Shown here: one piece after another, positions 1 through 64,000 of the stretch
Position numbering within the stretch: the stretch's first letter is position 1
How the letters are laid out: each line of letters begins with the position of its first letter
From: an uncultured Planctomycetia bacterium
GTDB lineage: Bacteria; Omnitrophota; Gorgyraeia; Duberdicusellales; 4484-171
NCBI GenBank assembly: GCA_964629655.1
Contig: CAZVQU010000003.1
Location: 17,613-81,612 of the forward strand
Length of the DNA: 64,000 nt
Reading direction: 5' to 3'
Notes under the pieces: model-generated
What the model was told of the DNA's origin: nothing
Database searches by the model: none
Seen by the model: the letters and a program-made list of their open reading frames with translations, nothing else
Made by a program: the position numbers and the translations under genes

Positions 1-560
1 TTGTTCCTTGAGAGGACTTCGGCTAATCTGCTTGAGAGCATCACAATAATAAATAATGGCGAGATAGCGGTTCCTAAACCAAATACCAGACAAAAAACTA
101 TTGCTTTAAGATGAGAATCAGAGACAAGCACAATATAATTCAATATTCCTAGAAGCGGAAGACAGGGGGCTAATCCGATTAAAAGCCCTAAGATGCCGAC
201 ATTCCTGGTATTCCCCTTATGTATCCAACCACAGACAGGATTTAACTTATTTCCTTTATAAAAAATAGTTGTTATTCCAATTAGAATGATAAAGCATCCG
301 ATAGTAAGGTAGATACGATCTAAATATTTTACACCCAGAGGACTAGCCATCATTTTAACTCCTAAGCCGCAGAGAACTCCCAAAATACAGTAGCCGAGGA
401 GCTTACCCGAAGAAAATATCAAGTAAGAAAAAAATGAGTCCCTAAAGGTTTTTTTGTGTATAGCCGTATAGCTTACCAGTACCGGAGCGCACAAGCTTAG
501 ACAGGGGCCTGAGCCGAGGACCAAACCACAAATAAATAAATAGTATAGATTTTCTTTCAT
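1..560 (-). CDS. Multi-pass membrane protein, DsbD_2 / UreH / TauE-like (C-terminus beyond window edge)
   Basis: Minus-strand reading from ATG (rc of cat 558-560) gives MKENLYYLFICGLVLGSGPCLSLCAPVLVSY...GLAPCLPLLG... Several TM helices with paired Cys/Pro motifs typical of DsbD_2 / sulfite-exporter-like domains. Not in supplied ORF track because it lacks a stop within the window. Confidence 0.4.
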   Translation of the reverse strand, partial: MKENLYYLFICGLVLGSGPCLSLCAPVLVSYTAIHKKTFRDSFFSYLIFSSGKLLGYCILGVLCGLGVKMMASPLGVKYLDRIYLTIGCFIILIGITTIFYKGNKLNPVCGWIHKGNTRNVGILGLLIGLAPCLPLLGILNYIVLVSDSHLKAIVFCLVFGLGTAISPLFIIVMLSSRLAEVLSRN

Positions 561-596
561 CTCTGCTATAAAATAATATAAGAGAAAAATAAGGAG

Positions 597-2717
597 TTGT
601 CTATGCTTATCTTTATCGCCCTAGGCTCAGTTGCTGCGATATTTCAATTAACAATTTTTAGAGAGTTTACCTATTCTCTCGCTAAGAATGAGCTTAGCCT
701 TATTTTGGGGGTCGGAGTATGGCTTATTTCCTGTTCTTTGGGTAGTTTTCTCTTTAAGAGAAAAAAGACTTTAAGCGCAGGCTTTATTTCGTCTCTTTTT
801 GGGTTGGCATATTCTTTGGTAATTTGCGGCATCCATTTGAGTAAATCTTTAGCCGGAGTAAGCTACTATGAAGTAGCGAGCTTAGGCTTTATCTTTATTG
901 CGGCAATTTTTCTCATTAGCCCGGTTGGTTTCTTGATTGGTTATTCATTCCGGGCCTTTAGCCAGAACTATTTAGATAAGCATTCACTCAAGGTAAAAAC
1001 CTTTGGAAAGTTTTTTGCGTATGAGGCAATAGGATTTTTTATCGGAGGAGTCGCCTTTACTTTTCTTTTTTCCTCATATTCCAATCCCTTTATTTTTACC
1101 GTTTTAGCTCTTCTTTTATTGATAGCTTCGTCTGGTCAGGTAAAAGAGAAGATAATATCTTTCCTAGTAATAATTTTGTTGTCGATAGTTTTCTTTTTTA
1201 GTTTTACGCCGATTTTAAAATTTGAATTAAAAGGGGCAGATATCCTTAAGCTTAAAGGTTCAAGCTACGGCCCGATTATCCTGGCAAAAAAATTCGGCGT
1301 TGAATCTTTATATGCAAATGGTTCTTTAATAGCCACCAGCGAAGATAAGTCCGGGAATGAACAATTTATCCATAGCGTTCTTGCTGCCAACCCCAAAGCT
1401 AAAGACATTCTTTTTATCGGTCCCTATTTTTCCGGTCAGATTCAGGAGATATTAAAATATCCTATACAGAATCTAGATTGCTTAGATATAAATCCTGTCC
1501 TTTCATCTTTAAGTATAGATAGATTAGAGGCCGAGGAACGAGAGAGGGCTAATTTTATTGTTACTGATCCGCGCCTTTACCTTAGCAAGATTACGAAACG
1601 GTATGATTGCATAATTATGAACATGCCTGCTCCCTCAAGTGTAGCTTTTAACCGCTACTTCTCTTATCAATTTTTCCAGCTTATCAAAGAGCGTTTAAAC
1701 AATAAAGGTATTTTTTCCTTTCGTATTCCTTCCAAGGCCGATATTTTAAGCCCGAAATTTGTCAGGTTTAACTCTTGCATTATAAATACTCTAGACAGCG
1801 TTTTTAAGAGCAGGTTGCTGATCCCCTCGGATTCAATGATTGTTATTGCTAGTTTAGATAAGAATATCAGCCCGGGTGATTTAATAAGAAATTTTGAAAA
1901 CTTAAAGCTCGGAAATGATTATTTTACAAAGTATCACCTTAGAGACTCTCTTGATCCCGGCCGTATTGGTTATCTCAATGAGGTACTTGAAGAGGGGGTT
2001 GATTTAAACAGTGATTTTAACCTTCTGGGATTTTTGTATTACTCTTTAATTGAGCAGGCAAAGTTTTATCCTCGTATAGCAATAAATGTTTCCATGATAA
2101 GAGGGATAGTGGTCAGCATTTTTATTATTGCAGTTTTTCTTATCAGCGGCATTGGCTTCTCGAATCGAAAACCCCGGCTGCTGCCCAATGCTGCAGTAGT
2201 TGGTTTTTCATCAATTGGTTTAAGTGCAGTAATTTTTGTACTTTTTCAACTTTACTCCGGTGCTCTTTTTTGGAAAATGGGTATTCTGGTCGGAATATTC
2301 ATGGCTGGTTTAAGCATCGGTACATTCATAATTAACTCATTGAGCGATAAGATATTTAAAATTCGGAGGCCTTTGCCATTTCTTTATCTTGGCTGGTTTA
2401 TCTTTCTGGTTGGACTTTGGGCTGGAATAAAATCCCTGGTTAGCTATTTCCAAGCTGACCTTGTTTTTTATCTCGGATCATTCCTATCAGGAGTACTAAC
2501 AGGGTCTCTATATCCCATTCTCAGCAGGCTTATCTTTAATGTTAAAACCAACCCTAAAGATTTAGCGCCGGCTATTTATATGGCTGATTTAGCTGGAGCT
2601 GGTATCGGGACCCTTGTCTTTTCGATTCTTTTTATTCCCTTTTTGGGGGTAGGCCTTAGCTTGCTAATGATTATGTTTTTAATCTTTACCTGGGGCCTAA
2701 AGGAGTGTTTTAATTAA
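597..2717 (+). CDS. Membrane-anchored spermidine/spermine synthase-like protein (polyamine aminopropyltransferase fold between N- and C-terminal TM bundles)
   Basis: 706 aa. Central segment ILFIGPYFSGQIQEIL...DCLDINPVLSS...FIVTDPRLYL...YDCIIMNMPAPSS matches spermidine synthase Rossmann/SAM-like motifs. Hydrophobic TM-rich N and C termini. Confidence 0.6.
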   Translation: MSMLIFIALGSVAAIFQLTIFREFTYSLAKNELSLILGVGVWLISCSLGSFLFKRKKTLSAGFISSLFGLAYSLVICGIHLSKSLAGVSYYEVASLGFIFIAAIFLISPVGFLIGYSFRAFSQNYLDKHSLKVKTFGKFFAYEAIGFFIGGVAFTFLFSSYSNPFIFTVLALLLLIASSGQVKEKIISFLVIILLSIVFFFSFTPILKFELKGADILKLKGSSYGPIILAKKFGVESLYANGSLIATSEDKSGNEQFIHSVLAANPKAKDILFIGPYFSGQIQEILKYPIQNLDCLDINPVLSSLSIDRLEAEERERANFIVTDPRLYLSKITKRYDCIIMNMPAPSSVAFNRYFSYQFFQLIKERLNNKGIFSFRIPSKADILSPKFVRFNSCIINTLDSVFKSRLLIPSDSMIVIASLDKNISPGDLIRNFENLKLGNDYFTKYHLRDSLDPGRIGYLNEVLEEGVDLNSDFNLLGFLYYSLIEQAKFYPRIAINVSMIRGIVVSIFIIAVFLISGIGFSNRKPRLLPNAAVVGFSSIGLSAVIFVLFQLYSGALFWKMGILVGIFMAGLSIGTFIINSLSDKIFKIRRPLPFLYLGWFIFLVGLWAGIKSLVSYFQADLVFYLGSFLSGVLTGSLYPILSRLIFNVKTNPKDLAPAIYMADLAGAGIGTLVFSILFIPFLGVGLSLLMIMFLIFTWGLKECFN

Positions 2718-3811
2718 TCCCAGACGCCGGGAATTTTATGTCCGCAGAGAGGACATTTACCTTCCTTTAACTGATTTTCAATAACATTGTAGCCAACACG
2801 CTTGATAATTGTCTCGGCGCAATTAGGGCAGAGAGTATCCTCGCCAATTTGTTGGGGAACATTCCCAATGTATATGAACTTTATTCCTTCATCTTCAGCA
2901 ATCTTTCGAGCTCGCAAGAGGGCTCCTAGGGGGGTCGGGGATAGGTTAGTGAGTTTGTAGAGAGGGAAAAACCTTGCAAAGTGGATTGGAGTCTCGGGAC
3001 CCAAGTTTTTTTTAATCCACCGGCAGAGTTTAGTAATATCTTCATCGCTATCGTTAGCACCGGGAATAAGTAAGTTTGTTATCTCAAGCCAAACCCCTTC
3101 TTCTTTTAGTACCTTTAAGGTATTAAGTACAGTATCCACGCTTCCTTGGCACATGGAAGCGTAGTACTTATCGCTGAAACCTTTTAAGTCGATATTGGCT
3201 GCTGTAAGGTATTTAGCAATTTCCCTTAATGGTTTTTCATTTACATAGCCGGCTGAATGCATTACACATTTGATGCCTTCAGCTTTAGCTACTTTGGCGA
3301 TATCCAGCATGTACTCATAAAATATAATCGGTTCAGTATAAGTAAAGGCAATAGTTTTAGAATTGGTTTCTTTAGCCAGGGTAACTATTTTTTCCGGGGT
3401 AACTGGCTCCACCTTCACGCTTTCTGGGTCAAGCTGAGAGATTTCCCAGTTTTGACAGAATTTGCAGCGTAGGTTACAGCCAGCAGTAGCTATTGAGAAT
3501 GATTTTGTTCCCGGGTATACGTGAGCTAAGGGTTTTTTCTCAATCGGGTCAACGTGCACAGCTACCGGCTGGGCATAGTTTAATGTATACAGTTTCCCGC
3601 CAATATTCTTTCTTCCCCGGCAAAATCCTTTTTGGTTTGGAGATAGAACACATCTTCGCGGGCAGAGCTGACATTGAACCCTATTCTCGCCTAAACCAAC
3701 CCAGTATAGGGCTTCTTTTAAGGTAGGCTCGGCGGCAAGAGTAAGATTGGAAGAAAAATATCCGCCAAAAAGCAGAACAATTACAACAAATAATAAGTTT
3801 TTAGTCTTCAT
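2714..3811 (-). CDS. AmmeMemoRadiSam-system radical SAM enzyme (AmrS-like) with N-terminal signal/anchor extension
   Basis: Motifs RVQCQLCPRRCVL, GFCRGR, AGCNLRCKFCQNWEIS (CxxxCxxC) and C-terminal CPNC...CPLCGH Zn-ribbon, characteristic of AmrS (pyruvate-formate-lyase-activase-like). N-term MKTKNLLFVVIVLLFGGYFSSNLTLAAEP looks like a signal peptide. Confidence 0.75.
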   Translation of the reverse strand: MKTKNLLFVVIVLLFGGYFSSNLTLAAEPTLKEALYWVGLGENRVQCQLCPRRCVLSPNQKGFCRGRKNIGGKLYTLNYAQPVAVHVDPIEKKPLAHVYPGTKSFSIATAGCNLRCKFCQNWEISQLDPESVKVEPVTPEKIVTLAKETNSKTIAFTYTEPIIFYEYMLDIAKVAKAEGIKCVMHSAGYVNEKPLREIAKYLTAANIDLKGFSDKYYASMCQGSVDTVLNTLKVLKEEGVWLEITNLLIPGANDSDEDITKLCRWIKKNLGPETPIHFARFFPLYKLTNLSPTPLGALLRARKIAEDEGIKFIYIGNVPQQIGEDTLCPNCAETIIKRVGYNVIENQLKEGKCPLCGHKIPGVWD

Positions 3812-3876
3812 TTTGTTACTCTAGTCATAATATCATAAATCTATCCGGTTTTCGATAATTTTTTAATTTCGGGAGT

Positions 3877-3947
3877 ACTTGACAGAAGAATAAATATATT
3901 GTATACTTTGGGTAGTTAATAGTTAATATAGTTAAGTGTTAAGGAGG
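3877..3947 (+). promoter_or_regulatory. Putative sigma70 promoter (TTGACA-17-TATACT) plus triple GTTAA(T/G) repeat (tagTTAATagTTAATatagTTAAG) likely MarR operator, then RBS AAGGAGG
   Basis: TTGACA at 3877-3882, TATACT 17 nt downstream. Repeated GTTAAT half-sites 3913-3936 immediately upstream of marR-like start. Confidence 0.35.
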
Positions 3948-3953
3948 CTAAAT

Positions 3954-4421
3954 ATGGTTAAAAAAGTAAAAATTTCCAAGTTTTCCGAGGAGTTAGTCCA
4001 GACCATAACCTATGTGCATCGCTTGGCAAATTCAATGCTAAAGCGGCGAGCCGATGTTTTGTTCCAGGGAAGGATCACTTTTCCCCAGTATGTGGCTCTG
4101 GAAGTGCTTAATAGCGACAAGCCGTTAAGGATGAAGGATATTGCTAGAATTTTAAAGATCAGCCTTCCGGCTGTTACTGGTTTGATTAGCCGCTTGGTGG
4201 CAATGAAGCTGGCAAGGCGGGTTTACGATAAGAGAGACCGCAGAGTTATATTTATTATTTTAACTGCAAAGGGTGAGAGGGTTATTGAACAGACCCGGAC
4301 AGCCCGTAAAGAAATTATTTCGGAGATTTTCAGCGTTCTTAGCGAAGGAGAACGTCAGACCTATTTGGGAATTTTGCAGAAGATAAAAAAGGCCTTTTAT
4401 GGAAAAGATCAGAAGAAGTAA
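3954..4421 (+). CDS. MarR-family transcriptional regulator
   Basis: wHTH region FPQYVALEVLNSDKPLRMKDIARILKISLPAVTGLISRLVAMKLARR typical of MarR. Start placed at ATG 3954 (6 nt after AAGGAGG) rather than track start 3936, which lies inside the RBS. Confidence 0.75.
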   Translation: MVKKVKISKFSEELVQTITYVHRLANSMLKRRADVLFQGRITFPQYVALEVLNSDKPLRMKDIARILKISLPAVTGLISRLVAMKLARRVYDKRDRRVIFIILTAKGERVIEQTRTARKEIISEIFSVLSEGERQTYLGILQKIKKAFYGKDQKK

Positions 4422-5898
4422 ATTCAAGGTATCCCTTTATCTGCTATTAGTAGTAGGTTTAGCAACAAACCTAACTACGCTTGAGGCTTATTCCCAGGCA
4501 CCAGCTGTTGGGCTGATAAAGCTTTCTCTTGGGGATGTAAGTAGGCTGGCGTTAGAGAACTCCTTAGATATCCAAATTGCCCAATATGATACTTACATTA
4601 GTCGAACTTCTCTCGATGATGCCCAGTCTATATTCGACACTATTTTTAGGGCTGAAGCTAGTTATAATAGAAATAAAAAAGCTCAAGCCAGCACTCTTGC
4701 TGGTTCTGACGCCAAGGAGCATTCATTTTCTCTGGGATTGGAAAAGAAACTTCCTACCGGGACAACCCTGTCTTTGGATGCTACTGCTACCAAGACCAGA
4801 ACCGACAGCGCTTTTAGTGTTTTAAATCCCTATAACGAGGCTTTGGTTGAGTTAACAGTAAAACAGGAATTGGGCAAGAATTTCTTTGGGCTGGCTGACC
4901 GAGCTGACATTAAGCTTACTAAACTTGATATCGAGAATTCTGAGTTTACCTCTTTAGATGATATTGAAGAGATCCTATACAGAGCCCAGAAAGCTTACTG
5001 GAACTTAGTTTTAAAAAATGAAGAACTAGCGATAAGCCAGGACATATTTAAGAGTGCAAAAAGGCTTTATGAGATCTATCAAAATAAGTACTCAATAGGA
5101 TTGGTCGAAGAGAGTGAACTTTTAGCGATGGAGGCACTTGTTCATACCAGAGAGAGTGATTTGGTGGTAGCTGGCCTAGAGCAGGAAACTGCAAAAAATG
5201 ATCTACTTTTTCTTCTTAATAAGGGAGATTTTAAAGATAAAGTTGAGCCCGATGATAAATTAGGCGCTGATACTGCTAGAGTTGACTTATACCAGATGTT
5301 AAGAGAGTCTATTAGCTTTCGAAGGGATTATAAGCGGATAAAAAACGAACTCGAGAAGAGTGAAATTGATTTAGTAGTTAAGAAAAATGCCCTTTGGCCG
5401 CAAATAGATCTTGAAGCTACCTTTGCCCGTAATAATATAAATGCCCAAAGAGGCAGTGCCTGGGAAGGTATCCCCGGTAATAGCAATGATGAGATATCGC
5501 TTACATTAACTATCGAAATTCCTCTAGAGAACAGAGAGGCAAAAGCAGAGCTCGAGAAGGTAAGACTTGAAGACAGCCAGCTCTTGCTTCGTCTAAAGAG
5601 GACCGAGCGCCTTATTTTGCAGGAAATCAATGATAAGGTTAGTCAGGTCAATACTAGCGATAATCAAGTTAGGCTATACCAGTCTATAATTAAGTTGCAT
5701 CAAAAAAAGCTCGACAATCAGATAAAACGCATTGGTTATGGCCGTTCAAATGCCGATACACTCATCCAGTATGAGGATGACCTCCTAAAGGCAAGATTGG
5801 CTTTAGCAACCAATCTCTATACCTATAGGGTTTCTATTATTGAGTTGGATTTAACTAAGAATGTATTGTTAGATAAGTATTGGAAGGAGCCTTTATAA
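4399..5898 (+). CDS. TolC-family outer-membrane efflux protein (OMF)
   Basis: 499 aa, signal peptide, repeated alpha-helical/beta segments (LSLGDVSRLALENSLDIQIAQYD...; second repeat LTLTIEIPLENREAKAELEKVRL...) typical of the OEP family. Overlaps marR end by 23 nt. Confidence 0.7.
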   Translation: MEKIRRSKFKVSLYLLLVVGLATNLTTLEAYSQAPAVGLIKLSLGDVSRLALENSLDIQIAQYDTYISRTSLDDAQSIFDTIFRAEASYNRNKKAQASTLAGSDAKEHSFSLGLEKKLPTGTTLSLDATATKTRTDSAFSVLNPYNEALVELTVKQELGKNFFGLADRADIKLTKLDIENSEFTSLDDIEEILYRAQKAYWNLVLKNEELAISQDIFKSAKRLYEIYQNKYSIGLVEESELLAMEALVHTRESDLVVAGLEQETAKNDLLFLLNKGDFKDKVEPDDKLGADTARVDLYQMLRESISFRRDYKRIKNELEKSEIDLVVKKNALWPQIDLEATFARNNINAQRGSAWEGIPGNSNDEISLTLTIEIPLENREAKAELEKVRLEDSQLLLRLKRTERLILQEINDKVSQVNTSDNQVRLYQSIIKLHQKKLDNQIKRIGYGRSNADTLIQYEDDLLKARLALATNLYTYRVSIIELDLTKNVLLDKYWKEPL

Positions 5899-5908
5899 AG
5901 GAACAATT

Positions 5909-8900
5909 ATGAAGATCTCGGAATTTTCAGTAAAACACTCACTTTTGATTAATCTTATCTCCCTGTTTGTTCTTATTGCCGGGTTTTTTACTCTTTTTGT
6001 ATATAAGATCAGGAGAGAAGCTTTTCCCGAGGTATCCTATGACATGGTAGTCGTTAATACTGCTTATCTTGGCGCTCCGCCTCAGGAAGTAGAGAAGCTG
6101 GTTACTATACCGGTTGAAAAAGAGCTAAAAGGGGTTGATGGGATTGAGGAGATGCAGTCTACTTCCATTGAGAATGCCTCTAACATCCTGATAAAGATTA
6201 GTCAGGATGTGAAGGACAAGAAGAAGGTTGTTGATGATATCCAGAAAGCTGTTGATCGGGTCCGAAATCTACCTCAGGGCGTTGACGAGGATCCGGTAGT
6301 AACCGAGATTACTTCTGGTGAAATTCCAGTAATTCAAGTGGCATTAAGCGGAGAGTTACCCGAAGGCAAATTACAGGAATATGCAGATAACTTAGAAGAT
6401 ATATTTGAAGATATTCCGGGAGTGTCATCAATTTCTAAAAAGGGCTATCGTGATACTGAGGTATGGGTTGAAGTCGACCCTGAGAGATTGCAAGATGCCT
6501 ATGTTAGCTTAGAAGAGATAATGCAGGCGTTGGATAAGCAAAATATAAGCATTCCCGGAGGAAAAGTGCGCGGTGAGGAGGAGTTTAACATACGGACTAC
6601 CGGAGAATTTTATACTAAAGAGGAGATTGAAAATGTGGTTATCAGGGCTAATGAGTCGGGTAATTGGCTGCGTATAAAAGATATAGCTAGTGTGCGTTTT
6701 TCCTTTGAGGATGAAAACGTAATAAATAAAAGCTATGGGATGCGATCAGTTGATCTCACTATTATCAAGAGGGCAACCGGTGATGCGATTAAGATTGTCG
6801 ACGACGTTAAGAAACAGACAGAAGACTTCCTTGGCGGGAGCGACTCAAGGCTAAAAGTAGCTTATATAAATGATATATCTTACTACATCAAAAGAAGGCT
6901 TGGAGTTTTAAAGAATAATGGAATTATCGGTATATTCTTAGTCTGCACGGTTCTGATGCTATTCCTGAATTCGCGAGTCGCTCTTTTAACTACCTTAGGT
7001 CTTCCGATTGCCTTCTCAGCCACTCTTGCCATAATGGGCTTTTTTGGTTTGAGTGTTAACCTGATTACTATGTTTGGCTTAATCATAGTTTTGGGAATGT
7101 TGGTAGATGATGGAATTATTATAGCTGAGAATTGCTCCCGCTATCTCGAAGAGGGGTATAGCCCCAGGGAAGCAGCAATTATCGGAACCAAAGAAGTAGC
7201 TAAACCGGTTACTACTACAGTTATTACCACAATCGCTGCTTTTGCTCCACTTATGTTTATGGGCGGCATGCTTGGTAAATTTATCTGGGGGATACCTCTG
7301 GTTGTGATGATTGCTTTGTCAGCCTCGCTATTTGAAGCCTTGGTAATTTTACCTTCCCACTTTGCTGATTTTATTAAAACTGGAAAAAGGAAGTTTAAGT
7401 CAAGGAAGGATTTGCCGTGGTTTAAAAAGCTAGTTAGTTTTTACACCAGGATAGTGAATAAAGCCTTAAACCGGCGCTATTGGGTTCTCTTGGGATTAAT
7501 CGTTTTGCTTTTGCTTACCTTTGGATTAGCTAAAACTATGCCTTTTGTTCTCTTTGGTTCAGAGGAAGGAGTTGAGCAATTTTGGATTAGAGCTGAGGCT
7601 CCGGTTGGAACAAATATTTACAAGACTAACCAGTTGATAAGTAAGGTTGAGGCTATAGTTAAGGAGCTACCCGAGGATGAATTAGATGCTTACACTACTT
7701 TGGTTGGCTCAATTGGTGAGACTTGGATGTTTGATCCCTATGGTAAGTCAGGAAGCCATACTGCTCAAATTACAATATATCTTACTCCTTACACTGAACG
7801 CAAGAGAAGTGTCTCGGAAATTATGGATAGCATGAAGAAGGCGACAAAAGAAATAGTGGGTTTTGATAAACTTTACTTTGAGAGAGAACATGCTGGTCCG
7901 CCAGTGGGAAAAGCCGTGGCCGTTAAAGTAAGAGGAGAAAAATTTACAATCTTAGAGGAAATATCCGGAGAAATAATTAAATTTCTTGAAGGCACCGATG
8001 GAATTTTAGACATTACCTCTGACTATGAGGTTGGAAGGGGTGAAGTTAGGGTAGTTGTTAATCCTGACCAGGCAGCAAGAGTATCTCTTTCAGTAGGAGA
8101 AATTGCTACCTCAATCCGTAATGCTTTTAGGGGTGGCGTAGCTACTTCGATTAAGCCTGTGCAGGCCGAGGAAGAAATTGATGTTTTGGTGCGCTTTCCT
8201 GAAGAGCATCGCGATACCAAGAAAACTTTTGATAAGATTCTTATTCCTAACAAATTCGGCAACCTTATACCTTTGAATAAGGTAGCTCATCTGGAAGATA
8301 AAGTATCTTTAGCACGAATACAGCATTCCCGGGGTAAGAGAGTAATTACTGTCCGGGCTGATGTCGATGTTAAGAAGATTACTTCTCTTAAGGCTAATAA
8401 ATTTATTGATGATAAGTTTAAAGATATACCTAAAAGATATCCCGGTTACCGGATAGAATATGCCGGAGAGCAACAAGAAAATGTTAGGTCAGCAAAGGGG
8501 TTCATTAGTGCTTTCGGACTATCAGCATTCTTGATATTTTTAATTTTGGCCGCTAATTTCAACTCACTTATTCAACCGCTAGTGGTAATGATGGCAATTC
8601 CTTTTGGCCTTATCGGAGTTATTTGGGCCTTTTTCTTCCACGGGTTCTCCTTAAGCTTTTTTATGATGATGGGTATTGTTGGCTTAAGCGGGATTGTTGT
8701 TAATGATTCTATTGTTTTGGTTGAGTTTATTAATAATTTGCGCCGAAAAGGAATTGAGCGGCGGGAGTCGATTATTAGCGCCGGTCAGCTGAGGCTGCGG
8801 CCCGTACTGCTTACAACAATTACCACTGCCTTGGGCCTGACCCCGACTGCCTATGGTATTTGGGGAGGTGACCCATTCTTGCGGCCGATGGCGCTTACTA

Positions 8901-9040
8901 TTGTTTGGGGTATTATTTGCGCGACAGCTTTGACTTTGATAGTTCTTCCCTGTATTTATGCTATTATTGACGATTTTACCTTTAGGGTTGTCGGCCATGT
9001 GACTGTAAAAAAATCTAACCAACAAGAAAAGAATAAGTGA
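5909..9040 (+). CDS. RND efflux permease (AcrB/HAE1-like, 12 TM, two large periplasmic loops)
   Basis: 1043 aa. Conserved RND motifs (GLIIVLGMLVDDGIIIAEN, second half LIFLILAANFNSL, VGLSGIVVNDSIVLVEF). Confidence 0.85.
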   Translation: MKISEFSVKHSLLINLISLFVLIAGFFTLFVYKIRREAFPEVSYDMVVVNTAYLGAPPQEVEKLVTIPVEKELKGVDGIEEMQSTSIENASNILIKISQDVKDKKKVVDDIQKAVDRVRNLPQGVDEDPVVTEITSGEIPVIQVALSGELPEGKLQEYADNLEDIFEDIPGVSSISKKGYRDTEVWVEVDPERLQDAYVSLEEIMQALDKQNISIPGGKVRGEEEFNIRTTGEFYTKEEIENVVIRANESGNWLRIKDIASVRFSFEDENVINKSYGMRSVDLTIIKRATGDAIKIVDDVKKQTEDFLGGSDSRLKVAYINDISYYIKRRLGVLKNNGIIGIFLVCTVLMLFLNSRVALLTTLGLPIAFSATLAIMGFFGLSVNLITMFGLIIVLGMLVDDGIIIAENCSRYLEEGYSPREAAIIGTKEVAKPVTTTVITTIAAFAPLMFMGGMLGKFIWGIPLVVMIALSASLFEALVILPSHFADFIKTGKRKFKSRKDLPWFKKLVSFYTRIVNKALNRRYWVLLGLIVLLLLTFGLAKTMPFVLFGSEEGVEQFWIRAEAPVGTNIYKTNQLISKVEAIVKELPEDELDAYTTLVGSIGETWMFDPYGKSGSHTAQITIYLTPYTERKRSVSEIMDSMKKATKEIVGFDKLYFEREHAGPPVGKAVAVKVRGEKFTILEEISGEIIKFLEGTDGILDITSDYEVGRGEVRVVVNPDQAARVSLSVGEIATSIRNAFRGGVATSIKPVQAEEEIDVLVRFPEEHRDTKKTFDKILIPNKFGNLIPLNKVAHLEDKVSLARIQHSRGKRVITVRADVDVKKITSLKANKFIDDKFKDIPKRYPGYRIEYAGEQQENVRSAKGFISAFGLSAFLIFLILAANFNSLIQPLVVMMAIPFGLIGVIWAFFFHGFSLSFFMMMGIVGLSGIVVNDSIVLVEFINNLRRKGIERRESIISAGQLRLRPVLLTTITTALGLTPTAYGIWGGDPFLRPMALTIVWGIICATALTLIVLPCIYAIIDDFTFRVVGHVTVKKSNQQEKNK

Positions 9041-9052
9041 TATAATACATCA

Positions 9053-10192
9053 ATGATAAAGAAACCACTTCTTTTAAAGATTTATGAAGCCGCACCTATG
9101 CAACGCTGGAACGACCAGATCCGCACTGTCGAGCTGACCGAATTAGATAAACAGGCCCATAAAATGGTTATTGCCTATTGCTTGGGCAAGTGTGAAGAGG
9201 ATAACCAAACAAAAGGTTTTGATTGGGTTGAGGTAATTGAGGCCGGAATTTTTGAGTTTCTCCAGCGGATTGTAATCACTGATTTAAAGCCGGCGCTATT
9301 TCACCGGATAAAAGATAATAAAAAACAATATAAAAAGTTAAATCAGTGGGCCTATAAAGAAATAAGCCCGGTTATAAGCTCTTTGGGCGAGGGTTTTTGC
9401 GGGAGGTTTCAGAATTATTTATATGATCCTGAACGTAATGTGAATCGTAGGATCATAAGCGCCGCTCACTTCTGGGCTACTAAGTGGGAGTTTGATATTA
9501 TTGAGCGGGCTAACCCTAATGGTTATGCGATTGAGGAGATAAAAGAAGATATACGTACTAAACAGGAGAAGTATCAGGATCTCGGGAGCATGCAGAAACT
9601 GCTGCATTCTCAGAAATTAAAGGATTTTGTAGATATCTGCGGCCAGCTGAGATTCCAAATACGCTGGAGTCATCTCCATCGAGTTCCTAAAACCTCAGTC
9701 TTAGGGCATATGCTAATTGTGGCGATGCTAGCCTATTTATTCTCTTTAGAGATAAAAGCTGATAGTAAAAGGGTTATAAATAATTACTTTACCGGCCTAT
9801 TTCATGATTTACCAGAAGTTCTTACTCGTGATATAATTAATCCGGTAAAAAGAGCAGTCCAAGGATTAGAGGACTTAATTAAAGAATACGAGCGTTCTGC
9901 GATGGAGGCAAAGATATATAAGTTAATTCCTACAACCTGGCATCAAGCTATGCATATGTTTACTGAAAGTGAGTTTACCAATATTGTAGCCTCAGATGGT
10001 ACCGTAGAAAGAGACGGAGAACTTATAAAAGGCATTGACCAATTAGCAGCTTTTATTGAGGCTTATCTATCTTTGAAAAATGGCGTACAAAGTCAAGCCT
10101 TGGAGAGAGCAGTAGCCAATGTTAGAAAAGAATACCAGTCAAAGGCTCTTTGCGGTATAGATTTCGGCCAGATATATAGCGATTTTGATTGA
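9053..10192 (+). CDS. Tandem HD-domain phosphohydrolase (YfbR-like 5'-deoxynucleotidase fold; first repeat degenerate)
   Basis: Second repeat carries RWSHLHRVPKTSVLGHMLIVAM...LFHDLPEVLTRDI (H...HD metal motif). First repeat RWNDQIRTVELTELDKQAHKMVIAYCL is similar but lacks the HD dyad. Confidence 0.55.
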   Translation: MIKKPLLLKIYEAAPMQRWNDQIRTVELTELDKQAHKMVIAYCLGKCEEDNQTKGFDWVEVIEAGIFEFLQRIVITDLKPALFHRIKDNKKQYKKLNQWAYKEISPVISSLGEGFCGRFQNYLYDPERNVNRRIISAAHFWATKWEFDIIERANPNGYAIEEIKEDIRTKQEKYQDLGSMQKLLHSQKLKDFVDICGQLRFQIRWSHLHRVPKTSVLGHMLIVAMLAYLFSLEIKADSKRVINNYFTGLFHDLPEVLTRDIINPVKRAVQGLEDLIKEYERSAMEAKIYKLIPTTWHQAMHMFTESEFTNIVASDGTVERDGELIKGIDQLAAFIEAYLSLKNGVQSQALERAVANVRKEYQSKALCGIDFGQIYSDFD

Positions 10193-10295
10193 GGGGTTGA
10201 CTAAGGTCAAATTTTAAGGATAATGTCTATATATATAAGGTATAAGGTAGAGGCCTGTTCGTTGGCAGACCGGGAGAGGACAAAGGATAGTATTT

Positions 10296-10625
10296 ATGGA
10301 ACTAAAAGAAATTATCGAGAAGTGCAAGACTTTAAATATTTACGAAGAGAGATTTGTTACTGACAATTATTACGAAATCGTCTTTTACACTAAGGATAAT
10401 GACCAATGGATCAAGCTATTTACTGAGATTTTAGGTCCAGCGGCAAATCCAGCCGGGATAGCGCCGACTGAAGAGGATACTGAGTTAACTCAAAAGTATG
10501 GAGGAGTTAGGGATAACCAGACCTTATTCAAGAAAAAAGTGGGTCATCCTATCGTAGCTGTTATGTTTTGGCCTTGGCAGGATGGGGTTCGTACTACCCT
10601 CAAGGTAGCTCTTGTAGCAAAATAG
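10296..10625 (+). CDS. Hypothetical protein
   Basis: 109-aa ORF with RBS-like context. No recognisable motif. Confidence 0.3.
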   Translation: MELKEIIEKCKTLNIYEERFVTDNYYEIVFYTKDNDQWIKLFTEILGPAANPAGIAPTEEDTELTQKYGGVRDNQTLFKKKVGHPIVAVMFWPWQDGVRTTLKVALVAK

Positions 10626-10630
10626 TCATT

Positions 10631-10861
10631 ATGAAAAACTTCTTTAATAATATAAAAGGAATTTTCACCGGAGGCAAGAAATATAAGTGTCAGATCTGCG
10701 GGAGAATGATTCACGAGGCTCATTCCTTGGAGCATGCTAAGGCTGAAGAGTACTTACTTAATCTCATAAAAGAAGATCATCCTAAGTGGAAGCAGAAAGA
10801 TTTAACTTGTTCAGAGTGTATTGAATACTACCGCAAACTAATAAATCAAGCCGAAATTTAA
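10631..10861 (+). CDS. Small zinc-ribbon protein (CxxC...CxxC)
   Basis: MKNFFNN...CQICGRMIHEAH...CSECIEYYRK. Start taken at ATG 10631 to avoid overlap with upstream ORF. Confidence 0.35.
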   Translation: MKNFFNNIKGIFTGGKKYKCQICGRMIHEAHSLEHAKAEEYLLNLIKEDHPKWKQKDLTCSECIEYYRKLINQAEI

Positions 10862-10890
10862 ACCGTTAAATTTTTAATACAGGAGGAAGG

Positions 10891-11841
10891 ATGTTTAGAG
10901 AAAAAATCAAAGTATTTGACTGTACAATTCGTGACGGCGGCCTTATCAATAAACATAATTTTGATCATCGGTTTGTTCGGGAAGTCTATAAGGGTCTTTC
11001 AGCTGCCGGTGTAGATTATATGGAGATAGGTTACAAGAATTCTAAAAATTTGTTTTCCGCCTCTGAATATGGGATTTGGAAGTTCTGCGATGATGAAGAT
11101 GTTCGCAAAGTAACAAGAGGAGTAAAATCCAAGACTAAGATTTCGGTTATGGTTGATGTTGGCCGGGTAGACTTAAAAGATGTAAAGCCGGCAAGTCAAA
11201 GCCCGGTAGATATGATTCGGGTCGCCTCTTATGTCAAAGACATTGATAAAGCAATATATATGGTTAATCACTTTGCTGATAAAGGATATGAGACAACCAT
11301 TAATATTATGGCTATTTCCCGCGATCAGGGTAAAGAGCTAGAAGAGGCTTTGTATCAAATAGAGAAGGAAAGCAAAATTAATGCGCTTTATATTGTTGAT
11401 AGCTTTGGCGCTCTTTATCAGGAGCCGGTCGAGCTTCTAGTAAAGCTGTTTAAGGGTATTGTTAAGCGGGCTGAAATAGGATTCCATGGGCACAACCATC
11501 AGCAGCTTGCTTTTGGTAATACCATTGAGTCAATTATTCATGGGGCCAATTACCTTGATGCTACGGTCTATGGAATTGGCCGGGCTGCCGGGAATTGCCC
11601 TTTAGAGTTACTAGTCGGGTTTTTGAAGAACCCTAAATTTGACCTGCGGCCGATATTGGATTTGATATCCAAGGAATTTATTCCGCTAAGAGGAAAAATC
11701 GAGTGGGGTTATATTATTCCTTACGCAATCGCCGGGATGATGAATGAGCACCCTCGGGCTGCTATGGCTCTACGTAATAGTGACAAAAAAGAAAATTACC
11801 GCTCCTTTTACGAGAGTCTGATTAATACCGACTTGGATTAA
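10891..11841 (+). CDS. HMGL-like (DRE-TIM metallolyase / pyruvate carboxyltransferase family) enzyme
   Basis: N-terminus KIKVFDCTIRDGG...VDYMEIGY and later HGHNHQQLAFGNT match the HMGL-like aldolase/synthase fold. RBS AGGAGG. Confidence 0.55.
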   Translation: MFREKIKVFDCTIRDGGLINKHNFDHRFVREVYKGLSAAGVDYMEIGYKNSKNLFSASEYGIWKFCDDEDVRKVTRGVKSKTKISVMVDVGRVDLKDVKPASQSPVDMIRVASYVKDIDKAIYMVNHFADKGYETTINIMAISRDQGKELEEALYQIEKESKINALYIVDSFGALYQEPVELLVKLFKGIVKRAEIGFHGHNHQQLAFGNTIESIIHGANYLDATVYGIGRAAGNCPLELLVGFLKNPKFDLRPILDLISKEFIPLRGKIEWGYIIPYAIAGMMNEHPRAAMALRNSDKKENYRSFYESLINTDLD

Positions 11842-11896
11842 AGAAAGAACGTGGACATAAGTAAATCCAAAAAACCTTCCCGCATCTCTTTTAAGC

Positions 11897-12700
11897 ATGA
11901 GAGTATTTATAAGTGATTTACACTTAGGGGATGGATCAAGAACTGACGACTTCTCCCGTGATGAACATTTTCTGGAATTCTTAGAATTCGTAAAAATCGA
12001 AGCTAAAGAACTAATAATTTTGGGAGATTTTTTTGAGCTTTGGCAGGCCGATTTAGACCGGGTAGTATTTCGACACAGCCAAGTTATAAATAAATTACTT
12101 TCTTTAAGAGATAAGGTAAAGATAACTTACGTAATCGGAAATCACGATTACCTTCCCTTTATCAAATTTGCAAATTCTGGCTTGGGTATAACCACAGAGT
12201 ATCGCGACTCTAAAAGTGGGATTGTGGCTGAGCATGGCCATCGTTACGATGCCTTTAACCGTTATAAAAACCCTCTAAAAGCAATTAAATTTCCGCCCGG
12301 TAAGTACTTTGCTAAAGCTGTAGCCGGCCTTGAGAAGTTGGTTCATCCTGATATTGATATTTGGGTAAGGAAATCCTTAGTTGGATTGGATGAATTTCTG
12401 CAGGAGGCTATGGCTGTGCGTAATAAGGTTACGCCAGCAACAGAAGAGTATATCAAAAGAGGCGGACATTTTATTGAATTTGATAAAGCAGTAGAGGATC
12501 ATATTAAAGGCGGAGCAAGGATTGTTATTTTCGGCCATACCCATAAGGCTCAGCTCCAAAACTTCAACAAAGGGATATACGCAAACTGCGGAACATGGGT
12601 TGATGGTAATCTACCAACTTACATAGTCCATCAGGGAAAATCTATTGAGCTTAGAGAAGGTCTTACTCATAAGGTAATAAATATGATTAGATTAAATTGA
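11897..12700 (+). CDS. Calcineurin-like metallophosphoesterase (LpxH/UDP-diacylglucosamine hydrolase-like)
   Basis: RVFISDLHLGDG...LGDFFELW...GNHD...GHRYD...FGHTH phosphoesterase motif set. Confidence 0.7.
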   Translation: MRVFISDLHLGDGSRTDDFSRDEHFLEFLEFVKIEAKELIILGDFFELWQADLDRVVFRHSQVINKLLSLRDKVKITYVIGNHDYLPFIKFANSGLGITTEYRDSKSGIVAEHGHRYDAFNRYKNPLKAIKFPPGKYFAKAVAGLEKLVHPDIDIWVRKSLVGLDEFLQEAMAVRNKVTPATEEYIKRGGHFIEFDKAVEDHIKGGARIVIFGHTHKAQLQNFNKGIYANCGTWVDGNLPTYIVHQGKSIELREGLTHKVINMIRLN

Positions 12701-12768
12701 GGTTAATAAGGGTTAGTGATTACAATTTTCTATTTTTTTGGTATAATCTTTAAAGGGAGGTAATAGCA

Positions 12769-13320
12769 ATGAAGTTGGCGAAGCGGTTTTTTGTTGTACT
12801 AGTGGTCAGTATGTTTATTGGTTGTATTTATGGAGAAGGAGTAGGCATGGATGAAAAGATAGTAGTTTTAGAGACGAATCAGGGTGAAATAGAGATTAAA
12901 CTAATGCCTGAGGTTGCCCCAAAGGCTTGTGAGAACTTTATTGGGCTGGCTCAAAAGGGCTATTATGAGGGGATAATATTCCATAGAGTAATAAAGAATT
13001 TTATGATCCAGGGAGGAGACCCTACCGGAACCGGCAGGGGAGGCAGTTCGCTTTGGGGAGCGCCTTTTAAGGATGAGGTTATTAGCTCAGTAAAGTTTGA
13101 TAAACCGGGAATTTTGGCTATGGCAAACTCCGGACCCAATACTAATGGCAGCCAGTTTTTTATCACTACCGTTGTTACTCCGTGGCTTAATATGCGCCAT
13201 ACTATTTTTGGTGAAGTAATCTCAGGTTATGATGTGGTTGAAAAAATTGAGAATACAGCTGTTGGTGCAGGGAGTAAGCCAGTCGTCGATCAGAAAATAG
13301 TAAAAGCTTATTTAAAATGA
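12769..13320 (+). CDS. ppiB: Cyclophilin-type peptidyl-prolyl cis-trans isomerase, lipoprotein-like N-terminus
   Basis: FHRVIKNFMIQGGDPTGTGRGG...GILAMANSGPNTNGSQFFIT is a classical cyclophilin core. N-terminal signal with Cys (FIGC). Extended -10 tgGTATAAT upstream. Confidence 0.85.
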   Translation: MKLAKRFFVVLVVSMFIGCIYGEGVGMDEKIVVLETNQGEIEIKLMPEVAPKACENFIGLAQKGYYEGIIFHRVIKNFMIQGGDPTGTGRGGSSLWGAPFKDEVISSVKFDKPGILAMANSGPNTNGSQFFITTVVTPWLNMRHTIFGEVISGYDVVEKIENTAVGAGSKPVVDQKIVKAYLK

Positions 13321-13334
13321 AGAGGAGATAAGAA

Positions 13335-14063
13335 ATGATGCGTTCAGGCAATCCGGCTTTACGAAGAGATGTATTTACAAAGGTAAGGGCTACCTCTTCA
13401 GATAATGCTATGAGTATCCAGGGTACAGTCAATAAGACTTTTATTTTACTGTTTATTACCATACTTAGTGCTTCTTGGGTTTGGGACAATCCTGTCCGTT
13501 TTTTACCTTATGTCTGGCCAGCCTTAATAGCCGGAATGGTTATTGCTTTTGTAACGATTTTTAAAAAAGTTTGGTCTCCGGTTACCGCTCCTATCTATGC
13601 TATCGTCGAAGGGGTGGCCTTGGGCGTGATTTCAGCATTGATGGAGCGCTCGTATCCGGGTATTGTAATTCAGGCTGTGGGGCTAACCTTTTGCATATTA
13701 TTTTGTTTACTTATTGCTTATAAGTCTAAGATGATTAAAGTAACTGATAACCTTCGTTTGGGTATAGTGGCAGCAACCGGAGGAATTGCCTTGCTGTATA
13801 TTGTTAGTATGGTTATGGGAGTTTTTGGAACCAGAATCCCTTTTATCCATGAAGGTGGGCTAATCGGTATTGGTTTTAGTCTCTTTGTAATAGTTATAGC
13901 CTCCTTAAACTTAGTCCTTGATTTTGATTTTATTGAAAAAGGCGCTGAGTGCGGAGCTCCTAAGTATATGGAGTGGTATGGGGCATTCGGTCTTATATTG
14001 ACCCTTATTTGGCTTTATTTGGAAATTTTGCGGCTTTTAGCTAAGCTACAGAGCCGAAGATAA
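13335..14063 (+). CDS. Bax-inhibitor-1/YccA-family 7-TM membrane protein
   Basis: 242 aa, hydrophilic N-term (RSGNPALRRDVF...) followed by seven hydrophobic helices and charged C-terminus, as in BI-1/YccA. Confidence 0.5.
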   Translation: MMRSGNPALRRDVFTKVRATSSDNAMSIQGTVNKTFILLFITILSASWVWDNPVRFLPYVWPALIAGMVIAFVTIFKKVWSPVTAPIYAIVEGVALGVISALMERSYPGIVIQAVGLTFCILFCLLIAYKSKMIKVTDNLRLGIVAATGGIALLYIVSMVMGVFGTRIPFIHEGGLIGIGFSLFVIVIASLNLVLDFDFIEKGAECGAPKYMEWYGAFGLILTLIWLYLEILRLLAKLQSRR

Positions 14064-14099
14064 AATTTTTGCCAGAGCAAAAATAAAAGAAGGAGGAGA

Positions 14100-14648
14100 A
14101 TGAATCGATTAATGATATTTATTGATGCCGAATATGTGGTGTCTAAAATGCGAGATTTATGCGGCAAGAGGAGAGTTATCCGGCGTAACGATATTGATTG
14201 GAAGAATATAATTCAATGGATGACCGGAAAGAGAGGGTTAATCCGTGCCTATTACTATTCTTCACGGTTGAGCCAGGAAGAGAATCCTCAGACTTTTCAG
14301 GAACAGCAGGAATATCTAAAGCGTCTTAAATTAAATATTCCCTATTTTGAGATTAAATTAGGAAGACTAGTCAAAGTTCAGGGTGGATGGGTCCAGAAAG
14401 GTATAGATGTTAAAATTGCTTTGGATATGTTTTCAAATGCGGTTAAAAATCATTATGATACTGTTGCTTTGATTTCCGGAGATTCAGACTTTGCTGAGGT
14501 TATCAGCGAGATCAAAGAGCGTTACGGAAAGCACGTTGAGCTCTACACTTTTGATAAGTCAATCCATGAAGCCCTGCGGCTTGCTCCTGATAAACATATG
14601 GTGATTAGTGGCCAAACCGGACGCAAATACGGCTTTTGGTTTGACTAA
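14100..14648 (+). CDS. NYN/LabA-like domain protein
   Basis: MIFIDAEYV...[10 protein letters not shown]...[30 protein letters not shown] matches the LabA-like NYN nuclease fold. Confidence 0.65.
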
Positions 14649-14670
14649 TCCACTCATTTTTGCCTTCCTT

Positions 14671-14711
14671 GAGCCTTAAGGGAACTTCTTAGGCTATTTA
14701 TTTTTTTTCAA
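14671..14711 (+). terminator. Weak rho-independent terminator candidate (short stem + T-run) after NYN gene
   Basis: agcct...aggct 5-bp stem followed by atttattttttttc. Confidence 0.25.
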
Positions 14712-14717
14712 AAAAAG

Positions 14718-14746
14718 TTGATTTATCTTGAGTTTTCAGTATAATG
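14718..14746 (+). promoter_or_regulatory. sigma70 promoter TTGATT-16-TATAAT upstream of fusA
   Basis: TTGATTtatcttgagttttcagTATAAT, about 65 nt upstream of fusA start. Confidence 0.4.
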
Positions 14747-14810
14747 GCGGTTCGTTGTGCTTGAAATAGCCGTGAAGGTAGTAGTATGAGAATATAGATT
14801 AGGAGTAAAA

Positions 14811-16907
14811 ATGAGTCGTCAAGTAAAGCTAGAAAAGGTAAGAAATATAGGGATCATGGCCCATATTGATGCCGGTAAGACCACTTTAACCGAAAGGATT
14901 CTCTTTTATACCGGCCGGTCTCATAAGATCGGAGAGGTTCATGATGGTGCTGCCCAGATGGACTGGATGAAGCAGGAACAGGAGAGAGGGATTACTATTA
15001 CCTCAGCTGCTACCACCTGCCACTGGAGGGATTGTAGAATTAATATCATTGATACTCCCGGGCACGTCGATTTTACTGTTGAAGTAGAGAGGAGCCTGAG
15101 AATTCTAGATGGAGCAATAGCAGTATTTTGTGCTGTCGGAGGGGTTGAGCCCCAATCTGAGACAGTCTGGCACCAATCTAACAAATATGAGGTACCTAAG
15201 ATTGCTTTTGTTAATAAGATGGATAGGGTCGGAGCAGATTTCTTCGGTGTTGTTAAAAATATTGAATCTGATTTAGGAGCTAATGTAATCCCTTTACAGA
15301 TTCCTATTGGAGCTGAAGATAACTTTCGCGGTATTATTGATCTTATTGAGATGAAGGCCTATATTTATGATGACGAATCTTTAGGCAAGAACTTTCATGT
15401 TGAAGATATTCCTGATGACTATAAAGAAGTTGCTAAAAAATACCACCATATTATGGTCGAGAAGGCTGTAGAGCTGGAAGATTCCCTGATTGAGAAGTAT
15501 CTTGAGTCCGAAGATAAAATTACAGCTGAAGAATTAATTCCGGCAATTCGCAAAGGAACTATTGCTAATAAAATTGTTCCTGTTCTTTGCGGTTCAGCTT
15601 TCAAGAATAAGGGTGTGCAGAGATTGCTGGATGCTATAACTTTATATCTTCCGGCGCCGTCTGATCAGCCTTTGATAAAGGGAACTGATCCCTTAGATCC
15701 TGAAAAAGTTATTGAGAGGTTTTCTGCTGATGATCAGCCTTTTTCAGCCTTGGCTTTTAAGGTTCAGACTGATCCTCATATGGGTAAGTTAGTTTATTTT
15801 AGAGTTTACTCCGGTAAGCTTGATGCCGGGTCATACATTCTTAACGTTACTAAGGATAAAAAGGAGAGGGTGGGTAGGATTTTACAGATGCATGCTAATG
15901 AGCGCGAGAGTCGTTCTACCATTTATGCTGGTGATATTGCGGCAATTATTGGCTTAGATCATACCGTAACCGGTGATACTTTATCCAGCCCTGATAATCC
16001 GGTACTCTTAGAAGCCATTGAATTTCCAGCACCGGTAATGTCTATTAGTGCCAAACCGCAAAGCCGGGCTGATCAGGACAAGATATCCAAGGCCTTGTTG
16101 AAGTTGGCTGAAGAAGACCCGACCTTTACCGTACATACTGATCCCGAGACTGATGAGACGATTATCTCTGGCATGGGTGAGCTACACTTAGAAATTATCG
16201 TTGATCGCTTAAAGCATGAGTTTAGTGTCGAAGCAGTAGTAGGCCAGCCTAAAGTAGCCTATAAGGAGACAATATTAAGTACTGTTACTCAAGACTATAA
16301 GCATTCTAAACAAACTGGCGGGCGTGGCCAATATGGTCACGTAGTTATGGAAATAACACCGGCTAAGCCCGGAGAAGGTTTTGAATTTAAAAATTCTATT
16401 ACTGGAGGAAAGATTCCCCGTGAATATATTCCGGCAGTTGAGAAAGGTGTTATCGCAACAATGCAAAGAGGGGTTTATGCTGGATATCCAGTGGTTGACG
16501 TAAAGGTTAACCTTATTGATGGTTCTTATCACGATGTTGATTCTTCAGAGTTAGCCTTTAAACTTGCAGCTTCCGGATGCTTTAAAAGAGCCTTTATGCA
16601 AGGCATCCCAGTATTGCTCGAGCCACATATGTCTTTGGAAGTTACTACTCCTGAAGAACATGTCGGTAATATCGTCGGAAATATCTGCTCGCGTCGAGGA
16701 AAAGTCTTAGGGATTGATACTAAAGGCAACCAGCAGATAATTGCTGCTGAAGCTCCGCTTTCAGAAATGTTTGGTTATGCCACAACTCTACGCTCCTTAA
16801 GTAGTGGCCGAGCTGCCTATTCAATGCATTTTGAAAAATACGTAGAGGTTCCGGCAGCAATTTCCGAGAAGGTAATCGAAGAGAAGAAAAAGAGGGAAGG
16901 AAAGTAA
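14811..16907 (+). CDS. fusA: Translation elongation factor G
   Basis: 698 aa. G-domain motifs [21 protein letters not shown]. Full EF-G domain set. Confidence 0.9.
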
Positions 16908-16925
16908 ATACTCCCTAAAGGGTGT

Positions 16926-17762
16926 TTACTTAAATTTTTTTATCAGTTTAATCACACCCTGGGTAGTGTCTTCCGGCGTAGATGCTCCAGCAGTAACCCC
17001 GACACTAGAAACTCTCTTAAACCAATCCGGTTTAATCTCGTCTTTTGACTGGATCCAAAATGTTCGTTTATTTATTGATTTCGATATCTCGTATAGGCGT
17101 TTAGTATTGGCGCTAGTTTTTGAGCCAATAATAATCATAAGCTTATTTTTAGAAGCCATTTCTTTTATTTCTTTTTGCTTTCTTCGGGTCGGCTCACATA
17201 TGGTGTTAAAAAACTTCAATTCCCCAATATGCTTATTTAAGGCTTTGACGATTTTTAGAGTTTTTTCTAAATTTTGAGTAGACTGGACTACAACGGCGCC
17301 TTTTATCACTCCCTTAACCTTTTTGCTTATACCCTTATTGCTGTCAATTACTAGGACTTTTTTTCTCAACTGTCCTAGTATTCCCTGTACTTCATCATGT
17401 TTCTCCTCGCCGATTATTATAATTCGGTAGCCCTTTTTTTCATTTTCCTTAGCTATTTTATGGATTTCGCGAACCATCGGGCAGGTTGCGTCAATAATCT
17501 TATAGCCGAGAGCACGGACTTTTTTGTAAGTGTCGGTTGATATGCCGTGAGCTCTGATTATGAGAAATTTTCCTTTACCCTTGCCCAAGTGCTTAATCTT
17601 TTTAATCCCGGCTTCTTTAATCTGGTTTACTACCTCTTCATTGTGGACAATGTCTCCGAGCATCTCTACCTGTTTTTCCTTAGTAGCAGTTTTAAGAGCA
17701 ATCTCTAAGGCTCTCCTCACCCCGAAACAGAATCCAGCAGATTTGGCAAGCTTAATTTTCAT
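16926..17762 (-). CDS. ispH: 4-hydroxy-3-methylbut-2-enyl diphosphate reductase
   Basis: MKIKLAKSAGFCFGVRRALEIA N-terminus and conserved Cys positions of IspH/LytB. Confidence 0.85.
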   Translation of the reverse strand: MKIKLAKSAGFCFGVRRALEIALKTATKEKQVEMLGDIVHNEEVVNQIKEAGIKKIKHLGKGKGKFLIIRAHGISTDTYKKVRALGYKIIDATCPMVREIHKIAKENEKKGYRIIIIGEEKHDEVQGILGQLRKKVLVIDSNKGISKKVKGVIKGAVVVQSTQNLEKTLKIVKALNKHIGELKFFNTICEPTRRKQKEIKEMASKNKLMIIIGSKTSANTKRLYEISKSINKRTFWIQSKDEIKPDWFKRVSSVGVTAGASTPEDTTQGVIKLIKKFK

Positions 17763-17763
17763 A

Positions 17764-18798
17764 TTATTTTAATCCTTCAGCATACCAAGAGAGCAGATTT
17801 TTGTATTTTGGTTTCATTTTGGTCGTTTGCATTATAATCTTTGCCTTTTGGGTGAGGTTATTGATTTCTCCTTGAGCATAGCCCAAGGCTCCTGATTCCT
17901 TAGCGATTTTCCTCACCTTTAAAAGATCAGTTTTTGTTACTTTTCGTTTATGAAAAATATTTTCTATTAAAGATTTATTTTTTTTATTGGTGTGATTGTA
18001 AGCATACCAGATTAGGAGAGTTTTTTTTGATTCTTGAAGGTCTGATAGAGATGATTTACCGATTTTTTTCTCATCAAAGAGCATACTTAAGACATCATCT
18101 TTTATTTGAAAGGCCCGACCGAGGTAAAGGCTAAACTCAGAGAGTTTATTAATCTCCGCTTGCTTGGCTCCGGCTAGCATCGCACCCATTGAAAGTGGGG
18201 AAGCAAAGGTGTAGTGGGCAGTTTTGTAATCGTAGATCTTATAAATATCTTTTTTGCCTACTTCTTTAATTCTTTTTATTCCCGAAAGAAGTTCAATAAA
18301 CTCTCCGCAGCCAGTATGGACCGCAGCCTTAATGAATCTCTTTAAGGCTTTATCTTTGCGCTGAGATTCCTCTTTAATTGAGAGGAATGCCTTAATTGCC
18401 AGAGCATAGACAATATCTGCAGCTACAATTGCCAGGTCTTGGCCGTTAAATTTAATACTCTTATGTTTGGCTAGAAAATTATCAAATACTTTATGTAATG
18501 AGGGTTTGCCTCTGCGAGTATTGGATTTATCAATTATATCATCATGAATAAGGAAAAAGTCATGGAGGAGTTCTACGGAGAGAGCGCTTTGGTATAGGCC
18601 AGGGGCTTTTTTCTTGCTAAAACCCTCATACCCGACAATAAATAGAGCCGGGCGTATTCGTTTGCCATCTCTTAAAATGAAGTCGGTAGTGCTTTCCAAT
18701 AGTAGGGGCGATATTCTTCCCAAAGAGTAGATTTTATTAGCATTTTGCAGGAATTGGATAAGTTGGCCATCAATTTTTTTCTTTATTTGGTAAAACAT
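17764..18798 (-). CDS. Polyprenyl diphosphate synthase (IspA/GGPPS family)
   Basis: First and second Asp-rich motifs LIHDDIIDKSNTRRG and FQIKDDVLS. Adjacent to, and immediately upstream of, ispH. Confidence 0.8.
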   Translation of the reverse strand: MFYQIKKKIDGQLIQFLQNANKIYSLGRISPLLLESTTDFILRDGKRIRPALFIVGYEGFSKKKAPGLYQSALSVELLHDFFLIHDDIIDKSNTRRGKPSLHKVFDNFLAKHKSIKFNGQDLAIVAADIVYALAIKAFLSIKEESQRKDKALKRFIKAAVHTGCGEFIELLSGIKRIKEVGKKDIYKIYDYKTAHYTFASPLSMGAMLAGAKQAEINKLSEFSLYLGRAFQIKDDVLSMLFDEKKIGKSSLSDLQESKKTLLIWYAYNHTNKKNKSLIENIFHKRKVTKTDLLKVRKIAKESGALGYAQGEINNLTQKAKIIMQTTKMKPKYKNLLSWYAEGLK

Positions 18799-18963
18799 TG
18801 ATTTATACTAGCATACAATAATATTAGAGGCAAATGAAAAATCTATTCAAACTTCTTGCAAACTTACAGGAGAATTATAGAATGCATCTAAGGAGGAAGG
18901 AGGCCTGTGGTTTTTGGTAAAGTAGTTAAATCTAAGGCTAAGAAAAAGAGGAAAAATAAACCC

Positions 18964-18991
18964 TTGACAAATGATACCAAACTGGTATCAT
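18964..18991 (+). promoter_or_regulatory. Promoter TTGACA-16-TATCAT with embedded palindromic operator GATACCA-aac-TGGTATC (copy 1)
   Basis: cccTTGACAaatGATACCAaacTGGTATCATc. Near-identical copy at 25028-25055. Probable TSS about 18998, so the GT2 gene (ATG 19001) would be leaderless. Confidence 0.45.
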
Positions 18992-19000
18992 CTCTACAAG

Positions 19001-19672
19001 ATGATTTCCTGCATAATTCCTGTTTATAACGAAGAAAAGCTGATAGGGAGGACTCTTGATAATCTTTCTAGGTTTGAGGGCCTTGAAATCATTGTCGTCG
19101 ATGGCGGTAGCAGCGATCGCTCTCGCGATATTATCAATAGCCACCCAGTAACTTTAATTTCTTCTCCCAAGGGACGATCACATCAGATGAATGCTGGTGC
19201 CGGAGTAGCCAAAGGTAACATCTTATTATTTTTACACGCAGATTGCATTCTTGAGCCGGATGCCCTAGGGGCAGTAAACGAGGCGATTAGTCAGGGGTCA
19301 GTAGGAGGATGCTTTATCCACAAAATAAATGGGAAGGGCATCTTATATCGCAGCATTGAACTTTCCGGGAATATCCGTACAAAAATTTCAAAGGTATTTT
19401 ATGGCGATCAAGGTATATTCGTCAGCAAGGATGCTTTTTCAAAAATTGGCGGTTTTGATAGTGTGGTTTTATTTGAAGATGTTATTTTTTCCCGGAAGCT
19501 TAAAAAAGTAGGTAAAGTTTGTGTATTAAATAGTAAAGTTTATGCTGAGCCCAGGCGGTGGAAGACCCAAGGTATAGTAAAAGCTACGCTAATAAATTGG
19601 CTAGTAACGATAGGGTTTATCTTTGGTATTCCTACAAAAATATTAAGTAAAGTCTATTGCGATATTCGATAA
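19001..19672 (+). CDS. Family-2 glycosyltransferase (TIGR04283-like)
   Basis: MISCIIPVYNEEKLIGRTLDNL...IIVVDGGSSDRS, GT-A fold with DxD-like motif. Start moved to ATG 19001 because track ATG 18971 lies inside the operator palindrome. Confidence 0.7.
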   Translation: MISCIIPVYNEEKLIGRTLDNLSRFEGLEIIVVDGGSSDRSRDIINSHPVTLISSPKGRSHQMNAGAGVAKGNILLFLHADCILEPDALGAVNEAISQGSVGGCFIHKINGKGILYRSIELSGNIRTKISKVFYGDQGIFVSKDAFSKIGGFDSVVLFEDVIFSRKLKKVGKVCVLNSKVYAEPRRWKTQGIVKATLINWLVTIGFIFGIPTKILSKVYCDIR

Positions 19673-19731
19673 GTAGGGATATTATTTTAGTGGTACAGGC
19701 AAGAGGTTATTAATGATGGTAACCGAGGAGG

Positions 19732-20226
19732 TTGACAATGATGCCCACACCAGAAGAAATTCGTGACATGGAGCATAAACATATAAATTTAAGTTATAAT
19801 AAGATTGAAGAATTAATTTATGCCGGAAACAATATGTGTTGTCAAACTCATTTTGAAAAGGAGTTGTTATCTAAAGGTATCACTGTCGATATATCCTTGG
19901 AGCTGGAAAAATTTGATAACCCTAAAGGGGTAAAATATTTTTTTTGGTTTCCTTGGAAGGAGGATACAGCCCCGAGTGAGGAGTTAATAGAAATTGGTTT
20001 AAAAACTGTCGATAATTTAATTGAAAAAAATATTAAAATGTATATTCATTGTAAGAATGGGCATGGGAGGACTACCACATTTTTAGCGGCATATTTTATT
20101 AAGACCAAAGGCGTAACGGCAGACGAAGCGCTTAAGTTAGTGACGGAGAAGAGGCCATCTATGCATCTCAATGAAACCCAGATATCTTTTTTAAGAGAAT
20201 TTGAAAGAATTGGGAAGGTTTCATGA
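19732..20226 (+). CDS. Dual-specificity / protein-tyrosine phosphatase-like protein (HCxxGxxRT P-loop)
   Basis: IHCKNGHGRTTTFLAAYF = HCX5R(S/T) signature. Confidence 0.6.
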   Translation: MTMMPTPEEIRDMEHKHINLSYNKIEELIYAGNNMCCQTHFEKELLSKGITVDISLELEKFDNPKGVKYFFWFPWKEDTAPSEELIEIGLKTVDNLIEKNIKMYIHCKNGHGRTTTFLAAYFIKTKGVTADEALKLVTEKRPSMHLNETQISFLREFERIGKVS

Positions 20227-21647
20227 AATATGATTATGACTTGGTTGTAATCGGCGGTGGTGCCGGGGGGCTGTTTGCTGCCAGTGTTGCCAATACTTTG
20301 GGAGCTAAAACCTGCCTTATCGAGAAGAAACGCTTAGGCGGTGATTGTACCTGGTTTGGCTGTATGCCTTCAAAAGCAATTTTAAAGTCGGCAAGTTTGG
20401 TGAGGTTGCTTAAAAGGTCTTCTGGCTTTGGTTTAGGGGTTGATTACAAGATAGATGCCTCAGGAGTTATGAATCATGTTAGGGATGTTGTTAGGGAAAT
20501 TTCGACACATCATCCGATAGAGCTATTAGAGAAGAGAGGAATAACCGTTATAATTGGCCAGCCACATTTTATTGGTAAGGATTCATTAGAAGTTAATAGC
20601 AAGATAATAAGAGCCAAGAAATTTATTATTTGTACCGGCTCACATCCAGTTATCCCTCCGATTGATGGTTTAGCTGAGATAAATTATCTAACTAATGAGA
20701 ATATTTTTGACTTAAAGGAGCTTCCAAAGAGCTTGATTGTTTTAGGTGGCGGTCCTATTGGTGTCGAGCTATCGCAGGCTTTAGGTCGCTTAGGTGTCAA
20801 GGTTTCAATTGTTGAGATGGTCGATAAGCTTTTGTTTCATGAAGAAGCAGAGGCTAGTCTTATATTGGAGGAAGCATTAAAATCCGAGGGCTTAAGTATT
20901 TTTACCGGAAAAAAAGCAGTTAAGTTTAGCAAGAAAGAGAATAAAGTTTTTGTAACTTTGCAGGATAAGGGCAATAGGAGGAAAGAGATATCTGCGGATA
21001 ACGTATTGGTTGCTGTAGGCAGGGCAGCAAATCTAGAAGGCCTTATGCTTGAGGTAGCTGGAGTAGAATACACCAACAAGGGTATTAAAGTTAATGCTTA
21101 TTTGCGGGCGAAAAACCCCAATATACTTGCCTGCGGAGATATCGTCGGGCCTTATATGTTTAGCCACGTTGCGGCTTATCAGGCTAGCGTATGCGTACGC
21201 AATGCTTTATTTAGAAGAATAGCTTGGCAGAAGGTCAGCTATGATAATATTGCCTGGGCTACATTTACTGATCCTGAAGTAGCTCATCTGGGGCTGAGTG
21301 AAGAAGAGGCCAGGGGTAAGTTTAAAAATATAAAAATATATAAGACTGACTATAGCGCTTGTGACCGGGCAATAACAGATTCTGAAAAGAAAGGTTTAGT
21401 TAAGATCATTACCAATAAAAAAGGATATATTCTAGGCGCTAATATTGTTGGTGCTAATGCCGGTGAAATAATCCAGGGTTTGCTTATTGCAAAATCTCTA
21501 AAGCAGCCATTAGCAAGGATTGCCTCGGTATTATTTATTTATCCTACTCTCTCGGAATTAATCAAAAAGACTGCGGCAAAAAGTTTGGTTGAGAAGATTA
21601 GTAATCCTTTTATTAAGTTTGTTTTGAAAGTGTTGAGGAAGAGTTAA
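20223..21647 (+). CDS. Pyridine nucleotide-disulfide oxidoreductase (dihydrolipoamide dehydrogenase / mercuric reductase family)
   Basis: N-terminal FAD site DLVVIGGGAGG, redox-active GGDCTWFGCMPSK, NAD site VLGGGPIGVE, C-terminal dimerisation domain. 4-nt overlap with upstream gene. Confidence 0.75.
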   Translation: MKYDYDLVVIGGGAGGLFAASVANTLGAKTCLIEKKRLGGDCTWFGCMPSKAILKSASLVRLLKRSSGFGLGVDYKIDASGVMNHVRDVVREISTHHPIELLEKRGITVIIGQPHFIGKDSLEVNSKIIRAKKFIICTGSHPVIPPIDGLAEINYLTNENIFDLKELPKSLIVLGGGPIGVELSQALGRLGVKVSIVEMVDKLLFHEEAEASLILEEALKSEGLSIFTGKKAVKFSKKENKVFVTLQDKGNRRKEISADNVLVAVGRAANLEGLMLEVAGVEYTNKGIKVNAYLRAKNPNILACGDIVGPYMFSHVAAYQASVCVRNALFRRIAWQKVSYDNIAWATFTDPEVAHLGLSEEEARGKFKNIKIYKTDYSACDRAITDSEKKGLVKIITNKKGYILGANIVGANAGEIIQGLLIAKSLKQPLARIASVLFIYPTLSELIKKTAAKSLVEKISNPFIKFVLKVLRKS

Positions 21648-21658
21648 GGAGAGCCTTA

Positions 21659-22321
21659 GTGAAGTTTTTAAAAAGCCCTTGGTTTAAGGTTTTATTTATC
21701 GTTTCCATTATCGGAGCAGTGTTTTTTATCCTACGCTTCCTTGGCATTAACTTCTCAGGAGTCAGCGCTGAGGAGGTTAAAGCTTGGGTTGAATCCTTGG
21801 GTTTCTGGGGACCGGCGATTTACATTATTGCTTATGTCTTTCGTCCTTTAGTTTTGCTGCCGGCTGCCATATTTTCAGCATCAGCGGGTGTAATTTGGGG
21901 CTTAAAGGGATTTATTTATGTTCAAATCGGAGCTAATATATCTGCTGTTGCTGAGTTTTTGATAGCCCGTTACTTTGCCCGTGAATTAGTTGAGAAATAT
22001 TTAAAGGGTAAAATTTCCCGGGTTGACGAGAGCATTGAAAAGCATGGTTTTTTAACTGTTTTATTAGTGAGGCTTATCCCTAATCTACCCTGGGACGTCC
22101 AAAACCTAAGTCTAGGCTTAACTAAGGTAAGGTTTAGAGATTACTTTTTTGCAACTCTGATTGGGATTATGCCGGCATCGTTTGCTTTAGTCTACGGCGG
22201 CGATGCTATTATAAAGGTATTAACTGATCCTAAGAATTTTTGGATGATTATCCTTGCGGTATTAATCTTTATCGGTGTATTTTTTCTCCAGAAGTATTTA
22301 AAGCGTAAAAATACAAAATGA
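21659..22321 (+). CDS. DedA / TVP38-TMEM64 family membrane protein
   Basis: VLLVRLIPNLPWDVQNLSLGLTKVRFRDYFFATLIGIMPASF is the DedA/SNARE-associated signature. GTG start with RBS. Confidence 0.7.
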   Translation: MKFLKSPWFKVLFIVSIIGAVFFILRFLGINFSGVSAEEVKAWVESLGFWGPAIYIIAYVFRPLVLLPAAIFSASAGVIWGLKGFIYVQIGANISAVAEFLIARYFARELVEKYLKGKISRVDESIEKHGFLTVLLVRLIPNLPWDVQNLSLGLTKVRFRDYFFATLIGIMPASFALVYGGDAIIKVLTDPKNFWMIILAVLIFIGVFFLQKYLKRKNTK

Positions 22322-22336
22322 ATGAGGAGGTCTTGA

Positions 22337-24388
22337 ATGCATGCTTTTTTAAGTCTTCTAGAAAAACATAACGCCCAAACTTTCTTAAACCGCGGGAAGT
22401 TAACTACTCTGCAGGTTAACGTCGGCAACCTTTGTAATCAAAGTTGCCTTCATTGTCACATAGAAGCTTCTCCCCAAGGAAAAAATATTATGCCTAAGGA
22501 GATAATCAATGATGTTCTAAAATTCCTTCATCATCATGAGATTAAGACCTTAGATATAACCGGGGGTGCCCCCGAACTTAATTCTGATTTTGATTACTTT
22601 ATACGTTCGGCTCGTCCCTTAGTAGGAGAAATCATTGTTCGTTCGAATTTAACTGTATTTTTTGAGCCAGGTAAAGAATACTTGCCCCAATTCTTGAAGG
22701 AAAATAAAATTCACCTTATTTGCTCCCTGCCTTGCTATGCCCGGGATAATGTTGATTACCAGAGAGGTAAAGGCGCTTTTGATAAGAGCGTTAAAGCCTT
22801 GAGGATACTAAACGGGTTAGGTTTTTCAAGTAAGGAAGATTTACTTCTCGACTTAGTCTACAATCCCAGAGGCCCCAATCTTCCGGCTGAGCAGGGAAAG
22901 CTTGAGAGGGATTATAAGAGTAATTTAGAGGAAAATTACCAAATAAAGTTTAACCATTTAATTACTATAACTAATGTTCCGATAAAGCGATTTAAAGATT
23001 ACTTGGAGAAAAAGGGAGAATACAAAAAATACTTTAAGCTTCTCCAAGACAATTTCAATCCTGTTATTTTGGATAATCTTATGTGCCGTAATTTCTTAAG
23101 TGTTGGTTTCAACGGCCGATTGTATGACTGCGATTTTAACCAAACTCTAGGCTTAGCCCTAAAAGACGAACTTGGAAACTTTCTTACCTTAGATAAAGTG
23201 TGCCTTAAGAATCTTGAGGGTAGGGAAATAATCCTTGGTGAGCATTGTTTATCGTGTACAGCTGGCAGCGGTTCAAGCTGTCAAGGGGCATTAACTGGAA
23301 AGAATTCCCCCAAGAAAGCGGTTAATCCTTGCTGTCTTGATGGGGAGGAAGATAAAAAGGAGAGCGTACGTGAGTATTACGGTAAAGTTTTAAAAAGCAG
23401 TAAGGATTTAAAAACCAATGCCTGCTGCAATGGGGAATCTATGCCGAAAGCTTACAGGAACGTACTAAATAAAATTGAACCGGAAATTTTAACCAAGTTT
23501 TATGGCTGCGGTTCTCCGTTACCGCCATTACTCCAAGGGTGCAGGGTTTTAGACTTAGGCTGTGGCAGTGGTCGCGATGTTTATTTGGCTTCATTTCTTG
23601 TTGGCCAAGATGGTTTTGTTATTGGAGTGGATATGACTGATCAGCAAATAGATGTAGCCACAAAATATAAAGATGCCCAGATGAGGGCGTTTGGGTTTAA
23701 AAAGAACAATGTTGATTTCAAAAAAGGCTGTATCGAGAACTTAAAAAATCTAGGCATTGCTGATAATTCGATCGATGTTGTGATTTCCAATTGCGTAATA
23801 AATTTATCACCGGATAAGGAGAGAGTGTTTGCAGAGATTTTTAGAGTCCTAAAGCCCGGTGGTGAGCTATATTTTTCTGATGTATTCGCAGGAAGAAGAG
23901 TGCCCAAATTTCTTAAAGACGATCCCATCCTCTACGGAGAGTGCCTAGGTGGAGCCTTGTACATAGAGGATTTCAGAAGGATTTTAAGGCATTTAGGCTG
24001 TTTAGACTATAGGGTTATTTCAAAGAGTCAAATTAACTTTGACAATAAAGAACTGGAAGAAAAATCCGGTATGATTAGTTTTTATTCAATGACTATAAGG
24101 GCCTTTAAGTTGAAAAAGCTAGAGGATATTTGTGAGGATTACGGACAGATGGTGACATATCTGGGGACAATCTCTGACTCAATCCACAAATTTGTCCTTG
24201 ACGATCATCATACTTTTGTTTCTGGAAAACCAGAACTTGTTTGCGGCAATACTGCCTCTATGTTGTCTAAAACACGCTACGCCAATCACTTTAAAGTGAT
24301 TGGAAACAGAACTACTCACTATGGCCCTTTTAATTGTGGGCCGCTCTCAGAAAAATCTCAGGATTCTTTTGGTGGGAGGTGTTGCTAA
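22337..24388 (+). CDS. Fusion protein: ArsS-like radical SAM/Cys-rich domain (N) + ArsM-like As(III) SAM methyltransferase (C)
   Basis: N-half: VNVGNLCNQSCLHCHIE (CxxxCxxC) plus Cys-rich tail CLSCTAGSGSSCQGA. C-half: CCNGES...YGCGSP...VLDLGCGSGRDVYLAS...DGFVIGVDMTDQQ...LKPGGELYFSD, matching ArsM motif I/post-I and conserved Cys positions. Confidence 0.7.
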   Translation: MHAFLSLLEKHNAQTFLNRGKLTTLQVNVGNLCNQSCLHCHIEASPQGKNIMPKEIINDVLKFLHHHEIKTLDITGGAPELNSDFDYFIRSARPLVGEIIVRSNLTVFFEPGKEYLPQFLKENKIHLICSLPCYARDNVDYQRGKGAFDKSVKALRILNGLGFSSKEDLLLDLVYNPRGPNLPAEQGKLERDYKSNLEENYQIKFNHLITITNVPIKRFKDYLEKKGEYKKYFKLLQDNFNPVILDNLMCRNFLSVGFNGRLYDCDFNQTLGLALKDELGNFLTLDKVCLKNLEGREIILGEHCLSCTAGSGSSCQGALTGKNSPKKAVNPCCLDGEEDKKESVREYYGKVLKSSKDLKTNACCNGESMPKAYRNVLNKIEPEILTKFYGCGSPLPPLLQGCRVLDLGCGSGRDVYLASFLVGQDGFVIGVDMTDQQIDVATKYKDAQMRAFGFKKNNVDFKKGCIENLKNLGIADNSIDVVISNCVINLSPDKERVFAEIFRVLKPGGELYFSDVFAGRRVPKFLKDDPILYGECLGGALYIEDFRRILRHLGCLDYRVISKSQINFDNKELEEKSGMISFYSMTIRAFKLKKLEDICEDYGQMVTYLGTISDSIHKFVLDDHHTFVSGKPELVCGNTASMLSKTRYANHFKVIGNRTTHYGPFNCGPLSEKSQDSFGGRCC

Positions 24389-24400
24389 GGGCAGGCAGCG

Positions 24401-25018
24401 ATGGATAAGTTGACGGGCAATGCACTTATAGTATTCCTTAAATACCCTCAACCGGGATTAGTTAAGACTCGCTTAGCAAAAGATATCGGTCCAGAATCTG
24501 CAGCTCTGCTATATAAAGAGCTAACTGAGTTAATCCTAAAGAATACCGAACCAGGTGATTACCAACGATTTTTATTTTACACACCGCAAGAGAAAAAACC
24601 TGAAATTTCAAAATGGCTAGGAGAAGATTCTAAACTTTTTCCTCAAGAAGGAGATGATTTAGGAAAAAGGCTGGCTAATGCTTTTGAGTCAGTCTTTAAC
24701 AAGGGGGTGAGTAAAGCGGTTGTTATCGGAACTGATAGCCCTTTTATTGACAGAGAGATTGTTGAGGAAGCATTCCGGCAGTTGGATAAATTCCAATGCG
24801 TTATCGGTCCGACTTGCGATGGCGGTTATTATTTGCTTGGTCTTGGTTCAGATAATGCCAAGCTATTTGAAAGCATAGATTGGAGTAGCAGTAGAGTATT
24901 TGAGCAGACAAAACAGAAGTTTAAGGATTTAGGATTAAGCTCGACTTGCCTTAGGGAAGAGTTTGACGTTGACACAAGAGCTGATTTAGACAGGTTTTTA
25001 AGAGATAAAAAAGTTTGA
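24401..25018 (+). CDS. DUF2064 / TIGR04282-family putative glycosyltransferase
   Basis: GNALIVFLKYPQPGLVKTRLAKDIG...VVIGTDSPFID...GPTCDGGYYLLGL, the DUF2064 signature. Confidence 0.65.
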   Translation: MDKLTGNALIVFLKYPQPGLVKTRLAKDIGPESAALLYKELTELILKNTEPGDYQRFLFYTPQEKKPEISKWLGEDSKLFPQEGDDLGKRLANAFESVFNKGVSKAVVIGTDSPFIDREIVEEAFRQLDKFQCVIGPTCDGGYYLLGLGSDNAKLFESIDWSSSRVFEQTKQKFKDLGLSSTCLREEFDVDTRADLDRFLRDKKV

Positions 25019-25027
25019 AATTAACCC

Positions 25028-25055
25028 TTGACAAATGATACCAATATGGTATCCT
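25028..25055 (+). promoter_or_regulatory. Promoter TTGACA-16-TATCCT with embedded palindromic operator GATACCA-ata-TGGTATC (copy 2)
   Basis: cccTTGACAaatGATACCAataTGGTATCCTt. 36/40 nt identical to 18961-19000. Confidence 0.45.
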
Positions 25056-25110
25056 TTTGGTAAGTGGAGAAACAGGGTATGGATTGGGATTGTAAAAAAA
25101 AGGGGGTGAG

Positions 25111-25188
25111 ATGAAAGTAACTATTCGATATATGATTCGTCCGGTAGTGCATTGCTCAGAGGGTTGCGCTATCAAGTCCCGGGCATGA
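25111..25188 (+). CDS. Possible 25-aa upstream/leader ORF (MKVTIRYMIRPVVHCSEGCAIKSRA)
   Basis: Strong SD GGGGGTGA 3 nt before ATG. Lies in the 5' leader between the operator-promoter and the Rrf2 gene. Contains HCxxxC. Confidence 0.2.
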   Translation: MKVTIRYMIRPVVHCSEGCAIKSRA

Positions 25189-25221
25189 CATTAAACTGCC
25201 CAAAATTAACCAAGGAGAAAG

Positions 25222-25623
25222 ATGAATTTAATTACCCGAGATGTTGACTATGCCATAAGAGCCTTATGCTGCATTGCGAAAAGAGAGGAAGGAGTCTACT
25301 CGGTTAATGAAATAGCCAAGTATTTAAAAATTCCTCGTCCTTTTTTGCGAAAAATTTTGCAAGTGTTAGGTAAAAAAAATATAGTGCATTCTTATAAAGG
25401 CAAAGGCGGAGGATTTAGATTGGCGGCTAAGCCGGGCAAGATTTCATTATTTGATATAATTACTTCGTTTCAGGGTCCGATAAGGTTAAATGATCATACT
25501 TTTAAGAGAAAAGTATGTCCTCATTTGAAGGAGTGTAATGTTAAGAAGAAACTTGATCGAGCAGAGAGAGTTATGGTTTCAGAATTAAAAGGGATCACCA
25601 TAGCGAATATTATCGAACATTAA
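25222..25623 (+). CDS. Rrf2-family transcriptional regulator (IscR/NsrR-like)
   Basis: DVDYAIRALCCIAKREEGVYSVNEIAKYLKIPRPFLRKILQVLGKKNIVHSYKGKGGGFRLA is the Rrf2 wHTH. C-terminal CPHLKEC. Confidence 0.75.
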   Translation: MNLITRDVDYAIRALCCIAKREEGVYSVNEIAKYLKIPRPFLRKILQVLGKKNIVHSYKGKGGGFRLAAKPGKISLFDIITSFQGPIRLNDHTFKRKVCPHLKECNVKKKLDRAERVMVSELKGITIANIIEH

Positions 25624-25637
25624 AAAGAAGAGTTATT

Positions 25638-26462
25638 ATGGCAAAACGTAAAATAATAAAAATTGATGAGAAGAAGTGTAACGGCTGTGGCCTTTGTGTG
25701 CCAAATTGTCCTGAGGGAGCTTTGCAGATTATTGACGGTAAGGCTCGGTTAGTCGGTGAGCTCTTGTGTGATGGCTTGGGTGCTTGTATTGGAGAATGTC
25801 CCGAAGGTGCTATTATTGTTGAGGAGCGTCAAGCCCAGGAGTACAACGAAGATAAGGTTATGGAAAATGTATCTAAGGCTGGGCCTGAGGTAATCGCAGC
25901 TCACTTAAAGCATCTTAAAGATCATGATCAGGATGATTATCTAAAACAGGCTTATGAGTACTTAAGAAAGTGCAAAATCGATATTCCCAAGGAAGAGGCA
26001 TCTGATGAATTGCCTTGTGGTTGTCCAGGTACAATGATGCGTGATTTTCGCAGTGAGAAAAAAGCTGACACAAAGGTTTCTACCGTAAGTGAGAGTTCTC
26101 AATTGCAGCAATGGCCGATACAGTTGCAGCTAGTCAGTCCAGTAGCTTCCTACTTTAAAGATGCTGATTTAGTGATTGCTGCTGACTGTGTACCTTTTTC
26201 CTACCCGAATTTTCATCAGCGGTTTTTGAAAGGTAAGGCCCTTGTAATTTTTTGCCCCAAGCTGGATACGGTATTAGATATGTATGTTGAGAAATTAACG
26301 GCAATTTTAAGGGAGAACAATATAAAATCAATAACCATTGCGCATATGGAGGTTCCTTGTTGTTTTGGCCTGGTAACTTTGGTGCAGAAGGCATTAAAAA
26401 AATCAGGGAAAAATATTATAATTAAAGAATATACAATCTCGGTTAAGGGTGAGCTCGTATAG
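25638..26462 (+). CDS. 4Fe-4S dicluster ferredoxin-domain protein with Cys-containing C-terminal domain
   Basis: CNGCGLCVPNCPEG...CDGLGACIGECPEG, two CxxCxxCxxxCP motifs. C-terminal PCGCPG...FCPKLD...PCCFGL. Confidence 0.55.
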   Translation: MAKRKIIKIDEKKCNGCGLCVPNCPEGALQIIDGKARLVGELLCDGLGACIGECPEGAIIVEERQAQEYNEDKVMENVSKAGPEVIAAHLKHLKDHDQDDYLKQAYEYLRKCKIDIPKEEASDELPCGCPGTMMRDFRSEKKADTKVSTVSESSQLQQWPIQLQLVSPVASYFKDADLVIAADCVPFSYPNFHQRFLKGKALVIFCPKLDTVLDMYVEKLTAILRENNIKSITIAHMEVPCCFGLVTLVQKALKKSGKNIIIKEYTISVKGELV

Positions 26463-26486
26463 TCTTTTTAAAGAAAGGAGTGGGTT

Positions 26487-27011
26487 ATGGATAAAAGCTT
26501 AGAGAAAGTGATGAATGAGCAATTAACAAAGGAGCTTTACTCAGCATATCTGTATCTTTCAATGGCTGCTTATTTTGAATCTGAGAATCTATCCGGATTC
26601 AGTCATTGGATGAAAATGCAGGTTCAGGAAGAGGTTCTGCATGCAATGAAAATCTTTGACTTCTTAAGTGGACGCGGCAGCAGAGTTGTTTTAGAGGCGA
26701 TAGATAAACCCTTGGCAAAATTCTCCTCGATTAAGGATGTTTTTGAGAAGACTTTAAAGCATGAGAAAAAAGTTACTGCAAGTATAAATGATTTGTATGC
26801 TCTAGCTAAGAAAGTTAACGATAGAGCCTCTTGCGTTTTTCTGCAGTGGTTTATTACTGAGCAGGTTGAGGAGGAAAAGAATCCTGCAGATATCTTGGGT
26901 AAGCTAAAGTATGTTAGCGATCAACCGGCAGGCATATTAATACTTGATAAAGAGCTGGCTACCCGTCGGCAACCGGTTTTAGATCCCGGCACGGAAGCAG
27001 CTGGTGCTTAG
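26487..27011 (+). CDS. Ferritin (non-haem, Ftn-like)
   Basis: MNEQLTKELYSAYLYLSMAAYFE...MKMQVQEEVLHAMKIFDFL ferroxidase-centre pattern. Confidence 0.8.
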   Translation: MDKSLEKVMNEQLTKELYSAYLYLSMAAYFESENLSGFSHWMKMQVQEEVLHAMKIFDFLSGRGSRVVLEAIDKPLAKFSSIKDVFEKTLKHEKKVTASINDLYALAKKVNDRASCVFLQWFITEQVEEEKNPADILGKLKYVSDQPAGILILDKELATRRQPVLDPGTEAAGA

Positions 27012-27049
27012 ATTGTGAAGGGATAGTTTCGCCTAAGTAAGGAGGTATA

Positions 27050-27184
27050 ATGACTATGCGAAAGAAAAAAAAGGCAAAATCAATGGTATGCGTAATTTGT
27101 AAAGGAGATAAGAAAGTCCAGGGTAAAAAGAAGTGTTGTTCTCCCGGAATGACTTCAAAGAAAAAGGGTAGCTGGAACCTTTAG
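27050..27184 (+). CDS. Small basic Cys-rich peptide (44 aa)
   Basis: MTMRKKKKAKSMVCVICKGDKKVQGKKKCCSPGMTSKKKGSWNL. SD AAGGAGG immediately upstream. Unlisted in track (<60 aa). Confidence 0.3.
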   Translation: MTMRKKKKAKSMVCVICKGDKKVQGKKKCCSPGMTSKKKGSWNL

Positions 27185-27231
27185 GAGCTATTTTTTAAAA
27201 GTTTGCTATTAGAAAAAGGAGAGTTATAAGT

Positions 27232-28878
27232 ATGTTTTGTTATCAATGCCAGGAAACGATTAAAAATACAGGGTGTACAAAAATTGGTGCTTGCGGAAAG
27301 GCTGAGCCGATAGCGAATTTACAAGATTTATTAGTATATGTTTTAAAAGGCCTATCTATCGTTGGAATTAAAACAAAAGATAAAGGTACTTTAGATAAAA
27401 AATATGGACGATTTATTTCCAAGGCTTTATTTGCAACAATAACTAATGCTAATTTTGACGATGCTAGAATAATTAGCTTAATTAAAGAGGCAATTATCTT
27501 AAGGGATGAGTTAAAAAGTAATTGTGAGACATGTAGTAGTGGTGAGGTTCATGATTCGGTAAGCTGGGGAGCAGACAGGGAAGAAGAATTTATTGAAAAA
27601 GCTAAACATATTGGAGTTCTATCTACTGAGAATGAAGATACTAGGTCATTAAGAGAGCTTCTTATTTATGGGGCAAAAGGAATAGCCGCATATGCTGATC
27701 ATGCAGCTGTTCTAGGTAAAGAAAATGACTTGATTTATGATTTCTTAATCGGGGCATTAGAGTCTACTACAGGAGATTTGTCAGTAGATGAGATGGTCGC
27801 TTTAGTCTTAAAAGCCGGGGAGTTTGCAGTTACTACTATGGCTTTGTTAGATGAAGCTAATACTGCCGCCTACGGTAATCCTGAGATAACTAAAGTTAAT
27901 ATCGGGGTCAGAAGTAATCCTGGCATACTTATCTCCGGACATGATCTTAAAGATATGGAAATATTGCTCAAGCAAACTGAAGGTGCTGGTGTGGATGTTT
28001 ATACCCATTCTGAGATGCTACCGGCAAATTACTATCCAAAATTTAAGAACTATGAGCATTTTGTAGGAAATTATGGCAATTCTTGGTGGAAGCAGCAAGT
28101 TGAGTTTGAGTCTTTCAACGGTCCGATTTTAATGACTACAAATTGTATTACTCCGGTTAAAGATTCTTACAAAGACAGGATTTTTACTACCGGTATGGCA
28201 GGTTATCCGGGAGTCAAACACATACCTGATTGCAATAATGGTCAGGGAAAAGATTTTTCAGAAATAATTGAATTGGCAAAACGATGCCAACCACCAAAAC
28301 AAATTGAAACCGGAGAAATAGTCGGTGGTTTTGCCCACAATCAGGTGCTTTCTTTGGCTGAGAAGGTGGTAGAGGCAATTAAGACAGGAGCAATAAAACA
28401 GTTTATCGTTATGGCTGGTTGCGATGGTCGAGGAGCTTCGAGAAGCTATTTCACCGAGGTTGCTGAAAAGTTACCTAAAGACACAGTAATTCTCACAGCC
28501 GGTTGTGCTAAGTATCGTTATAACAAACTGAGCCTTGGTGATATTGGCGGTATTCCCCGAGTACTTGATGCCGGACAGTGTAATGATTCTTATTCTTTAG
28601 CAGTTGTAGCCTTAAAATTAAAAGAAGTTTTTGGCATGAAGGATATCAATGAGTTGCCAATTTCCTTTGACATCGCCTGGTATGAGCAAAAAGCAGTAGC
28701 AGTTCTTCTGGCCCTTTTATCTTTGGGGGTAAAGGGAATCAGGTTAGGCCCAACACTGCCGGCATTTCTCTCCCCCAATGTGTTAAATGTTTTGGTTGAG
28801 AAGTTTGATATTAAACCGATTGCAGACGCCAAGAGTGATGTTAGCACAATGGTCAAAGGAGCAGGGGTGGCAAAATAA
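27232..28878 (+). CDS. hcp: Hydroxylamine reductase / hybrid-cluster protein
   Basis: [24 protein letters not shown]-terminal Cys motif and full-length (548 aa) Hcp architecture. Confidence 0.9.
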
Positions 28879-28888
28879 GTTTATCACA

Positions 28889-29599
28889 ATGAAGGAAACT
28901 CGGGTAACATTTAGCGAAAGGATAAAGAGAACTGCCACCATTGAGAGTTTTCGATTTAGGCCTGAAGAGAAAATAGATTTTTTACCTGGACAATTCCTTC
29001 AACTTATCTTTGATCAAGAAAATAGGAATAACTCCGATCTAAATAAATACCTTTCTTTTTCCTCAGCTCCCGATAAGGAGTGCTTTGAAGTAACTAAAAG
29101 AATGTCTGGTAGTGAATTCTCTCAAGCCCTAGCTAAGCTAAAAACAGGTGATAGATTTTTGATCAAGGCTCCGATGGGAAATTGTATTTTCAAAGATGAA
29201 TATAAAAAAATCGGATTTCTGGTTGGCGGAATTGGTATAACCCCGGTTATTTCAATACTAGAATATATTACAGGCAAAAATCTTGATACTGACGTCTGTT
29301 TGTTGTATTCTAATAGAACTGAGGAAGAAATAGCTTTTAAGGATGAGATCGATAGCTGGAGCCAGCAAAACCCAAATATTAATCCGGTATATGCCATTAC
29401 TAATTGCGCGCCGAAAGATAGGAAGTGTTTTTTCGGGACAATCGATGGACAATTCTTAATTGATAATATTTGTGATCCTAAGCAGCGAATTTTCTTTATT
29501 TTTGGACCACCAAACATGGTAGCATCGATGAAAAATATTTGTCTTGAAATTGGCTGCGTTAACGATATGGTAAAAGTAGAGAATTTTATTGGTTATTAA
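28889..29599 (+). CDS. FAD/NAD(P)-binding oxidoreductase (ferredoxin-NADP reductase-like; possible Hcp reductase partner)
   Basis: RFRPEEKIDFLPGQFLQL (FAD site) and GFLVGGIGITPVISIL (NAD site). Start set to ATG 28889 after hcp stop. Track start 28787 overlaps hcp. Confidence 0.6.
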   Translation: MKETRVTFSERIKRTATIESFRFRPEEKIDFLPGQFLQLIFDQENRNNSDLNKYLSFSSAPDKECFEVTKRMSGSEFSQALAKLKTGDRFLIKAPMGNCIFKDEYKKIGFLVGGIGITPVISILEYITGKNLDTDVCLLYSNRTEEEIAFKDEIDSWSQQNPNINPVYAITNCAPKDRKCFFGTIDGQFLIDNICDPKQRIFFIFGPPNMVASMKNICLEIGCVNDMVKVENFIGY

Positions 29600-29610
29600 G
29601 GAGGTAAGAG

Positions 29611-29751
29611 GTGAAAAAGTATATATGCATGGTTTGTCAGTACATTTATGATCCGTCTGAAAATGACAATATTGAATTTGCTCATCTGCCTGACGATTGG
29701 GTTTGCCCTGAGTGTGGAGTGGGGAAAGATCAGTTTGAGGAGGTTGAATAG
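29611..29751 (+). CDS. Rubredoxin
   Basis: (M)[14 protein letters not shown]...[16 protein letters not shown], canonical CxxC...CPxC rubredoxin. GTG start after AAGGAGG. Not in ORF track (46 aa). Confidence 0.8.
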
Positions 29752-29765
29752 GGGGGTTGATCTAA

Positions 29766-30926
29766 ATGAAGGCAGTTGAGATCAAAAAAAATATTTATTG
29801 GGTAGGAGGCATCGACCAGGGTTTAAAAGACTTTCATGGCTATTTAACCCAACGCGGAAGCACTTACAATGCCTACTTAATTATTGATGAAAAAATAGTA
29901 CTCGTTGATACGGTCAAGCACTATCTTTATGATGAGATGCTGGCCAGAATAAAAAGTGTCATAGATCCGGCTAAAATCGATTACATTATATCTAATCATA
30001 CCGAGATGGATCACTCCGGATGCTTGCCAAAGATTACCAAGGTTGCCAGCAAAGCCACAGTAATAGCTTCCCCTAATGGCCAGAAGGGATTAAAAAAGCA
30101 CTTTGAAGAAGAATTTATTTTTAAGATTGTTAATAGCGGTGATTCAATTAATATTGGTAAAAGAAATCTACAATTTGTGCTTACTCCCATGGTTCACTGG
30201 CCAGATTCTATGGTCACCTGCGTCCGGGAAGATAAGTTACTGCTTTCTAACGATGCTTTTGGCCAACATATTGCTTCTCGGGAGCGCTTTGATGATGAGC
30301 TTGGTTTAGATATAGCTATGCAAGAAGCTACTAAATATTACGCTAATATAGTTCTTCCCTTTGGGGTGCAAGTTAAAAAAGCTCTAGAAGCTTTATCGGG
30401 ATTGGAAATTGACATGATTGGCCCTAGTCATGGTATTATTTGGCGCAAATATATAAGTGAAATCATTAAGAAATATAAAAGTTGGGCCGATAATACCATT
30501 GCAGAAAAAGCTGTAGTCGTTTATGATACAATGTGGGGTTCGACCGAAAGGATAGCTAAGACAATTTCTAATGTTTTTATCAATAAAGGTATTCCAACAG
30601 AACTCTTAAATCTTAAAAAAACCCATATCTCCGATATCATGAGTCAAATTTTGACTGCTAAGTATATTTGCGTTGGCTCACCGACATTGAATAATACTAC
30701 ACTTCCTACTGTGGCAGCGTTTTTAAATTATATGCAGGGGCTTGGGCCTAAAAATAGAATTGGCTTGAGTTTTGGTTCATATGGCTGGGGTGGCCAAAGC
30801 ATTGGCCAGATGCAAGAAGTTTTAGAGACTTGTCGATTCCAATTATTAGATAGTATAAAAGTGCAGTATGTGCCGAACAAAGAGGTTTTGGCTGAGATAA
30901 CAAGTAAATTAGAGAAGGCTATCTAA
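29766..30926 (+). CDS. Flavodiiron protein (metallo-beta-lactamase + flavodoxin domains; O2/NO reductase)
   Basis: HTEMDHSG di-iron motif in N-terminal MBL domain. C-terminal flavodoxin-like VVVYDTMWGSTERIA. Confidence 0.85.
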   Translation: MKAVEIKKNIYWVGGIDQGLKDFHGYLTQRGSTYNAYLIIDEKIVLVDTVKHYLYDEMLARIKSVIDPAKIDYIISNHTEMDHSGCLPKITKVASKATVIASPNGQKGLKKHFEEEFIFKIVNSGDSINIGKRNLQFVLTPMVHWPDSMVTCVREDKLLLSNDAFGQHIASRERFDDELGLDIAMQEATKYYANIVLPFGVQVKKALEALSGLEIDMIGPSHGIIWRKYISEIIKKYKSWADNTIAEKAVVVYDTMWGSTERIAKTISNVFINKGIPTELLNLKKTHISDIMSQILTAKYICVGSPTLNNTTLPTVAAFLNYMQGLGPKNRIGLSFGSYGWGGQSIGQMQEVLETCRFQLLDSIKVQYVPNKEVLAEITSKLEKAI

Positions 30927-30964
30927 GGTTGGATGATAGAGGTTATAGTTTATAGAAGGAGGTA

Positions 30965-31543
30965 TTGATGAAGAGCGTAAAAGGAACGAAAACTGAGAAA
31001 AATCTATTAGCTTCTTTTGCTGGAGAGTCACAAGCCAGGAATCGCTACACTTATTTCGCCTCAGTTGCCAAAAAATCAGGCTATGAGCAGATATCAGCTA
31101 TATTCCTGGAAACAGCTGATAATGAGAAAGAACATGCTAAGAGATTTTTTAAATTCTTAGAGGGCGGCGAGGTTGAGATTGCTGCCGCTTATCCGGCAGG
31201 AGTTATTGGAAATACACTTGCTAATTTAGAGGCTGCTGCGGCCGGAGAATATTTAGAGTGGACCAAGCTTTACAAGGAGGCTGAAAATATTGCCAGAGAA
31301 GAGGGCTTTGAGCAAGTTGCTGACTTATTTAAAGAAATTGCCGGGGTAGAAGTCGAACACGAGAAGAGATACCGTAAGCTAATTGAAAATATAAAAGAAG
31401 GCAAGGTATTTGAAAGGGATGTAGTGGTCAAGTGGAAATGTCGCAATTGTGGATATGTTCATGAGGGTAAAGTTGCCCCTGAAGAGTGTCCAGCCTGCGC
31501 GCATCCGCAGAGTTTCTATGAGTTACTTTGTGAGAATTATTAA
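30965..31543 (+). CDS. Rubrerythrin
   Basis: Ferritin-like ExxH pairs (NEKEHAKRF, VEVEHEKRY) plus C-terminal rubredoxin-like WKCRNCGY...CPACAHP. Confidence 0.85.
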   Translation: MMKSVKGTKTEKNLLASFAGESQARNRYTYFASVAKKSGYEQISAIFLETADNEKEHAKRFFKFLEGGEVEIAAAYPAGVIGNTLANLEAAAAGEYLEWTKLYKEAENIAREEGFEQVADLFKEIAGVEVEHEKRYRKLIENIKEGKVFERDVVVKWKCRNCGYVHEGKVAPEECPACAHPQSFYELLCENY

Positions 31544-31573
31544 TGAGATTTTAGTCGAATTAAGGAGGTAGTT

Positions 31574-32017
31574 ATGAAGGGGCATGTCTGTAAGGTCTGT
31601 GGGTTCATATCTATAAAAGGAAACGCGCCTGATAATTGTCCGGTTTGTGGTGCCCCAAAGGCATCTTTTCTGGAGAAAGACGACGCTATAAAAGCTCCCC
31701 AAGATCCAAGCAATCTAAGCGAATTGGAAAAAAAACATATTCCAAGCATTACTGTTGTTAAAAAGTGCGGATTAATTCCTGAAGGTTGTCAGGATGTGCA
31801 TGTTAAAGTAGGCCAAATCCAGCATCCGATGAGCCCTGAACATTATATACAGCATATCGATTTTTACATTGATAAGGAATTTATAGCAAGGGTACACTTA
31901 AGTCCCGAGAAACTTAATCCGGCAGTAGCACTTCATCTTAAAGACGGTGCAGGCAAGCTTACTGCCGTAGAATTCTGTACTGTGCATGGAGTTTGGGTTA
32001 GTGAGGCAGATTTGTAA
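31574..32017 (+). CDS. Superoxide reductase (desulfoferrodoxin-like; N-terminal CxxC...CxxC domain + SOR domain)
   Basis: CKVCGF...CPVCG N-domain. SOR ligands EKKHIP, HPMSPEHYIQH, CTVHGVW. Confidence 0.75.
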   Translation: MKGHVCKVCGFISIKGNAPDNCPVCGAPKASFLEKDDAIKAPQDPSNLSELEKKHIPSITVVKKCGLIPEGCQDVHVKVGQIQHPMSPEHYIQHIDFYIDKEFIARVHLSPEKLNPAVALHLKDGAGKLTAVEFCTVHGVWVSEADL

Positions 32018-32035
32018 TTTAACAAAGGGAGTGTA

Positions 32036-32524
32036 ATGAGAAATACTTTTAATCCTCAGGAGATAGTAAAGATTGCAATTAACATTGAGGAGAATGGCAA
32101 AAAGCTTTATCAGGATCTAGAAGCTAAGGCTAAAGATAACAAGCTAAGGGAAGTGTGGAAGTATTTAGGAGAGCAGGAAGAGATTCATCGCCAGATCTTT
32201 CAAGAGATGCTTGATAATATCGGAGAGTATATTGTTTATGAGTTTAGCCCTGGTGAGTATGAAGCTTACTTGAGGGCTATTGCTACTGAGTATATCTTTA
32301 CTCAGGAGGTAATTAGCGGGAAGGTAAAGGATGGCTTTCGCAGTGATCTTGAAGCTGTTGAGTTCGGTATATTCGTAGAAAAGGAGTCAATTCTTACTTA
32401 TTTGGCCTTGCGTGAATATGTGTTGACCGGCAAGCAGGCAGTATTGGATAAGGTTATTAATCAGGAGAAGAAACATCTGAGCGATCTTACTGGTTTAAAG
32501 AATTTTTTAAAGAAGGAGGATTAA
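32036..32524 (+). CDS. Ferritin-like / rubrerythrin-family di-iron domain protein
   Basis: 162 aa. Predicted four-helix bundle with E...ExxH-like spacing (EQEEIHRQ, EKKHLSD). Confidence 0.45.
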   Translation: MRNTFNPQEIVKIAINIEENGKKLYQDLEAKAKDNKLREVWKYLGEQEEIHRQIFQEMLDNIGEYIVYEFSPGEYEAYLRAIATEYIFTQEVISGKVKDGFRSDLEAVEFGIFVEKESILTYLALREYVLTGKQAVLDKVINQEKKHLSDLTGLKNFLKKED

Positions 32525-32525
32525 G

Positions 32526-32756
32526 ATGGAGGTGAAAGTCTACTCAACACCAACTTGCCCCTATTGCACGATGGTAAAAAAGTACCTCTCTTCTAAAGGA
32601 GTTTCTTTCCAAAACATAGATGTTTCTGCAGATCAAACCGCCGGTGAGGAGATGGTAAAAATTTCCGGGCAAATGGGGGTGCCAGTGGTTGTCGCCGGTG
32701 AGGAGATTATTGTTGGCTTTGACAAAGGAGCAATAAACAAGGCTTTGAACCTATAA
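32526..32756 (+). CDS. Glutaredoxin-like protein (NrdH/Grx, CPYC)
   Basis: VKVYSTPTCPYCTMVKKYL thioredoxin-fold active site. Confidence 0.7.
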   Translation: MEVKVYSTPTCPYCTMVKKYLSSKGVSFQNIDVSADQTAGEEMVKISGQMGVPVVVAGEEIIVGFDKGAINKALNL

Positions 32757-32758
32757 CT

Positions 32759-33928
32759 GTGATGACAAAAGATCCGATATGTGGGATGTCAGTCAGCGAG
32801 AAGTCTGCCTTTCAATTGTCTTGGGCTGGTGAAAACTTTTACTTTTGCAGTAAGCATTGCCTTGAGAAATTCACTGAAAAAACAAAGACTAACAGCAGCG
32901 AAATTGATGTCTGCCCAATTGTCCCGAAAGTTCCACTTTATAAGAATAAAACCTTTATTGTTGCTATAGTTCTGGCAGGATTAATTCTGCTTTCCTATTC
33001 CCTACCATTCTTAGTACCGCTTCGAAAGTCACTTATCATCTATTTTAAAGCAATCTGGTGGGCTATACTTTTAGGGTTGGCCCTTGGCGGAGCAATGGAG
33101 CACTATATACCAAAAGAATATATTACTCATATTTTATCAAAACCAAAGAAGCGGACTATTTTTTACTCAGTAATTTTAGGTTTTTTTATGAGTGTATGCT
33201 CTCACGGCATCCTTGCTCTTTCAATAGAGTTACACAAAAAAGGTGCTTCTAACCCGGCAGTGGTAAGCTTTTTGCTTGCTAGTCCTTGGGCCAATTTAAT
33301 CCTTACTGTGCTGTTGGTAGGATTTTTTGGCTTAAAAGCCCTATTTATCATATTCTCAGCTATTGTAATAGCAATAATAACTGGGTTTATCTTTCAATTT
33401 CTAGAGAGAAAGAAGCTCATCGAAACCAACGAGAATATTATAGAGATAGAAGATAATTTTTCCATTATCAAGGATATGAAGAGGAGATTTAAGACACGAC
33501 GCTGGTCTCTTAAGGGGTTCGGAGAGGATATTAAGGGAGTTTTTAACGGTGCAGTGGCCTTGAGCAATATGGTGCTTTGGTGGGTATTAATAGGTATGGG
33601 GTTAGCTGGTTTAGCTGGGGCTTACATCCCGGCTACTATATTTGCTGACTATATGGGCCCAACTATTCTAGGTCTTTTTGTTACTCTTTTGGTGGCTACA
33701 GTAATTGAGGTTTGTTCTGAGGGCTCAGCTCCGATGGCTTTTGAGATATTTAGACAGACCGGTGCCCTAGGAAATAGTTTTGTTTTTCTTATGGCTGGGG
33801 TAGTTACTGACTATACTGAGATAGGGTTGCTATGGCATAATGTTGGTAAGCGGGTAGCCATTTGGTTGCCGATTGTAACTGTTCCCCAAGTGATTATTTT
33901 AGGCATCATTGCTAATATTTTATTTTAA
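32759..33928 (+). CDS. YHS/TRASH metal-binding domain fused to DUF318-type permease (ArsP-like)
   Basis: N-terminal DPICGMSV...FYFCSKHC (YHS). Two DUF318 repeats each with a CS.G/H motif (FMSVCSHGIL, VIEVCSEGSAPMA). About 8 TM. Confidence 0.6.
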   Translation: MMTKDPICGMSVSEKSAFQLSWAGENFYFCSKHCLEKFTEKTKTNSSEIDVCPIVPKVPLYKNKTFIVAIVLAGLILLSYSLPFLVPLRKSLIIYFKAIWWAILLGLALGGAMEHYIPKEYITHILSKPKKRTIFYSVILGFFMSVCSHGILALSIELHKKGASNPAVVSFLLASPWANLILTVLLVGFFGLKALFIIFSAIVIAIITGFIFQFLERKKLIETNENIIEIEDNFSIIKDMKRRFKTRRWSLKGFGEDIKGVFNGAVALSNMVLWWVLIGMGLAGLAGAYIPATIFADYMGPTILGLFVTLLVATVIEVCSEGSAPMAFEIFRQTGALGNSFVFLMAGVVTDYTEIGLLWHNVGKRVAIWLPIVTVPQVIILGIIANILF

Positions 33929-33957
33929 TTAGAGTATAATTTAGAGAAGGATAAACC

Positions 33958-34863
33958 ATGTTTGATTTAATAATTATCGGTGCTGGTCCTGCTGGTATTA
34001 CAGCTGCTGTATATGCTGCCAGAAAGCAGATGAAAACTTTGGTTATCAGCAAAGATATAGGTGGTCAAGCCGCCATAAGTGGTGATATTGAGAACTATAC
34101 CGGTTATCAGTTTATTACCGGTCCGGAGTTGAGCATTAAATTCGAAGAGCATATGCGCAGATACAATATCAAAGTGCAGGAAGGCGAGGAAGTTATTAAG
34201 GTAGAGAAGAAAGGTAAGTTGTTTGCAGTTACCTCAAGTAAAGGTTCATACCAAGCAAAGACAATCATAATTGCTTCCGGAAAGCGCTCAAAAGAGCTCA
34301 ATGTCCCTGGTGAAAAGGAATTCAAGAATAAAGGCCTTAGCTATTGCGCTACTTGCGATGGTCCGTTATTTTCCCAAAAAAAAGTAGCAGTTATTGGCGG
34401 AGGAAACTCCTGCCTAGACGCAGCTCTCCAATTAATGGATATTGCTAAAAAAGTTTATATTATTAATATTAATCCTCAACTAAGAGGTGATGATATAATG
34501 CTTGAGAAGATTCGTGATAGTAGCAAAGTAACAATTATAAATAATTTTCAAGTTATAGCAGTCTTAGGTGGGGAGATGGTTAACGGCCTTAAGATAAAGA
34601 AAGGCAGCAGTGAGGAGACTTTAGTTGTTGAAGGAGTCTTTGTTGAAATCGGCCTGATTCCTAACTCAGAATTTGCGAAAGTCTTAGATAGGAATAAACT
34701 CGGTGAGATTAAGGTTAATTCTCGCAACCAGACCGATGTTTCGGGAATTTTTGCTGCCGGAGACGTTACTGATGTTCCTGAGAAGCAAATTGTAATTGCT
34801 TGCGGCGAGGGCTCCAAAGCCGGCCTCTCAGCCTTTAAATATCTAGCGACCAGCAAGTTCTAA
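33958..34863 (+). CDS. trxB: Thioredoxin reductase
   Basis: FDLIIIGAGPAG, redox CATCDG, NADPH site VIGGGNS, 301 aa. Confidence 0.85.
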   Translation: MFDLIIIGAGPAGITAAVYAARKQMKTLVISKDIGGQAAISGDIENYTGYQFITGPELSIKFEEHMRRYNIKVQEGEEVIKVEKKGKLFAVTSSKGSYQAKTIIIASGKRSKELNVPGEKEFKNKGLSYCATCDGPLFSQKKVAVIGGGNSCLDAALQLMDIAKKVYIININPQLRGDDIMLEKIRDSSKVTIINNFQVIAVLGGEMVNGLKIKKGSSEETLVVEGVFVEIGLIPNSEFAKVLDRNKLGEIKVNSRNQTDVSGIFAAGDVTDVPEKQIVIACGEGSKAGLSAFKYLATSKF

Positions 34864-34882
34864 GATCTATTGAGGAGCTAAA

Positions 34883-35353
34883 GTGAGAAAAATTACCGAC
34901 GATATAATCTACTTATTGCAGAAACAAGGGTTTGTTATTGTTTCTACCCTGGATTCAAATGGGAGCATTCACTGTTCGGCAAAAGGTATAGCCGGGATAG
35001 AGGCAGAGGGCAAGATTTATCTTATTGATCTCTACTTAGGGAGAACTTTTAGTAATCTTAAACGGAATTCTACCATAAGTATTACAGCTGTAGATGAAGA
35101 TGAGTTTAGCGGATTCACCTTAAAGGGTAGGGCAAGGATTGTGAACCGGGAAGAGATAAAAGGTCATATCATTGCAAGCTGGGAAGACAAAGTCGTCCAG
35201 AGAGTGTCTAAGCGAGTAATCGGGCATATTAAGAAAGAAAGGAAGAGCCCCCATCACCCAGAGGCCATTTTTCCTCATCCTCAATATCTTATTGAAGTAG
35301 ACGTAGATAGTGTGGTTGATTTGACCCCCAAAAATCTTAAAATTAAGAAATAA
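34883..35353 (+). CDS. Pyridoxamine-5'-phosphate-oxidase-like FMN-binding split-barrel protein
   Basis: 156 aa. GFVIVSTLDSNGSIHCS pattern typical of PNPOx-like general-stress proteins. Confidence 0.4.
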   Translation: MRKITDDIIYLLQKQGFVIVSTLDSNGSIHCSAKGIAGIEAEGKIYLIDLYLGRTFSNLKRNSTISITAVDEDEFSGFTLKGRARIVNREEIKGHIIASWEDKVVQRVSKRVIGHIKKERKSPHHPEAIFPHPQYLIEVDVDSVVDLTPKNLKIKK

Positions 35354-35359
35354 AAAGAT

Positions 35360-35779
35360 ATGAAGAGAGTATTATTTTTATGCACCGGGAATTCTTGTCG
35401 AAGCCAAATGGCTGAAGGGTTTCTGCATCATTTAGGAGGAGATGATCTCAAAGCATTTAGTGCCGGGATTATGCCGATAGGAGTTAATTCTTTGACCATT
35501 AAGGTAATGAATGAGCTTGATGTTGATATTTCGTCTCAGCGCTCAAAATCAATAAAGGAGTTCTTGGGTCAGCAATTCGACTATGTTATTACGCTTTGTG
35601 ATAGCGCTAAAGGAGATTGCCCGATTTTTCCCGGAGAACATACGAGGTTGCATTGGGATTTAGATGATCCTGCTAGCGTTAATGGCAGCGGTGAGGAAAA
35701 AATCGCTGTCTTTAGAAGAATACGCGATCAGATCAAAAGCCATATCGAATTATTTTTAAAGGAAAACAGCACCGACTAG
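35360..35779 (+). CDS. arsC: Arsenate reductase, LMW-PTP (thioredoxin-coupled) type
   Basis: VLFLCTGNSCRSQMAEG P-loop (CX5R) plus downstream Cys (CDSAKGDC) as in Trx-dependent ArsC. Confidence 0.8.
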   Translation: MKRVLFLCTGNSCRSQMAEGFLHHLGGDDLKAFSAGIMPIGVNSLTIKVMNELDVDISSQRSKSIKEFLGQQFDYVITLCDSAKGDCPIFPGEHTRLHWDLDDPASVNGSGEEKIAVFRRIRDQIKSHIELFLKENSTD

Positions 35780-35815
35780 CTGTTTGCTAAACAATACCAT
35801 ATAGCTACTAATAGT

Positions 35816-36589
35816 ATGAGAGAGTTTATTAATATCGCTGTCATAGCTGCCAAAGAAGCTGCAAAGATTCACAAGAAATACTTTAATACTGATTTTGCAA
35901 TAGAGACCAAGGGGAAGTCTTTCGACTTGGTTACGGTTGCTGATGTTGAAGCTGAGAAAGCAGTAGTATCAGTCATAAAAGATAATTTCCCTAACCATAA
36001 TATCCTAGCTGAAGAGGCAAAATACGCAGAAACTGATTCAGAATACAGGTGGATCATAGATCCCTTAGACGGTACAAATAATTTTTCAAATAAAATACCT
36101 ATGTTTTCTGTATCAATAGCATTGGTTAAGAATGGAGAGGTCTTGGCCGGAGTAGTCTATGATGTTATGCGAGATGAGCTATTTTGTGCTCAAAAAGGCA
36201 AGGGGGCATTTTTGAATGGTCAAAGAGTGAATACCAATTTCGCAAATGAATTAAAGCAGGCAATTCTTATTACTGGTTTTTATTATGATAGAGGCGCGGC
36301 TATGGTTGACAATCTGGAGAAGGTAAAACAATTTCTTCAAAAGAAGATAATCGGTATAAGGCGATTTGGTTCGGCTGCTTTGGATTTATGTTATGTTGCC
36401 TGTGGCCGGGCTGCAGGTTTTTGGGAATTTGAGCTAAATCCATGGGATTTTGCTGCTGGCAAGTTAATTGTGGAAGAAGCCGGAGGAAGAGTGACCGGAA
36501 GAAACGGCGAGGTGGTTTCACTGAAGAAATCTTTTGTTGTGGCTTCAAACAGTAAAATTCACTCCCAAATGCTGGAAGTTATAAATTGA
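35816..36589 (+). CDS. Inositol monophosphatase family protein (SuhB-like)
   Basis: WIIDPLDGTNNF and GSAALDLCYVACGRA motifs. Confidence 0.75.
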   Translation: MREFINIAVIAAKEAAKIHKKYFNTDFAIETKGKSFDLVTVADVEAEKAVVSVIKDNFPNHNILAEEAKYAETDSEYRWIIDPLDGTNNFSNKIPMFSVSIALVKNGEVLAGVVYDVMRDELFCAQKGKGAFLNGQRVNTNFANELKQAILITGFYYDRGAAMVDNLEKVKQFLQKKIIGIRRFGSAALDLCYVACGRAAGFWEFELNPWDFAAGKLIVEEAGGRVTGRNGEVVSLKKSFVVASNSKIHSQMLEVIN

Positions 36590-36628
36590 TCGATGTTTGA
36601 TAAAGGCTAATGCAAGAGGAGGGTTAGG

Positions 36629-36901
36629 ATGGATTGGAAGATATTCTTTGCAACATTCGGGGCAATATTTTTAGCTGAACTTGCTGATAAAACTCAATTG
36701 GTAGGAATTGGTATGTCAGCACGGTCAGGAAAGCCCCTGACTGTCTGGTTGGCCTCGGTATCAGCTTATATTATTATTACAGCAATTTCAGTATTAATTG
36801 GGGCAGTTTTGGGAAAGTATATTAAGCCGGAACTAATAAGATATTTTGGTGCTTCAGCATTTATTCTAATTGGAATTCTGATGTTTCTAGGAAAGGTGTA
36901 G
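36629..36901 (+). CDS. UPF0016 (GDT1/TMEM165-like) half-domain membrane protein
   Basis: ELADKTQLV resembles the E-x-G-D-(K/R)-(T/S) UPF0016 motif. Three predicted TM. Confidence 0.5.
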   Translation: MDWKIFFATFGAIFLAELADKTQLVGIGMSARSGKPLTVWLASVSAYIIITAISVLIGAVLGKYIKPELIRYFGASAFILIGILMFLGKV

Positions 36902-36932
36902 CTATGAAGAGTCCGGAGGAGGCTAACAAGAT

Positions 36933-38744
36933 ATGAGTTTCGACGTATTTTACATGCAGATACTTTGCTTTGGCGTGCTTGTGCTGGCAGCTAATTTTGG
37001 CGGAAAGCTGACTCGACGCTTGCATATTGGAGAAGTTGTCGGACAGGTCCTCGGAGGGCTTATTGTTGGCCCGGTACTTCTTCTTTTCCTAGGAGATAAA
37101 ATTCCAGCCTACAAAACCGCATTAGAGGCACTACATTTTTTTACCTTTGCTTTTCTTTGTCTTGTTGTTTTTGGAATCGGCGGTGAGCATAGCATTGCGA
37201 AGCTTAGGCGCCTCGGCAAGGATGCATTAATTATATGTTTTGTTCAGGCTTTTGCTACTTGGTTTTGTGTAACTGCAACATTTTTTTTCCTAGGATTCAA
37301 GCCAATCGTAGCCCTTATTGTAGGAAGTATTGGAATTGCAACTGCGCCGGCGACAACATTCGTAATAATGAATAAGCTTGGGATTGCCGGGAAGATGCGG
37401 GATACCCTTGGGAGCATCGTAATCCTTGATGATGTAATTGAAGTTGTAATTTTTTCAATAATAGCACAAGCTGCTTTACTTCTTCAAAAAGGTTCAGAGA
37501 TGTCTTGGGCCAGTCTATCTTTTCCGGTTGTAAGAGAAGCCGGTTTTGCACTCCTGCTCGGGTTCGCTATTTTTATTGCTTTGCGTTTTACGATTAACCG
37601 CAGGTGGCTTGTGTCGAAAGAGGAGAGAGAACGAACCGGAACACCTCTCGGTTCAGAATTTTTATCCCGGCTTATCTCTGAGTTGCCGGGCCCGTCAGTC
37701 GATGTGTTTGTGATCGCCTGGGGTTTTGTTACTCTGGGAGTCGGCCTTGCCTTGCATTGGAATCTTCCCTTTTTAATCACTGCAGTCAGTGCCGGGATTT
37801 TTGTATCAAATTTTTATAGCCACCAAGTATTTAAATCACTGAGGATTGAAAATGCAACTTCAGTTTTTACGCTTATATTTTTCGCCCTTATTGGAGCCAA
37901 TGCTAACATTGAAGCTTTCCATCCCGAGAATTTTTTATTTATCGGTTTTTATGTTGCTGCCAGAACTTTGGGGAAAATGGGTGGTACTTGGCTTGGCTGC
38001 ATAGTGACGCATCAAAATAAAAAATTAAGGCATATTCTGCCAAAATTAATGCTTCCTCAGGCTGGAGTTGCTGCTATCGAGGCATTTTTTATTGCCGCTG
38101 TTCTTGGAAAGGATGGCCAGACCATTTTGGGCATCATATTGCCAGGACTTATAATTTTTGAAACAATCGGTGTTTTAACTTCCGAGCGGGCGCTCTTGAA
38201 GTGGCGCTCATGGGCTACTGGTGGTGGTGAGCTAATTGGCGAAGAGGATAAGATTAGAGAGTTGGTCGAGAAAGAAGAACTAAACATGAATAAACTTATT
38301 AAGCCGGAGTGCCTGCGGGTCCCCTTAGATGTGAGTTCAAAGGGTGAGGCTATTTGGGAATTGATACGCACACTTCAGTCTGTGGGTTTTATTCATAATG
38401 CCGGGAAAGTGCTTGAAATAATACTTCAGAGAGAAAGACAAGGCGGAACTACTCTTGGCCAAGGAGTTGCCATCCTTCACGGTAGAATTCCCGGCCTTAG
38501 CGAGCCTGCCGTTGCTTTAGGAGTTTTGCGAAAAGGTCACGGTATTAATTTTGGCGGCCAGGAAGATACCTCGGTCGATATAATTTATATGGTTCTTTCG
38601 CCTGAAGATAAACCTGAGCTTCATCTTCAGATATTAGCTACGATAGCAAAGTTTTTGCTAGACAGTGATGTTAGAACGTTATTACGCTATGCCAAGAATG
38701 AATTAGAAGCAATGAAGATTATTGATGAGCACTCTAGGAAATAG
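36933..38744 (+). CDS. Cation:proton antiporter (CPA/Na+-H+ exchanger domain) fused to C-terminal PTS EIIA(Ntr)-type domain
   Basis: About 400 aa 11-13 TM exchanger core. C-terminal CLRVPLDVSSKGEAIWELI...GQGVAILHGRIP...VDIIYMVLSPED resembles PtsN/EIIA type-2. Confidence 0.7.
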   Translation: MSFDVFYMQILCFGVLVLAANFGGKLTRRLHIGEVVGQVLGGLIVGPVLLLFLGDKIPAYKTALEALHFFTFAFLCLVVFGIGGEHSIAKLRRLGKDALIICFVQAFATWFCVTATFFFLGFKPIVALIVGSIGIATAPATTFVIMNKLGIAGKMRDTLGSIVILDDVIEVVIFSIIAQAALLLQKGSEMSWASLSFPVVREAGFALLLGFAIFIALRFTINRRWLVSKEERERTGTPLGSEFLSRLISELPGPSVDVFVIAWGFVTLGVGLALHWNLPFLITAVSAGIFVSNFYSHQVFKSLRIENATSVFTLIFFALIGANANIEAFHPENFLFIGFYVAARTLGKMGGTWLGCIVTHQNKKLRHILPKLMLPQAGVAAIEAFFIAAVLGKDGQTILGIILPGLIIFETIGVLTSERALLKWRSWATGGGELIGEEDKIRELVEKEELNMNKLIKPECLRVPLDVSSKGEAIWELIRTLQSVGFIHNAGKVLEIILQRERQGGTTLGQGVAILHGRIPGLSEPAVALGVLRKGHGINFGGQEDTSVDIIYMVLSPEDKPELHLQILATIAKFLLDSDVRTLLRYAKNELEAMKIIDEHSRK

Positions 38745-38810
38745 CGATATTAGTTACTACAATCGGCTTTCGCGTTTAAAATAGAAAAACAAGTAATACT
38801 TAAAGAGAGG

Positions 38811-39899
38811 GTGTGCATGCAAGAGGTTGTTCGTGAAGAACGGAATTTAAGTTTTTTCGAAAAATATCTAACGATTTGGGTTATCGGCTGTATTGGTCTG
38901 GGTATTTCACTTGGAAGGCTGTTTCCCCAAGTGGCTGTTGCTTTGGATAAGGTCTCTATATATCAGGTTTCAATTCCGATAGCAATATGCCTTTTTTTCA
39001 TGATGTATCCAATTATGGTCAAGATTGATTTTGCCCAAGTAGTTAAGGCCGGAAAGACTCCGAAACCGGTATTGCTTACCCTGTTCGTAAATTGGTGCAT
39101 TAAACCATTTACGATGATGGCTATTGCGACTTTATTTTTGGGAGTAATTTTTAAAGGTTGGCTGCCGGGATTCGAGGTTATCAAAGGGGGAGGGTAAGTA
39201 GAGCTATATCGATCGTATATTTCCGGATGTATTTTACTCGGTATCGCTCCTTGTACGGCAATGGTCCTTATTTGGGGGCATCTGTCTAAAGGTAATGACG
39301 GCCACACCTTGGTTATGGTAGCAATAAACTCCTTAACAATGTTATTTCTCTATGCGCCATTAGGCAGTTGGTTATTAGGTGTTAACAAAATGCCTATACC
39401 TTGGCAAACAATTGTATTATCGGTTGTAATTTATGTAGGGCTACCGCTTATTCTCGGGTATTATTCAAGGAGACTGATTATTGCTAGAAAAGGTTTTAAG
39501 TGGTTTGAAGAAAAGTTCATTCATCGTCTAACTCCGGTATCTATCGGGGCATTGCTTATTACCTTGGTTCTTTTGTTTTCATTTAAAGGGAATTTGATTA
39601 TTAGTCAGCCACAAATCATTGTATTAATCGCCGTACCGCTCTTTATTCAAACCTGCCTGATTTTCGGATTAGCCTATTTAATGGCTAGGTGGCTAAAATT
39701 TCCATACCGGGATGCTGCTCCTTCTGCGCTTATCGGGGCAAGCAATCACTTTGAGGTTGCTATAGCAACCTCAGCAATGCTTTATGGGTTATCATCAGGA
39801 GCGTCATTGGCTACTGTAGTAGGTGTGTTGATTGAGGTGCCAGTTATGCTCATGTTGGTCAGAGTATGCTTGAGGACTAAGCATATATTTGCTAGATAG
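38811..39899 (+). pseudogene. ACR3-family arsenite efflux permease interrupted by a single in-frame TAA (39195-39197)
   Basis: ORFs 38811-39197 and 39261-39899 are in the same frame. Read-through gives ...[34 protein letters not shown]..., restoring a roughly 362-aa ACR3 (N-term FEKYLTIWVIGCIGLGISLG; conserved GIAPCTAM). Confidence 0.7.
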
Positions 39900-40013
39900 G
39901 CCTGAGCCTGTCTTAGAAGATCCTGCTTGTGTTTCCTGGCAATAATGATAGAATAGCTAGCTTCATAATTTACAAAAAGACTAAACTAAATAGGAAAAAA
40001 GGCCAGTAAAGCA

Positions 40014-40958
40014 ATGAATATTGGAATAGCTAAGGAAATAGGCGCTAGAACCTTGGAACGCAGAGCGATTCTTTTACCAAGAGAGGTTGGTAAATTGGTT
40101 GAAGCCGGACACAAGATTTTTTTTGAGAAAGGTCTGGGAAAGGGCATATATATCAATGATTCTGAGTACAAACAAGCCGGGGCAGAGGTAGTTAGCCAGA
40201 GAAAGAACATTTTTAATAAATCCATCGTTGTAAAGTTGAAACCTCCACTGCCGCAGGAATTTGGATTACTAAACAATAATTTATTGTTCAGCATGCTTCA
40301 CGCTGAGCAAAACCCAAAATATATAAAGGCCCTAAGGAGAAATAAGGCTAAAGCTATTGCTATGGAGTTGATTCGAAATAGGGGCGGTGAGCGTCTTATC
40401 CAGTGTTCGGGTATGTCTGGCGAGCAAGGTATGATTTATGCTTTCTATCTTGCCGAAAAAAGCCCCAGTGAATGTAATGTTTTAGTTTTAGGCTATGGTG
40501 CTATTGCAACTGGGGCTTTGAGGGTCGCTTTTAGTCTAGGAGCTAAGGTCAAAGTTTTAAGGAAGCAAGAGTATCCTTACATAAAGCAATTTATTAAAGA
40601 CAAAGATATTGTGGTTAACGGCATCCAGTGGCCTAAAGAAAAAAGAGAGAAAAAGGAATATCTTATTACAAAGGAGATGTTTTCTCTTTTCAACAGGGGT
40701 GCGGTAGTTTTGGATCTTTCTGTGGACTATCCTAACCCCATTGAACCTTGCCATCCTTCCTTCCTTAACCAGCCGGTTTATGAAATTAACGGTATAAAGT
40801 GCATTAGTATATATGGTTATCCCAGGTTGGCACCTGTCTCCAGCTCTCGACGGTACTCAAAAAAAGTATTACCTATATTATTAAAAATTGCATCTATCCC
40901 GTTAGGAGAACTTCCGAAACATATCAAGGAAGCTATTGTTGACCCTGATAAATACTGA
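40014..40958 (+). CDS. AlaDH/PNT-family NAD(P)-dependent enzyme (N5-(carboxyethyl)ornithine-synthase / opine-synthase-like size)
   Basis: MNIGIAKEIGARTLERRAILLPREVGKLVEAGHKIFFEKGLGKGIYINDSEYKQAGAEV (AlaDh_PNT_N) and Rossmann VLVLGYGAIATGALRVA. 314 aa, shorter than alanine dehydrogenase. Confidence 0.6.
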   Translation: MNIGIAKEIGARTLERRAILLPREVGKLVEAGHKIFFEKGLGKGIYINDSEYKQAGAEVVSQRKNIFNKSIVVKLKPPLPQEFGLLNNNLLFSMLHAEQNPKYIKALRRNKAKAIAMELIRNRGGERLIQCSGMSGEQGMIYAFYLAEKSPSECNVLVLGYGAIATGALRVAFSLGAKVKVLRKQEYPYIKQFIKDKDIVVNGIQWPKEKREKKEYLITKEMFSLFNRGAVVLDLSVDYPNPIEPCHPSFLNQPVYEINGIKCISIYGYPRLAPVSSSRRYSKKVLPILLKIASIPLGELPKHIKEAIVDPDKY

Positions 40959-40964
40959 ATTGTT

Positions 40965-42029
40965 ATGAAAAAAACTCTTTTAATTATTGGAGATAGAAGA
41001 ACCAAAGGCCGTACGCTAGACCCTTCTTTTAATGCCTTTGCCAGAATCATTGAGAATTCCAAAGACAAAAATTTAGAGGCATATATCCTTAGTTATAAAG
41101 ATGTGTTTGAAGGCAATTTTCCTGAAGTGCCTAGTCCGGTTTTGACTATACTTTTATTTTTTCCGTATAAATATTGGGATAAGAATATTGAAGTATATGA
41201 AGATGACTCCAAAGTATACGGAGATAATTCATTTGGCCGAGAATTTCGGAAGTATTTCGAAAAATTAGAAAAGATTATAGGGAAAAAGTACCGCGATAAG
41301 AAAATTGAGTATGTTAATCCTCCCGATAAGTCAATTCTCGACAGGGATAAAGAAGAAACTAAAAAGTTTTTTCGGCATCACAGTATTCCCACTCCAAGGA
41401 GTTTCAATGTGAAGAGCCTAGGAGACCTTTACCGGGTCGTTAAACGGGGAATATCATTGTATGTAAAGCCAAGATTTGGCGCTATGGGCAAAGGCATTAC
41501 CTACCTCAGCAATGACTTGATGATTACAAACTTTTTGTTCCAAAAGGGTGAAATCATTAGCCATCCCTATGATTATCATTGGCGGTTTCACGAAGTTAAA
41601 GATAAGGATAAAGATAAGTTTTTAAAGATTCTGCTATCCCGGGGATTTATTTTTGAGGAAGCCATTGATCCCCCGATAAATAAGGGGAGGAGGTCTGATT
41701 TTCGGGTCTATTGTCTTTATGGAAAAGTGTCTTATTGTTACGCTCGGTCTACGCCGGCTGTCTCTCTGGTGACTAATTGGTCACAGGGAGGCAAGATTGT
41801 GCAAAAAAGAAAACTCTCCCAATATATATCTACTGCTAAATTAAATCAGGTTAAATCTCTAGCCCGAAAAGTTGCCAAAGAGCTTAAATTGAATTATACC
41901 GGAGTGGATATTATTTTTTCCAAAGATTACAAAAAGATTTATGCTTTAGAAGCCCATTCGTTCCCCGGGTATGAGCGAGGATTTGATTTGATGAATGACC
42001 TGGCCAAGAAGATTCTTAAGACAAAATAG
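40965..42029 (+). CDS. ATP-grasp fold ligase-like protein
   Basis: ISLYVKPRFGAMGKGITYL...FRVYCLYGKVSYCYAR...GVDIIFSKD resembles the ATP-grasp central/C-terminal domains. Confidence 0.5.
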   Translation: MKKTLLIIGDRRTKGRTLDPSFNAFARIIENSKDKNLEAYILSYKDVFEGNFPEVPSPVLTILLFFPYKYWDKNIEVYEDDSKVYGDNSFGREFRKYFEKLEKIIGKKYRDKKIEYVNPPDKSILDRDKEETKKFFRHHSIPTPRSFNVKSLGDLYRVVKRGISLYVKPRFGAMGKGITYLSNDLMITNFLFQKGEIISHPYDYHWRFHEVKDKDKDKFLKILLSRGFIFEEAIDPPINKGRRSDFRVYCLYGKVSYCYARSTPAVSLVTNWSQGGKIVQKRKLSQYISTAKLNQVKSLARKVAKELKLNYTGVDIIFSKDYKKIYALEAHSFPGYERGFDLMNDLAKKILKTK

Positions 42030-42102
42030 TTTGTCGGCGCGGGTAATTGTTCTATCCTACTCTTTATGAAAGTATGAGTTTGTCGATTTAAAGAAAAACA
42101 AT

Positions 42103-42849
42103 ATGAGAAATTGTCCAATCTGCCGTAGCCAAAACATCCAGTTATTATCTCCACAGGAACCCTGTTGTCATGATTATGTGTCATGCGATGCCTGCGGTCT
42201 TACTTGGGCGATTTTATCTGATGAAAATGTTATGGGACGAAATAAGGAGGCTCATGTGTCGCTTGGCGAAGATAGCAGTTCTTGGAGAAATCGCCGGTTA
42301 CTTTTCAATAACTTGCTGGAAAAAATAGGAATTGCTGATCTTGAGGTCTCTCTTGGAAGAAGGCCGAAGGTTCTAGATGTTGGTTGCGGAATAGGTGATC
42401 TTATGGAAGTTTTTCGATTCCGTGATTGGGATGTTTCAGGAATTGAAGTTAATTCTACTATGGTGGAATTTAGCCGAGATAAGGGACGTATTGTCGACAA
42501 CCTATCGCTGGAAGAAGTTCCCTTTGAAAACTTTTATTATGATATGATTTTCGCTTGTCATGTCATTGAACATCTCAGTGATCCCTTGCTTCTTTTTAAG
42601 AAAGCTAAGCAATTGCTTGCTCCAGGTGGGTGGTTGGTTATTGTTACTCCTGTCTACACTTATTTTGGCGATCCTAACACTATCTTTTTCTTTAAAGAAA
42701 AGAGCCTTCGGGTTGCAGGGAAGAGAACAGGTTTTCACTTTAAGTGGATGCATGTATATGAGGATGCGAATCCTGAGCATCAACATTGGAATCAAGGCGG
42801 GGTAGCAAACGGCATTGCCAGGTTTGAAAAGAAAGATGACAGTAGATAG
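42103..42849 (+). CDS. Class I SAM-dependent methyltransferase with N-terminal Zn-ribbon
   Basis: CPICRSQ...CDACGL then VLDVGCGIGDLM (motif I) and DMIFACHVIEHL. Confidence 0.7.
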   Translation: MRNCPICRSQNIQLLSPQEPCCHDYVSCDACGLTWAILSDENVMGRNKEAHVSLGEDSSSWRNRRLLFNNLLEKIGIADLEVSLGRRPKVLDVGCGIGDLMEVFRFRDWDVSGIEVNSTMVEFSRDKGRIVDNLSLEEVPFENFYYDMIFACHVIEHLSDPLLLFKKAKQLLAPGGWLVIVTPVYTYFGDPNTIFFFKEKSLRVAGKRTGFHFKWMHVYEDANPEHQHWNQGGVANGIARFEKKDDSR

Positions 42850-42900
42850 ATAGCGTAGGAACACATAGAAAAAGTCTACATTTGCACATTTTTACTGATT

Positions 42901-42947
42901 CCCGGTCCTTTCTTTACAAATCCTCTGAATCCTTTCATTATACTGTA
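42901..42947. repeat. Intergenic repeat family 1, copy a (about 47 bp; second copy at 50224-50272, about 80% identical)
   Basis: cccggtcctttctttacaaatcctctgaatcctttcattatactgta vs cccttggttccttctttacaaattctccaaacccttcctttttactgta. Both lie 50-70 bp downstream of a + strand stop. Confidence 0.5.
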
Positions 42948-43074
42948 GCCGTTATAGTATGAAATCTTAACTTCCCTGGAGGGAAACCCTTCTTTTCTAG
43001 CCTGCGGCTATCTTTAACATAGTTGATTCAAACGCAAAATAATTGTCTATTCGTAACATTTTGGTGTATAATTA

Positions 43075-45072
43075 ATGAGACAACAAAAAATTGTTCCCAA
43101 CACGTATAAAAACATGAAAAGGAAAATGAAAACTAAAAAGAAGAGGGTAGCCGGCACTATTGATAATAAGGATTTAGCCTATAAGTATAAGCTTTTTTCT
43201 GATCTCATGGCGTATATTCCCGATGTCATTTACTTTAAGGACAATAAGGGAAGGCTGCTTATGGTGAATAAAGCCTATGCTAGAGGTTTAAAGATACCGG
43301 TTAAAAACATCATTGGTAAAACAGATTTTGATTTTTTTCCTAAGAAGCGAGCCGAGATGATGACAAAAGATGATCAGTACGTCTTAAAGGGAGGTAAGCC
43401 GATTATCGACAAGATTGAACGCGCGACCCGGCCTGACGGAATCGATAATTATGTCTCAACGACAAAGATACCTCGCTATGATGATCAGGGGAAAATTATC
43501 GGCCTTATTGGCATTACCCGTGATATCACCCGAAGGATGCAACTTGAGCAAATACGGAAAGAAAAGGTGCATATTGAAAAGAAGGTGGAGATACTAGAGG
43601 GGATGAATAGATTCAAGTCGGAGTTTATCTCGTCAGTTTCCCATGAGTTGAGAACTCCTTTAGCAATCATAAAGCAGCTAGTTACTCTTGTTTCTAATGA
43701 GACAGTCGGAGAAATCAACAATAAGCAAAAAGAAATACTTACGAAAACAAAGAACAACATCGAACGTCTAAAAAAGATTATCGATGAGGTACTTGATATA
43801 TCGCGAATTGAAAGAGGAACATTAAAGTTTCATTATGCGCTAGTTAACCTTAACGACTTGGTCGAAGATTCTGCTGATTTCTTTAAGGAATTGACTAAAG
43901 ATCGGGGCATAACTTTAGATTATGATCTTCCGCAGAGGCAGGTAAATCTTTTTATCGATGGGGACAGGATAAACCAGGTTCTTTTTAACCTAATTGACAA
44001 TGCGATAAAATTCACGGAGGAGGGAGAAATTAAGGTAGAGGTTAAAGTTTTTGAAACTAAAGTCAGAATCGGTGTAGTTGATACTGGGGTTGGTATTGCT
44101 AAGCCGGGCATGACGGAGTTATTTAATAAATTTGCTCAGGTTTCCGAGATTGCTAGCGCCGAAAAAAAAGGAATAGGTCTCGGACTTTCTTTAGCAAAGG
44201 AATTGGTTGAAAGGCACGGCGGTGAAATTTGGGTAGAATCTAAATTAGGGGTGGGTAGTAAATTTTATTTTACATTACCTCGTTTCTACAAACGCGATAT
44301 TTTAGATACCCATATTAAGGAAAAAATAAATAATTCATTAGATAGGGGTAAGCCGATATACTTTATCAGCGTATTAATTGTTAATTATCGGGAATTTAAA
44401 CGAATGATTAAAGTGAAGCCGAAAAAACTCTTCACAGATTTAGAGGATATTATTGATCAGACTTTTAGCGAGGTTTGTAAATTTAAAAAAGAAAAGCCAC
44501 AAATTGTTACAATCGATATCCGAAACGGAGAATGTGGTATTATTTTTCCTAATACGACAGAGAAAAAGGCAATTATGGTTTCTGAGGTGGTTAGGGATCG
44601 GATAAAAACCTATTTTGCTAAACATAAAGTTAGAGGTGTTTTTACCACGGTAGGGGTTATGCCTTACTCTGAGCAGAGTAAGGCTTTGATAGCCAGAAAG
44701 CTTCCCGCGAATATCCATATGAAGGAGATATACATTGGCTCTAAACAGAGGCGTTTTGAGAGAGTTCTCTATGAGCCAGGCGTAGACATTATGCTTTCCG
44801 AGGATTTAGCGGAATCATCAGAGACTGTAGATATTTCAAAAGGAGGAGTTTGCATTATAACCAAAGCATCCCTTAAAGCAGATTCAGAGGTTAATATTAA
44901 ATTTGAACTCCCGAAAAATAAGAAAGTGATTCAGACCAAAGCCCGCGTAGCCTGGATAAGGAATTTAGATAGGGTGTTTGGGGAAAGCATTGCTAGGCGT
45001 AAGGTAGGTTTAGAATTTATTAAATTGAAAACCAAAGATCGGAGGTTTCTCTTAAAGGAATTAAAGTCATAA
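43075..45072 (+). CDS. PAS sensor histidine kinase fused to degenerate GGDEF domain and C-terminal PilZ domain
   Basis: HisKA ISSVSHELRTPL. HATPase GIGLGLSLAKELVERHGGEIWVES. GGDEF-like block VTIDIRNGECGIIFPNT (RNGEC in place of GG[DE]EF). PilZ motifs QRRFER and DISKGGVCI. Confidence 0.75.
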   Translation: MRQQKIVPNTYKNMKRKMKTKKKRVAGTIDNKDLAYKYKLFSDLMAYIPDVIYFKDNKGRLLMVNKAYARGLKIPVKNIIGKTDFDFFPKKRAEMMTKDDQYVLKGGKPIIDKIERATRPDGIDNYVSTTKIPRYDDQGKIIGLIGITRDITRRMQLEQIRKEKVHIEKKVEILEGMNRFKSEFISSVSHELRTPLAIIKQLVTLVSNETVGEINNKQKEILTKTKNNIERLKKIIDEVLDISRIERGTLKFHYALVNLNDLVEDSADFFKELTKDRGITLDYDLPQRQVNLFIDGDRINQVLFNLIDNAIKFTEEGEIKVEVKVFETKVRIGVVDTGVGIAKPGMTELFNKFAQVSEIASAEKKGIGLGLSLAKELVERHGGEIWVESKLGVGSKFYFTLPRFYKRDILDTHIKEKINNSLDRGKPIYFISVLIVNYREFKRMIKVKPKKLFTDLEDIIDQTFSEVCKFKKEKPQIVTIDIRNGECGIIFPNTTEKKAIMVSEVVRDRIKTYFAKHKVRGVFTTVGVMPYSEQSKALIARKLPANIHMKEIYIGSKQRRFERVLYEPGVDIMLSEDLAESSETVDISKGGVCIITKASLKADSEVNIKFELPKNKKVIQTKARVAWIRNLDRVFGESIARRKVGLEFIKLKTKDRRFLLKELKS

Positions 45073-45135
45073 CCGGGATAAGCTAGATTTAGGGAATAAT
45101 TGGATTGACCATAATAAAATAAAGGGAGTTATAGC

Positions 45136-45519
45136 ATGGATAAAAAGAAAATACTGCTTGTTGAGGATGAAAGAGATATGGCATATGCGGTAACCCTTCA
45201 GCTTGAAGCAGCAGGGTATAGTGTTGTCAATGCATATGATGGTTATGTCGGATTTGAAAAAGCGAAATCGGAAAGACCCGACTTAATAATTCTTGACCTT
45301 ATGCTTCCAAAGATCGAAGGCTATAAGGTCTGTCGGATGCTAAAATTTGACGAGGAATATCGAAAGATTCCGGTAATTATATTTACTGCCCGAGCCCAGG
45401 AGGCGGATAAAGAAATGAGCAAGACAGTTGGCGCTGATGCTTATATTACTAAACCATTTGACTCCGAAGTTCTGCTTTCAAAGGTTGAAGAGTTGTTAAA
45501 AGAAGTTCCTAGCCTGTAA
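45136..45519 (+). CDS. Stand-alone response-regulator receiver (CheY-like)
   Basis: KILLVEDE...DLIILDLMLPKIEGY...ITKPF. Phospho-acceptor Asp in LDLMLP. Confidence 0.8.
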   Translation: MDKKKILLVEDERDMAYAVTLQLEAAGYSVVNAYDGYVGFEKAKSERPDLIILDLMLPKIEGYKVCRMLKFDEEYRKIPVIIFTARAQEADKEMSKTVGADAYITKPFDSEVLLSKVEELLKEVPSL

Positions 45520-45582
45520 TTCTTTGATCTAGTGGTTTAGGATTCGCCTAAACCAGGTTCGCAAACCCCATCCTGAAGGAAT

Positions 45583-46608
45583 ATGAAGAATCTCAAGTTT
45601 ATTTTGTTAGCTTTGATCAGCGGTCTCATCTTTGCGTTTATTATTTGCGAAAGTTTCTTACATATTTTTAATTTGCCCAAGAGTAATAATTTATACTACT
45701 CCTTTGTGAATCCAGAACTTCAACGCAAGGAGTTTATTTTTGATACATATTTATTTTGGAAAGCAAAACTTCATGGAATAGTTTATGGGAGGAAAGTAAA
45801 CAATAAAGGATTTAGAGGGGGCAATTTTTCAGAACAAAAAGATAAAAATGTAATTAGAATTATATTTCTAGGAGGTTCATGTACTTTTCAGGCAGAGGTT
45901 GAAAATAAGAATACTGTAGTTTGCCTGCTGCAGGAAATGCTGAAAGAAGATTTTCCTGGAAAAAATATTCAAGTTTACAACATGGGAATGCCTGGTTACA
46001 GTTCATTGCAAGGTTTAAGATTGCTAAAGGCACAAGCTTTAAAATATTCGCCGGATATATTACTGGTAAATTTTGGGCATAATGATGCTGCTTTTGCATT
46101 TTATTTTGCTGACAAACAGCAGATAGCTACAAAGATTAAGTATCTTTTCGAAAAAACATTCAGCAAAATAAGATGTTATCGTTTAGTAAGAGATGCCTGT
46201 AATAAGGCTTTAGTGAGTTCTGAATTAAGAAGTTCCAGATTTCAACCGAGAGTTAATCTCCAAGATTACCATGATAACATGGCTGAAATCTGCAAAATTG
46301 CGAAAGATAATAATATAAAAATTATTCTATACGATTTACCTATTTTGAAAAATATGGAGAGTGAGGAGTATTATAAATTTAGGCAAAGTTACTTTGATAA
46401 TTTAAGGAATGTAGCAAAGGATAATGCAGTGACTTTTGCGAATGTCAGATCCGTTTTTGTAGATGATATTGAGGCCTATTTTAACAATCCCGAAAGAGAT
46501 CCGATTCATCTTAATGAAGAAGGTTATAAAATGGTAGCTAGGATACTATATCCAACCGTTATTAAATCTGTTGATGAGATTGTTAGAAGCTGGCCGTCAG
46601 GACTCTAG
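45583..46608 (+). CDS. SGNH/GDSL-family hydrolase with N-terminal TM anchor
   Basis: IIFLGGSCT (block I Ser), GHNDAA (block III), DPIHLNEEG (block V DxxH). Confidence 0.65.
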   Translation: MKNLKFILLALISGLIFAFIICESFLHIFNLPKSNNLYYSFVNPELQRKEFIFDTYLFWKAKLHGIVYGRKVNNKGFRGGNFSEQKDKNVIRIIFLGGSCTFQAEVENKNTVVCLLQEMLKEDFPGKNIQVYNMGMPGYSSLQGLRLLKAQALKYSPDILLVNFGHNDAAFAFYFADKQQIATKIKYLFEKTFSKIRCYRLVRDACNKALVSSELRSSRFQPRVNLQDYHDNMAEICKIAKDNNIKIILYDLPILKNMESEEYYKFRQSYFDNLRNVAKDNAVTFANVRSVFVDDIEAYFNNPERDPIHLNEEGYKMVARILYPTVIKSVDEIVRSWPSGL

Positions 46609-46740
46609 CATTAGTGATAGACACTACTTCTTTTACTTTTCGGACTCGCCAGAATATACTTTGAGGTTTACAAGGAGAGGGGAATTATAGGGATTTTTTG
46701 GTATTGCATTGACAAATTTTGATATTCTAACTACACTAAC

Positions 46741-48762
46741 GTGACTCAAATAAACCTGTTTCCATACATAGGAGGAGATACATTGGATATTTACCTAGCA
46801 GATCTTAGAGCCAGCGAGGCAAGTAGTTCGGAGATGCCTTTAAACATAGGTAACATTGCTGCATTTTTAAAAAAACATTTACCCCAATTAAACCTTCAAC
46901 TATTTACAAATCCTTTAGAACTCAAGAAAGCCATTGATAATAAACCTCCAAAGATTTTTATGACAAGCAATTACTGTTGGAATAAAAATCTTTCTTTGTG
47001 CATGGCAAAATATGTAAAGAAGCGACAAACTCAATCCACTTGTATAATGGGAGGGCCAAATATCTCGCTTAACGCTTCGCAGAGAAAAAACTTCCTTAAG
47101 AAAAATCCGTCGGTCGATTTCTATGTTCTTTTTGATGCTGAATTAGCTATATTGAAATTAGTAAAAAGTTTGTTAGCTAACGATTTTGATATTGGAAAAA
47201 TTAAATCTTTGCCTGGAGAAATAGAAAGCGTCGCTTTTATTAATAGAGATAAGTATATCGAGTGCCCAGCAAAATCAAGACTTAAGTCTTTGGATGACAT
47301 CCCTTCTCCATATGCCATTGGTATAATGGACAAATTTTTTGCGACTTTTCAAACCCCAAAGATTCAATCTGTCCGAGGATGTCCATATTCTTGCGTTTAC
47401 TGTAATATGGGAATACCATATTATAGTAAGCTGATAAAAATGTCACTAAAGAGATTTAGCGATGACTTGGATATAATTGTTGATAAAATGAAAACATACA
47501 GATACGAAGTAAAAGGTATAAACATTATTGATGACAATTTTGGATTAGCTCCAGAAGACATCCATAAAGCAAGGATGTTGAAAAGTAAACATGATAAAAC
47601 TGGTTATCCCGATAGGATTGATGTCTACACAGCCAAGAATCTTACTAAGGGAGTTATAGAAGCAGCCAAAATTATAAAAGATCTTACATGTATTAACCAT
47701 ACTCCTCAGTCTTTGAATCCGGAGACCCTTAATGCTATCAAAAGACCCAATAAAGATATCAAAAAGTTTATAGAGTCAGGAAAATGGTTGACCAAGCAAG
47801 GTTTTCATGTCCATACGGAGTTAATTTCGGGGCTCCCTCTCGAGACAAAAAAATCTTTTATTGCCGGACTAAATTTACTAGATAATATAGGACTATCCGA
47901 ATATACAATTTATCAACTTACTATCATTGACGGCTCACCTATGGATAACTTGGATTACCTTAATAATTATGGGATTCGACTTAAATATAGAGCTTATCCT
48001 AACTCGAGGATAAAGATAGGAAACAAGATAATTGAAGAGTACGAAAAGGTAGTCTACAGAACTTCTAGCATGCTACCTAAGGATTATTTTTCTATTCGCC
48101 TGATTACTTTTTTGCTGCGACTACAAGTCGCAATGGGAGTTCCTGATTTTTTTGAATACCTTAAGAGTAGACATGGTATAAGCAGCTTTGACGTAGCAAA
48201 TCTGGTTGCTAACAAAGTCCTGGATGCTAATTTTAAAAAGGAGGGCAATAAGGCATTGGCGTTCCTAAGAGATTTTGATAATGAAGCTCACAGTGAGCTT
48301 CTAGACTCAGCAAGAGTACATAATGAAGTAGTCAAACAGAGAAAAAATTTAGTTCACAAATATCGAACTTTAATATTATTAAAGGAATATTCTTCTTTGT
48401 GTGATCTTTATCTATGTGTTCTACTCGATTCAAAATATATTAGGAGTAAAATGGAAAGAGAGATTCTTTCTGTTTTTCTTGAATTTATTAAACTTACCGA
48501 CATCAGATCTCTATTTATGGATGAAAAACTTCCAAGCATACAAGAGGTTTTACAATACAAGGTTTTTACACATAATATTAAAGATTTATCCAAGCTAAAA
48601 GACCCTGTTCACCGGTTGACTACTTTGCGTAAAGTAGGATATATTTATCCCGTCGAATATAAGGAGTCTATTCTAAATTTTTTGTCGAGAAATGATGAGG
48701 ATAGTTGTATTAATATTTGTAACAAATATGGATGGGCGTGTTTCAAGCTTAAAATGGCTTAA
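46741..48762 (+). CDS. B12-binding-domain radical SAM protein (class B)
   Basis: VRGCPYSCVYCNMG (CxxxCxxC) preceded by about 200-aa B12-binding-like region (IMGGPNISL). In-frame TTG 46783 after GGAGGAG is an alternative start. Promoter-like TTGACA-17-TACACT at 46711. Confidence 0.7.
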   Translation: MTQINLFPYIGGDTLDIYLADLRASEASSSEMPLNIGNIAAFLKKHLPQLNLQLFTNPLELKKAIDNKPPKIFMTSNYCWNKNLSLCMAKYVKKRQTQSTCIMGGPNISLNASQRKNFLKKNPSVDFYVLFDAELAILKLVKSLLANDFDIGKIKSLPGEIESVAFINRDKYIECPAKSRLKSLDDIPSPYAIGIMDKFFATFQTPKIQSVRGCPYSCVYCNMGIPYYSKLIKMSLKRFSDDLDIIVDKMKTYRYEVKGINIIDDNFGLAPEDIHKARMLKSKHDKTGYPDRIDVYTAKNLTKGVIEAAKIIKDLTCINHTPQSLNPETLNAIKRPNKDIKKFIESGKWLTKQGFHVHTELISGLPLETKKSFIAGLNLLDNIGLSEYTIYQLTIIDGSPMDNLDYLNNYGIRLKYRAYPNSRIKIGNKIIEEYEKVVYRTSSMLPKDYFSIRLITFLLRLQVAMGVPDFFEYLKSRHGISSFDVANLVANKVLDANFKKEGNKALAFLRDFDNEAHSELLDSARVHNEVVKQRKNLVHKYRTLILLKEYSSLCDLYLCVLLDSKYIRSKMEREILSVFLEFIKLTDIRSLFMDEKLPSIQEVLQYKVFTHNIKDLSKLKDPVHRLTTLRKVGYIYPVEYKESILNFLSRNDEDSCINICNKYGWACFKLKMA

Positions 48763-49097
48763 ATTAGAAGTTTCGACAGAAAATTTGTCAATGCGATACT
48801 AAAAGATTCCTATAATTTCCCTTCCTCGGCGATCGCAGTATCTAAAGGTAGGCTCTGCTGGCCTAACGGTCAGCTTCGCATTCATCCGGCTTCCGTGAGT
48901 TAAGTTTTAAACTATTCCACAAATCATTACATTCCTGCTATAATACCTCTCTATGAAAATCTATATTTAGACCCTTGGATGGAGATGGACGTAGTATTAT
49001 ACGATTTTTATGCCTTGCCTGAACAAGATTTGGTGATAGTCTAGATATCCTAGATTGATTGAGGGATGACGTTAGAGCTGTTAAATAAGATGTTTTA

Positions 49098-50159
49098 GTG
49101 AGATTGGAGTTAGGCTTGAAAGCAAAGAAATCTGTTACTTTAAGAGTTCTATTGGTTACTTTATTCGCAATAGGACTTTTAGTCTTGTGTGTTTTTGTAA
49201 AAGGATCTTCTCAAAGGCCTGAATTAAACGTTATTGAAAAGACCGATCTAGCCTTCAATATTGAGATAGACCAAAATGATACCTCTTTCTACAAAAATTT
49301 CATTAAGAACAATGTGCGATATCAAACGCCAATATCAAAGATAGAGCTTTTAAAGCAGATTAAAGATGCTCAGGATTATCTAGAGACTCATCCTTCAGGA
49401 AAAATTACTGGGGATTTAAGAAAAAGAATTATTACCGAGCTAAATGTAGGTTTTCTTTTGCATAAGCTTAATCAAAGAAAGCTAGTAGTAACTGTTGCTG
49501 CTACGCATCAATATGAAGGATATACTGAAAATGAGTTATTATTCAAAGATCCGCAAGTAGGAACTTTTTCTGTCCTGTTTCTAGTTCCTAACAAGGAGAA
49601 AAGATCTCATCCAGCAGTTGTTGGTTTGCATGGCCATGGTGATTCTAGCAAGAGATTTAGAGATAACTATTTTGGGAAAGAGCTAGCCAAAAAGGGATTT
49701 ATAGTTATTATGCCCTCTTTTCGAGCTATGTTTTGTGATGAAATAGAAAGAGTTATTAGTGAAGAATTGTATTTAAGCGGTTTTACTCTTATGGGGCTGA
49801 GGGTTTACGAAACACTTCTTACAATAAAATACCTAAAGCATAAAAATTTCGTTGATAAAATAGGCATCATGGGACATTCAGGCGGTAGCGACACCGCTTA
49901 TTTGGTTTCCATCATAAGCCCAGATTTACAGGCATTGGTCTATGACATGTATCCAAATCAACTTAATATGTGTTATGAAAGGATTCATTGTGAGACAATT
50001 CCAAGATTGGCTTATTATGGCTCTCAAATTAATGACTTTGCTACTTTAAAGATCCCTTCGCGGAAGTTTGAATATAGTGAATATGGATATTCTAACCCAG
50101 GTGATGCACAAAAAGTGACTACTTTCTTTAAAGAAAAACTAGAGTTAACAAAAGAGTAA
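49098..50159 (+). CDS. Alpha/beta-hydrolase-fold protein (dienelactone-hydrolase/esterase-like), N-terminal signal/anchor
   Basis: VVGLHGHGDSSKRF and nucleophile elbow GIMGHSGGSD. Likely true start TTG 49116 (MKAKKSVTLRVLLV...). Confidence 0.5.
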   Translation: MRLELGLKAKKSVTLRVLLVTLFAIGLLVLCVFVKGSSQRPELNVIEKTDLAFNIEIDQNDTSFYKNFIKNNVRYQTPISKIELLKQIKDAQDYLETHPSGKITGDLRKRIITELNVGFLLHKLNQRKLVVTVAATHQYEGYTENELLFKDPQVGTFSVLFLVPNKEKRSHPAVVGLHGHGDSSKRFRDNYFGKELAKKGFIVIMPSFRAMFCDEIERVISEELYLSGFTLMGLRVYETLLTIKYLKHKNFVDKIGIMGHSGGSDTAYLVSIISPDLQALVYDMYPNQLNMCYERIHCETIPRLAYYGSQINDFATLKIPSRKFEYSEYGYSNPGDAQKVTTFFKEKLELTKE

Positions 50160-50223
50160 GAGATTAAAACCAAAAGGATTCGCGCGAAAAATGCCTAAAA
50201 TCTATATTAAGACATTCGGCTGA

Positions 50224-50272
50224 CCCTTGGTTCCTTCTTTACAAATTCTCCAAACCCTTCCTTTTTACTGTA
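50224..50272. repeat. Intergenic repeat family 1, copy b
   Basis: See 42901-42947. Confidence 0.5.
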
Positions 50273-50289
50273 TTCCAGACAGAACTAGA

Positions 50290-50520
50290 TAGGCTAGCAC
50301 AGTCTTGAATGATGCCCCCGCCCGCCTTCACCTCCTGAACGTCGGCTACGGTGGGCTTGGTGATTGGTGTAGGCTTCGTTCGTCCTCGCTGGGGCTCGTC
50401 CTCACTTGGCGCTCGCTAGGCCGCTCGCTTCGCGGCGATGCCAATAGCATACGATTCGGCTTTTCTTCCCCCTTATCGGCTCACGTACGCCGATAAGGAT
50501 TATCTGCATCCTCTCCCTCG
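50290..50520. other. GC-rich (about 60%) non-coding island inside a 700-bp gene-free region. Contains perfect hairpin CCTTATCGGC-N8-GCCGATAAGG (50471-50498) and CG-rich low-complexity (cgctcg) tracts
   Basis: Composition contrasts with the about 38% GC surroundings. No convincing ORF (track ORF 50305-50496 is Arg/Ser/Leu-rich low complexity). Confidence 0.4.
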
Positions 50521-50615
50521 CAAAAAAAAAAACAACTCCTAAACCATAATTCTTTTATTTTATATCGGCGGCGGCGAAAAATTCCTAAAAGGTGTTTTTG
50601 CTCGGGGAGAGTCCG

Positions 50616-50667
50616 CATTCTGCCTACGCGATTGTCCCGTATTCATTTCGGGACATCGCTTGGCAGA
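50616..50667. other. Long imperfect hairpin (TTCTGCC..CGCGAT..GTCCCG-loop-CGGGAC..ATCGC..GGCAGAA), candidate structured RNA element or terminator
   Basis: Nested complementary segments read directly from the sequence. Confidence 0.3.
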
Positions 50668-50714
50668 ATAAAGCCGAATCTTTTTGCAAATATAAGTGGT
50701 TGCAATATCCCACC

Positions 50715-50759
50715 CACCCAAAGCCTGTCTCGGCCTACACCCCGAACCAGCCTTTTCCC
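50715..50759. repeat. Intergenic repeat family 2, copy a (cacccaaagcctgtctcggcctacaccccgaaccagccttttccc). Split copy at 55288-55307 + 55379-55409
   Basis: Part 1 cacccaaaRcctRtctcgg and part 2 tcggcctRcRcYccgaRccagccttttccc are conserved. The 55.3 kb copy carries about 70 bp inserted between the parts. Confidence 0.45.
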
Positions 50760-50858
50760 TAATTAAAAATAATTGCAAAATAATGCCTGAGAGTATAAAA
50801 TATTAATAAAGCGGTTGTAGTGTGTTTTAGTTAAAGGAATGTAAGGGAGGATAACGAA

Positions 50859-51242
50859 ATGCCTAACGCAAACAGTAAAAAGACAATATTGGTGGTAGAA
50901 GATAAACCTTTGAACATGAAACTTGCCGTAGATCTTCTTGAGCTAAATGGGTTTAACCTTCTAAAGGCTTTTGATGGAAAATCTGCCATTGAGATATTAA
51001 AAGAAAATATTCCAGATCTTGTTCTTATGGATATTGGTCTGCCTGACATGGATGGATTTGAATTGCTTAAGCTGGTGAGGCAAGACAAGCGATTCGATGA
51101 GATACCAATAGGCGCGTTTACCGCTTCAGTGATGCAGGAAGATGAGCAAAGAATTAAAGACGCTGGTTTTAATTTTTTCATTAGAAAACCAATTGATACA
51201 AAGAACTTTGTTAAAACAGTAAAAAACCTAGCAAGGGAATAA
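50859..51242 (+). CDS. Stand-alone response-regulator receiver (CheY-like)
   Basis: ILVVEDKPLN...DLVLMDIGLPDMDGFE...IRKPI. Confidence 0.8.
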   Translation: MPNANSKKTILVVEDKPLNMKLAVDLLELNGFNLLKAFDGKSAIEILKENIPDLVLMDIGLPDMDGFELLKLVRQDKRFDEIPIGAFTASVMQEDEQRIKDAGFNFFIRKPIDTKNFVKTVKNLARE

Positions 51243-51246
51243 ATAC

Positions 51247-51876
51247 ATGAATAGATCAAAATTACTGGGAATCATTATTATCTTAGTGGGTATTGTGGTA
51301 ATGACGGGGTGGATATTAGATATCGGAATCCTAAAAAGCATATTGCCTTTTTGGGTAACAATGAAATTTACAACAGCGCTTTCTTTTTTCTTAAGCGGCA
51401 CAACTCTTTATTTTATAGCTGATTTAGTGAAGAATAAAAGTGAGGTTGCCAGAGTAATTTTACCAATAACAACAATGGTTATTCTTCTGCTTATGGTCAC
51501 ACTTCTGGTTTCTACATTTTCAGGTATACGTACGGGAATTGAAGACCTGTTTGTAAGCGAATCTGAAGGAGCATTTAAAACTGTAATTCCTGGTAGACCA
51601 TCAGTAGGTACGATGGTAAATTTTACTTTTATAACCATTGCTGTGTTTTGTGTAATGCTTAACCTGAAAAAATCTTTATTTAGGCTAAAACTTATCGGTG
51701 GAACAATTTCTCTTGTGTCCGGTGTCGCAATTGTTGGCTATATCATTAATGTTCCACCTTTATATTATGCGATCGATAATTTTAGTACTGCGATGGCCTT
51801 TCATACTGCTATCCTTTTTCTTCTGTTAGGGGTTGGTTTATTCTTAGTATCAGGAGTCAAAGATAATGTTGATTAA
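51247..51876 (+). CDS. Integral membrane protein (about 6 TM), possibly a separate sensor module for the downstream kinase
   Basis: 209 aa, mostly hydrophobic. 11-nt overlap with the downstream HK start suggests translational coupling. Confidence 0.4.
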   Translation: MNRSKLLGIIIILVGIVVMTGWILDIGILKSILPFWVTMKFTTALSFFLSGTTLYFIADLVKNKSEVARVILPITTMVILLLMVTLLVSTFSGIRTGIEDLFVSESEGAFKTVIPGRPSVGTMVNFTFITIAVFCVMLNLKKSLFRLKLIGGTISLVSGVAIVGYIINVPPLYYAIDNFSTAMAFHTAILFLLLGVGLFLVSGVKDNVD

Positions 51877-53770
51877 AGTAAAACTTATTATTCTATTTGT
51901 TGTACTTGTTACGATTCCGCTGTTTTTTGTTAGCTTTATAAGCTATACAAATAGCAAAGATGCCTTAGAACAGGCAATCTTAAGCAAGCTGCATCTTGTT
52001 ACTGAATTTAGAGAGAGTGAGATACTTGTTTTTCTGGAGAATATTAAAAAACGTACAATACATTTTTCTTCCGAACCGGCAATTAAAGATTTTGTCAAAG
52101 AAGCCGCTGATGTTAACAAACATGAAATTGGAAGAAAGTTTACAAAATATTTATTCGAGCATGAAGCACTTAATGACAAAGATATAGTAGCTATAGATGT
52201 AGTAGATTTAAGTGGGCAGGTGATAATTTCAAGTAGCCCTTTAAGGATAGGCCGTGACTATAGCAAAACGAGTTCTTTTTTATACGGTAGAAACAAGGCA
52301 TATGTCAGCGACACGATAAGGAATGAAGAAGGGGTAGCAGGGTTTAGTGTATCCGTACCGATTATGTCTTATAAAAAAGATAAAGTTATCGGCGTTTGGG
52401 TGGCTCACTACGATGAAGATACTTTGAGCGGAATATTAACCGGAGAGAGAATTTTAAGATTGGGGGCGATGACTCAATGGAGAGGGGTAGGTAATACCGG
52501 AGAAAGTTATATAGTTAACCAAGATAAATTCATGATAACAGAATCATTATTTTTAGAAGATGCTATTTTGAATCAAAGAGTAGGTACCTATCCGGTAAAT
52601 AAGGGTTTGGAAGAAAACAAAGAAGTAAAAGGTGTATGGTTGGATTATCGCGGGATACCTGTAATTGGCGTTTCAATGGTTCTTCATATAGAAGATTTTA
52701 CTTGGGTTTTGCTTTCCGAACAAGATGTAAGTGAAGCGATTATCCCAGCACATGATCTCAGAAAGATATTACTTATGATAGTAGTTACCACAGCCTTAAT
52801 TATTATTTTAATAACGTTGTTAATTTCTCAATCAATTTCAGATCCGATTCGCGCTCTTCAGAAAGGTGCCAAGATAATAGGCGGAGGTAATTTAAATTAC
52901 AAGGTTGGCACTAAGGATAAGGATGAAATTGGCCAGCTTTCTAGGGATTTTGATAAAATGACAAATACGCTGCAAAAAACTACTGCCTCACGGGATTCCC
53001 TTAACAAAGAAATTTCTATACGTAAACGAGTAGAAGCGGACTTAACAAGTGCGAAAAAAGATGCTGAAGCAGCCAGCAAGGCAAAAAGTGATTTTCTTGC
53101 TAGTATGAGCCATGAATTAAGGACTCCCTTAAATGCAATTATAGGATTCTCGGAAGTATTAAGAGATGAAGCCTTTGGTCCTTTTAACGACAAACAGAAA
53201 GAATATACTGTTGATGTGTTAAATAGCGGTAAGCATCTCTTGTCGCTTATTAATGATATTCTAGATTTGTCAAAAATCGAAGCCGGTAAAACAGAGTTGT
53301 CACTAAGTGATTTTGACTTAAAAGCGGAGCTTGAAAATAGCCTATCAATGATAAAAGAAAAAGCTTTAAAACATAACATATCTATAGTTAAAAATATTAG
53401 CGATAATTTAGGAGTAGTGCGCGCTGATGAGAGAAAATTCAAGCAAATTATGTTTAATCTTCTATCTAATGCGGCAAAATTTACGCCTGATGGCGGTAAA
53501 ATCGGCATTGAAGCAAAAATGGAAGATAAAAATACAATTCTTATTACTGTGTGGGATACTGGTATTGGTATAGAAGAAAAAAATAAGGACAAGGTTTTTA
53601 AGGAGTTTGAGCAGATTGACTCAAGTCATTCACGAAAATATGCCGGTACAGGTTTGGGCATGCCATTGGCGAAGAGGTTTGTTGAGCTTCATAAAGGAAA
53701 GTTGTGGTTTGAAAGCAAGGGTAAGGATCAAGGCACTTATTTTTATTTTACGTTGCCCTTGAAAGGTTAA
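51866..53770 (+). CDS. Sensor histidine kinase (extracytoplasmic Cache-like domain, HAMP, HisKA, HATPase_c)
   Basis: TM1, about 270-aa periplasmic region, TM2. HAMP ISDPIRALQKGAKIIGGGNLNYKV...IGQLSRDFDKM. HisKA LASMSHELRTPLNAI. HATPase GTGLGMPLAKRFVELHKGKLWFES. Confidence 0.8.
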   Translation: MLIKVKLIILFVVLVTIPLFFVSFISYTNSKDALEQAILSKLHLVTEFRESEILVFLENIKKRTIHFSSEPAIKDFVKEAADVNKHEIGRKFTKYLFEHEALNDKDIVAIDVVDLSGQVIISSSPLRIGRDYSKTSSFLYGRNKAYVSDTIRNEEGVAGFSVSVPIMSYKKDKVIGVWVAHYDEDTLSGILTGERILRLGAMTQWRGVGNTGESYIVNQDKFMITESLFLEDAILNQRVGTYPVNKGLEENKEVKGVWLDYRGIPVIGVSMVLHIEDFTWVLLSEQDVSEAIIPAHDLRKILLMIVVTTALIIILITLLISQSISDPIRALQKGAKIIGGGNLNYKVGTKDKDEIGQLSRDFDKMTNTLQKTTASRDSLNKEISIRKRVEADLTSAKKDAEAASKAKSDFLASMSHELRTPLNAIIGFSEVLRDEAFGPFNDKQKEYTVDVLNSGKHLLSLINDILDLSKIEAGKTELSLSDFDLKAELENSLSMIKEKALKHNISIVKNISDNLGVVRADERKFKQIMFNLLSNAAKFTPDGGKIGIEAKMEDKNTILITVWDTGIGIEEKNKDKVFKEFEQIDSSHSRKYAGTGLGMPLAKRFVELHKGKLWFESKGKDQGTYFYFTLPLKG

Positions 53771-53774
53771 AGCG

Positions 53775-55232
53775 ATGGATAAAAAGGCAAAGATATTGGT
53801 TGTTGATGATGAGCCGCAAAATGTTAAATTGCTAGAAGCGCACCTTTTGCCAAAAGGTTATGAGATTCTGACCGCTTCAAACGGAAAAGAAGCCTTGCAA
53901 GTTGTTGTCGACAATGATATAGATTTAATTTTACTCGATATAATGATGCCGGAAATGGATGGATTTGAAGTTACTAGAAAAATAAGGGCTGAGAAAGCTA
54001 CCCAGCTTATTCCGATAGTTCTTGTTACTGCCTTGAAGGAAACTGAGGACAGGATAAAAGGTATAGACGCTGGCTGTGATGATTTTATCTCTAAGCCGTT
54101 TGATAAAAATGAAGTAATGGCGCGGGTAAATACACTTTTAAAGCTAAGTTATCTTCGTAGGCAGCTTAACGAAAAGGAAAAGTTTGAAGCAGTTATTAAC
54201 GAGATAGGTGATGGTATTATTGTATGCGATAAAGACTGGATTATAAAAGATATTAATAATTCCGCACAGAAATACTTGAACATGTCTGAGCCCGGGAGTG
54301 CGAATTTATCTGAAGTTATTTTTAAGCTTTACTCGGTATCCATAGCAAAAGAAGAAATTTCAGATTTTTCAATTCCACACATGACATTTGAGCTTATTCG
54401 TGAGGAAACGGAACAGTTCAAAGCCTTATATCTAGCCGCTAATTTGGATATTCTCAAAAATCCGGCAGGGGAAATTTCAAGCATAGTTCTGACTTTGCGT
54501 GATGTGACCGAAATGCGCAAAGAAGAGCTTATGAAGCAAGATTTTCTAAGTCTTATCTCACATAAATTGGCTACACCGATAGGAGCTATTAGCGGGAGTG
54601 CAGCTTTGTTTAAAAATGGAACCTTAGGGCCTTTGAACGAGGAGCAGGGCAAGTTTATGAATAGCATTTTGGAAAAGGCGCATTCGCTTGAAAGCTTACT
54701 TGATAAATTATTGGGATTTGTTACGATAGAGCGGAAAAAGATAGATTCGTTAAAAGAGCCAATAGAGCTCCAGAGCTATTTACCGGCCTTGCTCAATCCG
54801 ATAGTTGAGAAAAAAAATGGTAAAAAAATAAAACTGGACATTAATTGCCAAGGTGATGACATGAAAGTTTATATAAACAAAGGGCATCTTGATTTAATAA
54901 TTAAGAATCTTATTGAAAACGCTATTAAATTTAATGACAAGGATTTTAAAGAAATCATTGTTTCTGCTGAAAACTTAGCTGAGAAGATAAAGATCTCTGT
55001 TTCTGACAATGGTCCTGGTATACCTTCTGAGGAAAAAGATAAGATATTTCAAAAATTTTATCAGATTGAAAAATATTTTACCGGTAATGTCGAAGGCGTT
55101 GGTTTAGGCCTTGCCTTGGTAAAATGCCTCGTAACCGCCTATGGCGGCCAGATAGGTATAGAATCAGAAATTGGGAAAGGTTCAAAATTCACTTTTACCA
55201 TACCGAATCTTTCTGCAAATATAAGTGATTAA
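53775..55232 (+). CDS. Hybrid response-regulator receiver / PAS-like / histidine kinase
   Basis: REC ILVVDDEPQN...DLILLDIMMPEMDGFEV. HisKA LSLISHKLATPIGAI. HATPase GVGLGLALVKCLVTAYGGQIGIES. Confidence 0.8.
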   Translation: MDKKAKILVVDDEPQNVKLLEAHLLPKGYEILTASNGKEALQVVVDNDIDLILLDIMMPEMDGFEVTRKIRAEKATQLIPIVLVTALKETEDRIKGIDAGCDDFISKPFDKNEVMARVNTLLKLSYLRRQLNEKEKFEAVINEIGDGIIVCDKDWIIKDINNSAQKYLNMSEPGSANLSEVIFKLYSVSIAKEEISDFSIPHMTFELIREETEQFKALYLAANLDILKNPAGEISSIVLTLRDVTEMRKEELMKQDFLSLISHKLATPIGAISGSAALFKNGTLGPLNEEQGKFMNSILEKAHSLESLLDKLLGFVTIERKKIDSLKEPIELQSYLPALLNPIVEKKNGKKIKLDINCQGDDMKVYINKGHLDLIIKNLIENAIKFNDKDFKEIIVSAENLAEKIKISVSDNGPGIPSEEKDKIFQKFYQIEKYFTGNVEGVGLGLALVKCLVTAYGGQIGIESEIGKGSKFTFTIPNLSANISD

Positions 55233-55287
55233 GAATACCCCATCCCTGGCTCCACATCTTTTGTTTTGCGAAGAAAAACAGTGGGGC

Positions 55288-55409
55288 CACCCAAAACCTA
55301 TCTCGGTGTGACCGAAGGATACAGCCGTAGGGAATGCCGAGAGTATTCCAAATTCATATTATTTAAGTAGCGACGGCCTCGGCCTGCGCTCCGAGCCAGC
55401 CTTTTCCCC
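55288..55409. repeat. Intergenic repeat family 2, copy b (interrupted by about 70-bp insert 55308-55378)
   Basis: See 50715-50759. Confidence 0.45.
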
Positions 55410-55729
55410 AAAAAGAATACTCAAAAGACAACCCTTCCAAAGAAAGAGCTGAATACCTTTTTTCACATAAAAACAAATAACATATCATTTAGAACCTGTA
55501 AAGGATCTACGGGTCAAAAAATTTGCCTCATTTTTTAATCTTTCTATACAGCACGGATAAATTGCTTCGCACCCTTCGGGGAGCCTCAATTTTTAGCTTC
55601 CGTTCCTCCTTGACAGAACCTAAATGATAATGTGAAGAGGTCATTAAGCGAAAAAAGGTTTTTAGATATTTTTTAATAAAGGCTCTCTCACAAAGTTAAT
55701 AAGGCGAATAAACAAAAGGAGGTGTTGTT

Positions 55730-55939
55730 ATGGTAGGTAAAAGGTTTAGGTTACCCGAGGGTTATAGTTTCTATATTCTTTATCAGGGTAGGCGCTGGTC
55801 TGCTAATCGGGTATATTCTAATATTCGTCAAGTTCAAGCAGTAATGATTCAAGTTATGAAGGCTGGTAATCTCTCTAATTGCCCTATAGTAGCTATTGGG
55901 CAAGACGTAGCTTATAAATATCAAAAGGCTTGGTCTTGA
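55730..55939 (+). CDS. Hypothetical small protein
   Basis: 69-aa ORF with RBS AAAGGAGG 7 nt upstream. No motif recognised. Confidence 0.3.
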   Translation: MVGKRFRLPEGYSFYILYQGRRWSANRVYSNIRQVQAVMIQVMKAGNLSNCPIVAIGQDVAYKYQKAWS

Positions 55940-56235
55940 AGAAGAAATACATCTTAAAGAGAAGGGTTAAGTTTCAGAAGGTGGTTAATCCTGAGTCTGA
56001 GAAGCATTATAATAACATTCAACGTACAAATAGACTCAGGGTTAAGAAAACAATATTAAAAAGGTATAAAACCGATGATTTAAGAGAAGCCTTATGGAGT
56101 GCCAGTAGGAATACTTACTGGCGTAAATATTGGACCCAAAGAAGGCATGAGGAAAGGTGTTCTCGACAGTGCCTGGCTTTACTGGGTGGTTTTTATGTAC
56201 TGTTTTTGGTAGTGGTTTGGGTCTTTAACCATTAG
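55930..56235 (+). CDS. Hypothetical highly basic protein with C-terminal TM helix (TTG start)
   Basis: 101 aa, K/R-rich N-region, hydrophobic tail LALLGGFYVLFLVVVWVF. Overlaps upstream ORF by 10 nt in another frame. Confidence 0.3.
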   Translation: MVLKKKYILKRRVKFQKVVNPESEKHYNNIQRTNRLRVKKTILKRYKTDDLREALWSASRNTYWRKYWTQRRHEERCSRQCLALLGGFYVLFLVVVWVFNH

Positions 56236-56312
56236 AATTTTGTTGTTGATAGTATTAAGGAAAAAGAAACCTAAATATTCATTATTTGCAGCATTTCTGA
56301 TATAATACTTAG

Positions 56313-57455
56313 GTGAAGAGACGTAGATTTCACCTATTCTCTGTATTAATCCTCGCAATATTTTTAATTACTCAGGCTGCATATTCTGCAGATGATTTTG
56401 TTTCCTCCCGGGTTAAAGACATATCCGACCGTAGCTACGAAGAAGCTGTGATTGGGCTTTTAGATAATGCCCAAAAATCCATAGATATTTCTATGTATTC
56501 CATAAGTTTAGGGACAAATACTAACAACCCGGTAAAACTTTTGCTTAACGATTTATTGGAAGCAAGAGAAAGGGGCGTTGAAGTTACTCTATATCTTAAT
56601 ACCCGCTTCAGAGATTCTAAGAAAGGTGGTAATTCTTTTGCTGAAAGCCTTATTTTTAAAAAATTGGAGAAGGCCGGAGTCCTTATTCATTTTATACCCT
56701 CTAATCGCAGACTTCACGATAAGCTTATAGTAGTTGATAGCCGGTATGTAGTTGAGGGCAGTGCTAATTGGTCTATCTCAGCCCTGAAGAATAATTTTGA
56801 ATCTTCTACGCTTATTGATTCTCCGGATCTAGCCGGGGTGAAATTGTCGCGTCTTAAAAGCTTTCTTATATTTTCGTTGCCGCGCGGCAAGAAACCTAAT
56901 GCTCCGGCTTATATAGAGAACTTACCTAAGAGTTTAAACTTACCCGGAGAGTTTGTTTTGAATAAAAAATATCTTTCTCGTATGGTTACTAGCTATGATA
57001 AGCGGGCGATGAGTCTTTATTTATTACTCCTAGCTCACAGCCAGTCTGTAGGCAAACAGGAGTTCCTAATAAGTTTAGAGGCCATGGCTTTAAGTTTAGG
57101 CATGCCTGATTCCTGGACTGACCCTGCCTTAAGGCGCCAGGTAATTAAAGTTTTAAGGAAGTTGCAAAAACGCTATCAACTTATTGAAGTAAGTTTTTTC
57201 CACAGCCGGGATGCTAATGTCATACTTACAGATATCTCCGGTGATACTTTTGGTATATCCTCAGATTCACTTATTCAGCCGGATAATGCCAAATTAACTA
57301 TGCGCCTGAAGTTTCTTCTTCTAATTCAGGCCTTGCTTAAAGAAGAGGGAGAGGACTTATATTCCATATCAAAAACCGCCCTTGCTAAACGCTTTAATGT
57401 TAATCTATCAACCATTAAAGCTGCATTTAATGATTTACGTAAGTATGGTGATTAA
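56313..57455 (+). CDS. Phospholipase-D-family (single HKD) nuclease-like protein with N-terminal signal peptide and C-terminal wHTH-like domain
   Basis: HKD motif LHDKLIVVDSRYVVEGSANWS. Signal-like MKRRRFHLFSVLILAIFLITQAAYSADD. C-terminal ISKTALAKRFNVNLSTIKAAFNDLRKYG resembles a wHTH. Confidence 0.7.
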   Translation: MKRRRFHLFSVLILAIFLITQAAYSADDFVSSRVKDISDRSYEEAVIGLLDNAQKSIDISMYSISLGTNTNNPVKLLLNDLLEARERGVEVTLYLNTRFRDSKKGGNSFAESLIFKKLEKAGVLIHFIPSNRRLHDKLIVVDSRYVVEGSANWSISALKNNFESSTLIDSPDLAGVKLSRLKSFLIFSLPRGKKPNAPAYIENLPKSLNLPGEFVLNKKYLSRMVTSYDKRAMSLYLLLLAHSQSVGKQEFLISLEAMALSLGMPDSWTDPALRRQVIKVLRKLQKRYQLIEVSFFHSRDANVILTDISGDTFGISSDSLIQPDNAKLTMRLKFLLLIQALLKEEGEDLYSISKTALAKRFNVNLSTIKAAFNDLRKYGD

Positions 57456-57478
57456 GTAGAGTTTTTAAAGAATAGATT

Positions 57479-58036
57479 ATGGAAATAATATGTTCCGGCT
57501 GCAGGAAAGTTTTAGGCATCCAACGACCTTATGATGATAATTCCGAGGTTCCAGCCAAATGCCTTGATTGTTTCCAAAAAGAAAAGAAAGAGGCTTCAAG
57601 GCAGCCGTCATTACCGGCACCTGGAGAGCGGAAAGATATTACACTTGAGGGTGGCCTCAAAGGTTTTCTTATGGTTGCAGGCGCTGGTACAGCAAAACTT
57701 TCCTTTTGGGATTTGATAGTTTCCGGGAAGGAGATATTTTGCGCCAAGGATCGAAGAGAAAGCTTTCAGGAATATCTGGAAATGAGAGATAGCGACCATG
57801 TTGATGTAACTTTTTTATTCTCTTCGTCCATCAAGATTCCACCTACAAACTGTAGGAGCAAAAAACAATCCATTAAGAAAAATAAGTCCCAATCGATTCA
57901 CTATAACTGCACTGTGACGGTCTCTAAAGATTATGCGCTTATGATGTTTGATAAAGTGGCAGAGCGACAGGAACAGTTTGCAAATGTAGTTACTGAGGGA
58001 ATAGTTAAAGCGAGTGAAGCCGAATTTTCATGGTAG
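57479..58036 (+). CDS. Hypothetical protein with N-terminal Zn-ribbon (CSGC...CLDC)
   Basis: 185-aa ORF. No other motif recognised. Confidence 0.35.
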   Translation: MEIICSGCRKVLGIQRPYDDNSEVPAKCLDCFQKEKKEASRQPSLPAPGERKDITLEGGLKGFLMVAGAGTAKLSFWDLIVSGKEIFCAKDRRESFQEYLEMRDSDHVDVTFLFSSSIKIPPTNCRSKKQSIKKNKSQSIHYNCTVTVSKDYALMMFDKVAERQEQFANVVTEGIVKASEAEFSW

Positions 58037-58164
58037 AGTGGTTAGAAAATATTCCACCCGCCTAGCAGTCACAGTCGGACGGCTTAAGTCTTTAGGACTT
58101 CTGCTGCACCCTTTATATGCCGTTGCCCCATAGAAGAATTAGCTTGCATGAATATATTAAATAT

Positions 58165-58181
58165 GGTACATTGTGGCACAA
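58165..58181 (+). promoter_or_regulatory. Perfect 17-bp palindrome ACATTGTG-g-CACAATGT overlapping putative promoter (TTGCAT-17-TACATT) of the HTH gene. Candidate controller operator
   Basis: Read directly. Located about 30 nt upstream of ATG 58212. Confidence 0.4.
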
Positions 58182-58211
58182 TGTTGTATAACGCAAAATG
58201 GAGTATTTCCA

Positions 58212-58385
58212 ATGTTACTTAAAGGATATTTAACAGTAGTGCAGGTTGCTAAACAGCTTGGCCTGTCTGAGTACAGAATACGCGAGCTTATTCGAGAGAA
58301 GCAAATTCGTGCGGTGAAGATAGGGCAATGGCGAGTAAAGCCTGAGGATTTAAAAGAGTTTATTAAAGCAAGGACGAATAGATAA
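58212..58385 (+). CDS. Excisionase/MerR-type HTH DNA-binding protein (possible R-M controller)
   Basis: LTVVQVAKQLGLSEYRIRELIREKQIRAVKIGQWRVKPEDLKEF = HTH_17/Xis-family pattern. Start chosen at ATG 58212 (57 aa). Track GTG start 58173 lies inside the palindrome. Confidence 0.6.
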   Translation: MLLKGYLTVVQVAKQLGLSEYRIRELIREKQIRAVKIGQWRVKPEDLKEFIKARTNR

Positions 58386-58388
58386 ATT

Positions 58389-60911
58389 ATGCCAAAAGAA
58401 GCAAAAGCACGAATACGAATAAACAAATATCTTGAAGACGCAGGGTGGCGGTTTTTTGACACAGATGCCGGCTCCGCAAATATTTGCCTGGAGACGAATG
58501 TCAAAATTACTGAACAGGCTCTTAACGGTCTTGGCGAGGACTTTGAGAAAACTAAAAATGGGTTTACAGACTATATTCTTTTAGACGATAAAGGTTTCCC
58601 TTTCGTAGTTTTAGAGGCAAAGCGAGAGGATAAAGACCCTTTAGACGGGAAGGAGCAGGCTCGCAAATATGCAAAGAATCTTAACGTTCGTTTTATAATT
58701 TTGTCTAATGGCAACCTTCATTATTTCTGGGATATCGAAACAGGCAATCCGCATATTATCACTGCCTTTCCCACATGCGAATCTTTGACTTTCAAGAAAT
58801 CTTTTAAGCCTAATACAAATAATTTGGTTCGTGAATATGTTGACTCGGATTACGTTGCGATTACCCAAAAACCAGATTATAAGAGCGACCCTAACTGGAT
58901 GGATGAGAAAAAACAAAATGATTTCATTAGCGATAATAATCTCAAGTTTTTAAGGGACTATCAGATAAATGCCATTAAATCTTTGCAGGATGCTGTGAAA
59001 GAAAATAAAAGCCGATTCCTGTTTGAAATGGCAACAGGTACAGGAAAGACTCTTGTTGCGGCAGGTGTTATCAAGCTATTCTTAAGGACCGGAAACGCCA
59101 AGAGGGTGCTTTTCCTGGTTGACAGATTGGAGTTAGAGGATCAGGCCTGGAAGAATTTTGTAAAATACCTTAAGAACGATTATAAATCCGTAATTTACAA
59201 AGAAAACCGAGATGACTGGAAAAAAGCTGAAATCGTTGTCTCGACGGTCCAGTCACTCCTTTTTAATAACAAGTATAAAGATTTGTTTTCACCGACTGAT
59301 TTTGATTTGGTTATTTCGGATGAAGCGCATCGCTCAATTGGTGGCAATAGCCGGGCAGTGTTTGAGTATTTTACCGGATATAAATTAGGACTTACCGCAA
59401 CCCCGAAAGATTACCTGAAAAAGGTTGATGAAAAGAAATTGGCAGAAAGAGACCCGCGCAAATTAGAAAAGCGTCAGTTGCTCGATACTTATAAAACCTT
59501 TGGATGCGAGGCGAGCAGTCCAACGTTCAGGTACACTCTTTTGGATGGAGTAAAAGACGATTATCTTGTAAATCCTATTGTTGTAGATGCCAGAACGGAT
59601 ATAACAACCGAGTTGCTCTCAGAAATGGGCTATTCTGTGCTGATAGAAAACGAGGGAGGTAAGGAAGAAGAAAAGATATATTTCCAAAAGGATTTTGAAC
59701 GAAAGTTTTTCTCGGAAAAGACTAACGGGACATTGTGCAGGACATTTTTAGATAAAGCGTTAAAAGATCCCCTAACAGGTGAGATTGGCAAAAGTATTAT
59801 TTTTTGCGTTAGCCAAAATCACGCTTCCAAAATTACACAGATACTTAATGAGTTGGCACATAAAATTTATCCGGGTAAATATAATTCTGATTTTGCGGTG
59901 CAGGTAACATCTTCTATTGATAGCGCACAGCAGATGACAATCAACTTTTCAAACAATAATCTTAATGGTCATTCAGCTTTCAAGCCTGGTTATAATTCCA
60001 GCAAGACCAGGGTGTGTGTTACCGTAGGAATGATGACGACGGGTTATGACTGTGAGGATATTCTGAATTTATGCTTAATGCGGCCTATCTTTTCCCCGCA
60101 AAATTTTATTCAGATGAAAGGCAGGGGAACCAGAAAATATGATTTTGTTTATAGAGAAAAAGATGACTTGGGAAAGGTAGAAAAATATGTTGTTAAAAAG
60201 GAGCGGTTTAAACTTTTTGATTTTTTCGCCAATTGCGAATATTTTGAAGAAAAATTTAATTATGATGAAGTGATAGAATTGCCTCCGGAAACCGGAGGAG
60301 GCCCGGGGCCGCATCCGCCACCGCCGCCGTCAGACGAATATGAAAGTACTCGTCTTGATCCTTTAAAAGAATTGGCAGAGACATCTATCGGCCTTGAGGG
60401 CATGAAAATTGACAGAAAGTTTTTTGAAAAGTTTGAAGCGGTTATTAAAGGCAATGAATATGTTAAAGACAAAATTTATGAAGGTAAGTACGAAGAAGCT
60501 GAGAGCTACATCAGGAAAGAGGTTTTTGATAAGCCGGAAGAATACTTTAACCTTGATAAACTCCGTAAATCCGTTAAACTTGACCGCCGCTTAAGTCTAA
60601 GAGAGGTACTGGAAAGAATATTCGGACGAATTAAGAAATTTAAAACAAAGGATGACCTGCTCGAGGAAGAGATAGAGAAGTTCATTTCTCTTTACCATCC
60701 CGAAAATAAGTTTATTCATATTATACGCCAATTCATGAAAGCGTATATCTTAGATACCGAGTTGCGGGAAATTTTTAACTCAAAAGAATACGGCAGGCTT
60801 GAGACTAACCCGGGTTTTACAATGAAGGATTTAAAAGAATTAGACGGCTGGAAAGACCCGGTTGTTGAGTATATAAAAGATTATGTGCCATTAAATACTT
60901 TTGTGGCTTAA
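58389..60911 (+). CDS. hsdR: Type I restriction enzyme R subunit (short form: PD-(D/E)xK nuclease + SF2 helicase, Pro/Gly-rich linker)
   Basis: HsdR_N-like KARIRINKYLEDAGW. Nuclease DYILLDDKGFPFVVLEAKRED. Helicase motif I MATGTGKT, II DEAHR. Linker PPETGGGPGPHPPPPPSD. 840 aa. Confidence 0.8.
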   Translation: MPKEAKARIRINKYLEDAGWRFFDTDAGSANICLETNVKITEQALNGLGEDFEKTKNGFTDYILLDDKGFPFVVLEAKREDKDPLDGKEQARKYAKNLNVRFIILSNGNLHYFWDIETGNPHIITAFPTCESLTFKKSFKPNTNNLVREYVDSDYVAITQKPDYKSDPNWMDEKKQNDFISDNNLKFLRDYQINAIKSLQDAVKENKSRFLFEMATGTGKTLVAAGVIKLFLRTGNAKRVLFLVDRLELEDQAWKNFVKYLKNDYKSVIYKENRDDWKKAEIVVSTVQSLLFNNKYKDLFSPTDFDLVISDEAHRSIGGNSRAVFEYFTGYKLGLTATPKDYLKKVDEKKLAERDPRKLEKRQLLDTYKTFGCEASSPTFRYTLLDGVKDDYLVNPIVVDARTDITTELLSEMGYSVLIENEGGKEEEKIYFQKDFERKFFSEKTNGTLCRTFLDKALKDPLTGEIGKSIIFCVSQNHASKITQILNELAHKIYPGKYNSDFAVQVTSSIDSAQQMTINFSNNNLNGHSAFKPGYNSSKTRVCVTVGMMTTGYDCEDILNLCLMRPIFSPQNFIQMKGRGTRKYDFVYREKDDLGKVEKYVVKKERFKLFDFFANCEYFEEKFNYDEVIELPPETGGGPGPHPPPPPSDEYESTRLDPLKELAETSIGLEGMKIDRKFFEKFEAVIKGNEYVKDKIYEGKYEEAESYIRKEVFDKPEEYFNLDKLRKSVKLDRRLSLREVLERIFGRIKKFKTKDDLLEEEIEKFISLYHPENKFIHIIRQFMKAYILDTELREIFNSKEYGRLETNPGFTMKDLKELDGWKDPVVEYIKDYVPLNTFVA

Positions 60912-60925
60912 AGGAAAATTGAGAT

Positions 60926-63370
60926 ATGTTGACAAATGGAACAAAAAAACTGATTGATGCGGCAAGGGATATTCTTGTGGGTAAATTGCCTGATCCAAAA
61001 TCACAGGTTGAGCAAATCACGATCGCTTTAATCTATAAGTTTATGGATGACATGGATAAGCAATCGGAGGAGCTTGGCGGCAAGGCGAAATTCTTTACTG
61101 GTGAATACACAAAATATGCCTGGAGTAAAATATTTGATCCTCGTGTGAGTGGGCATGAGCTTGTTGGCTTGTATGGCGAAGCTATCCAGAGGATGAACCA
61201 TAATCCAAATATCCCACAATTATTCAGAAATATTTTTAAAAATGCCTATTTGCCATATCGCGATCCTGAAACCTTAAAAAGTTTCCTTAAGGCTATCGGA
61301 GAGTTTGAGTATGATCACAGCGAGAAATTAGGCGATGCCTTTGAATATTTACTTTCTATAATGGGCTCGCAAGGCGATGCAGGTCAGTTTAGAACACCCC
61401 GGCATATTATTGATTTTATAGTGAAGGTGGTTGACCCAGGGAAGAACGAGACTATTTTGGACCCTGCCTGTGGCACAGCTGGATTCTTGATTTCTTCGTA
61501 CAAACATATTTTAGAGAAAAATAAAAAAGACGGTCGGGTACATTTAACTCCGGCTCAAAAGAAAAGGCTCGTTGAAAACTTTTCTGGCTATGATATTTCG
61601 CCGGATATGGTGAGATTGTCATTGGCCAATATGTATCTGCACGGGTTTAAGAATCCTAAAATCTATGAGTATGATACCTTAACCTCAGAGGAAAGATGGC
61701 AGGAAGTGTTTGATGTGATATTGGCAAATCCGCCGTTCATGAGTCCAAAAGGCGGGATAAGACCGCATAAACGGTTTAGCGTACAGGCAAAGCGTTCAGA
61801 GGTGCTTTTTGTTGATTATATGGTGGAGCATTTAAACCCAAACGGCCGCGCGGGGATTATCGTACCTGAAGGAATTATTTTTCAATTAGGCACGGCTTAC
61901 AAAAAACTGCGTAAGATGTTGGTTGACCATTCGCTTTATGCTGTTGTGTCATTACCTGCGGGCGTGTTTAATCCTTATTCCGGAGTTAAAACATCAACAT
62001 TGATGTTGGATAAAAATCTGGCAAAAAAGACAGATAAGATTTTATTCGTAAAAATCAATAACGATGGTTTCGGTCTGGGTGCTCAAAGAAGAGAAGTTAA
62101 AGGAAGCGACTTGCCAGCGGCTTTAGAAATTATTAGGCGATACAAACAAAGTATCATTGGAGATAAAGAATTTAAATTCAGTGCTGATGAGGCAAAACTT
62201 GCCTCTTTGGTCGAGAAAGAAAAAATTGCAGGAAGCGGAGATTATAACCTAAGCGGAGATAGATACCGTGAAGCAGCTATTTATAGTGGAAAATGGGATT
62301 TTGTAGAGCTTGATAAAGTTGTAGATATTCTTGATAGTCGGCGTAAACCAGTCAAGAAAGGTGATAGGATAAAAGGGGCCTATCCTTATTATGGCGCTAC
62401 GGGTATTTTGGATTATGTGGGTGACTATATATTCGATGAGCGATTAGTGCTTGTTGGTGAAGATGGCGCTAAATGGGGGAAGGGAGAAAAGACAGCATTT
62501 ATTGTAGAAGGAAAATGTTGGGTCAATAATCATGCCCATGTTTTGCGAACCAAGAAGAATAAGATATTTGATACTTTTTTGATGCAGATATTAAATGAGC
62601 TGGATTTATCTCGATACATTACAGGAGTAACTGTTCCTAAGTTGAATCAGGAGAAACTTAGAGGGATTAAAATCCCTCTCCCGCCTCTTGAAGTACAGGA
62701 ACAGATTGTTGCTGAATTAGATAATTATCAAAAAATCATTGACGGCGCACGCCAGGTAGTAGAAAATTACAAACCTACCTTCAAAATTGATACTAATTGG
62801 GAGATTGTGAAACTGGGCGAGGTTTGTGATCTTGAATATGGGTATTCTGAAACAGCAAAAGATGCGGGGGAGTATCGTTATATACGGATAACAGATATTT
62901 CCAATAATGGTTTATTGCGGAATGATGATCTTAAATATATTAGTTTAAATAAAAAATCGAGAAATTATATTTTAAATAAAGGGGAGGTATTAGTTGCTCG
63001 AACAGGTGCGACTTATGGGAAGACACTTTATTTTTATGATGATATGAAAGCTATTTTTGCAGGGTATCTAATAAGGCTTAATTTTGATCAAAATATTGTC
63101 AATAATAAATTTTACTGGGTTTTTGCACAGAGTTTAGATTACGATAAGCAAAAAAACAGTCTAGTCCAAGGAGGAGGGCAACCTCAATTTAATGCTAATG
63201 CTATCAAGCAGATAAAGATTTCTTTGCCCCCTCTTAATATTCAACAGCAGATTGTTATTCAGGTAGAAAAAGAACAAAAAGCAATTGAGGCTACAAAAGG
63301 TTTAATCACCCTCTTTGAACAAAAAATTAAAGATCGAATTGCGAAAGTTTGGGGTGAAAAGGCAATATGA
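60926..63370 (+). CDS. Fused Type I methyltransferase-specificity subunit (HsdM-HsdS fusion, two TRDs)
   Basis: Motif I LDPACGTAGFL, motif IV ILANPPF. Two TRD/conserved-repeat units each ending in LPPL(E/N)(V/I)Q(E/Q)QIV. Confidence 0.8.
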   Translation: MLTNGTKKLIDAARDILVGKLPDPKSQVEQITIALIYKFMDDMDKQSEELGGKAKFFTGEYTKYAWSKIFDPRVSGHELVGLYGEAIQRMNHNPNIPQLFRNIFKNAYLPYRDPETLKSFLKAIGEFEYDHSEKLGDAFEYLLSIMGSQGDAGQFRTPRHIIDFIVKVVDPGKNETILDPACGTAGFLISSYKHILEKNKKDGRVHLTPAQKKRLVENFSGYDISPDMVRLSLANMYLHGFKNPKIYEYDTLTSEERWQEVFDVILANPPFMSPKGGIRPHKRFSVQAKRSEVLFVDYMVEHLNPNGRAGIIVPEGIIFQLGTAYKKLRKMLVDHSLYAVVSLPAGVFNPYSGVKTSTLMLDKNLAKKTDKILFVKINNDGFGLGAQRREVKGSDLPAALEIIRRYKQSIIGDKEFKFSADEAKLASLVEKEKIAGSGDYNLSGDRYREAAIYSGKWDFVELDKVVDILDSRRKPVKKGDRIKGAYPYYGATGILDYVGDYIFDERLVLVGEDGAKWGKGEKTAFIVEGKCWVNNHAHVLRTKKNKIFDTFLMQILNELDLSRYITGVTVPKLNQEKLRGIKIPLPPLEVQEQIVAELDNYQKIIDGARQVVENYKPTFKIDTNWEIVKLGEVCDLEYGYSETAKDAGEYRYIRITDISNNGLLRNDDLKYISLNKKSRNYILNKGEVLVARTGATYGKTLYFYDDMKAIFAGYLIRLNFDQNIVNNKFYWVFAQSLDYDKQKNSLVQGGGQPQFNANAIKQIKISLPPLNIQQQIVIQVEKEQKAIEATKGLITLFEQKIKDRIAKVWGEKAI

Positions 63371-64000
63371 TCAAAACGCAAACAGCAACCTATGTCGGTC
63401 ATCGTCAGAGGATAAAGGATAAGTACAAGAAGGCAGGCGTAAGTGGCTGGTTAGATTATGAGGTGGTGGAGTTAGTTCTTTCCTATGCTATCGCTCGGAA
63501 AGACACAAAACCGATTGCCAAAGAATTGATGAACCGGTTTAAAACAATCAGTGGGGTTTTAGATGCTGACAGTAAAGAACTAAAGTCTGTCTCCGGGGTT
63601 TCAGAACACACAGCCTTGTTTTTAAAGTTGCTGAAAGATATCGCTGTTCTTTATTTAGAAAATGGTTTGCATGGTAAAGATTTGCTGTCATCATCCGAAC
63701 AGGTTTTTGATTACCTGAAGGTTTCTCTGAAGGGGTGTGTGGATGAGGAATTTAAGACCATCTTTTTAAATGGCAGAAATCAACTGGTAGCAGTTGAGGC
63801 ACTTCAGATAGGCACAGTTAATAGATCTGCAATTTATCCGAGGAAGATTGTCGAGCGGGCATTGTATCATCATGCGGTTGGTGTTATTATCGCACATAAT
63901 CATCCAGCGGGCACGTTGACACCCTCAAAGGAAGATTGCGCGGTAACAAAATCTATTAAGGATGCGCTCAAGACTGTTGAAATTAGCCTGTTAGATCATA
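63367..64000 (+). CDS. radC: RadC-like JAB-domain protein (partial, C-terminus beyond window)
   Basis: N-terminal helix-hairpin-helix region and JAMM motif HNHPAG...PSKED. ATGA overlap with upstream stop. Confidence 0.8.
   Translation, partial: MIKTQTATYVGHRQRIKDKYKKAGVSGWLDYEVVELVLSYAIARKDTKPIAKELMNRFKTISGVLDADSKELKSVSGVSEHTALFLKLLKDIAVLYLENGLHGKDLLSSSEQVFDYLKVSLKGCVDEEFKTIFLNGRNQLVAVEALQIGTVNRSAIYPRKIVERALYHHAVGVIIAHNHPAGTLTPSKEDCAVTKSIKDALKTVEISLLDH

Follow-up and report, generated by a model that had tools for sequence, protein, structure and literature searches.

The window, by which we mean the whole 64-kb stretch of DNA that was analysed, holds a single copy of the ACR3 arsenite efflux gene, and the reading frame of this gene is broken by one in-frame stop codon. 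Two open reading frames on the + strand, 38811..39197 and 39261..39899, lie in the same frame, and the sole stop between them is the TAA at 39195-39197, within the sequence GGA GGG TAA GTA GAG CTA. The joined translation, with X at the stop, covers positions 1-327 of the 327 in the NCBIfam profile TIGR00832 ('acr3') at 401.4 bits (cutoff 282.8), and also matches Pfam SBF (E = 1.8e-43). The initial annotation of this DNA had described an ACR3 gene carrying one in-frame TAA with both halves otherwise intact; frame, translation and full-length profile match all bear this out, and the translation it quoted across the stop was reproduced exactly. It was also correct that the two reading frames are in register and separated by this TAA only, but its start at 38811 needs revision. 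We consider that the gene most likely starts at ATG 38817 rather than at GTG 38811, because the homologues open with MQEV or MEHV, GAGAGGG precedes this ATG by 5 nt, and gene calls made independently yield 126 amino acids. That GAGAGGG (38805..38811, + strand), read from the sequence, would function as a Shine-Dalgarno-like element for the probable ATG. Apart from the TAA, the ACR3 frame is full length at 38817-39899.

The N-terminal part of the gene (38817..39194, + strand) comprises 126 codons, encodes predicted TM1-TM3 and ends in FEVIKGGG. The premature TAA (39195..39197, + strand) stands, by alignment with relatives, at the position of Gln127 in the variable loop between TM3 and TM4. The remaining frame (39198..39899, + strand), 233 codons and the normal TAG stop, contains TM4 with the GIAPC cysteine and the glutamate motif NHFEVAIA, and is 93-95% identical to intact homologues. 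Within it, gene callers open a second reading frame of 212 amino acids from Met149 (39261..39899, + strand), which begins past Cys146, has no Shine-Dalgarno sequence and is probably non-functional. Nowhere else in the window does a stop interrupt one family match; the remaining same-frame pairs of adjacent open reading frames are distinct genes. The gene is thus ACR3 by descent, sharing the end-to-end profile and the GIAPC and NHFEVAIA motifs with the family (Acr3/ArsY, TIGR00832; BART superfamily), which includes the Acr3 proteins of C. glutamicum and B. subtilis. It differs from ACR3 arsenite efflux permeases in that its product has 126 amino acids instead of about 360; the uninterrupted ten-TM frame of about 350 codons is absent, cut by the TAA at codon 127. 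As encoded, and judged from its reading frame, it is no functional member of the family.

[quoted passage not shown] In the window, the motif GIAPC146TAMV, invariant in two homologue alignments, places Cys146 downstream of the premature stop. The NHFEVAIA motif is also downstream; its glutamate is invariant in the alignments and is the putative equivalent of C. glutamicum Glu305. The 126-residue product has the first three predicted helices only, and lacks TM4-TM10, the TM4 cysteine and the TM9 glutamate. A sequence search for a solved ACR3 structure found none. In a low-confidence AlphaFold model of an intact homologue (P0002, pLDDT 46.6), residues 112-128 are non-helical and lie between a long helix and a broken TM4 helix.

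More than 8000 ACR3 homologues exist, and the best 120 (84-93% identity, 354-395 amino acids) come mostly from Omnitrophota metagenome-assembled genomes (MAGs); from these homologues and from synteny, the host genome is probably a member of the Omnitrophota. The comparison with related genomes that the initial annotation had proposed gave a sense codon at the site in the 27 close homologues and 80 GTDB loci compared. Of the 27 close homologues (84-93% identity), 22 align a Gln with the stop, three a Glu and two an Arg. Across 80 GTDB species representatives, the position is occupied by Q, E, T, A, R, K, P, S or D, as befits a variable loop residue, and none of the 80 has an in-frame stop anywhere in ACR3. 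The two closest intact genes among those with readable long contigs, L001 (JGI 3300032737) and L002 (GCA_964455085.1), are syntenic with the window and use CAG here; identity to the ACR3 of the window is 91-93% for the nearest syntenic homologues that are intact. The neighbourhood common to all three runs through rubredoxin, flavodiiron protein, rubrerythrin, desulfoferrodoxin, glutaredoxin, an ArsP_1/YHS permease, and thioredoxin-reductase-like, PNPOx and LMWPc ArsC-like genes to ACR3. Wherever a relative examined carries Gln at the site it is encoded by CAG (16/16), and this codon is kept in all 16 even though synonymous sites between most of the genes are saturated.

As the relatives have CAG, the TAA of the window requires two substitutions. 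The order of these is not determinable, but we regard CAG to CAA to TAA as more plausible than CAG to TAG to TAA, since CAA and CAG are used about equally in the window (229 and 253 codons). In several relatives the CAG GTN is preceded by GGC or AGC, and the site then forms CCAGG, a Dcm-type motif. Deamination at such a hot spot was considered as a general cause and rejected: the likely ancestor of the window sequence, GGG CAG GTA, contains no CCAGG. It could explain the TAG found at the same codon in another lineage (L087, discussed below), in which the presumed ancestral AGC CAG GTC does contain the motif.

The gene shows no sign of decay other than the stop. Pairwise dN/dS between the window and L001 is 0.10, against 0.06-0.08 among intact genes. 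When changes were assigned to branches by parsimony, with L002 and L003 as outgroups, the window branch received 24 synonymous and 12 non-synonymous changes, the latter being the stop and 11 conservative missense changes (seven upstream and four downstream of the stop); the intact sister branch of L001 received 26 and 12. The window branch thus has no excess of non-synonymous change and no detectable relaxation of constraint. Judged from these substitutions, the undecayed 233 codons downstream may mean either that the stop is young relative to the branch or that selection continues, and they fit both equally. We have taken the young-stop reading because it needs no special mechanism. The initial annotation had put a very recent nonsense mutation among its readings, and the CAG of the relatives together with the absence of a non-synonymous excess on the window lineage make it the best one.

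The lesion is not unique. The 90%-identity cluster of the window's fragment also contains P0130, a 126-residue product from a different lineage and a different neighbourhood (L087-L089), which has TAG at the same codon followed by an intact remainder. We surveyed 120 clusters of N-terminal ACR3 fragments, a sampling that is not unbiased, the query itself being a 126-residue fragment. Every fragment that we looked up was genuine, in that one in-frame stop was followed by intact ACR3 sequence, as far as the normal C-terminus where the contig reached it; in L091 and L092 the contig breaks off shortly past the stop. In all, seven other metagenomic ACR3 lineages have one in-frame stop each in an otherwise intact gene. 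The stop is TAG at Gln127 in L087 (6118-7197; also L088 and L089) and in L091 (417-836); it falls on the adjacent codon, which is Gln in the intact cluster-mate P0254, as TAA in L092 (4881-5346) and as TAG in L095 (216-1280). TAG replaces Trp115 in L096 (82-1179) and L097 (54-1151), and Trp153 in L093 (3001-4128) and L094 (2501-3655). No TGA was seen among the eight stop-bearing lineages, the window included. Two of these lineages have a further change: L093 has a Pro-to-Leu substitution in the invariant APC motif, and the L092 lineage (P0186 and P0251) shares a Pro-to-Leu substitution in the near-invariant LPG motif. Split products of the second-reading-frame type are represented by two of the best 120 clusters of C-terminal homologues, the window's own and P0287 (from L097).

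Of 58 clean-ended fragments, 15 end immediately before a Trp or Gln of the reference, where about three would be expected (W and Q together make up 5.4% of the region); the fragment ends are concentrated before Trp115, Gln127, Trp153 (seven clusters) and Trp196. A single substitution of some kind would turn 113 codons of L001 into a stop, and for 19 of these a transition would do so. The stops lie at transition-accessible Gln and Trp codons. The repeated hits at Gln127 thus belong to a broader scatter of nonsense alleles made by C-to-T and G-to-A changes, which suggests ordinary mutation recurring in a family that has been sampled very heavily. Gln127 and its neighbour, hit in five lineages, are somewhat over-represented against a transition-only expectation, an excess that ascertainment could produce. 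We found nothing specific in the literature on nonsense alleles or pseudogenes of ACR3.

Two pairs of fragments are of separate interest. P0186 and P0251 are distinct haplotypes with the same stop codon and four residue differences, while P0135 and P0257 end at the same codon and differ strongly in their first 40 or so residues. As two haplotypes end at one codon, the stop has either persisted for some time or been recombined. One idea is that stops in the TM3-TM4 loop are tolerated, or even selected, as 'dimmer' alleles, in which a Gln codon of a variable loop is replaced and occasional misreading by tRNA-Gln supplies a low level of wild-type transporter. We think this very improbable; if true, it could explain TAA or TAG at Gln127 or the adjacent Gln in the window, L087, L091, L092 and L095 with an intact downstream half.

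An error of sequencing or assembly, with CAA or CAG as the true codon and an intact gene, had been among the readings offered by the initial annotation, and the intactness of both halves of ACR3 would suit it, as would the fact that a single base difference could suffice to create the stop. The relatives, however, have CAG, which differs from TAA at two bases. The exact 126-residue product was called on Logan contigs assembled run by run from SRR8146442, SRR24302413 and SRR24302411, which belong to two accession series (roughly 2018 and 2023). Over lengths of 4977, 4604 and 960 bp these three contigs show 100% identity to the window, and all of them contain the TAA. The NCBI source contig (145,550 bp) yields the same 126-residue call and an identical 212-residue product of the second reading frame (P0261). 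As these runs were assembled separately, reads from at least three runs must contain the TAA, and it is no assembly or consensus artefact; we therefore hold an error to be highly improbable. A segregating polymorphism, in which a real TAA allele coexists with an intact allele in the population, is a different matter: it is compatible with our preferred explanation, and we regard it as possible, if rather doubtful. In its favour, ACR3 nonsense alleles turn up in many scattered metagenomic lineages, and two of the Logan contigs, L005 and L006, both end at window position 39368, which may indicate strain variation close by. Against it, we found no intact allele close to the window sequence, the best intact homologue being 93% identical, and scans with the exact pattern of the window allele, allowing NNN at the codon, found no match in the GTDB genomes or the JGI metagenomes, two collections that do not include the source genome. 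The contig ends are themselves curious in that L005 and L006 come from different runs and stop at exactly 39368, inside a conserved part of ACR3; they may reflect a break in the assembly graph at sequence common to, or varying among, co-occurring strains. A functional split transporter, assembled from separately made TM1-3 and TM4-10 pieces, would be favoured by a break that falls, in the low-confidence model, in an interhelix loop and by the second reading frame that gene callers report. The arrangement is not conserved in relatives (80 GTDB loci), however, and there is no in-frame ATG, GTG or TTG between the TAA and Met149, which itself is not preceded by a Shine-Dalgarno sequence. Translation from Met149 would give a product that lacks the indispensable Cys146. 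With no start before Met149, and Met149 itself past Cys146, a functional second polypeptide is not expected, and we judge a working two-piece transporter to be extremely unlikely.

A further alternative is programmed read-through or recoding, in which an amino acid such as Gln would be inserted at the TAA at a rate sufficient for functional full-length ACR3, perhaps as a means of keeping expression low. Several points speak for it. The stop stands for Gln, tRNA-Gln is the main near-cognate misreader of UAA (PMC5289835), and its insertion would restore the wild-type residue; the site is in a variable loop that tolerates many residues; the downstream half has not decayed; and stops at this Gln codon or its neighbour are found in four other lineages, two of which exist as more than one haplotype. 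The stop is nevertheless missing from the closest relatives and from all 80 GTDB loci. In the JGI metagenomes, a scan of 241 million contigs for TRR (a stop or Trp codon) in the context VEL[YF]RSYISGC returned a single contig (L088), of another lineage. The initial annotation had anticipated that orthologues sharing the TAA, with evidence of read-through, would overturn its view; the 27 close homologues and 80 GTDB loci have sense codons instead. UAA is reported to be the least read-through stop codon in bacteria (PMC5289835), and here it is followed by G. The 105 nt around and after the stop have a fold z-score of only -1.40 (17 of 200 shuffles fold as well), and the region has no Rfam match at E <= 1. 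Equally clean stops at Trp115 and Trp153 occur elsewhere, where insertion of Gln would not restore the protein, and the Pro-to-Leu changes in conserved motifs of L093 and L092 indicate decay. No tRNA gene was found in the window. TAA itself is the commonest terminator there, ending 27 of 45 long ORFs, as the initial annotation had said in calling it an ordinary stop throughout; the window therefore uses the standard code. Reassignment of TAA can be dismissed, as TAA is a genuine terminator and ACR3 is the only interrupted gene of the window. The read-through of the UGA between the coat and A1 proteins of phage Q-beta offers a useful comparison, in that both have an in-frame stop followed by a long, intact and conserved coding region. 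In contrast to that leaky UGA, the stop of the window is UAA, is unconserved among orthologues and has no stimulatory context or structure that we could find. The initial annotation had already called a recoding or read-through site the less likely reading, and an unconserved stop in the context UAA-G with no stimulatory structure leads us to regard it as very improbable.

We conclude that the locus very probably carries a genuine, evolutionarily young nonsense allele of the ACR3 arsenite efflux gene, single-copy within the 64-kb window, although a second arsenite pump may lie elsewhere in the genome. The analysis shows that the stop codon is there and recurs in several sequencing runs, what the ancestral codon was, and that the gene has no further lesion. 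Loss of function is likely, the gene being null or strongly hypomorphic, and read-through at the TAA is presumably low. We suggest that an ancestral CAG, encoding Gln in the TM3-TM4 loop, most probably changed by way of CAA to TAA, and that translation would now end after 126 residues, beyond TM3. Rare misreading of the UAA by tRNA-Gln would bring back the wild-type residue, and since such background misreading inserts the ancestral amino acid, the allele may be a very strong hypomorph and not an absolute null. The lesion resembles the classic amber and ochre pseudogenes that arise from CAG, CAA or TGG by a single transition, in that the stop replaces a Gln codon and no other lesion is present; it differs in requiring two substitutions from the CAG of the relatives. 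The proper annotation is accordingly an ACR3 pseudogene or nonsense allele, not two 'bile acid:sodium symporter' fragments, and the locus should not be counted as arsenite-efflux capacity when the arsenic resistance of the MAG is inferred. Unless read-through is shown, the allele is a minor curiosity. The recurrence of single clean nonsense codons at Gln and Trp codons of ACR3 in many metagenomic lineages is a caution for surveys that read arsenic resistance from gene presence.

The initial annotation placed the dead ACR3 beside ArsC, an ArsP-like permease and an intact arsenosugar-like pathway, and suggested a shift from As(III) extrusion to organoarsenical handling. The adjoining ArsC-like gene is real and of the LMWPc type, but falls just under the equivalog cutoff of TIGR02691 (157.9 against 174.3 bits). 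The 'ArsP-like' gene is an ArsP_1 permease with a YHS domain; its best matches are to Cu/Zn efflux models and far below cutoff. Other neighbours are thioredoxin-reductase-like, PNPOx-like, inositol monophosphatase and GDT1-like genes, a Na+/H+ exchanger fused to PTS-EIIA, an AlaDH-like gene, a YheCD ATP-grasp protein, a generic SAM methyltransferase and a B12/radical-SAM protein. The matches of the methyltransferase and radical-SAM neighbours are generic and far below curated cutoffs (for example, KedN5 135 against 700 bits and ArsL 23 against 450). None of the neighbours, these two included, matches an ArsM or ArsS model; the arsenosugar-like pathway thus falls away, and the proposed shift to organoarsenical handling, left unsupported, has no basis in the window.

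Several features of the surroundings are worth recording. Immediately upstream, the ars-like genes are preceded by a conserved oxidative-stress cluster (27232-32524) that is also syntenic in L001 and L002. Its products are a hybrid-cluster protein, an NAD-binding oxidoreductase, rubredoxin, a flavodiiron protein, rubrerythrins and desulfoferrodoxin. The gene for the exchanger-PTS EIIA-2 fusion, 603 amino acids long (36933-38744), separates ACR3 from the GDT1-like gene; the syntenic relatives L001, L002 and L003 lack it, and it is therefore a lineage-specific insertion. Downstream of ACR3, the AlaDH/PNT-like gene is intact in the window (40014-40958, 314 amino acids), and its counterpart in L002 (GCA_964455085.1, 11188-12133) is split by a frameshift into 83 and 221 amino acids, with tblastn passing from frame 1 to frame 2 near residues 77-111.

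Follow-up and report, generated by a model that had tools for sequence, protein, structure and literature searches.

A predicted two-gene operon pairing a short AlaDH/PNT-superfamily dehydrogenase with an ATP-grasp ligase in Omnitrophota and other poorly understood lineages

Introduction

In pyrrolysine biosynthesis, PylC and PylD, an ATP-grasp ligase and an NAD-dependent dehydrogenase, form a short pathway that works on amino-acid amines and acts on a lysine conjugate. In the Ngg/AsnO and N-acetylaspartylglutamate pathways, dipeptides are made by a GNAT acetyltransferase together with an ATP-grasp enzyme. Other ATP-grasp ligases, ArgX, LysX and RimK, serve carrier protein pathways or the glutamylation of ribosomal protein S6. 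On the side of the dehydrogenases, L-alanine dehydrogenase (AlaDH; TIGR00518, about 370 aa) shares a superfamily with saccharopine dehydrogenase (SDH; L-lysine forming) and the LKR domain of AASS, and LKR/SDH enzymes work in lysine catabolism. N5-(carboxyethyl)ornithine synthase (CEOS), an enzyme of Lactococcus that works with ornithine or lysine, pyruvate and NADPH, is of the same domain type.

Here we describe a locus in a 64,000-nucleotide stretch of DNA from an uncultured bacterium of the Omnitrophota, referred to below as the window. It has a dehydrogenase gene followed by an ATP-grasp ligase gene, the same two enzyme classes as PylC/PylD. Both superfamilies are well known; their strictly conserved, co-diversified pairing is uncharacterized, and a literature search for an AlaDH/LKR-type dehydrogenase paired with an ATP-grasp enzyme, including in Omnitrophota and DPANN archaea, found nothing on the pair.

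Results

Gene organization of the locus

Three genes lie in the same orientation on the forward (+) strand of the window. The first, g1 (40014..40958), encodes a dehydrogenase of 314 aa from a short, distinct subfamily within the AlaDH/PNT superfamily. Next comes g2 (40965..42029), encoding a predicted ATP-grasp amide ligase of 354 aa from the Pfam YheC/D family, and then g3 (42103..42849), encoding a class I SAM methyltransferase of 248 aa with an N-terminal four-Cys zinc ribbon. According to the ORF coordinates, the gap between g1 and g2 is 6 nt (40959..40964, + strand; window sequence TGAATTGTTATG) and that between g2 and g3 is 73 nt. An earlier note on this DNA had described the three ORFs, both gaps and the domain types, and all were borne out by the ORF coordinates and Pfam searches. 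For g1 as for g2, public data contain close homologues by the hundred, so neither is a spurious ORF; both are real genes.

An LMW-phosphatase/ArsC-like gene and an ACR3 gene are located 5' of g1, and the 3' flank carries a histidine kinase-PilZ gene and a response regulator gene. These flanks match the placement of the genes between metal(loid) genes and a signalling island, as previously proposed. The ACR3 gene upstream of g1 is broken up by an in-frame TAA. When the locus was scanned for promoters and terminators, the site counts were no higher than those in shuffled sequence.

The dehydrogenase and ligase genes recur together, without the methyltransferase gene

The orthologous loci (group A) numbered 43 and came from Omnitrophota, Auribacterota and one Aenigmatarchaeota contig. 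In every one of them (43/43), g1 was found immediately 5' of g2 and in the same orientation, and the outer flanks were all different. The intergenic gaps in group A were mostly between -35 and +24 nt, with 1- or 4-nt overlaps in many loci; the 6-nt junction in the window fits this tight coupling typical of the pair.

The earlier note had included g3 in the same cassette, with an opine-type condensation by g1, an amide ligation by g2 and a methylation by g3 yielding a conjugate that carries a methyl group, for example a metallophore or a compatible solute. The three genes are indeed co-oriented with short gaps, and the g2-g3 gap has no terminator-like site, the scan counts being at the level of the shuffle. 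The g3 product matched Methyltransf_23/11/12/25 of Pfam with E values from 4e-18 to 3e-11 (66 bits for Methyltransf_23, with a threshold of 27, and 56.6 bits for Methyltransf_11, with a threshold of 21.2), and its N-terminal CxxC...CxxC was read from the sequence as C4, C7, C28 and C31. However, tblastn at E<=1e-5 found a g3 homologue in 0 of 86 related loci, even where the relatives' pair is 84-90% identical and the upstream ACR3 gene is retained, so that three-gene synteny occurs in no relative. At E<0.1, the 86 loci gave a single weak match, in L071, and it was not adjacent to the pair. The genes downstream of the pair differed even in the nearest relatives (L007-L010). A PIMT-type methyltransferase gene 3' of the ligase gene in three distant relatives could speak for a methylation step, but it is unlike g3, and these genes pass the equivalog cutoff of common protein-repair enzymes. 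No transporter, nicotianamine-synthase-like, metal-related or export gene was conserved beside the pair in the related loci, which leaves the metallophore without support. The three-step route is thus largely refuted by synteny, and we consider it highly improbable. What stands of the proposed cassette is g1 and g2: judging from gene order across genomes, the functional unit is a predicted two-gene operon, g1-g2, and g3 is an unrelated neighbor. The case of g3 is a reminder that adjacency in a single genome is no evidence for a cassette.

A PabB-PabC fusion was encoded 3' of g2 in 8 loci. Since this block also carries genes for PIMT, a CCA-adding enzyme and a LOG-family protein, the arrangement was judged to be mere operon packing specific to a subclade, and a link of the pair to p-aminobenzoate was rejected.

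g1 combines features of alanine dehydrogenase and of saccharopine-DH/LKR enzymes

By raw score, the closest relatives of g1 are alanine dehydrogenases. Both Pfam domains of the superfamily were detected (AlaDh_PNT_N, 4e-28; AlaDh_PNT_C, 9e-19), the top match in a sequence search of the PDB was AlaDH 2eez (3.6e-35), and the AF2 model (pLDDT 88) gave AlaDH 1pjb as the top fold match (TM 0.77). The four catalytic residues of AlaDH (Arg15, Lys75, His96 and Asp270 in the M. tuberculosis numbering) all align with residues of the same kind in g1 (R17, K76, H96 and D238), and some members of the g1 family are labeled alanine dehydrogenase by JGI. These observations would suit a plain alanine dehydrogenase of the lineage, used to assimilate ammonia or as a redox sink in fermentation, with the adjacency of g2 explained by a supply of L-alanine or by operon packing in streamlined genomes.

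However, g1 scored 115.3 bits against the AlaDH equivalog TIGR00518, below the cutoff of 391.85, so that it is not an AlaDH orthologue, in agreement with the earlier note. It is also ~55 residues shorter than AlaDH; when g1 was aligned to human LKR and Thermus AlaDH, it was seen to lack the glycine-rich GGRGVLLGGVPG loop and a beta-alpha unit of the Rossmann fold. Strand beta2 ends in ILRK, not in ILD, so that the NAD-specifying Asp is replaced; g1 is probably NADP(H)-dependent. Furthermore, g1 has an extra active-site Arg, R127, where AlaDH has a Leu. The same position is an Arg in human LKR and in the related groups B and C described below, and it is equivalent to R131, the second substrate-binding Arg of yeast SDH. 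With these differences, we regard a plain alanine dehydrogenase as quite unlikely. A transhydrogenase alpha subunit (PntA) was rejected as well: the scores against the NCBIfam PntA models were below the cutoffs (80 bits against 383 and 61 against 444), and no locus had a pntB-like neighbor. In a plasmid collection, g1 and the group-C partner matched only ordinary ald and pntA genes, with 20-31% identity.

The residues in question are well conserved. Among 25 orthologues from across the phylum, with 61-84% identity, the invariant residues of g1 include R17, K74, H96, E118, R127, D238 and G160-Y-G162, and K76 is nearly invariant. In addition to the catalytic Arg, Lys, His and Asp and the second Arg, g1 shares with saccharopine DH/LKR the shortened Rossmann domain and a DIxxNxxxW motif, which reads DIVVNGIxW in the three-way alignment described above. 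Nevertheless, it differs from them in several respects. The match to yeast saccharopine DH in the PDB sequence search was weak (3e-5) and covered residues 11-129 only. An insertion of ~35 residues common to LKR and groups B and C is absent, and g1 has a KEKRxxKEY insertion of its own. The Lys that stands three residues past the catalytic His (K99 in SDH) is kept in LKR and in groups B and C, whereas g1 has HAEQ at this place, with an invariant Gln99. The likeness to CEOS is one of domain type and size, the length of CEOS being about equal to that of g1. Taken by its sequence features, g1 is best placed at an intermediate position within the AlaDH/PNT superfamily, with alanine dehydrogenase on one side and the saccharopine-DH/LKR branch on the other.

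g2 belongs to a small ATP-grasp family

The g2 product matched ATPgrasp_YheCD of Pfam (PF14398) at 1.8e-11, with 44.3 bits for a gathering threshold of 26.8. The invariant ATP-grasp residues of the nucleotide/metal type are K168, R170, K176, D245, R247, N271, Q274-G-G276, D315 and E329. The family is small, with 61 representatives at E<=1e-30 among 1.84 billion, and neither the sequence search of the PDB nor that of the plasmid collection returned a match to g2. Its fold is a three-domain ATP-grasp with a pre-ATP-grasp domain, as in the RimK/LysX/MptN type, and the nearest folds are those of ArgX/LysX/RimK, at an identity of only 15-19%.

These structural relatives act on protein C-termini, which counts against a small-molecule product. 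By analogy with RimK or LysX/ArgX, g2 could extend the C-terminus of a protein whose gene lies elsewhere, a ribosomal protein or a LysW-like carrier, by attaching an amino acid to its terminal carboxylate, with g1 supplying the amino acid or acting on a carrier-bound intermediate. However, g2 scored far under the NCBIfam cutoffs of these enzymes (rimK_fam, 42.7 against 143.4; LysX, 27 against 275.6; MptN, 61.4 against 350), and for the pair as a whole NCBIfam gave only sub-threshold assignments (alaDH, PntA, MptN, STM4014, RimK and LysX). When every ORF of 30-110 aa lying no more than 3.5 kb away was clustered for 84 loci, no conserved small ORF was found beside the pair, either for a peptide precursor or for a LysW-like carrier protein, which would be acidic and have a zinc ribbon; the sole recurrent one near the ligase gene encodes a hydrophobic 63-aa peptide and was present in 5 loci of one subclade. 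LysZ/LysY-type kinase/reductase genes were likewise absent from the neighborhood of g2 in the 84 loci, and the recurring partner is a dehydrogenase of a small-molecule type, in contrast to the kinase/reductase set of the LysW pathways. Modification of a protein is therefore an unlikely role for the pair. As no precursor peptide gene is conserved next to the ligase gene in the 84 loci, a graspetide (RiPP) macrocyclase was rejected for g2.

Related ligases are paired with their own dehydrogenases

Two further clades of ATP-grasp proteins related to g2 (ATPgrasp_YheCD scores of 62 bits for clade B and 55 bits for clade C) have dehydrogenase partners. The clade B ligase, an Omnitrophota paralogue, was always encoded 3' of a 435-aa LKR homologue (19/19 loci), which matched the LKR domain of human AASS over its whole length with an E value of 1.8e-64. 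The clade C ligase, from DPANN archaea, Spirochaetota and others, was linked to a 357-aa protein intermediate between AlaDH and LKR (1e-13 against LKR) and to a GNAT acetyltransferase; in P0247, the GNAT and the ligase are fused in one protein. The dehydrogenase clades are each monophyletic and each matched to its own ligase clade, indicating co-diversification. That the ligases of three clades each have a dehydrogenase partner, in clade B a true LKR homologue, also argues against g1 as a plain alanine dehydrogenase. A second (group B) pair is absent from the window. One observation counts against a reading based on the pair: for a Thermoplasmatota ATP-grasp clade, no dehydrogenase was seen within the DNA retrieved around the ligase gene.

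Clade C, in which a GNAT comes after the ligase or is part of the same protein, resembles the Ngg/AsnO and N-acetylaspartylglutamate pathways, and marginal matches to the Ngg model TIGR03103 were obtained in clade C only. In contrast, the pair in the window differs from the Ngg and N-acetylaspartylglutamate pathways in having no GNAT and in having a dehydrogenase, which is absent there.

Discussion

The explanation that we favor, with middling confidence, is that g1 and g2 make a small amino-acid conjugate by a reductive step followed by an amide ligation. In such a scheme, g1 would carry out an NADPH-dependent reductive condensation between a 2-oxo acid, which is probably dicarboxylic, and either ammonia or the amino group of an amino acid; an amino acid or an "opine-type", N-(carboxyalkyl) acid would result. 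Subsequently, g2 would convert a carboxylate to its acyl phosphate and link it to an amino group through an amide bond, with the product of g1 as one of the two partners. The scheme builds on the observed gene pairing, co-diversification, kept catalytic residues and fold class; its direction, cofactor, substrates, order of steps and small-molecule product are inferred. The opine-type condensation suggested by the earlier note is made plausible by the saccharopine-DH/LKR features of g1 and by the pairing of paralogous ligases with a true LKR homologue. On the other hand, g1 is closer to AlaDH by raw score and is without the Lys99 of SDH, so that it may simply use ammonia, in a plain reductive amination.

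The pair could also work in the opposite direction, with g1 cleaving oxidatively an opine-type or other amino compound, for example a lysine or ornithine derivative from a host or the environment, and g2 acting on the acid that is freed. Lysine catabolism is the known role of LKR/SDH enzymes, and Omnitrophota and DPANN archaea are thought to rely on external nutrients, both of which would agree with a catabolic module. However, no transporter or further catabolic gene was conserved beside the pair in the related loci, and the predicted NADP site of g1 and an ATP-consuming ligase suit biosynthesis better. We consider a catabolic role very unlikely.

A bolder version of the favored biosynthetic explanation, which we find possible but doubtful, is an old two-enzyme pathway that has co-diversified into three versions in Omnitrophota and DPANN-type archaea, organisms generally described as ultra-small. 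It would make new N-carboxyalkyl (opine-type) amino-acid amides, N-acetylated in the archaeal version. If this were true, the product could be an osmolyte, a cofactor tail or a surface building block.

The pairing occurs only in lineages that are poorly understood, namely Omnitrophota, Auribacterota, DPANN archaea and a few more. Since Omnitrophota, DPANN archaea and like lineages have few recognizable biosynthetic pathways, a conserved ATP-consuming module of two enzymes probably makes something that they need. The identity of its product would give a function to several hundred genes now called hypothetical or misnamed alanine dehydrogenase, and to a small orphan family of ATP-grasp enzymes.

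The g1-g2 pair is conserved, and g3 is a lineage-specific neighbor

The AlaDH/PNT-family gene g1 (40014-40958), the ATP-grasp gene g2 (40965-42029) and the methyltransferase gene g3 (42103-42849) are co-oriented, with 6 nt between g1 and g2 and 73 nt between g2 and g3, exactly as described in an earlier note, which had proposed that the three genes form a cassette making a modified amino-acid conjugate. Pfam agreed with the domain types proposed there: AlaDh_PNT_N and AlaDh_PNT_C in g1 (314 aa), a YheC/D-type ATP-grasp domain in g2 (354 aa) and class I SAM methyltransferase domains in g3 (248 aa). The Zn ribbon attributed to g3 was seen in its translation as CxxC...CxxC at the N terminus. In the window, thioredoxin-reductase-like, PNPOx-like, LMW-phosphatase/ArsC-like, inositol monophosphatase, GDT1, Na+/H+ exchanger-EIIA and ACR3 genes lie upstream of g1, and the genes for a PAS-histidine kinase-PilZ protein and a response regulator lie downstream of g3, in agreement with the metal(loid) genes and signaling island described earlier. 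The ACR3 arsenite-efflux gene (38811-39899), just 5' of g1, is broken by an in-frame TAA (39195-39197). In the related loci L007-L009, this position is GAA (Glu), and the gene is intact, 360 aa long and otherwise 83-95% identical. The stop is either a nonsense mutation (giving a pseudogene) or a sequencing error.

The nearest homologs were found in Omnitrophota metagenome-assembled genomes (MAGs). Related loci (n = 89) were collected through g1 homologs (6), a genome scan with an ATP-grasp alignment (80) and group-C dehydrogenase homologs (3; see below), and the first 86 were analyzed by tblastn and ORF clustering. A g1 ortholog was directly upstream of an orthologous ATP-grasp gene (40-90% identity), on the same strand, in 43/43 loci, from Omnitrophota, Auribacterota and one short Aenigmatarchaeota contig. 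The spacing was mostly -35 to +24 nt, with an overlap of 1 or 4 nt in many loci, and the genes outside the pair varied between clades. No g3 homolog was found by tblastn at an E value of ≤1e-5 in any of the 86 loci; the sole match below 0.1, in L071, was weak and not adjacent. In the nearest relatives (L007-L009), whose pair is 84-90% identical, ACR3 is kept upstream and other genes lie downstream. Therefore, the unit is g1-g2, and g3 is a lineage-specific neighbor. Of the proposed three-gene unit, the g1-g2 adjacency stood and the membership of g3 did not; a three-step pathway ending in methylation by g3 is contradicted by this synteny.

Several other features were observed around the pairs. 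The Aenigmatarchaeota-binned contig (L042, JBHIDR010000050.1, 4155 bp) carries a pair of the group-A type, with 49% identity for g1 and 37% for g2, reflecting either horizontal transfer or mis-binning. In three distant relatives (L019, 9288-10010, and the equivalent position in L020 and L024), the slot taken by g3 in the window holds another kind of methyltransferase, a genuine protein-L-isoaspartate O-methyltransferase (228 bits; cutoff, 188), probably by coincidence. A fusion of PabB and PabC (aminodeoxychorismate synthase/lyase) lies 3' of the ATP-grasp gene in one subclade of Omnitrophota, sometimes after only 1-6 nt (L005, 9992-11887; also L006, L019, L020, L022, L023, L024 and L049), and is followed by radical-SAM-like, CCA-adding-enzyme-like and LOG-family genes. 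A Band_7/SPFH gene pair recurs within a few kilobases of the dehydrogenase-ligase pair in groups A (L003, 13189-15128; L015; L035) and B (L072, L075 and L083).

Three ATP-grasp clades each have their own dehydrogenase partner

The g2-type ATP-grasp family is small, with 61 representatives at an E value of ≤1e-30 and 252 at ≤1e-10 among 1.84 billion cluster representatives. It divides into clades, each with its own AlaDH/PNT-type partner: A (the g1-g2 orthologs), B (Omnitrophota paralogs, ~31-35% identical to g2) and C (an archaeal and spirochaetal version). The clade-B ligase was directly downstream of a ~435-aa dehydrogenase-type protein in 19/19 loci (L063, 6682-9059, and 18 more, including L054, L058-L060 and L064), and this partner was a full-length match to the lysine-ketoglutarate reductase (LKR) domain of human AASS (E value of 1.8e-64). 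Clade-A and clade-B pairs occur together in one MAG (L009 and L064). Clade C (L043-L057, L087 and L088) spans Woese-, Micr-, Iain- and Nanoarchaeota, Methanosarcinales-labelled MAGs, a Spirochaetota MAG and others. Its gene order is ATP-grasp, GNAT acetyltransferase, sometimes a class I glutamine amidotransferase, and a convergent 357-aa AlaDH/PNT protein that is intermediate by score (AlaDH, 1e-40; LKR/SDH, 1e-13 and 1e-10). ATP-grasp and GNAT are fused in one family representative (P0247, 514 aa). In L088, the trio adjoins an MscS-type mechanosensitive channel gene. For a Thermoplasmatota ATP-grasp clade, no dehydrogenase was found within the DNA fetched. In neighbor-joining trees, each of the three dehydrogenase clades was monophyletic, as were ligase clades A and B, which argues for long co-inheritance of the pair rather than chance adjacency.

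g1 is predicted to be a minimal dehydrogenase and g2 an amide ligase

That g1 acts as a plain AlaDH is a rival reading, favored by its top matches, which are AlaDH structures both by sequence (2eez, 3.6e-35) and, for a predicted model, by fold (1pjb; TM, 0.77). Nevertheless, it scored only 115 bits against the alanine dehydrogenase model (cutoff, 392), and by this measure it is not an alanine dehydrogenase ortholog, in line with the earlier note. We aligned g1 with human LKR, Thermus AlaDH and the group B and C dehydrogenases. All four catalytic residues (R17, K76, H96 and D238) are retained. g1 resembles the LKR/SDH side in its second arginine (R127, equivalent to R131 of yeast SDH; leucine in AlaDH), in its DIVVNGIxW motif and in the absence of the glycine-rich GGRGVLLGGVPG loop and of one Rossmann beta-alpha unit. 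Strand beta2 of g1 ends with ILRK where AlaDH has the NAD-specifying ILD; by the general rules of Rossmann folds, this suggests NADP(H) as the cofactor. The Lys after the catalytic His of SDH/LKR is replaced by an invariant Gln99, and a ~35-residue insertion of LKR and groups B and C is missing, so g1 is, as judged from the alignment, a distinct, minimal subfamily. Conservation of g1 is strong: identity was 61-84% over 25 aligned orthologs and up to 87% among all homologs listed.

A sequence search of the PDB gave no match for g2, and its model matches (MptN, STM4014, RimK and LysX) were all below threshold. Its expected ATP- and Mg-binding residues are invariant, so g2 is most likely an active amide ligase that forms an acyl phosphate. 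Its fold neighbors favor a rival role, the modification of a protein or carrier; no conserved small ORF encoding a candidate LysW-like carrier or peptide precursor was found near the pair.

Proposed chemistry of the pair

From their sequences, g1 and g2 each represent a new subfamily of a known superfamily. The pair is similar in logic to PylC/PylD and to GNAT + ATP-grasp systems but is a member of none of these. No published description of it was found in full text. It may have been mentioned in a computational survey of ATP-grasp gene neighborhoods, of which that of Iyer et al. in 2009 is said to be the main one.

A catabolic role of the pair is a rival to the chemistry that we infer as best supported. 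In the latter, g1 would reduce the imine formed by a 2-oxo acid with ammonia or an amino-acid amine, and its second Arg is a hint that the oxo acid is dicarboxylic or the product of opine type. g2 would then form an ATP-driven amide bond, joining the g1 product to a partner or vice versa. In clade C, the GNAT would add an N-acetylation, following the same logic as the pathways that make the N-acetyl dipeptides NAGGN and NAAG.

Follow-up and report, generated by a model that had tools for sequence, protein, structure and literature searches.

A gap between genes in an Omnitrophota contig is the likely end region of genomic islands mobilised by a large serine recombinase

Results

Genes and repeats at the locus

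Downstream of a hydrolase gene whose stop codon lies at 50157-50159, the 64-kb stretch of DNA analysed here (the window) has a 700-bp gap followed by two blocks of plus-strand genes. The first block (50859-55232) is a two-component cassette encoding a response regulator, a 209-aa protein, a Cache-HAMP histidine kinase and a receiver-histidine kinase. The second (56313-64000) is a defence island. It encodes a DrmC-like PLD nuclease carrying an HTH, two further proteins (one of 185 aa, the other of the HTH_17 type) and a type I restriction enzyme whose methylase and specificity genes are fused; RadC, SIR2-HerA and a Cas4-like nuclease come past the end of the window. Together the cassette and the defence island are the cargo of a composite island.

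The first-pass annotation of this DNA had described two intergenic repeat families and a GC-rich, hairpin-rich island in gene-free DNA. The described features sit at the coordinates it gave, and both families reach past the limits it set. Family 1, presented as a 47-49 bp element of about 80% identity, is present at both places: the copies at 42895-42947 (copy A) and 50220-50272 (copy B) are 75% identical over 53 nt, and the match extends to 42871-42947 against 50197-50272 (77 nt at 71% identity; E~1e-7 in a search of the window). Family 2 has, as described, two copies of which the second is interrupted. They are 85% identical between 50729-50762 and 55378-55411, copy 2 has two additional blocks, of 41 and 72 nt, and both copies extend 5' to a 28-mer, CCGAATCTTTYTGCAAATATAAGTGRTT (the A-box), at 50674-50701 and 55203-55230. 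The GC contrast, put at about 60% in a 38% GC genome, was measured at 60.5% for 50300-50499 and 38.7% for the whole window.

The repeats and the GC-rich block are modules of one unit

The separateness of the two families did not survive comparison with other genomes. A single unit of about 600 nt (window ~50167-50765), hereafter E, consists of Family 1 copy B and Family 2 copy 1 together with the GC-rich block and the two hairpins. It recurs block-wise elsewhere, and we read it as the conserved terminal region of a mobile genomic island. We found E again at 80-95% identity in other Omnitrophota MAGs and in metagenome contigs, with flanks that are unrelated between copies. Scans for the hairpin pattern returned homologous copies of the whole gap in Candidatus Gygaella obscura and in other contigs, and the treatment of E as one unit is backed by alignments A1 and A2 and by a profile search. 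In every copy found E adjoins the 3' end, or a remnant, of a large serine recombinase (LSR) gene, and its position is not syntenic between genomes. The repeats belong to a family that is real across genomes, as part of a mobile element, and is not a dispersed intragenomic repeat, an outcome that falls between the genome-wide family first supposed and repeats confined to these two sites.

The 3' module of E, at 50674-50765 on the plus strand, consists of the A-box and a block, Z, running from CACCCACCCAAAG to CCGARCCAGCCTTTTCCC, and is Family 2 copy 1; 3' of it lie cargo promoters (TTGCAA-17-TAAAAT at 50773-50801). Family 2 copy 2 (55203-55416, plus strand; profile match E=4e-6) is the A-Z module of a second E that lacks its 5' two-thirds. 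The module is 98-100% identical to the A-Z module at another locus, L021, and variable hairpin inserts like its own occur in other copies as well. The last 9 codons and the stop of the final kinase gene come from the A-box, and copy 2 would be the remainder of the second E, left when a deletion joined the kinase gene to this A-box.

The suggestion that these are REP-, MITE- or BOX-like mosaic elements, dispersed and spreading independently, now seems extremely unlikely. It would accommodate the modular make-up, the variable inserts, the CTCGG direct repeat on either side of the 72-nt block of copy 2, and assemblies that break within the element. However, the breaks occur because island sequence is shared, the variable inserts occupy hairpin positions of a common fold, and the profile search found one full copy and two fragments in the window, all at island junctions. 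No terminal inverted repeats were found at the ends of the E unit, and no target duplications, which together with the tie of all copies to an LSR end argues against MITE remnants.

A 228-nt folded domain lies 3' of the GC-rich block

The GC-rich block proper (50290-50452; about 60% GC) is non-coding, with 1-nt indels between copies. It is about 80% conserved, with the invariant core CTTGGCGCTCGCTAGGCCGCTCGCTTCG and some compensatory changes in one helix, and 50308-50452 folds no better than shuffled sequence (z +0.8/-0.28). The label "hairpin-rich" therefore does not hold for this part, and applies instead to 50453-50680, a four-way-junction-like domain of 228 nt. An 11-bp helix (GATTCGGCTTT/AAAGCCGAATC) closes the domain. 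Within it lie the perfect hairpin H1 (50471-50498; 10 bp, 8-nt loop), a long helix in which 50508-50526 pairs with 50595-50611, and a nested hairpin, Y, at 50616-50667; H1 and Y, both listed at first pass, are real. The domain is far more stable than its shuffles (z -7.75 and -7.27), with both strands folding equally well, and unconstrained folds of six copies gave one common architecture. At locus L028 an inverted copy has hairpins of different sequence at the same positions of the fold. Pairs changed on both sides numbered 15, compared with 6.8±1.6 in shuffles and 2-4 in slid controls, in a set of six sequences from whose alignment the structure itself was predicted. Both marks of a structured element, a fold stabler than shuffles and compensatory change, were thus found for 50453-50680.

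The covariance-model scan proposed for the gap did not identify a family: Rfam 15 had no match at gathering score in the window or in seven other copies, and when matches up to E=10 were admitted, the highest score was 19.6 bits, the cut-off being 76. Neither a tRNA nor a tmRNA turned up, and a search for a clean intrinsic terminator gave one weak consensus match only. The domain may be an sRNA or a 3'UTR element, both among the candidates of the first-pass annotation. Our best guess, and a tentative one, is that it acts as a folded transcript. In the excised island it would be the 3' UTR of the recombinase mRNA, in the integrated island it would be transcribed from the left flank, and the folded transcript would stop or insulate transcription before the cargo promoters. 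The alternatives are a single-strand DNA origin and a protein-bound architectural site.

E continues the reading frame of a large serine recombinase

A chimeric translation of E matched only three LSRs, whose last ~36 residues correspond to Family 1. The LSR gene runs straight into E at loci L024-L026, L028 and L019. In related copies, genes for P0070-P0074 and some 520 homologs lead directly into E, and their products have the resolvase catalytic domain, recombinase domain and zinc ribbon of LSRs (PF00239, PF07508 and PF13408); at least 524 recombinase homologs were collected at E<=1e-60, many of them 80-88% identical. An LSR gene beside the element end is therefore found in related copies, and the window itself keeps 18 terminal codons.

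These codons (NQKDSREKCLKSILRHSA; 50168-50221, plus strand) end a truncated LSR gene of subfamily 2 and form the P arm of attP. By tblastn they match residues 524-541 of P0146 at 94% (17/18) and P0150 at 89%; the rest of the gene is missing upstream of 50168. Intact LSRs end in NQKDSRELCLKSILRHSA, the crossover, and then AK and a stop. The left half of Family 1 thus represents LSR end codons, and its right half the element-side half of attP, P' (~50223-50247), together with a tail exon of 28 codons, DPWFLLYKFSKPFLFTVFQTELDRLAQS and a stop, the two occupying 50222-50308 on the plus strand in copy B. The 28 codons extend the LSR frame only where LSR and E are joined. Their pN/pS is 0.21-0.29 in the LSR frame and 0.6-5 in other frames, which indicates that the tail codons are under purifying selection. 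Among 120 homologs, 40 stop two residues past the motif and 10 have the DPW tail.

The view of the gap as gene-free DNA with no credible ORF stands in part. ORFs of the gap had no match in a collection of 15 billion proteins, and indels between copies break their frames; the start of the gap is nonetheless occupied by the recombinase 3' remnant and the tail exon.

The LSR 3' end is predicted to contain attP, with miaB as target

In most homologs a bona fide miaB gene lies directly against the LSR 3' end (attR). At locus L027 the gene that overlaps the LSR scores above the threshold of the MiaB equivalog model TIGR01574 (401 bits, cut-off 355); its product starts MPKKIYIRTFGCQMN, the match begins at residue 4, and miaA, hflX and hrcA-grpE-dnaKJ follow downstream. 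The LSR 3' end also encodes, in a second frame, a replacement MiaB N-terminus, and the TIGR01574 pass suggests that the target gene would stay functional after insertion. In the window this mimic lies at 50191-50223 (plus strand), with the codons ATG CCT AAA ATC TAT ATT AAG ACA TTC GGC TGA (MPKIYIKTFG and a stop), and is cut at the crossover, between TTCGGCTG and A.

The junction table contains two kinds of junction, whose identity ends at TTCGGCTG. A common AC(A/C/T)TTCGG(C/A)TG is followed by miaB (L027) or by P'-E (9 loci), and attP, attR and attL share only this short core, with a defined crossover. We infer that the LSR ORF contains attP in its 3' end; the predicted att site spans about 50 bp centred on ACATTCGGCTG/ACCCTTGG (the slash marking the crossover), with the miaB 5' end as its putative partner. 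The element would insert into the 5' end of miaB and restore that end. In the integrated state the LSR would have a short C-terminus, two residues and then a stop supplied by the GC(Q/K)MN codons of miaB, and in the E-joined state (excised circle or tandem arrays) a tail of 24-28 residues (DPWFLLYKF...). Consistent with this scheme, 38 of the 40 two-residue tails are those predicted from the MiaB codons (VR, VK, AR or AK), the other two being GR. Neither an empty attB nor an excised circle was seen directly among the junctions compared.

Logan contigs from four samples all end at 50241. Since Logan is built with k=31, these ends place a graph branch at 50212, the exact position at which identity between the P arms of subfamilies 1 and 2 starts in the junction table. 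Excision and integration are predicted activities, for which this branch is indirect support.

Relic junctions within a composite island

Copy B could be read instead as a pristine attL, in which 50191-50223 is the displaced 5' fragment of the native host miaB next to the P' arm and a single element lies to the right. The mini-ORF that matches the MiaB N-terminus and stops at the crossover would fit, as would left-hand genes that vary between genomes, as expected of host miaB neighbours. Against this, the 54 nt left of the crossover are stop-free and spell the last 18 residues of an LSR subfamily that is intact elsewhere, and locus L018 retains 52 LSR codons at 98% identity, which is not expected of a native promoter region. 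The second A-Z module and copy A moreover indicate more than one element, and we regard this reading as unlikely.

Copy A (42869-42947, plus strand; nhmmer E=1e-5) is a decayed junction relic, 75% identical to the LSR 3' end of L026. In the recombinase frame its left arm (~42869-42898) reads KKSTFAHFY and a stop, comparable to KKSTSAHSA of LSR subfamily 1, and its right arm is P'-like tail sequence; no E body lies 3' of it. The window thus holds recombinase-less junction relics at ~42.9 and ~50.2 kb within a composite island. Copy B would be a relic P-P' junction whose upstream recombinase was lost save for 18 codons, and copy A an older, more decayed one. An intact LSR of the same family with a short tail, P0090, is encoded on a 145,550-bp NCBI contig, and a contig of equal length and matching source carries P0001, a copy of the window's hydrolase. 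On the strength of that match P0090 and miaB may lie on the source contig, where P0090 would probably mark the active end of the array next to miaB.

A further reading takes E for a chromosomal, single-copy, Omnitrophota-specific ncRNA gene that serves as an insertion hotspot like tRNA and tmRNA genes, the repeats being displaced gene fragments. In favour, E stands out from an AT-rich genome by its high GC content, folds strongly and is 80-95% conserved between unrelated flanks, and its 3' module forms a direct repeat around the cassette that resembles tRNA-gene islands. Yet E is always joined to an LSR end or remnant, its first 28 codons are selected within the LSR ORF, it lacks synteny and an Rfam family, and L024 and L028 each have two copies in opposite orientation within 4-5 kb. 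This makes such a gene very unlikely.

Taken together, we consider it likely that LSR-mobilised genomic islands have the 700-bp gap as their conserved end region, with relic junctions in the window; of the origins first listed for it, a horizontally acquired fragment was the right one, as the terminal region of an integrative genomic island. Some observations fit this explanation less well. The inverted LSR remnant-E units upstream of the recombinase operon in L018, L024 and L028 are not predicted by simple linear accretion, and the LSR-E tandem junctions do not follow from the usual behaviour of LSRs, which do not normally recombine attP with attR.

Discussion

The island is an ordinary kind of element, but one with a strongly folded 228-nt domain. 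It is possible, though doubtful, that the placement of the site inside the gene works as a state sensor, the tail and the folded domain jointly controlling the direction or timing of recombination, or that the domain is a single-strand transfer origin. As a sensor, the selected tail of 24-28 residues would be made only when the element is excised or in tandem, with the two-residue end made when it is integrated beside miaB, and the domain would be on the recombinase transcript only in the excised state. We know of no such control in large serine recombinases. An integration-dependent recombinase C-terminus and a folded domain beside attP bear on directionality control in serine integrases, which are genome-engineering tools. 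The gap can now be annotated as a landmark, where widespread Omnitrophota islands that insert at miaB and carry defence systems have their junctions and end region. An LSR 3' end with MPKKIYIRTFGC encoded in another frame is a marker of such islands and their relics in MAGs, and also explains assembly breaks there.

A conserved, folded non-coding region beside a recombinase or nuclease gene at an element end recalls the bridge RNA of IS110 and the omega RNA of TnpB/IscB; LSRs, in contrast, recognise DNA through protein domains. A guide-RNA function was considered for the domain and found no supporting evidence: an 8-mer common to the att core and the closing helix does not co-vary with att-core variants in the junction table and folds, and Rfam gave no match. 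In mycobacteriophages with integration-dependent immunity, attP lies inside an ORF. The same is true of the SSV-type 'suicidal' integrases of archaea (PMC7253208). In both, as here, a site within coding sequence means that integration alters the protein made, but the SSV integrase is split and inactivated, whereas the serine enzyme described here is predicted to swap only its C-terminal 24-28 residues for two.

The islands of dusA-specific integrases enter a tRNA-modification gene at its 5' end and give it a replacement 5' end (Farrugia et al. 2015, PMC4482086), as proposed here for miaB, and the MiaB-like gene rimO is listed there as a known mobile-element target. The dusA enzymes belong to the tyrosine recombinases, whereas ours is a serine recombinase whose own 3' coding end is overlapped by the replacement 5' end. 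SCCmec, inserted at the end of rlmH/orfX by CcrAB or CcrC, shares with our island LSR-driven insertion (the best NCBIfam match of P0090 is CcrB, below cut-off) at the end of an RNA-modification gene that is kept intact, as well as tandem accretion that leaves recombinase-less cassettes between repeated junction sequences, and adaptive or defence cargo. The island differs in its host phylum, Omnitrophota; its predicted target is the 5' end of miaB, that of SCCmec the 3' end of rlmH; and here attP would lie within the recombinase ORF, the junction repeat being followed by a conserved non-coding region of ~500 nt with a folded domain.

A single unit, E, spanning the repeats, the GC-rich block and the hairpins

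The first-pass annotation had described two repeat families and a GC-rich island as separate features of gene-free DNA. The features are real. Family 1 recurs at 42895-42947 and 50220-50272 (75% over 53 nt) and is longer than described (42871-42947 against 50197-50272, 71% over 77 nt). Family 2, 85% identical between 50729-50762 and 55378-55411, is also longer, since a 28-mer, CCGAATCTTTYTGCAAATATAAGTGRTT, opens both of its copies, at 50674 and 55203. The GC content of 50300-50499 is 60.5%, against 38.7% for the window, and both hairpins, the perfect 10-bp one at 50471-50498 and the nested one at 50616-50667, are present. Their separateness did not stand. Using the hairpin arms with a free loop as a pattern across public genomes and metagenomes, we recovered the hairpin in MAGs of Omnitrophota, among them Candidatus Gygaella obscura, and in several contigs from metagenomes. 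These contigs share, beyond the hairpin alone, the whole stretch from about 50167-50190 to about 50765. The homologous copies thus show that the second copy of Family 1 (copy B), the GC block, the two hairpins and the first copy of Family 2 are modules of one unit, here called E, whose copies are 80-83% identical over the GC-rich half and 92-95% over the 3' half.

Searched against the window, a profile made from these copies matched a full E at 50135-50812 and two fragments, one at the second copy of Family 2 (55203-55416) and one at the first copy of Family 1 (copy A, 42869-42947). The same profile gave no match in positions 1146-1992 of another contig (L011), 846 bp lacking a called gene that also lie 3' of a relative of the window hydrolase. 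The genes flanking E vary between copies: a hydrolase on the left and two-component genes on the right in the window, a 4Fe-4S protein on the left and TetR, GNAT and deacetylase genes on the right in contig L021, and a PLD nuclease on the right in contig L018. In every copy read, the cargo promoters start just past Z, the part of the 3' module that follows the 28-mer (the A-box), and several contigs terminate within E.

Several readings of the gap were discarded. A known RNA is not supported, as Rfam matched no family in the gap at either the gathering score or an E-value limit of 10, and ARAGORN found no tRNA or tmRNA. A contaminant or a known plasmid or phage fragment was rejected because the gap sequence had no blastn match in the plasmid or the phage collection and three pattern scans of viral contigs gave no match. 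The gap had been judged to hold no credible ORF, and this agrees with our analysis: none of its ORFs corresponds to a known protein in the protein collection, and the copies differ by indels that are not multiples of three, which also argues against a small protein gene in the GC block. For a decayed histidine-kinase pseudogene, tblastn with the neighbouring proteins returned only noise, and synteny with the hydrolase relatives was dismissed because their downstream regions are unrelated.

The window carries other repeats. A 43-nt inverted repeat, 88% complementary (46678-46720 and 48780-48822), brackets a 673-aa radical-SAM gene (46741-48762), each arm having TTGTCA...TATAAT-like hexamers directed away from that gene. 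A 36-nt direct repeat (18954-18989 and 25018-25053, 92%), AAATWAACCCTTGACAAATGATACCAAnnTGGTATC, has a TTGACA hexamer and then a GATACC/GGTATC palindrome, resembling a shared promoter and operator.

E adjoins the 3' end of large serine recombinase genes

When E was translated in all open frames and the concatenated peptides were searched against the protein collection, only three proteins matched, all of them large serine recombinases (LSRs) of 577-579 residues in which Family 1 encodes the ~36 C-terminal residues. The LSR gene passes directly into E in contigs L024, L025 and L026, and likewise in L019 and L028. The attachment of an LSR 3' end to every copy, together with the paired inverted copies described below, led us to reject a housekeeping ncRNA gene serving as an integration hotspot. 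The LSR family has 524 homologs at an E-value of 1e-60 or lower, many of them 80-88% identical. We scored the C-termini of the 120 best homologs: 40/120 stop two residues past a shared ...KKSTSxxSA (VR, VK, AR, AK or GR), 10 extend past it with DPWF(L/V)LYK(F/L)(S/A)K(P/S)F(L/F)FT(V/A)FQxEL, and a few have other tails. Past the crossover, the first 25 codons give a pN/pS of 0.21-0.29 when read in the LSR frame, where synonymous sites are near saturation; the other two frames, which contain stop codons, give 0.6-5. Low values confined to the LSR frame indicate that the right half of Family 1 is a selected coding extension, a tail that the recombinase would carry only where its gene runs into E.

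The 5' end of miaB as the likely target

On a 289-kb contig (L027), a radical-SAM gene overlaps a short-tail LSR, and miaA, hflX and hrcA-grpE-dnaK-dnaJ come next. From an ATG at position 1982 of that contig, the radical-SAM gene passed the NCBIfam MiaB equivalog model (401 bits against a cut-off of 355, aligned from residue 4), and its first codons, MPKKIYIRTFGCQMN, are encoded in another frame by the LSR's own 3' end. All the junctions tabulated have in common ...AC(A/C/T)TTCGG(C/A)TG, followed either by TCAAATGAATGAG, where miaB continues, or by ACCCTTGGTTCC, where E begins. This pattern would place attP within the LSR 3' end and the insertion in the 5' end of miaB, with the element bringing a replacement 5' end. 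The proposed attP junction would join CCGCACATTCGGCTG to ACCCTTGGTTCC; the integrated junction, with the LSR stop overlapping the miaB start, would join ACATTCGGCTG to CAAGATGA. In the integrated state the LSR stop would come from the invariant GC(Q/K)MN codons of MiaB, which would explain the VR, VK, AR and AK tails; the two GR tails depart from this prediction.

Relic junctions in the window

Positions 50168-50221 encode NQKDSREKCLKSILRHSA, the C-terminal 18 residues of a second LSR subfamily with intact members elsewhere; this left-arm peptide is identical at 17/18 and 16/18 residues to two such LSRs, P0146 and P0150. In an overlapping frame (50191-50223) the sequence translates as MPKIYIKTFG, with a stop at the crossover. 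Eight bases separate the LSR remnant from the upstream hydrolase stop, so the recombinase gene is gone and copy B is best read as a relic junction between an LSR and E. A pristine attL, an alternative for copy B, was downgraded because intact LSRs end in the peptide of the window's left arm. LSR remnants also adjoin other E copies, about 12 codons in L021 and 52 codons, 98% identical, in L018. The left arm of copy A (42869-42947) reads KKSTFAHFY before a stop, nearest to subfamily 1 (KKSTSAHSA), and its right arm is decayed and resembles P', the E-side half of attP; this decay and the missing E body mark copy A as an older relic.

The second copy of Family 2 is 98-100% identical to the whole 3' module of E in L021. 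It begins inside the closing helix of E, right after the canonical end of the kinase ATPase domain, and the A-box 28-mer supplies the final nine codons and the TAA stop of this receiver-histidine kinase gene (53775-55232, 3' end at 55203-55232). On the simplest reading, a deletion in a tandem array removed a recombinase together with the 5'-most two-thirds of a second E. An intact LSR family member, P0090, ends in the short tail ...HSA followed across the crossover by AR and a stop, and P0001 is a 100%-identical copy of the window hydrolase; P0090 presumably lies on the same source contig, outside the window.

Assembly breaks and a second junction type

In four samples, the Logan contigs that belong to the window's organism end at 50241 and resume at 50541, the break points 50241/50242 and 50540/50541 being exact in L001, L002 and L006-L009. 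Logan uses k=31, which sets the graph branch at 50212, exactly the first base common to the P arms (the LSR-side halves of attP) of subfamilies 1 and 2. A P0090-type junction between LSR and E therefore appears to occur in the same samples, as from an excised circle or a tandem copy. A 299-bp insertion between the breaks, or an insertion bounded by a 17-nt direct repeat, GCGAAAAATKCCTAAAA (50184/50574), was rejected because homologous copies show the whole region as one unit; the breaks are consistent with stretches that this copy has in common with other copies of the island. An A11 homopolymer (50520-50530), which adjoins the right-hand break, is peculiar to the window copy, other copies having GCAAAAACTTC there.

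A predicted folded domain within E

The GC-rich block proper (50308-50452) is conserved and folds no better than shuffled sequences. The folded part is 50453-50680 (z -7.75 on the plus strand, -7.27 on the minus strand), where an 11-bp closing helix (GATTCGGCTTT/AAAGCCGAATC) surrounds hairpin H1, a long helix pairing CUCUCCC..GCAAAAA with UUUUUGC..GGGGAGAG, and the nested hairpin. Six copies, folded without constraints, gave the same architecture. In the inverted copy of L028 the closing helix is kept, and hairpins of 17 and 15 bp, formed by different sequences, occupy the same positions (z -9.96). Changes on both sides affected 15/104 predicted pairs, compared with 6.8+-1.6 in shuffles and 2-4 in slid structures, a support that is somewhat overstated since the structure was predicted from the same six-sequence alignment.

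Both strands fold about equally, the minus strand at least as well, and an inspection of G-U pairs and UUCG loops for strand preference placed the tetraloop on the opposite strand in one diverged copy. Candidates for the active form are RNA, single-stranded DNA and protein-bound duplex DNA. The att-core 8-mer ATTCGGCT occurs at 50213-50220, and again at 50454-50461, within the closing helix's 5' strand, and the 3' strand contains its complement (50672-50679); the left limit of the second Family 2 copy falls within this motif. A guide- or bridge-RNA-like role was rejected because the shared 8-mer does not co-vary with the att-core variants.

Cargo, inverted copies and relation to known elements

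To the right of the relic junctions the cargo is, by its gene content, a defence island. Within the window (56313-63370) it comprises a DrmC-like PLD nuclease carrying an HTH at its C-terminus, an HTH_17 protein of 70 residues (about 58174-58386) and a type I restriction enzyme together with a fused methylase-specificity gene; beyond it (L029, 12442-17202) lie RadC, SIR2-HerA and a Cas4-like PD-(D/E)XK nuclease. The cargo of a related island (L028, 116-6973) includes a diversity-generating retroelement (reverse transcriptase, bAvd and a Lcl_C-type target), an IS110 transposase, an MNT-HepT pair and a RES toxin.

Three unrelated contigs have an inverted LSR 3' remnant joined to E and followed by cargo, immediately upstream of one or more accessory genes and an LSR that run divergently from it (L018, 2263-2418 on the minus strand with 3898-5007 on the plus strand; L024, 6518-7048, minus; L028, 7076-7612, minus). 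The L028 inverted copy is 90.7% identical over 334 nt to its LSR's own 3' end and E. This layout could have arisen by LSR-driven inversion or from a rearranged array, and may be an inversion switch.

The repeats and the gap are thus best explained as relics and the terminal region of a family of serine-recombinase islands, which bears out the horizontally acquired fragment listed among the original candidates. This kind of element is already known. What seems unusual is an attP inside the recombinase ORF that would give a selected alternative tail and, secondly, a conserved domain of E that is predicted to be strongly folded. A MiaB-like gene has been reported as a mobile-element target, and tyrosine integrases at dusA likewise insert in the 5' end of a tRNA-modification gene and restore that end (PMC4482086), whereas the enzyme here is a serine recombinase.

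Follow-up and report, generated by a model that had tools for sequence, protein, structure and literature searches.

A Type I-like restriction-modification locus of probable Type IMS architecture behind a small HTH_17 cassette

Genes and features of the locus

The window, by which we mean the whole 64,000-nucleotide stretch of DNA that was analysed, contains on its forward strand the gene series HTH_17 (57 aa), R (840 aa), fused M~S (814 aa) and RadC (Table 1). Three nucleotides separate the HTH and R genes, 14 nt lie between R and M~S, and M~S and RadC share an ATGA overlap through which the RadC gene is predicted to be translationally coupled to M~S. RadC, which an earlier sequence-only reading had placed here with this overlap, is recognized by Pfam; the gene is cut by the window end, and the full-length protein in locus L001 comprises 228 aa (gene table). 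A generic scan around the HTH gene predicted no terminator in the gap between HTH and R. We propose that HTH, R, M~S and RadC would form one tightly coupled operon, running on into SIR2-HerA.

The same reading had described a Type I-like restriction-modification (R-M) locus, and the domain calls, the conserved motifs of R and the hypervariable TRDs bear this out. From the sequence comparisons we judge it fairly probable, as a joint verdict on the whole explanation, that the locus encodes an intact and active Type I-like R-M system of 'Type IMS' architecture together with an autoregulated HTH cassette.

Table 1. Positions of the features in the window (nucleotides) and within the encoded proteins (residues).
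Feature	Position	Strand	Detail or basis
Upstream element, 5' part (model positions 1-156)	50559..50720	+	nhmmer, A3 profile, E = 7.9e-20
Upstream element, 3' part (model positions 89-249)	58001..58156	+	nhmmer E = 6.7e-24; alignments, consensus fold
Putative promoter	58144..58172	+	-35 TTGCAT (58144-58149), 17-nt spacer, -10 TACATT (58167-58172); positional homology
Three tandem 10-bp direct repeats	58161..58190	+	ATATGGTACA / TTGTGGCACA / ATGTTGTATA; candidate HTH operator
Perfect 17-bp palindrome	58168..58184	.	ACATTGTGgCACAATGT; read directly; private to the window copy
HTH_17 gene, 57 aa	58212..58385	+	Xis/BldC/MerR-like winged helix; Pfam, NCBIfam; ATG 58212, stop 58383-58385
R subunit gene, 840 aa	58389..60911	+	HSDR_N + ResIII/DEAD domains; ATG 58389
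R nuclease, PD-(D/E)xK	D61, E76-A-K78
R SF2 translocase			motifs GTGKT, DEAH, TATP, QxxGRGTR
R Gly/Pro linker (aa 632-647)	60282..60329	+	PPETGGGPGPHPPPPP
Fused M~S gene, 814 aa	60926..63370	+	N6_Mtase + two Methylase_S stretches
M~S HsdM_N-like helical N-terminal domain	aa 1-132
M~S gamma-class m6A MTase	aa 133-450		motifs DPACGTAGF, NPPF; Pfam N6_Mtase E = 1.3e-54
M~S TRD1	aa 456-590
M~S first conserved helix	aa 588-614
M~S TRD2	aa 626-775
M~S second conserved helix	aa 770-809
RadC-like JAB protein, cut by window end	63367..64000	+	Pfam RadC E = 4.9e-34

The HTH protein and its upstream region

The sequence-only reading recognized a Xis/MerR-type HTH protein in the position of a controller, and this description holds. 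The protein matches Pfam HTH_17 (PF12728; E = 1.9e-13, 50.9 bits, cutoff 27) and TIGR01764 'excise' (E = 1.3e-11, 44.6 bits, cutoff 28.8). A sequence search against the PDB yielded only one designed repeat protein and an Xis match below significance, and a fold search was required. The AF2 model (pLDDT 78.7, secondary structure H-H-E-E-H) gave Foldseek matches to RacA, BldC, Pukovnik Xis and RdfS (TM 0.67–0.82; probability ~1.0 for RacA, BldC and Xis); Tn916 Xis also matches the fold. Sequence and predicted fold thus both assign the protein to the HTH_17/excisionase-BldC winged-helix class, although identity to BldC, phage Xis, RdfS and D29 Gp36, which share the predicted fold at TM 0.67–0.82, is 12–24%.

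We found 669 homologues of the HTH protein, the best 120 of the 669 at 84–100% identity, and none in cultured phages or plasmids at E ≤ 1e-8. Identity stays at 84–95% over more than 100 protein clusters. The R-M~S system can do without this protein, since it precedes R in just 3 of approximately 67 R-M~S loci. Relatives carry other small DNA-binding genes in the same slot: in L004 and L079 the gene encodes an Xre-type HTH, and on E. coli IncF plasmids it encodes an RHH protein. Because non-homologous proteins of this kind fill the slot, the comparison favors a regulatory role for the HTH protein. The first genes downstream of the HTH cassette elsewhere include HsdM, N6_N4 MTase, Type III Mod, GmrSD, BrxA, SMODS, KAP and AIPR; by these assignments the cassette heads Type I, II, III and IV R-M, BREX, CBASS and other defense operons in related uncultured bacteria.

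A generic sigma-70 scan detected no plus-strand promoter upstream of the HTH gene, and both hexamers in the window are weak. The promoter assignment rests on comparison with more than 70 related loci, which show TTGTAT, a 17-nt spacer and TATTAT, TATAAT or TATGAT at the same position. A conserved series of three 10-bp units, ATGTGGTATT/ATGTGGCATA/ATGTTGTATA, covers the -10 box together with the probable start site and is found in 73 of 78 unique HTH upstream regions with scores above the 99th percentile of shuffles. The distance from the repeat array to the ATG is nearly constant (-51 in most loci, -41 to -77 overall). These repeats are probably the operator of the HTH protein, although part of their conservation may be plain promoter conservation.

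Direct repeats are the type of site expected for monomeric Xis/BldC-type winged helices. Members of this class, which are MerR-like and lack a dimerization domain, use tandem direct repeats with a period of ~10 bp, like the putative site here, and some of them regulate transcription. We know of no case in which BldC, phage Xis, RdfS or D29 Gp36 regulates a defense operon. BldC binds direct repeats head-to-tail (PMC5859096), and D29 Gp36 represses transcription through them (PMC12266134). We infer both DNA binding by the HTH protein and the sign of its regulation: transcription would start at a portable cassette consisting of a promoter overlaid by repeats, followed by the 57-aa HTH gene; the protein would bind the repeats head-to-tail and repress its own promoter, and this autorepression would set the expression level of the HTH-R-M~S-RadC operon.

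A comparable arrangement is found in enteropathogenic E. coli (EPEC), where RptR represses a Type I R-M / DarTG island (PMC12255303). RptR is likewise a very small regulator heading a Type I R-M island; its own promoter contains three direct repeats to which it binds, and protein and site are both highly conserved. The two proteins are, however, not homologous: RptR is a 79-aa, all-helical, four-helix dimer without close structural relatives, whereas the HTH protein is a 57-aa winged helix, and the RptR repeats have TAGCTA cores in contrast to the ATGTGG units of the HTH cassette. RptR (PDB 9R2Z) was not among the PDB matches of the HTH protein, either by sequence or by fold.

Upstream of the cassette lies a conserved, structured, non-coding element of approximately 250 to 600 nt. 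It is normally located directly upstream of the HTH cassette, whereas in the window its two parts lie ~7.3 kb apart and positions 89-156 are duplicated between them; BLAST similarity of the 5' part reaches upstream to ~50197. Splitting or partial duplication of the element, with inserted genes, occurs in the window, L092, L094, L097 and L108, and in L090 and L112 the cargo is followed by an inverted copy of the element's 5' segment. A comparison with Rfam gave nothing meaningful for the element, and neither the window nor 15 loci contained, by ARAGORN, a tRNA or tmRNA that could serve as an integration target. The element could represent a novel non-coding RNA or else a recombination site associated with defense islands.

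These features admit another reading, in which the HTH protein works as a genuine excisionase (recombination directionality factor) or marks the end of a mobile defense cassette, and the repeats and the element form a recombination site instead of a promoter-operator. The above-cutoff match to TIGR01764 and the resemblance to Pukovnik Xis, RdfS and Tn916 Xis would fit such a role, as would the repeats themselves, since lambda-type Xis proteins bind tandem direct repeats. The split or duplicated elements with inserted genes, the inverted 5'-segment copies behind the cargo and the frequent contig ends just upstream of the cassette point the same way. We nevertheless consider this reading unlikely. 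Neither the annotated flanks nor the 25 Pfam families seen most often in the first downstream genes include an integrase or recombinase. The repeats fall exactly on a TGnTATAAT-like -10 box that keeps a fixed distance to a GGAG ribosome-binding site, the HTH gene is translationally packed with the defense genes downstream, and the duplication junctions vary between loci, unlike those of a single crossover site.

More doubtful still is the proposal that the HTH protein acts as a C-protein-like dimeric controller on the 17-bp palindrome, dedicated to the timing of R versus M. The sequence-only reading had pointed to this palindrome as the operator of an autoregulated R-M controller. The palindrome exists and is perfect (its arms are below the minimum length of the repeat finder, and it was confirmed by script). 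It sits 27 nt ahead of the ATG, across the putative -10 box and start site, and the four bases at which the window copy departs from the family consensus all raise its dyad symmetry. The gene order is also that of a C protein: C proteins of Type II R-M systems are encoded by a small DNA-binding gene that heads the operon, directly before the endonuclease gene, with presumed autoregulation, and here a 3-nt gap separates the HTH gene from R. As an operator, however, the palindrome is not conserved. It is missing from L083, L085, L088 and the other relatives, more than 70 of them close (84–95% identical proteins), which share the three direct repeats and whose weak dyad, ATTATGtggCATAAT, is centered elsewhere. 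By itself the palindrome is statistically unremarkable: a count of perfect palindromes (8-nt arms, 0-4-nt loops) gives 24 overlapping matches at ~15 distinct sites in the window, compared to 6.2 ± 2.4 in mononucleotide shuffles.

The protein is a poor fit as well. The dimeric C proteins are of Xre type and recognize palindromic C-boxes, and a ligand-sensing WYL domain is present in BrxR and CapW; the window protein has neither the Xre-type fold nor a WYL domain, and its predicted fold is of the monomeric Xis/BldC type without a dimerization element. We rejected membership in the C proteins, given the HTH_17/Xis fold and the lack of a conserved palindrome. Dedication to R-M is also difficult to reconcile with the occurrence of the same cassette before unrelated systems, including BREX, CBASS and KAP NTPases. 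In this respect the cassette resembles BrxR, which is tied to many different defense systems.

The R and M~S proteins and the class of the system

R has the make-up of a classical HsdR, with an N-terminal PD-(D/E)xK nuclease followed by an SF2 (DEAD/DEAH) translocase (Pfam HSDR_N, HSDR_N_2 and ResIII/DEAD). Two hundred of its positions, including every catalytic motif, are conserved in at least 97% of 66 homologues. Two features that the sequence-only reading had singled out as oddities are ordinary in this family: a 'short HsdR' is the norm, with lengths of 825–861 aa in all 66 members, and the Pro-rich linker is a Gly/Pro spacer of varying composition that every member carries at the equivalent place. 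No Pfam family matched the C-terminal domain (aa 672-840), even at E values up to 10. The nearest curated HsdR family is that of Type IB, restrict_EcoAI (NF046051), and the score of 242 bits against a cutoff of 550 rules R out as an EcoAI equivalog.

In M~S, DPACGTAGF and ANPPF, corresponding to motif I (xxGxG) and motif IV (NPPF/Y), are invariant across 34 sequences. Pfam places Methylase_S stretches at aa 456-606 and 621-782, and TRD1 begins ~15 residues past the 'DYNLSxxRY' end of the MTase. The AF2 model (pLDDT 82.3) shows the two TRDs and the helices at 588-614 and 770-809; its top Foldseek match is chain A of 7EEW (E = 3e-28), followed by Type I HsdM and HsdS chains. In agreement with the sequence-only reading, alignments and model indicate a complete specificity module of two TRDs and two long conserved helices. 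The PADLOC Type IIG model matches the S part of M~S.

A frameshift origin of the fusion, which that reading had wished to see checked, is excluded by more than 120 full-length homologues (57–78% identity) and a conserved junction motif. Full-length homologues occur in at least 597 places in species-representative genomes, and with conservation in hundreds of genomes the fusion is no artefact. R lies directly upstream wherever the contig allows: a full-length R homologue, 52–93% identical to that of the window, is present in 74 of 80 M~S loci, in 73 of them upstream on the same strand, and is absent solely where the contig begins within ~500 nt of M~S. The R of E. coli IncF plasmids is 60% identical. 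R and M~S are no more than 100 nt apart in 42 of 67 pairs. Where the distance is greater, diverse accessory genes separate them (PIN, IS200-like, KilA-N-like, Schlafen-like and similar); hsdM is never among these, and their identity excludes a concealed hsdM gene between R and M~S. No separate hsdM was found in the ~67 R-M~S loci as a whole.

The median identity of M~S homologues differs sharply by domain: 72% in the N-terminal domain and 69% in the MTase, 60% and 46% in the conserved regions CR1 and CR2, and only 21% and 24% in TRD1 and TRD2. Hypervariable TRDs beside a conserved MTase appear here in the pattern of working Type I systems. Locus L004 provides an extreme case: its R is 93% and its M 88–95% identical to the window proteins, whereas its TRDs are merely 25–26% identical, which points to a TRD swap.

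'Type IMS' was defined as HsdM fused to HsdS with one or two TRDs and a separate HsdR (Roberts et al. 2012; PMC3510504, section 21). The locus has this composition, M being fused to a two-TRD S and R being separate; it departs from classical Type I (M2S1), in which HsdM and HsdS are separate, in that a single 814-aa ORF holds both. Engineered Type IMS enzymes (EcoKI and S. aureus CC398-1; Roberts et al. 2012, Bower et al. 2018) likewise have M in frame with a two-TRD S and a separate HsdR, and they restrict and modify in vivo. They are laboratory constructs derived from Type IA and S. aureus systems with the C-terminal tail of HsdM kept, whereas the window fusion is natural and ancient and its R belongs to a distinct ~840-aa lineage.

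Among natural proteins, the 'minimal intact MTase' of V. vulnificus YJ016 (7EEW) is also an M~S fusion, and in addition to the best fold match it is the best sequence-aligned fusion (aa 127-594), albeit at just ~18–25% identity; the V. vulnificus HsdR fragment 3H1T matches the window R (E = 2.5e-32). According to a passage in PMC12429846, the naturally occurring M~half-S of V. vulnificus assembles as (M-halfS)2. That protein has one TRD, and (M-halfS)2 is equivalent to M2S1, whereas the window M~S has two TRDs per MTase and thus a 1:2 stoichiometry problem. EcoAI is similar to the window system in the length of R (~800 aa) but has separate M and S subunits. The Type IIB/IIG enzymes AloI, CjeI and TstI combine one MTase with a two-TRD module at the same 1:2 stoichiometry, called 'a mystery' for AloI-type single-chain enzymes (PMC3874165). 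Unlike the window system, AloI-type enzymes carry the nuclease on the same chain, work without an ATP motor and cleave on either side of the site at fixed positions; the HsdM_N-like N-terminus of M~S and the location of nuclease and SF2 motor on R rule out membership in this class. MADS was also rejected (MAD1 16 bits vs 80, MAD2 103 vs 720, MAD5 42 vs 400), as were BREX PglX and DISARM, with scores far under the cutoffs.

The activity of R and M~S and the stoichiometry of M~S we infer from these comparisons. The TRD pair, spaced by the two long helices, would read a bipartite DNA target, at which M~S would methylate N6-adenine. R would dock on M~S, presumably by its C-terminal domain, pull in DNA from unmethylated sites and cleave at a distance. 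As an hsdM gene is absent, the second MTase must come from (M~S)2 or from a clipped M fragment; the MTase pair for a bipartite site could thus be (M~S)2 with one S module idle, or M~S with such a fragment. The options for M-S fusions were set out in PMC3510504 (section 21), and one engineered MS fusion needed no added M for activity and was purified either along with a clipped fragment or as a dimer (PMC6158711).

The sequence-only reading saw in the locus a split version of Type ISP. Type ISP enzymes are single polypeptides with a Mrr-like nuclease, helicase, MTase and one TRD, and membership (LlaGI/LlaBIII) is rejected here on the two polypeptides, two TRDs and HSDR_N-type nuclease. The least probable of the alternatives is that M~S is a monomer that methylates one strand with its single MTase, in a two-protein system behaving like Type ISP or Type III. 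The one MTase domain per chain, the absence of a separate hsdM from ~67 loci and the existence of one-TRD family members (677 aa, on E. coli plasmids) would suit it. Against it, the two TRDs, set between conserved helices, are hypervariable to the same degree, as they should be if each of them reads DNA; the one-TRD relative 7EEW dimerizes into an M2S1-like unit according to the passage cited above; R is closest to EcoAI-type HsdR and V. vulnificus HsdR and not to Type ISP enzymes; and in engineered M-S fusions with two TRDs, methylation reached both strands of the bipartite site (PMC6158711). The sequence evidence instead argues for a natural Type IMS fusion.

Implications for defense loci

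The Type IMS pair is a very widespread natural form of Type I R-M, given its occurrence in at least 597 places in species-representative genomes; relatives of R-M~S are also present on conjugative E. coli IncF plasmids. To our knowledge natural M-S fusions, though frequent in genomes, have hardly been studied. Standard annotation gives only 'DEAD/DEAH box helicase' and 'N-6 DNA methylase' for the two proteins, and defense censuses may therefore under-count Type IMS. With the E. coli relative and the two-protein make-up, the puzzle of one MTase with two TRDs, which is the same as in AloI-type enzymes, would become directly testable.

If it regulates as proposed, the HTH protein would be a third structurally distinct regulator family common to different anti-phage systems, after WYL (BrxR/CapW) and RptR, and the predicted operator of the cassette is clear and testable. 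We put forward, only tentatively and as a rather unlikely possibility, that the HTH gene, the three-repeat promoter and the upstream element together form the 'head' of an exchangeable defense cassette in Omnitrophota and neighboring uncultured lineages, a new RNA- or recombination-based platform for swapping whole defense operons. If this is true, the operons swapped would include Type I, II, III and IV R-M, BREX and CBASS, and here Type IMS with SIR2-HerA, and the split or duplicated element copies, the inverted terminal copies and a recurrent PLD-nuclease/wHTH gene would be footprints of the swapping mechanism.

Organization of the locus and its gene families

The window carries four co-directional genes packed head to tail: a 57-aa helix-turn-helix protein (HTH), an HsdR-like restriction subunit (R), a fused methylase-specificity protein (M~S) and a RadC-like protein. 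The locus features described in the sequence-only reading, namely gene order, domains, palindrome and the ATGA overlap between M~S and RadC, are all present in the sequence. HTH also scores above the cutoff for the NCBIfam 'excisionase family DNA-binding' domain, and in M~S an N6_Mtase domain (aa 133-450) precedes two Methylase_S stretches (aa 456-606 and aa 621-782). In L001, a longer assembly of the locus, RadC is followed by a 43-aa ORF, a SIR2_2 gene and a HerA-like DUF87 ATPase, each of these genes overlapping the one before it, and then by a 72-aa ORF and a PD-(D/E)XK protein. Because the overlapping genes continue without a gap after M~S, the SIR2-HerA defence pair appears to share one transcript with the restriction-modification genes. 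RadC-like JAB genes recur within restriction-modification operons, after M~S in the window and its Candidatus Zapsychrus exili relative (L004), and between HTH and hsdM in L085, where the same cassette heads a classical Type I operon.

Positions of features in the window and in related loci
Feature	Position	Strand	Remarks
HTH ORF, 57 aa	58212-58385	+	Pfam HTH_17, E = 1.9e-13
R ORF, 840 aa	58389-60911	+	3 nt after HTH; Type I HsdR N-terminal nuclease domain, ResIII/DEAD SF2 motor
R linker PPETGGGPGPHPPPPP	aa 632-647		Aligned segment Gly/Pro-rich, variable: poly-Pro in many homologues, poly-Gly in others
M~S ORF, 814 aa	60926-63370	+	14 nt after R
Palindromes AACATCAAcaTTGATGTT, AGAGGGATtaaaATCCCTCT	61990-62007, 62660-62679		Perfect, inside M~S coding region
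RadC-like gene	63367-64000	+	Start codon inside M~S stop codon (ATGA); continues past window end
RadC and SIR2-HerA region	L001:12442-17202		Continues past window 64000
RadC-like JAB genes, other loci	L004:5314-5946; L085:5137-5853		
Perfect palindrome ACATTGTGgCACAATGT	58168-58184		Read from window sequence
Repeat array ATATGGTACA, TTGTGGCACA, ATGTTGTATA	58161-58190		Predicted operator
Direct repeats CTTGCCAT	L014:5205-5230		Two, 10-nt period
Element 5' part	50559-50720		Model positions 1-156; conserved region 50197-50724; split copy
Two-component-system genes	50859-55232		Response regulator, 209-aa ORF, dCache/HAMP histidine kinase, hybrid response-regulator/kinase
PLD-family (DrmC-like) gene	56313-57455; L092:2170-3315; L108:2841-4058		Shortly upstream of cassette
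185-aa ORF	57479-58036		Last ~20 codons overlap start of element 3' part
Element 3' part	58001-58156		Model positions 89-249; split copy
Upstream element, other HTH loci	L090:5398-6003; L155:5407-6003		By sequence similarity
Inverted copies of element 5' segment	L090:11709-11790; L112:5950-6217	-	Directly after last cargo gene
E. coli plasmid gene block	L169:3215-10954		NZ_CP116482.1; R and M-fusion pair at 3406-8034

A protein search with M~S returned more than 120 full-length homologues (about 790-880 aa, 57-78% identity, 100% query coverage), all with the N6_Mtase and Methylase_S architecture and from sources that include Methylophilus, Rheinheimera, Omnitrophota and an archaeon. At least 597 places in species-representative genomes, across many bacterial phyla and archaea, encode a relative. 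The fusion is thus genuine. Among 80 loci retained from the species-representative matches, 74 encode a full-length R relative (52-93% identity), located upstream on the same strand in 73; each of the six loci without R lies on a contig that starts within about 500 nt of M~S. The gap between R and M~S is below 100 nt in 42 of 67 complete pairs, while 24 of the 67 contain a 0.3-1.9 kb insert with a mix of PIN, IS200-like, KilA-N-like and Schlafen-like genes. An hsdM gene was never found among these inserted genes. Together, the pairing and the lack of an inserted hsdM indicate that R and M~S are conserved together as a two-gene unit that includes no free methylase subunit.

The short R and its Pro-rich linker had been taken as oddities, but both are the family norm: the 66 R homologues are 825-861 aa long, and all have a Gly/Pro-rich spacer at that place. 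A conserved C-terminal domain ('GMKIDRMFFEKFE...'), for which no Pfam match was found, follows the linker segment. Conservation reaches at least 97% at 200 positions across the 66 homologues; the D...ExK and QxxxY motifs of the nuclease are among them, as are helicase motifs I, Ia, II (DEAH), III, V and VI. Among curated families R comes closest to EcoAI/FtnUII Type IB HsdR (242 bits against a cutoff of 550), and among solved chains to 3H1T, a V. vulnificus HsdR fragment (E = 2.5e-32).

Related genes are also found on an E. coli IncFIA/FIC plasmid (L169), as four consecutive genes in the order CopG-like RHH gene, R homologue (60% identity to window R), a 677-aa protein in which M is fused to an apparently single target-recognition domain (TRD), and a TrlF-family AAA ATPase. 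The RHH gene ends 3 nt before R and is preceded by TACATT direct repeats 11 nt apart. Such genes occur in 53 E. coli plasmid records, the carriers being conjugative plasmids, and PGAP labels the R and M relatives on them only 'DEAD/DEAH box helicase family protein' and 'N-6 DNA methylase'.

Specificity, classification and stoichiometry of the fused methylase

Median identities of the window M~S to 73 homologues were 72% for the N-domain, 69% for the MTase, 21% for TRD1, 60% for the central conserved helix, 24% for TRD2 and 46% for the C-terminal helix. DPACGTAGF and NPPF are invariant in 34 aligned sequences, and the conserved 'DYNLSxxRY' that closes the MTase domain lies about 15 residues ahead of TRD1. 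In its behaviour M~S resembles a working Type I methylase-specificity unit. Comparison with the Ca. Zapsychrus exili MAG, whose R is 93% and M part 88-95% identical to the window proteins while both TRDs are only 25-26% identical, reads as a textbook TRD swap. The identities of R and of RadC (84%) to this MAG, taken with the sources named for the HTH homologues, make an Omnitrophota bacterium the probable origin of the window. In the AlphaFold model of M~S (pLDDT 82), residues 588-614 and 770-809 form long helices, and the two TRDs are rich in beta structure. A structural search with the model ranked 7EEW first (the 'intact MTase' of V. vulnificus YJ016, E = 3e-28), ahead of Type I HsdM and HsdS chains. 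7EEW is a natural fusion of M with a half-S bearing one TRD, two copies of which rebuild an M2S1-like enzyme (cited in PMC12429846).

The term 'Type IMS' goes back to Roberts et al. (PMC3510504), who had fused EcoKI hsdM to hsdS and suggested it for M-S fusions that carry one or two TRDs and are accompanied by a separate HsdR. The R and M~S family is a natural two-TRD Type IMS. The suggestion that the system is a split Type ISP enzyme is not supported: a single TRD and an Mrr-like nuclease characterise Type ISP enzymes (PMC3874165), whereas in this family the two TRDs both diversify and R belongs to the HsdR type. Membership in MADS was rejected, the components scoring far below the cutoffs.

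Each M~S chain provides one MTase and two TRDs, but a bipartite site requires two MTase domains. AloI- and CjeI-type enzymes share this 1:2 MTase:TRD problem, which has been termed 'a mystery' (PMC3874165). The engineered EcoKI fusion required extra HsdM in vitro, and its authors weighed proteolysis, translational stalling and an (MS)2 form with an idle S (PMC3510504). The S. aureus MSfus was active without extra M and methylated both strands; a clipped M fragment co-purified, and the elution size was compatible with a dimer (PMC6158711). Based on the 1:2 ratio and the engineered-fusion precedents, we infer that the core complex would be (M~S)2, or M~S plus an M fragment, with two R subunits.

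A portable HTH cassette and its inferred promoter

We detected 669 HTH homologues. Full-length identity is 84-100% in the 120 best clusters, whose sources, where named, are Omnitrophota, Thermodesulfovibrionia, Nitrospinae and Smithellaceae; no homologue was found in phage and plasmid collections (E <= 1e-8). A metagenome scan yielded 80 further HTH loci, the large majority of which have a + strand gene starting within about 60 nt of the HTH stop. A Pfam census of the 77 distinct genes directly downstream of HTH gave HsdM_N (9), N6_N4_Mtase (5), HATPase_c_3 (4), RadC, GmrSD_N, SNF2/ResIII and SMODS (3 each), KAP NTPase and BrxA (2 each), and AIPR, D12 MTase and C5 MTase (1 each). PADLOC agrees, calling Type I, II and III MTases and a CBASS cyclase. 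Individual loci read HTH-RadC-HsdM-HsdS-HsdR (L085, L086), HTH, N6_N4 MTase and Csa1-like nuclease (L088), and a Gabija pair with a PD-(D/E)XK gene, the cassette and a Type III Mod-Res pair (L090). Response-regulator and kinase genes adjoin the cassette in two other loci (L083, L084).

An HTH_17 gene stands ahead of R in only three R-M~S loci out of about 67, namely the window, L013 and L014. In L004, which has the closest R relative, the slot holds an Xre-type HTH, and L079 has another there. Since non-orthologous small DNA-binding genes, Xre-type or RHH, replace one another there, the presence of such a gene before R argues for a regulatory function. The cassette precedes varied defence genes and, judged by these neighbourhoods, HTH is portable and not the private controller of this system.

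The 17-bp palindrome that had been read as the operator is perfect in the window, but it was absent when sought upstream of HTH in close relatives, and so it is not a conserved operator. Common to 73 of 78 unique HTH upstream regions are three tandem 10-bp direct repeats (ATGTGGTATT, ATGTGGCATA, ATGTTGTATA), which in most loci begin 51 nt before the ATG and have a median match score of 25 of 30 (99th percentile of shuffles, 19). Where repeat 1 meets repeat 2, the sequence resembles a TGnTATAAT extended -10 box (GGTATTAT, GGTATAAT or GGTATGAT), with TTGTAT 17 nt upstream of it and GGAG 8 nt before the ATG. Four substitutions set the window array apart from the consensus; they give rise to the perfect palindrome and leave a weaker -10 box, TACATT. 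Each of the four raises the symmetry, which may be meaningful, and they are seen in one lineage only.

The HTH AlphaFold model (pLDDT 78.7) has a helix-helix-strand-strand-helix fold that matches RacA, BldC, mycobacteriophage Pukovnik Xis, RdfS and Tn916 Xis (TM 0.6-0.8). BldC lacks a dimerisation domain and forms head-to-tail multimers on direct repeats (PMC5859096), and another member of the class, D29 Gp36, uses direct repeats to repress transcription (PMC12266134). Given the conserved repeats, the fold class and these precedents, we propose that about three HTH monomers most likely bind cooperatively, head to tail, over the -10 box and start site, and that this binding would most likely exert negative autoregulation of the entire operon. 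RptR is a functional precedent for HTH but has a different fold. In L014, two direct repeats lie upstream of the HTH_17 gene preceding R, whose product is a distant relative (35% identical); this again points to direct-repeat sites for the HTH_17 class.

The upstream non-coding element

HTH loci resemble one another in nucleotide sequence to as much as about 600 nt ahead of the ATG. A 250-nt core, aligned as A3, is predicted to fold into hairpins with some compensatory changes and variable-length stem tips. With the A3 profile, the core was located immediately ahead of the cassette, and in its orientation, in 39 loci, and in none of the 80 R-M~S loci from other organisms (L003-L082). Scans with Rfam and ARAGORN and at the E-value level assigned no Rfam family, tRNA or tmRNA to the element.

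The element is split or partly duplicated in the window and four other HTH loci (L092, L094, L097, L108). In the window, the two parts of the element are separated by two-component-system genes, a PLD-family gene and a 185-aa ORF, and in L092 and L108 a homologue of the window PLD gene is inserted within the element. The PLD-family protein carries a signal-peptide-like segment at its N-terminus and matches a wHTH family (HTH_36) weakly at its C-terminus; the 185-aa ORF has a Cys-rich N-terminus and gave no Pfam or PADLOC match. Because inverted copies of the first 85 to 270 nt of the upstream region follow the cargo in L090 and L112, the element, HTH and defence operon are there bracketed by long inverted repeats, which could mark an invertible or mobile unit. 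Many contigs end just upstream of the cassette, as at repeats. The element may be an RNA gene, a recombination platform or a repeat family.

We found no publications on the natural two-TRD R and M~S family or the HTH cassette in a literature search that was not exhaustive. R and M~S are a solid, under-described restriction-modification architecture, ordinary in kind, and the regulator cassette is the more novel part of the locus.
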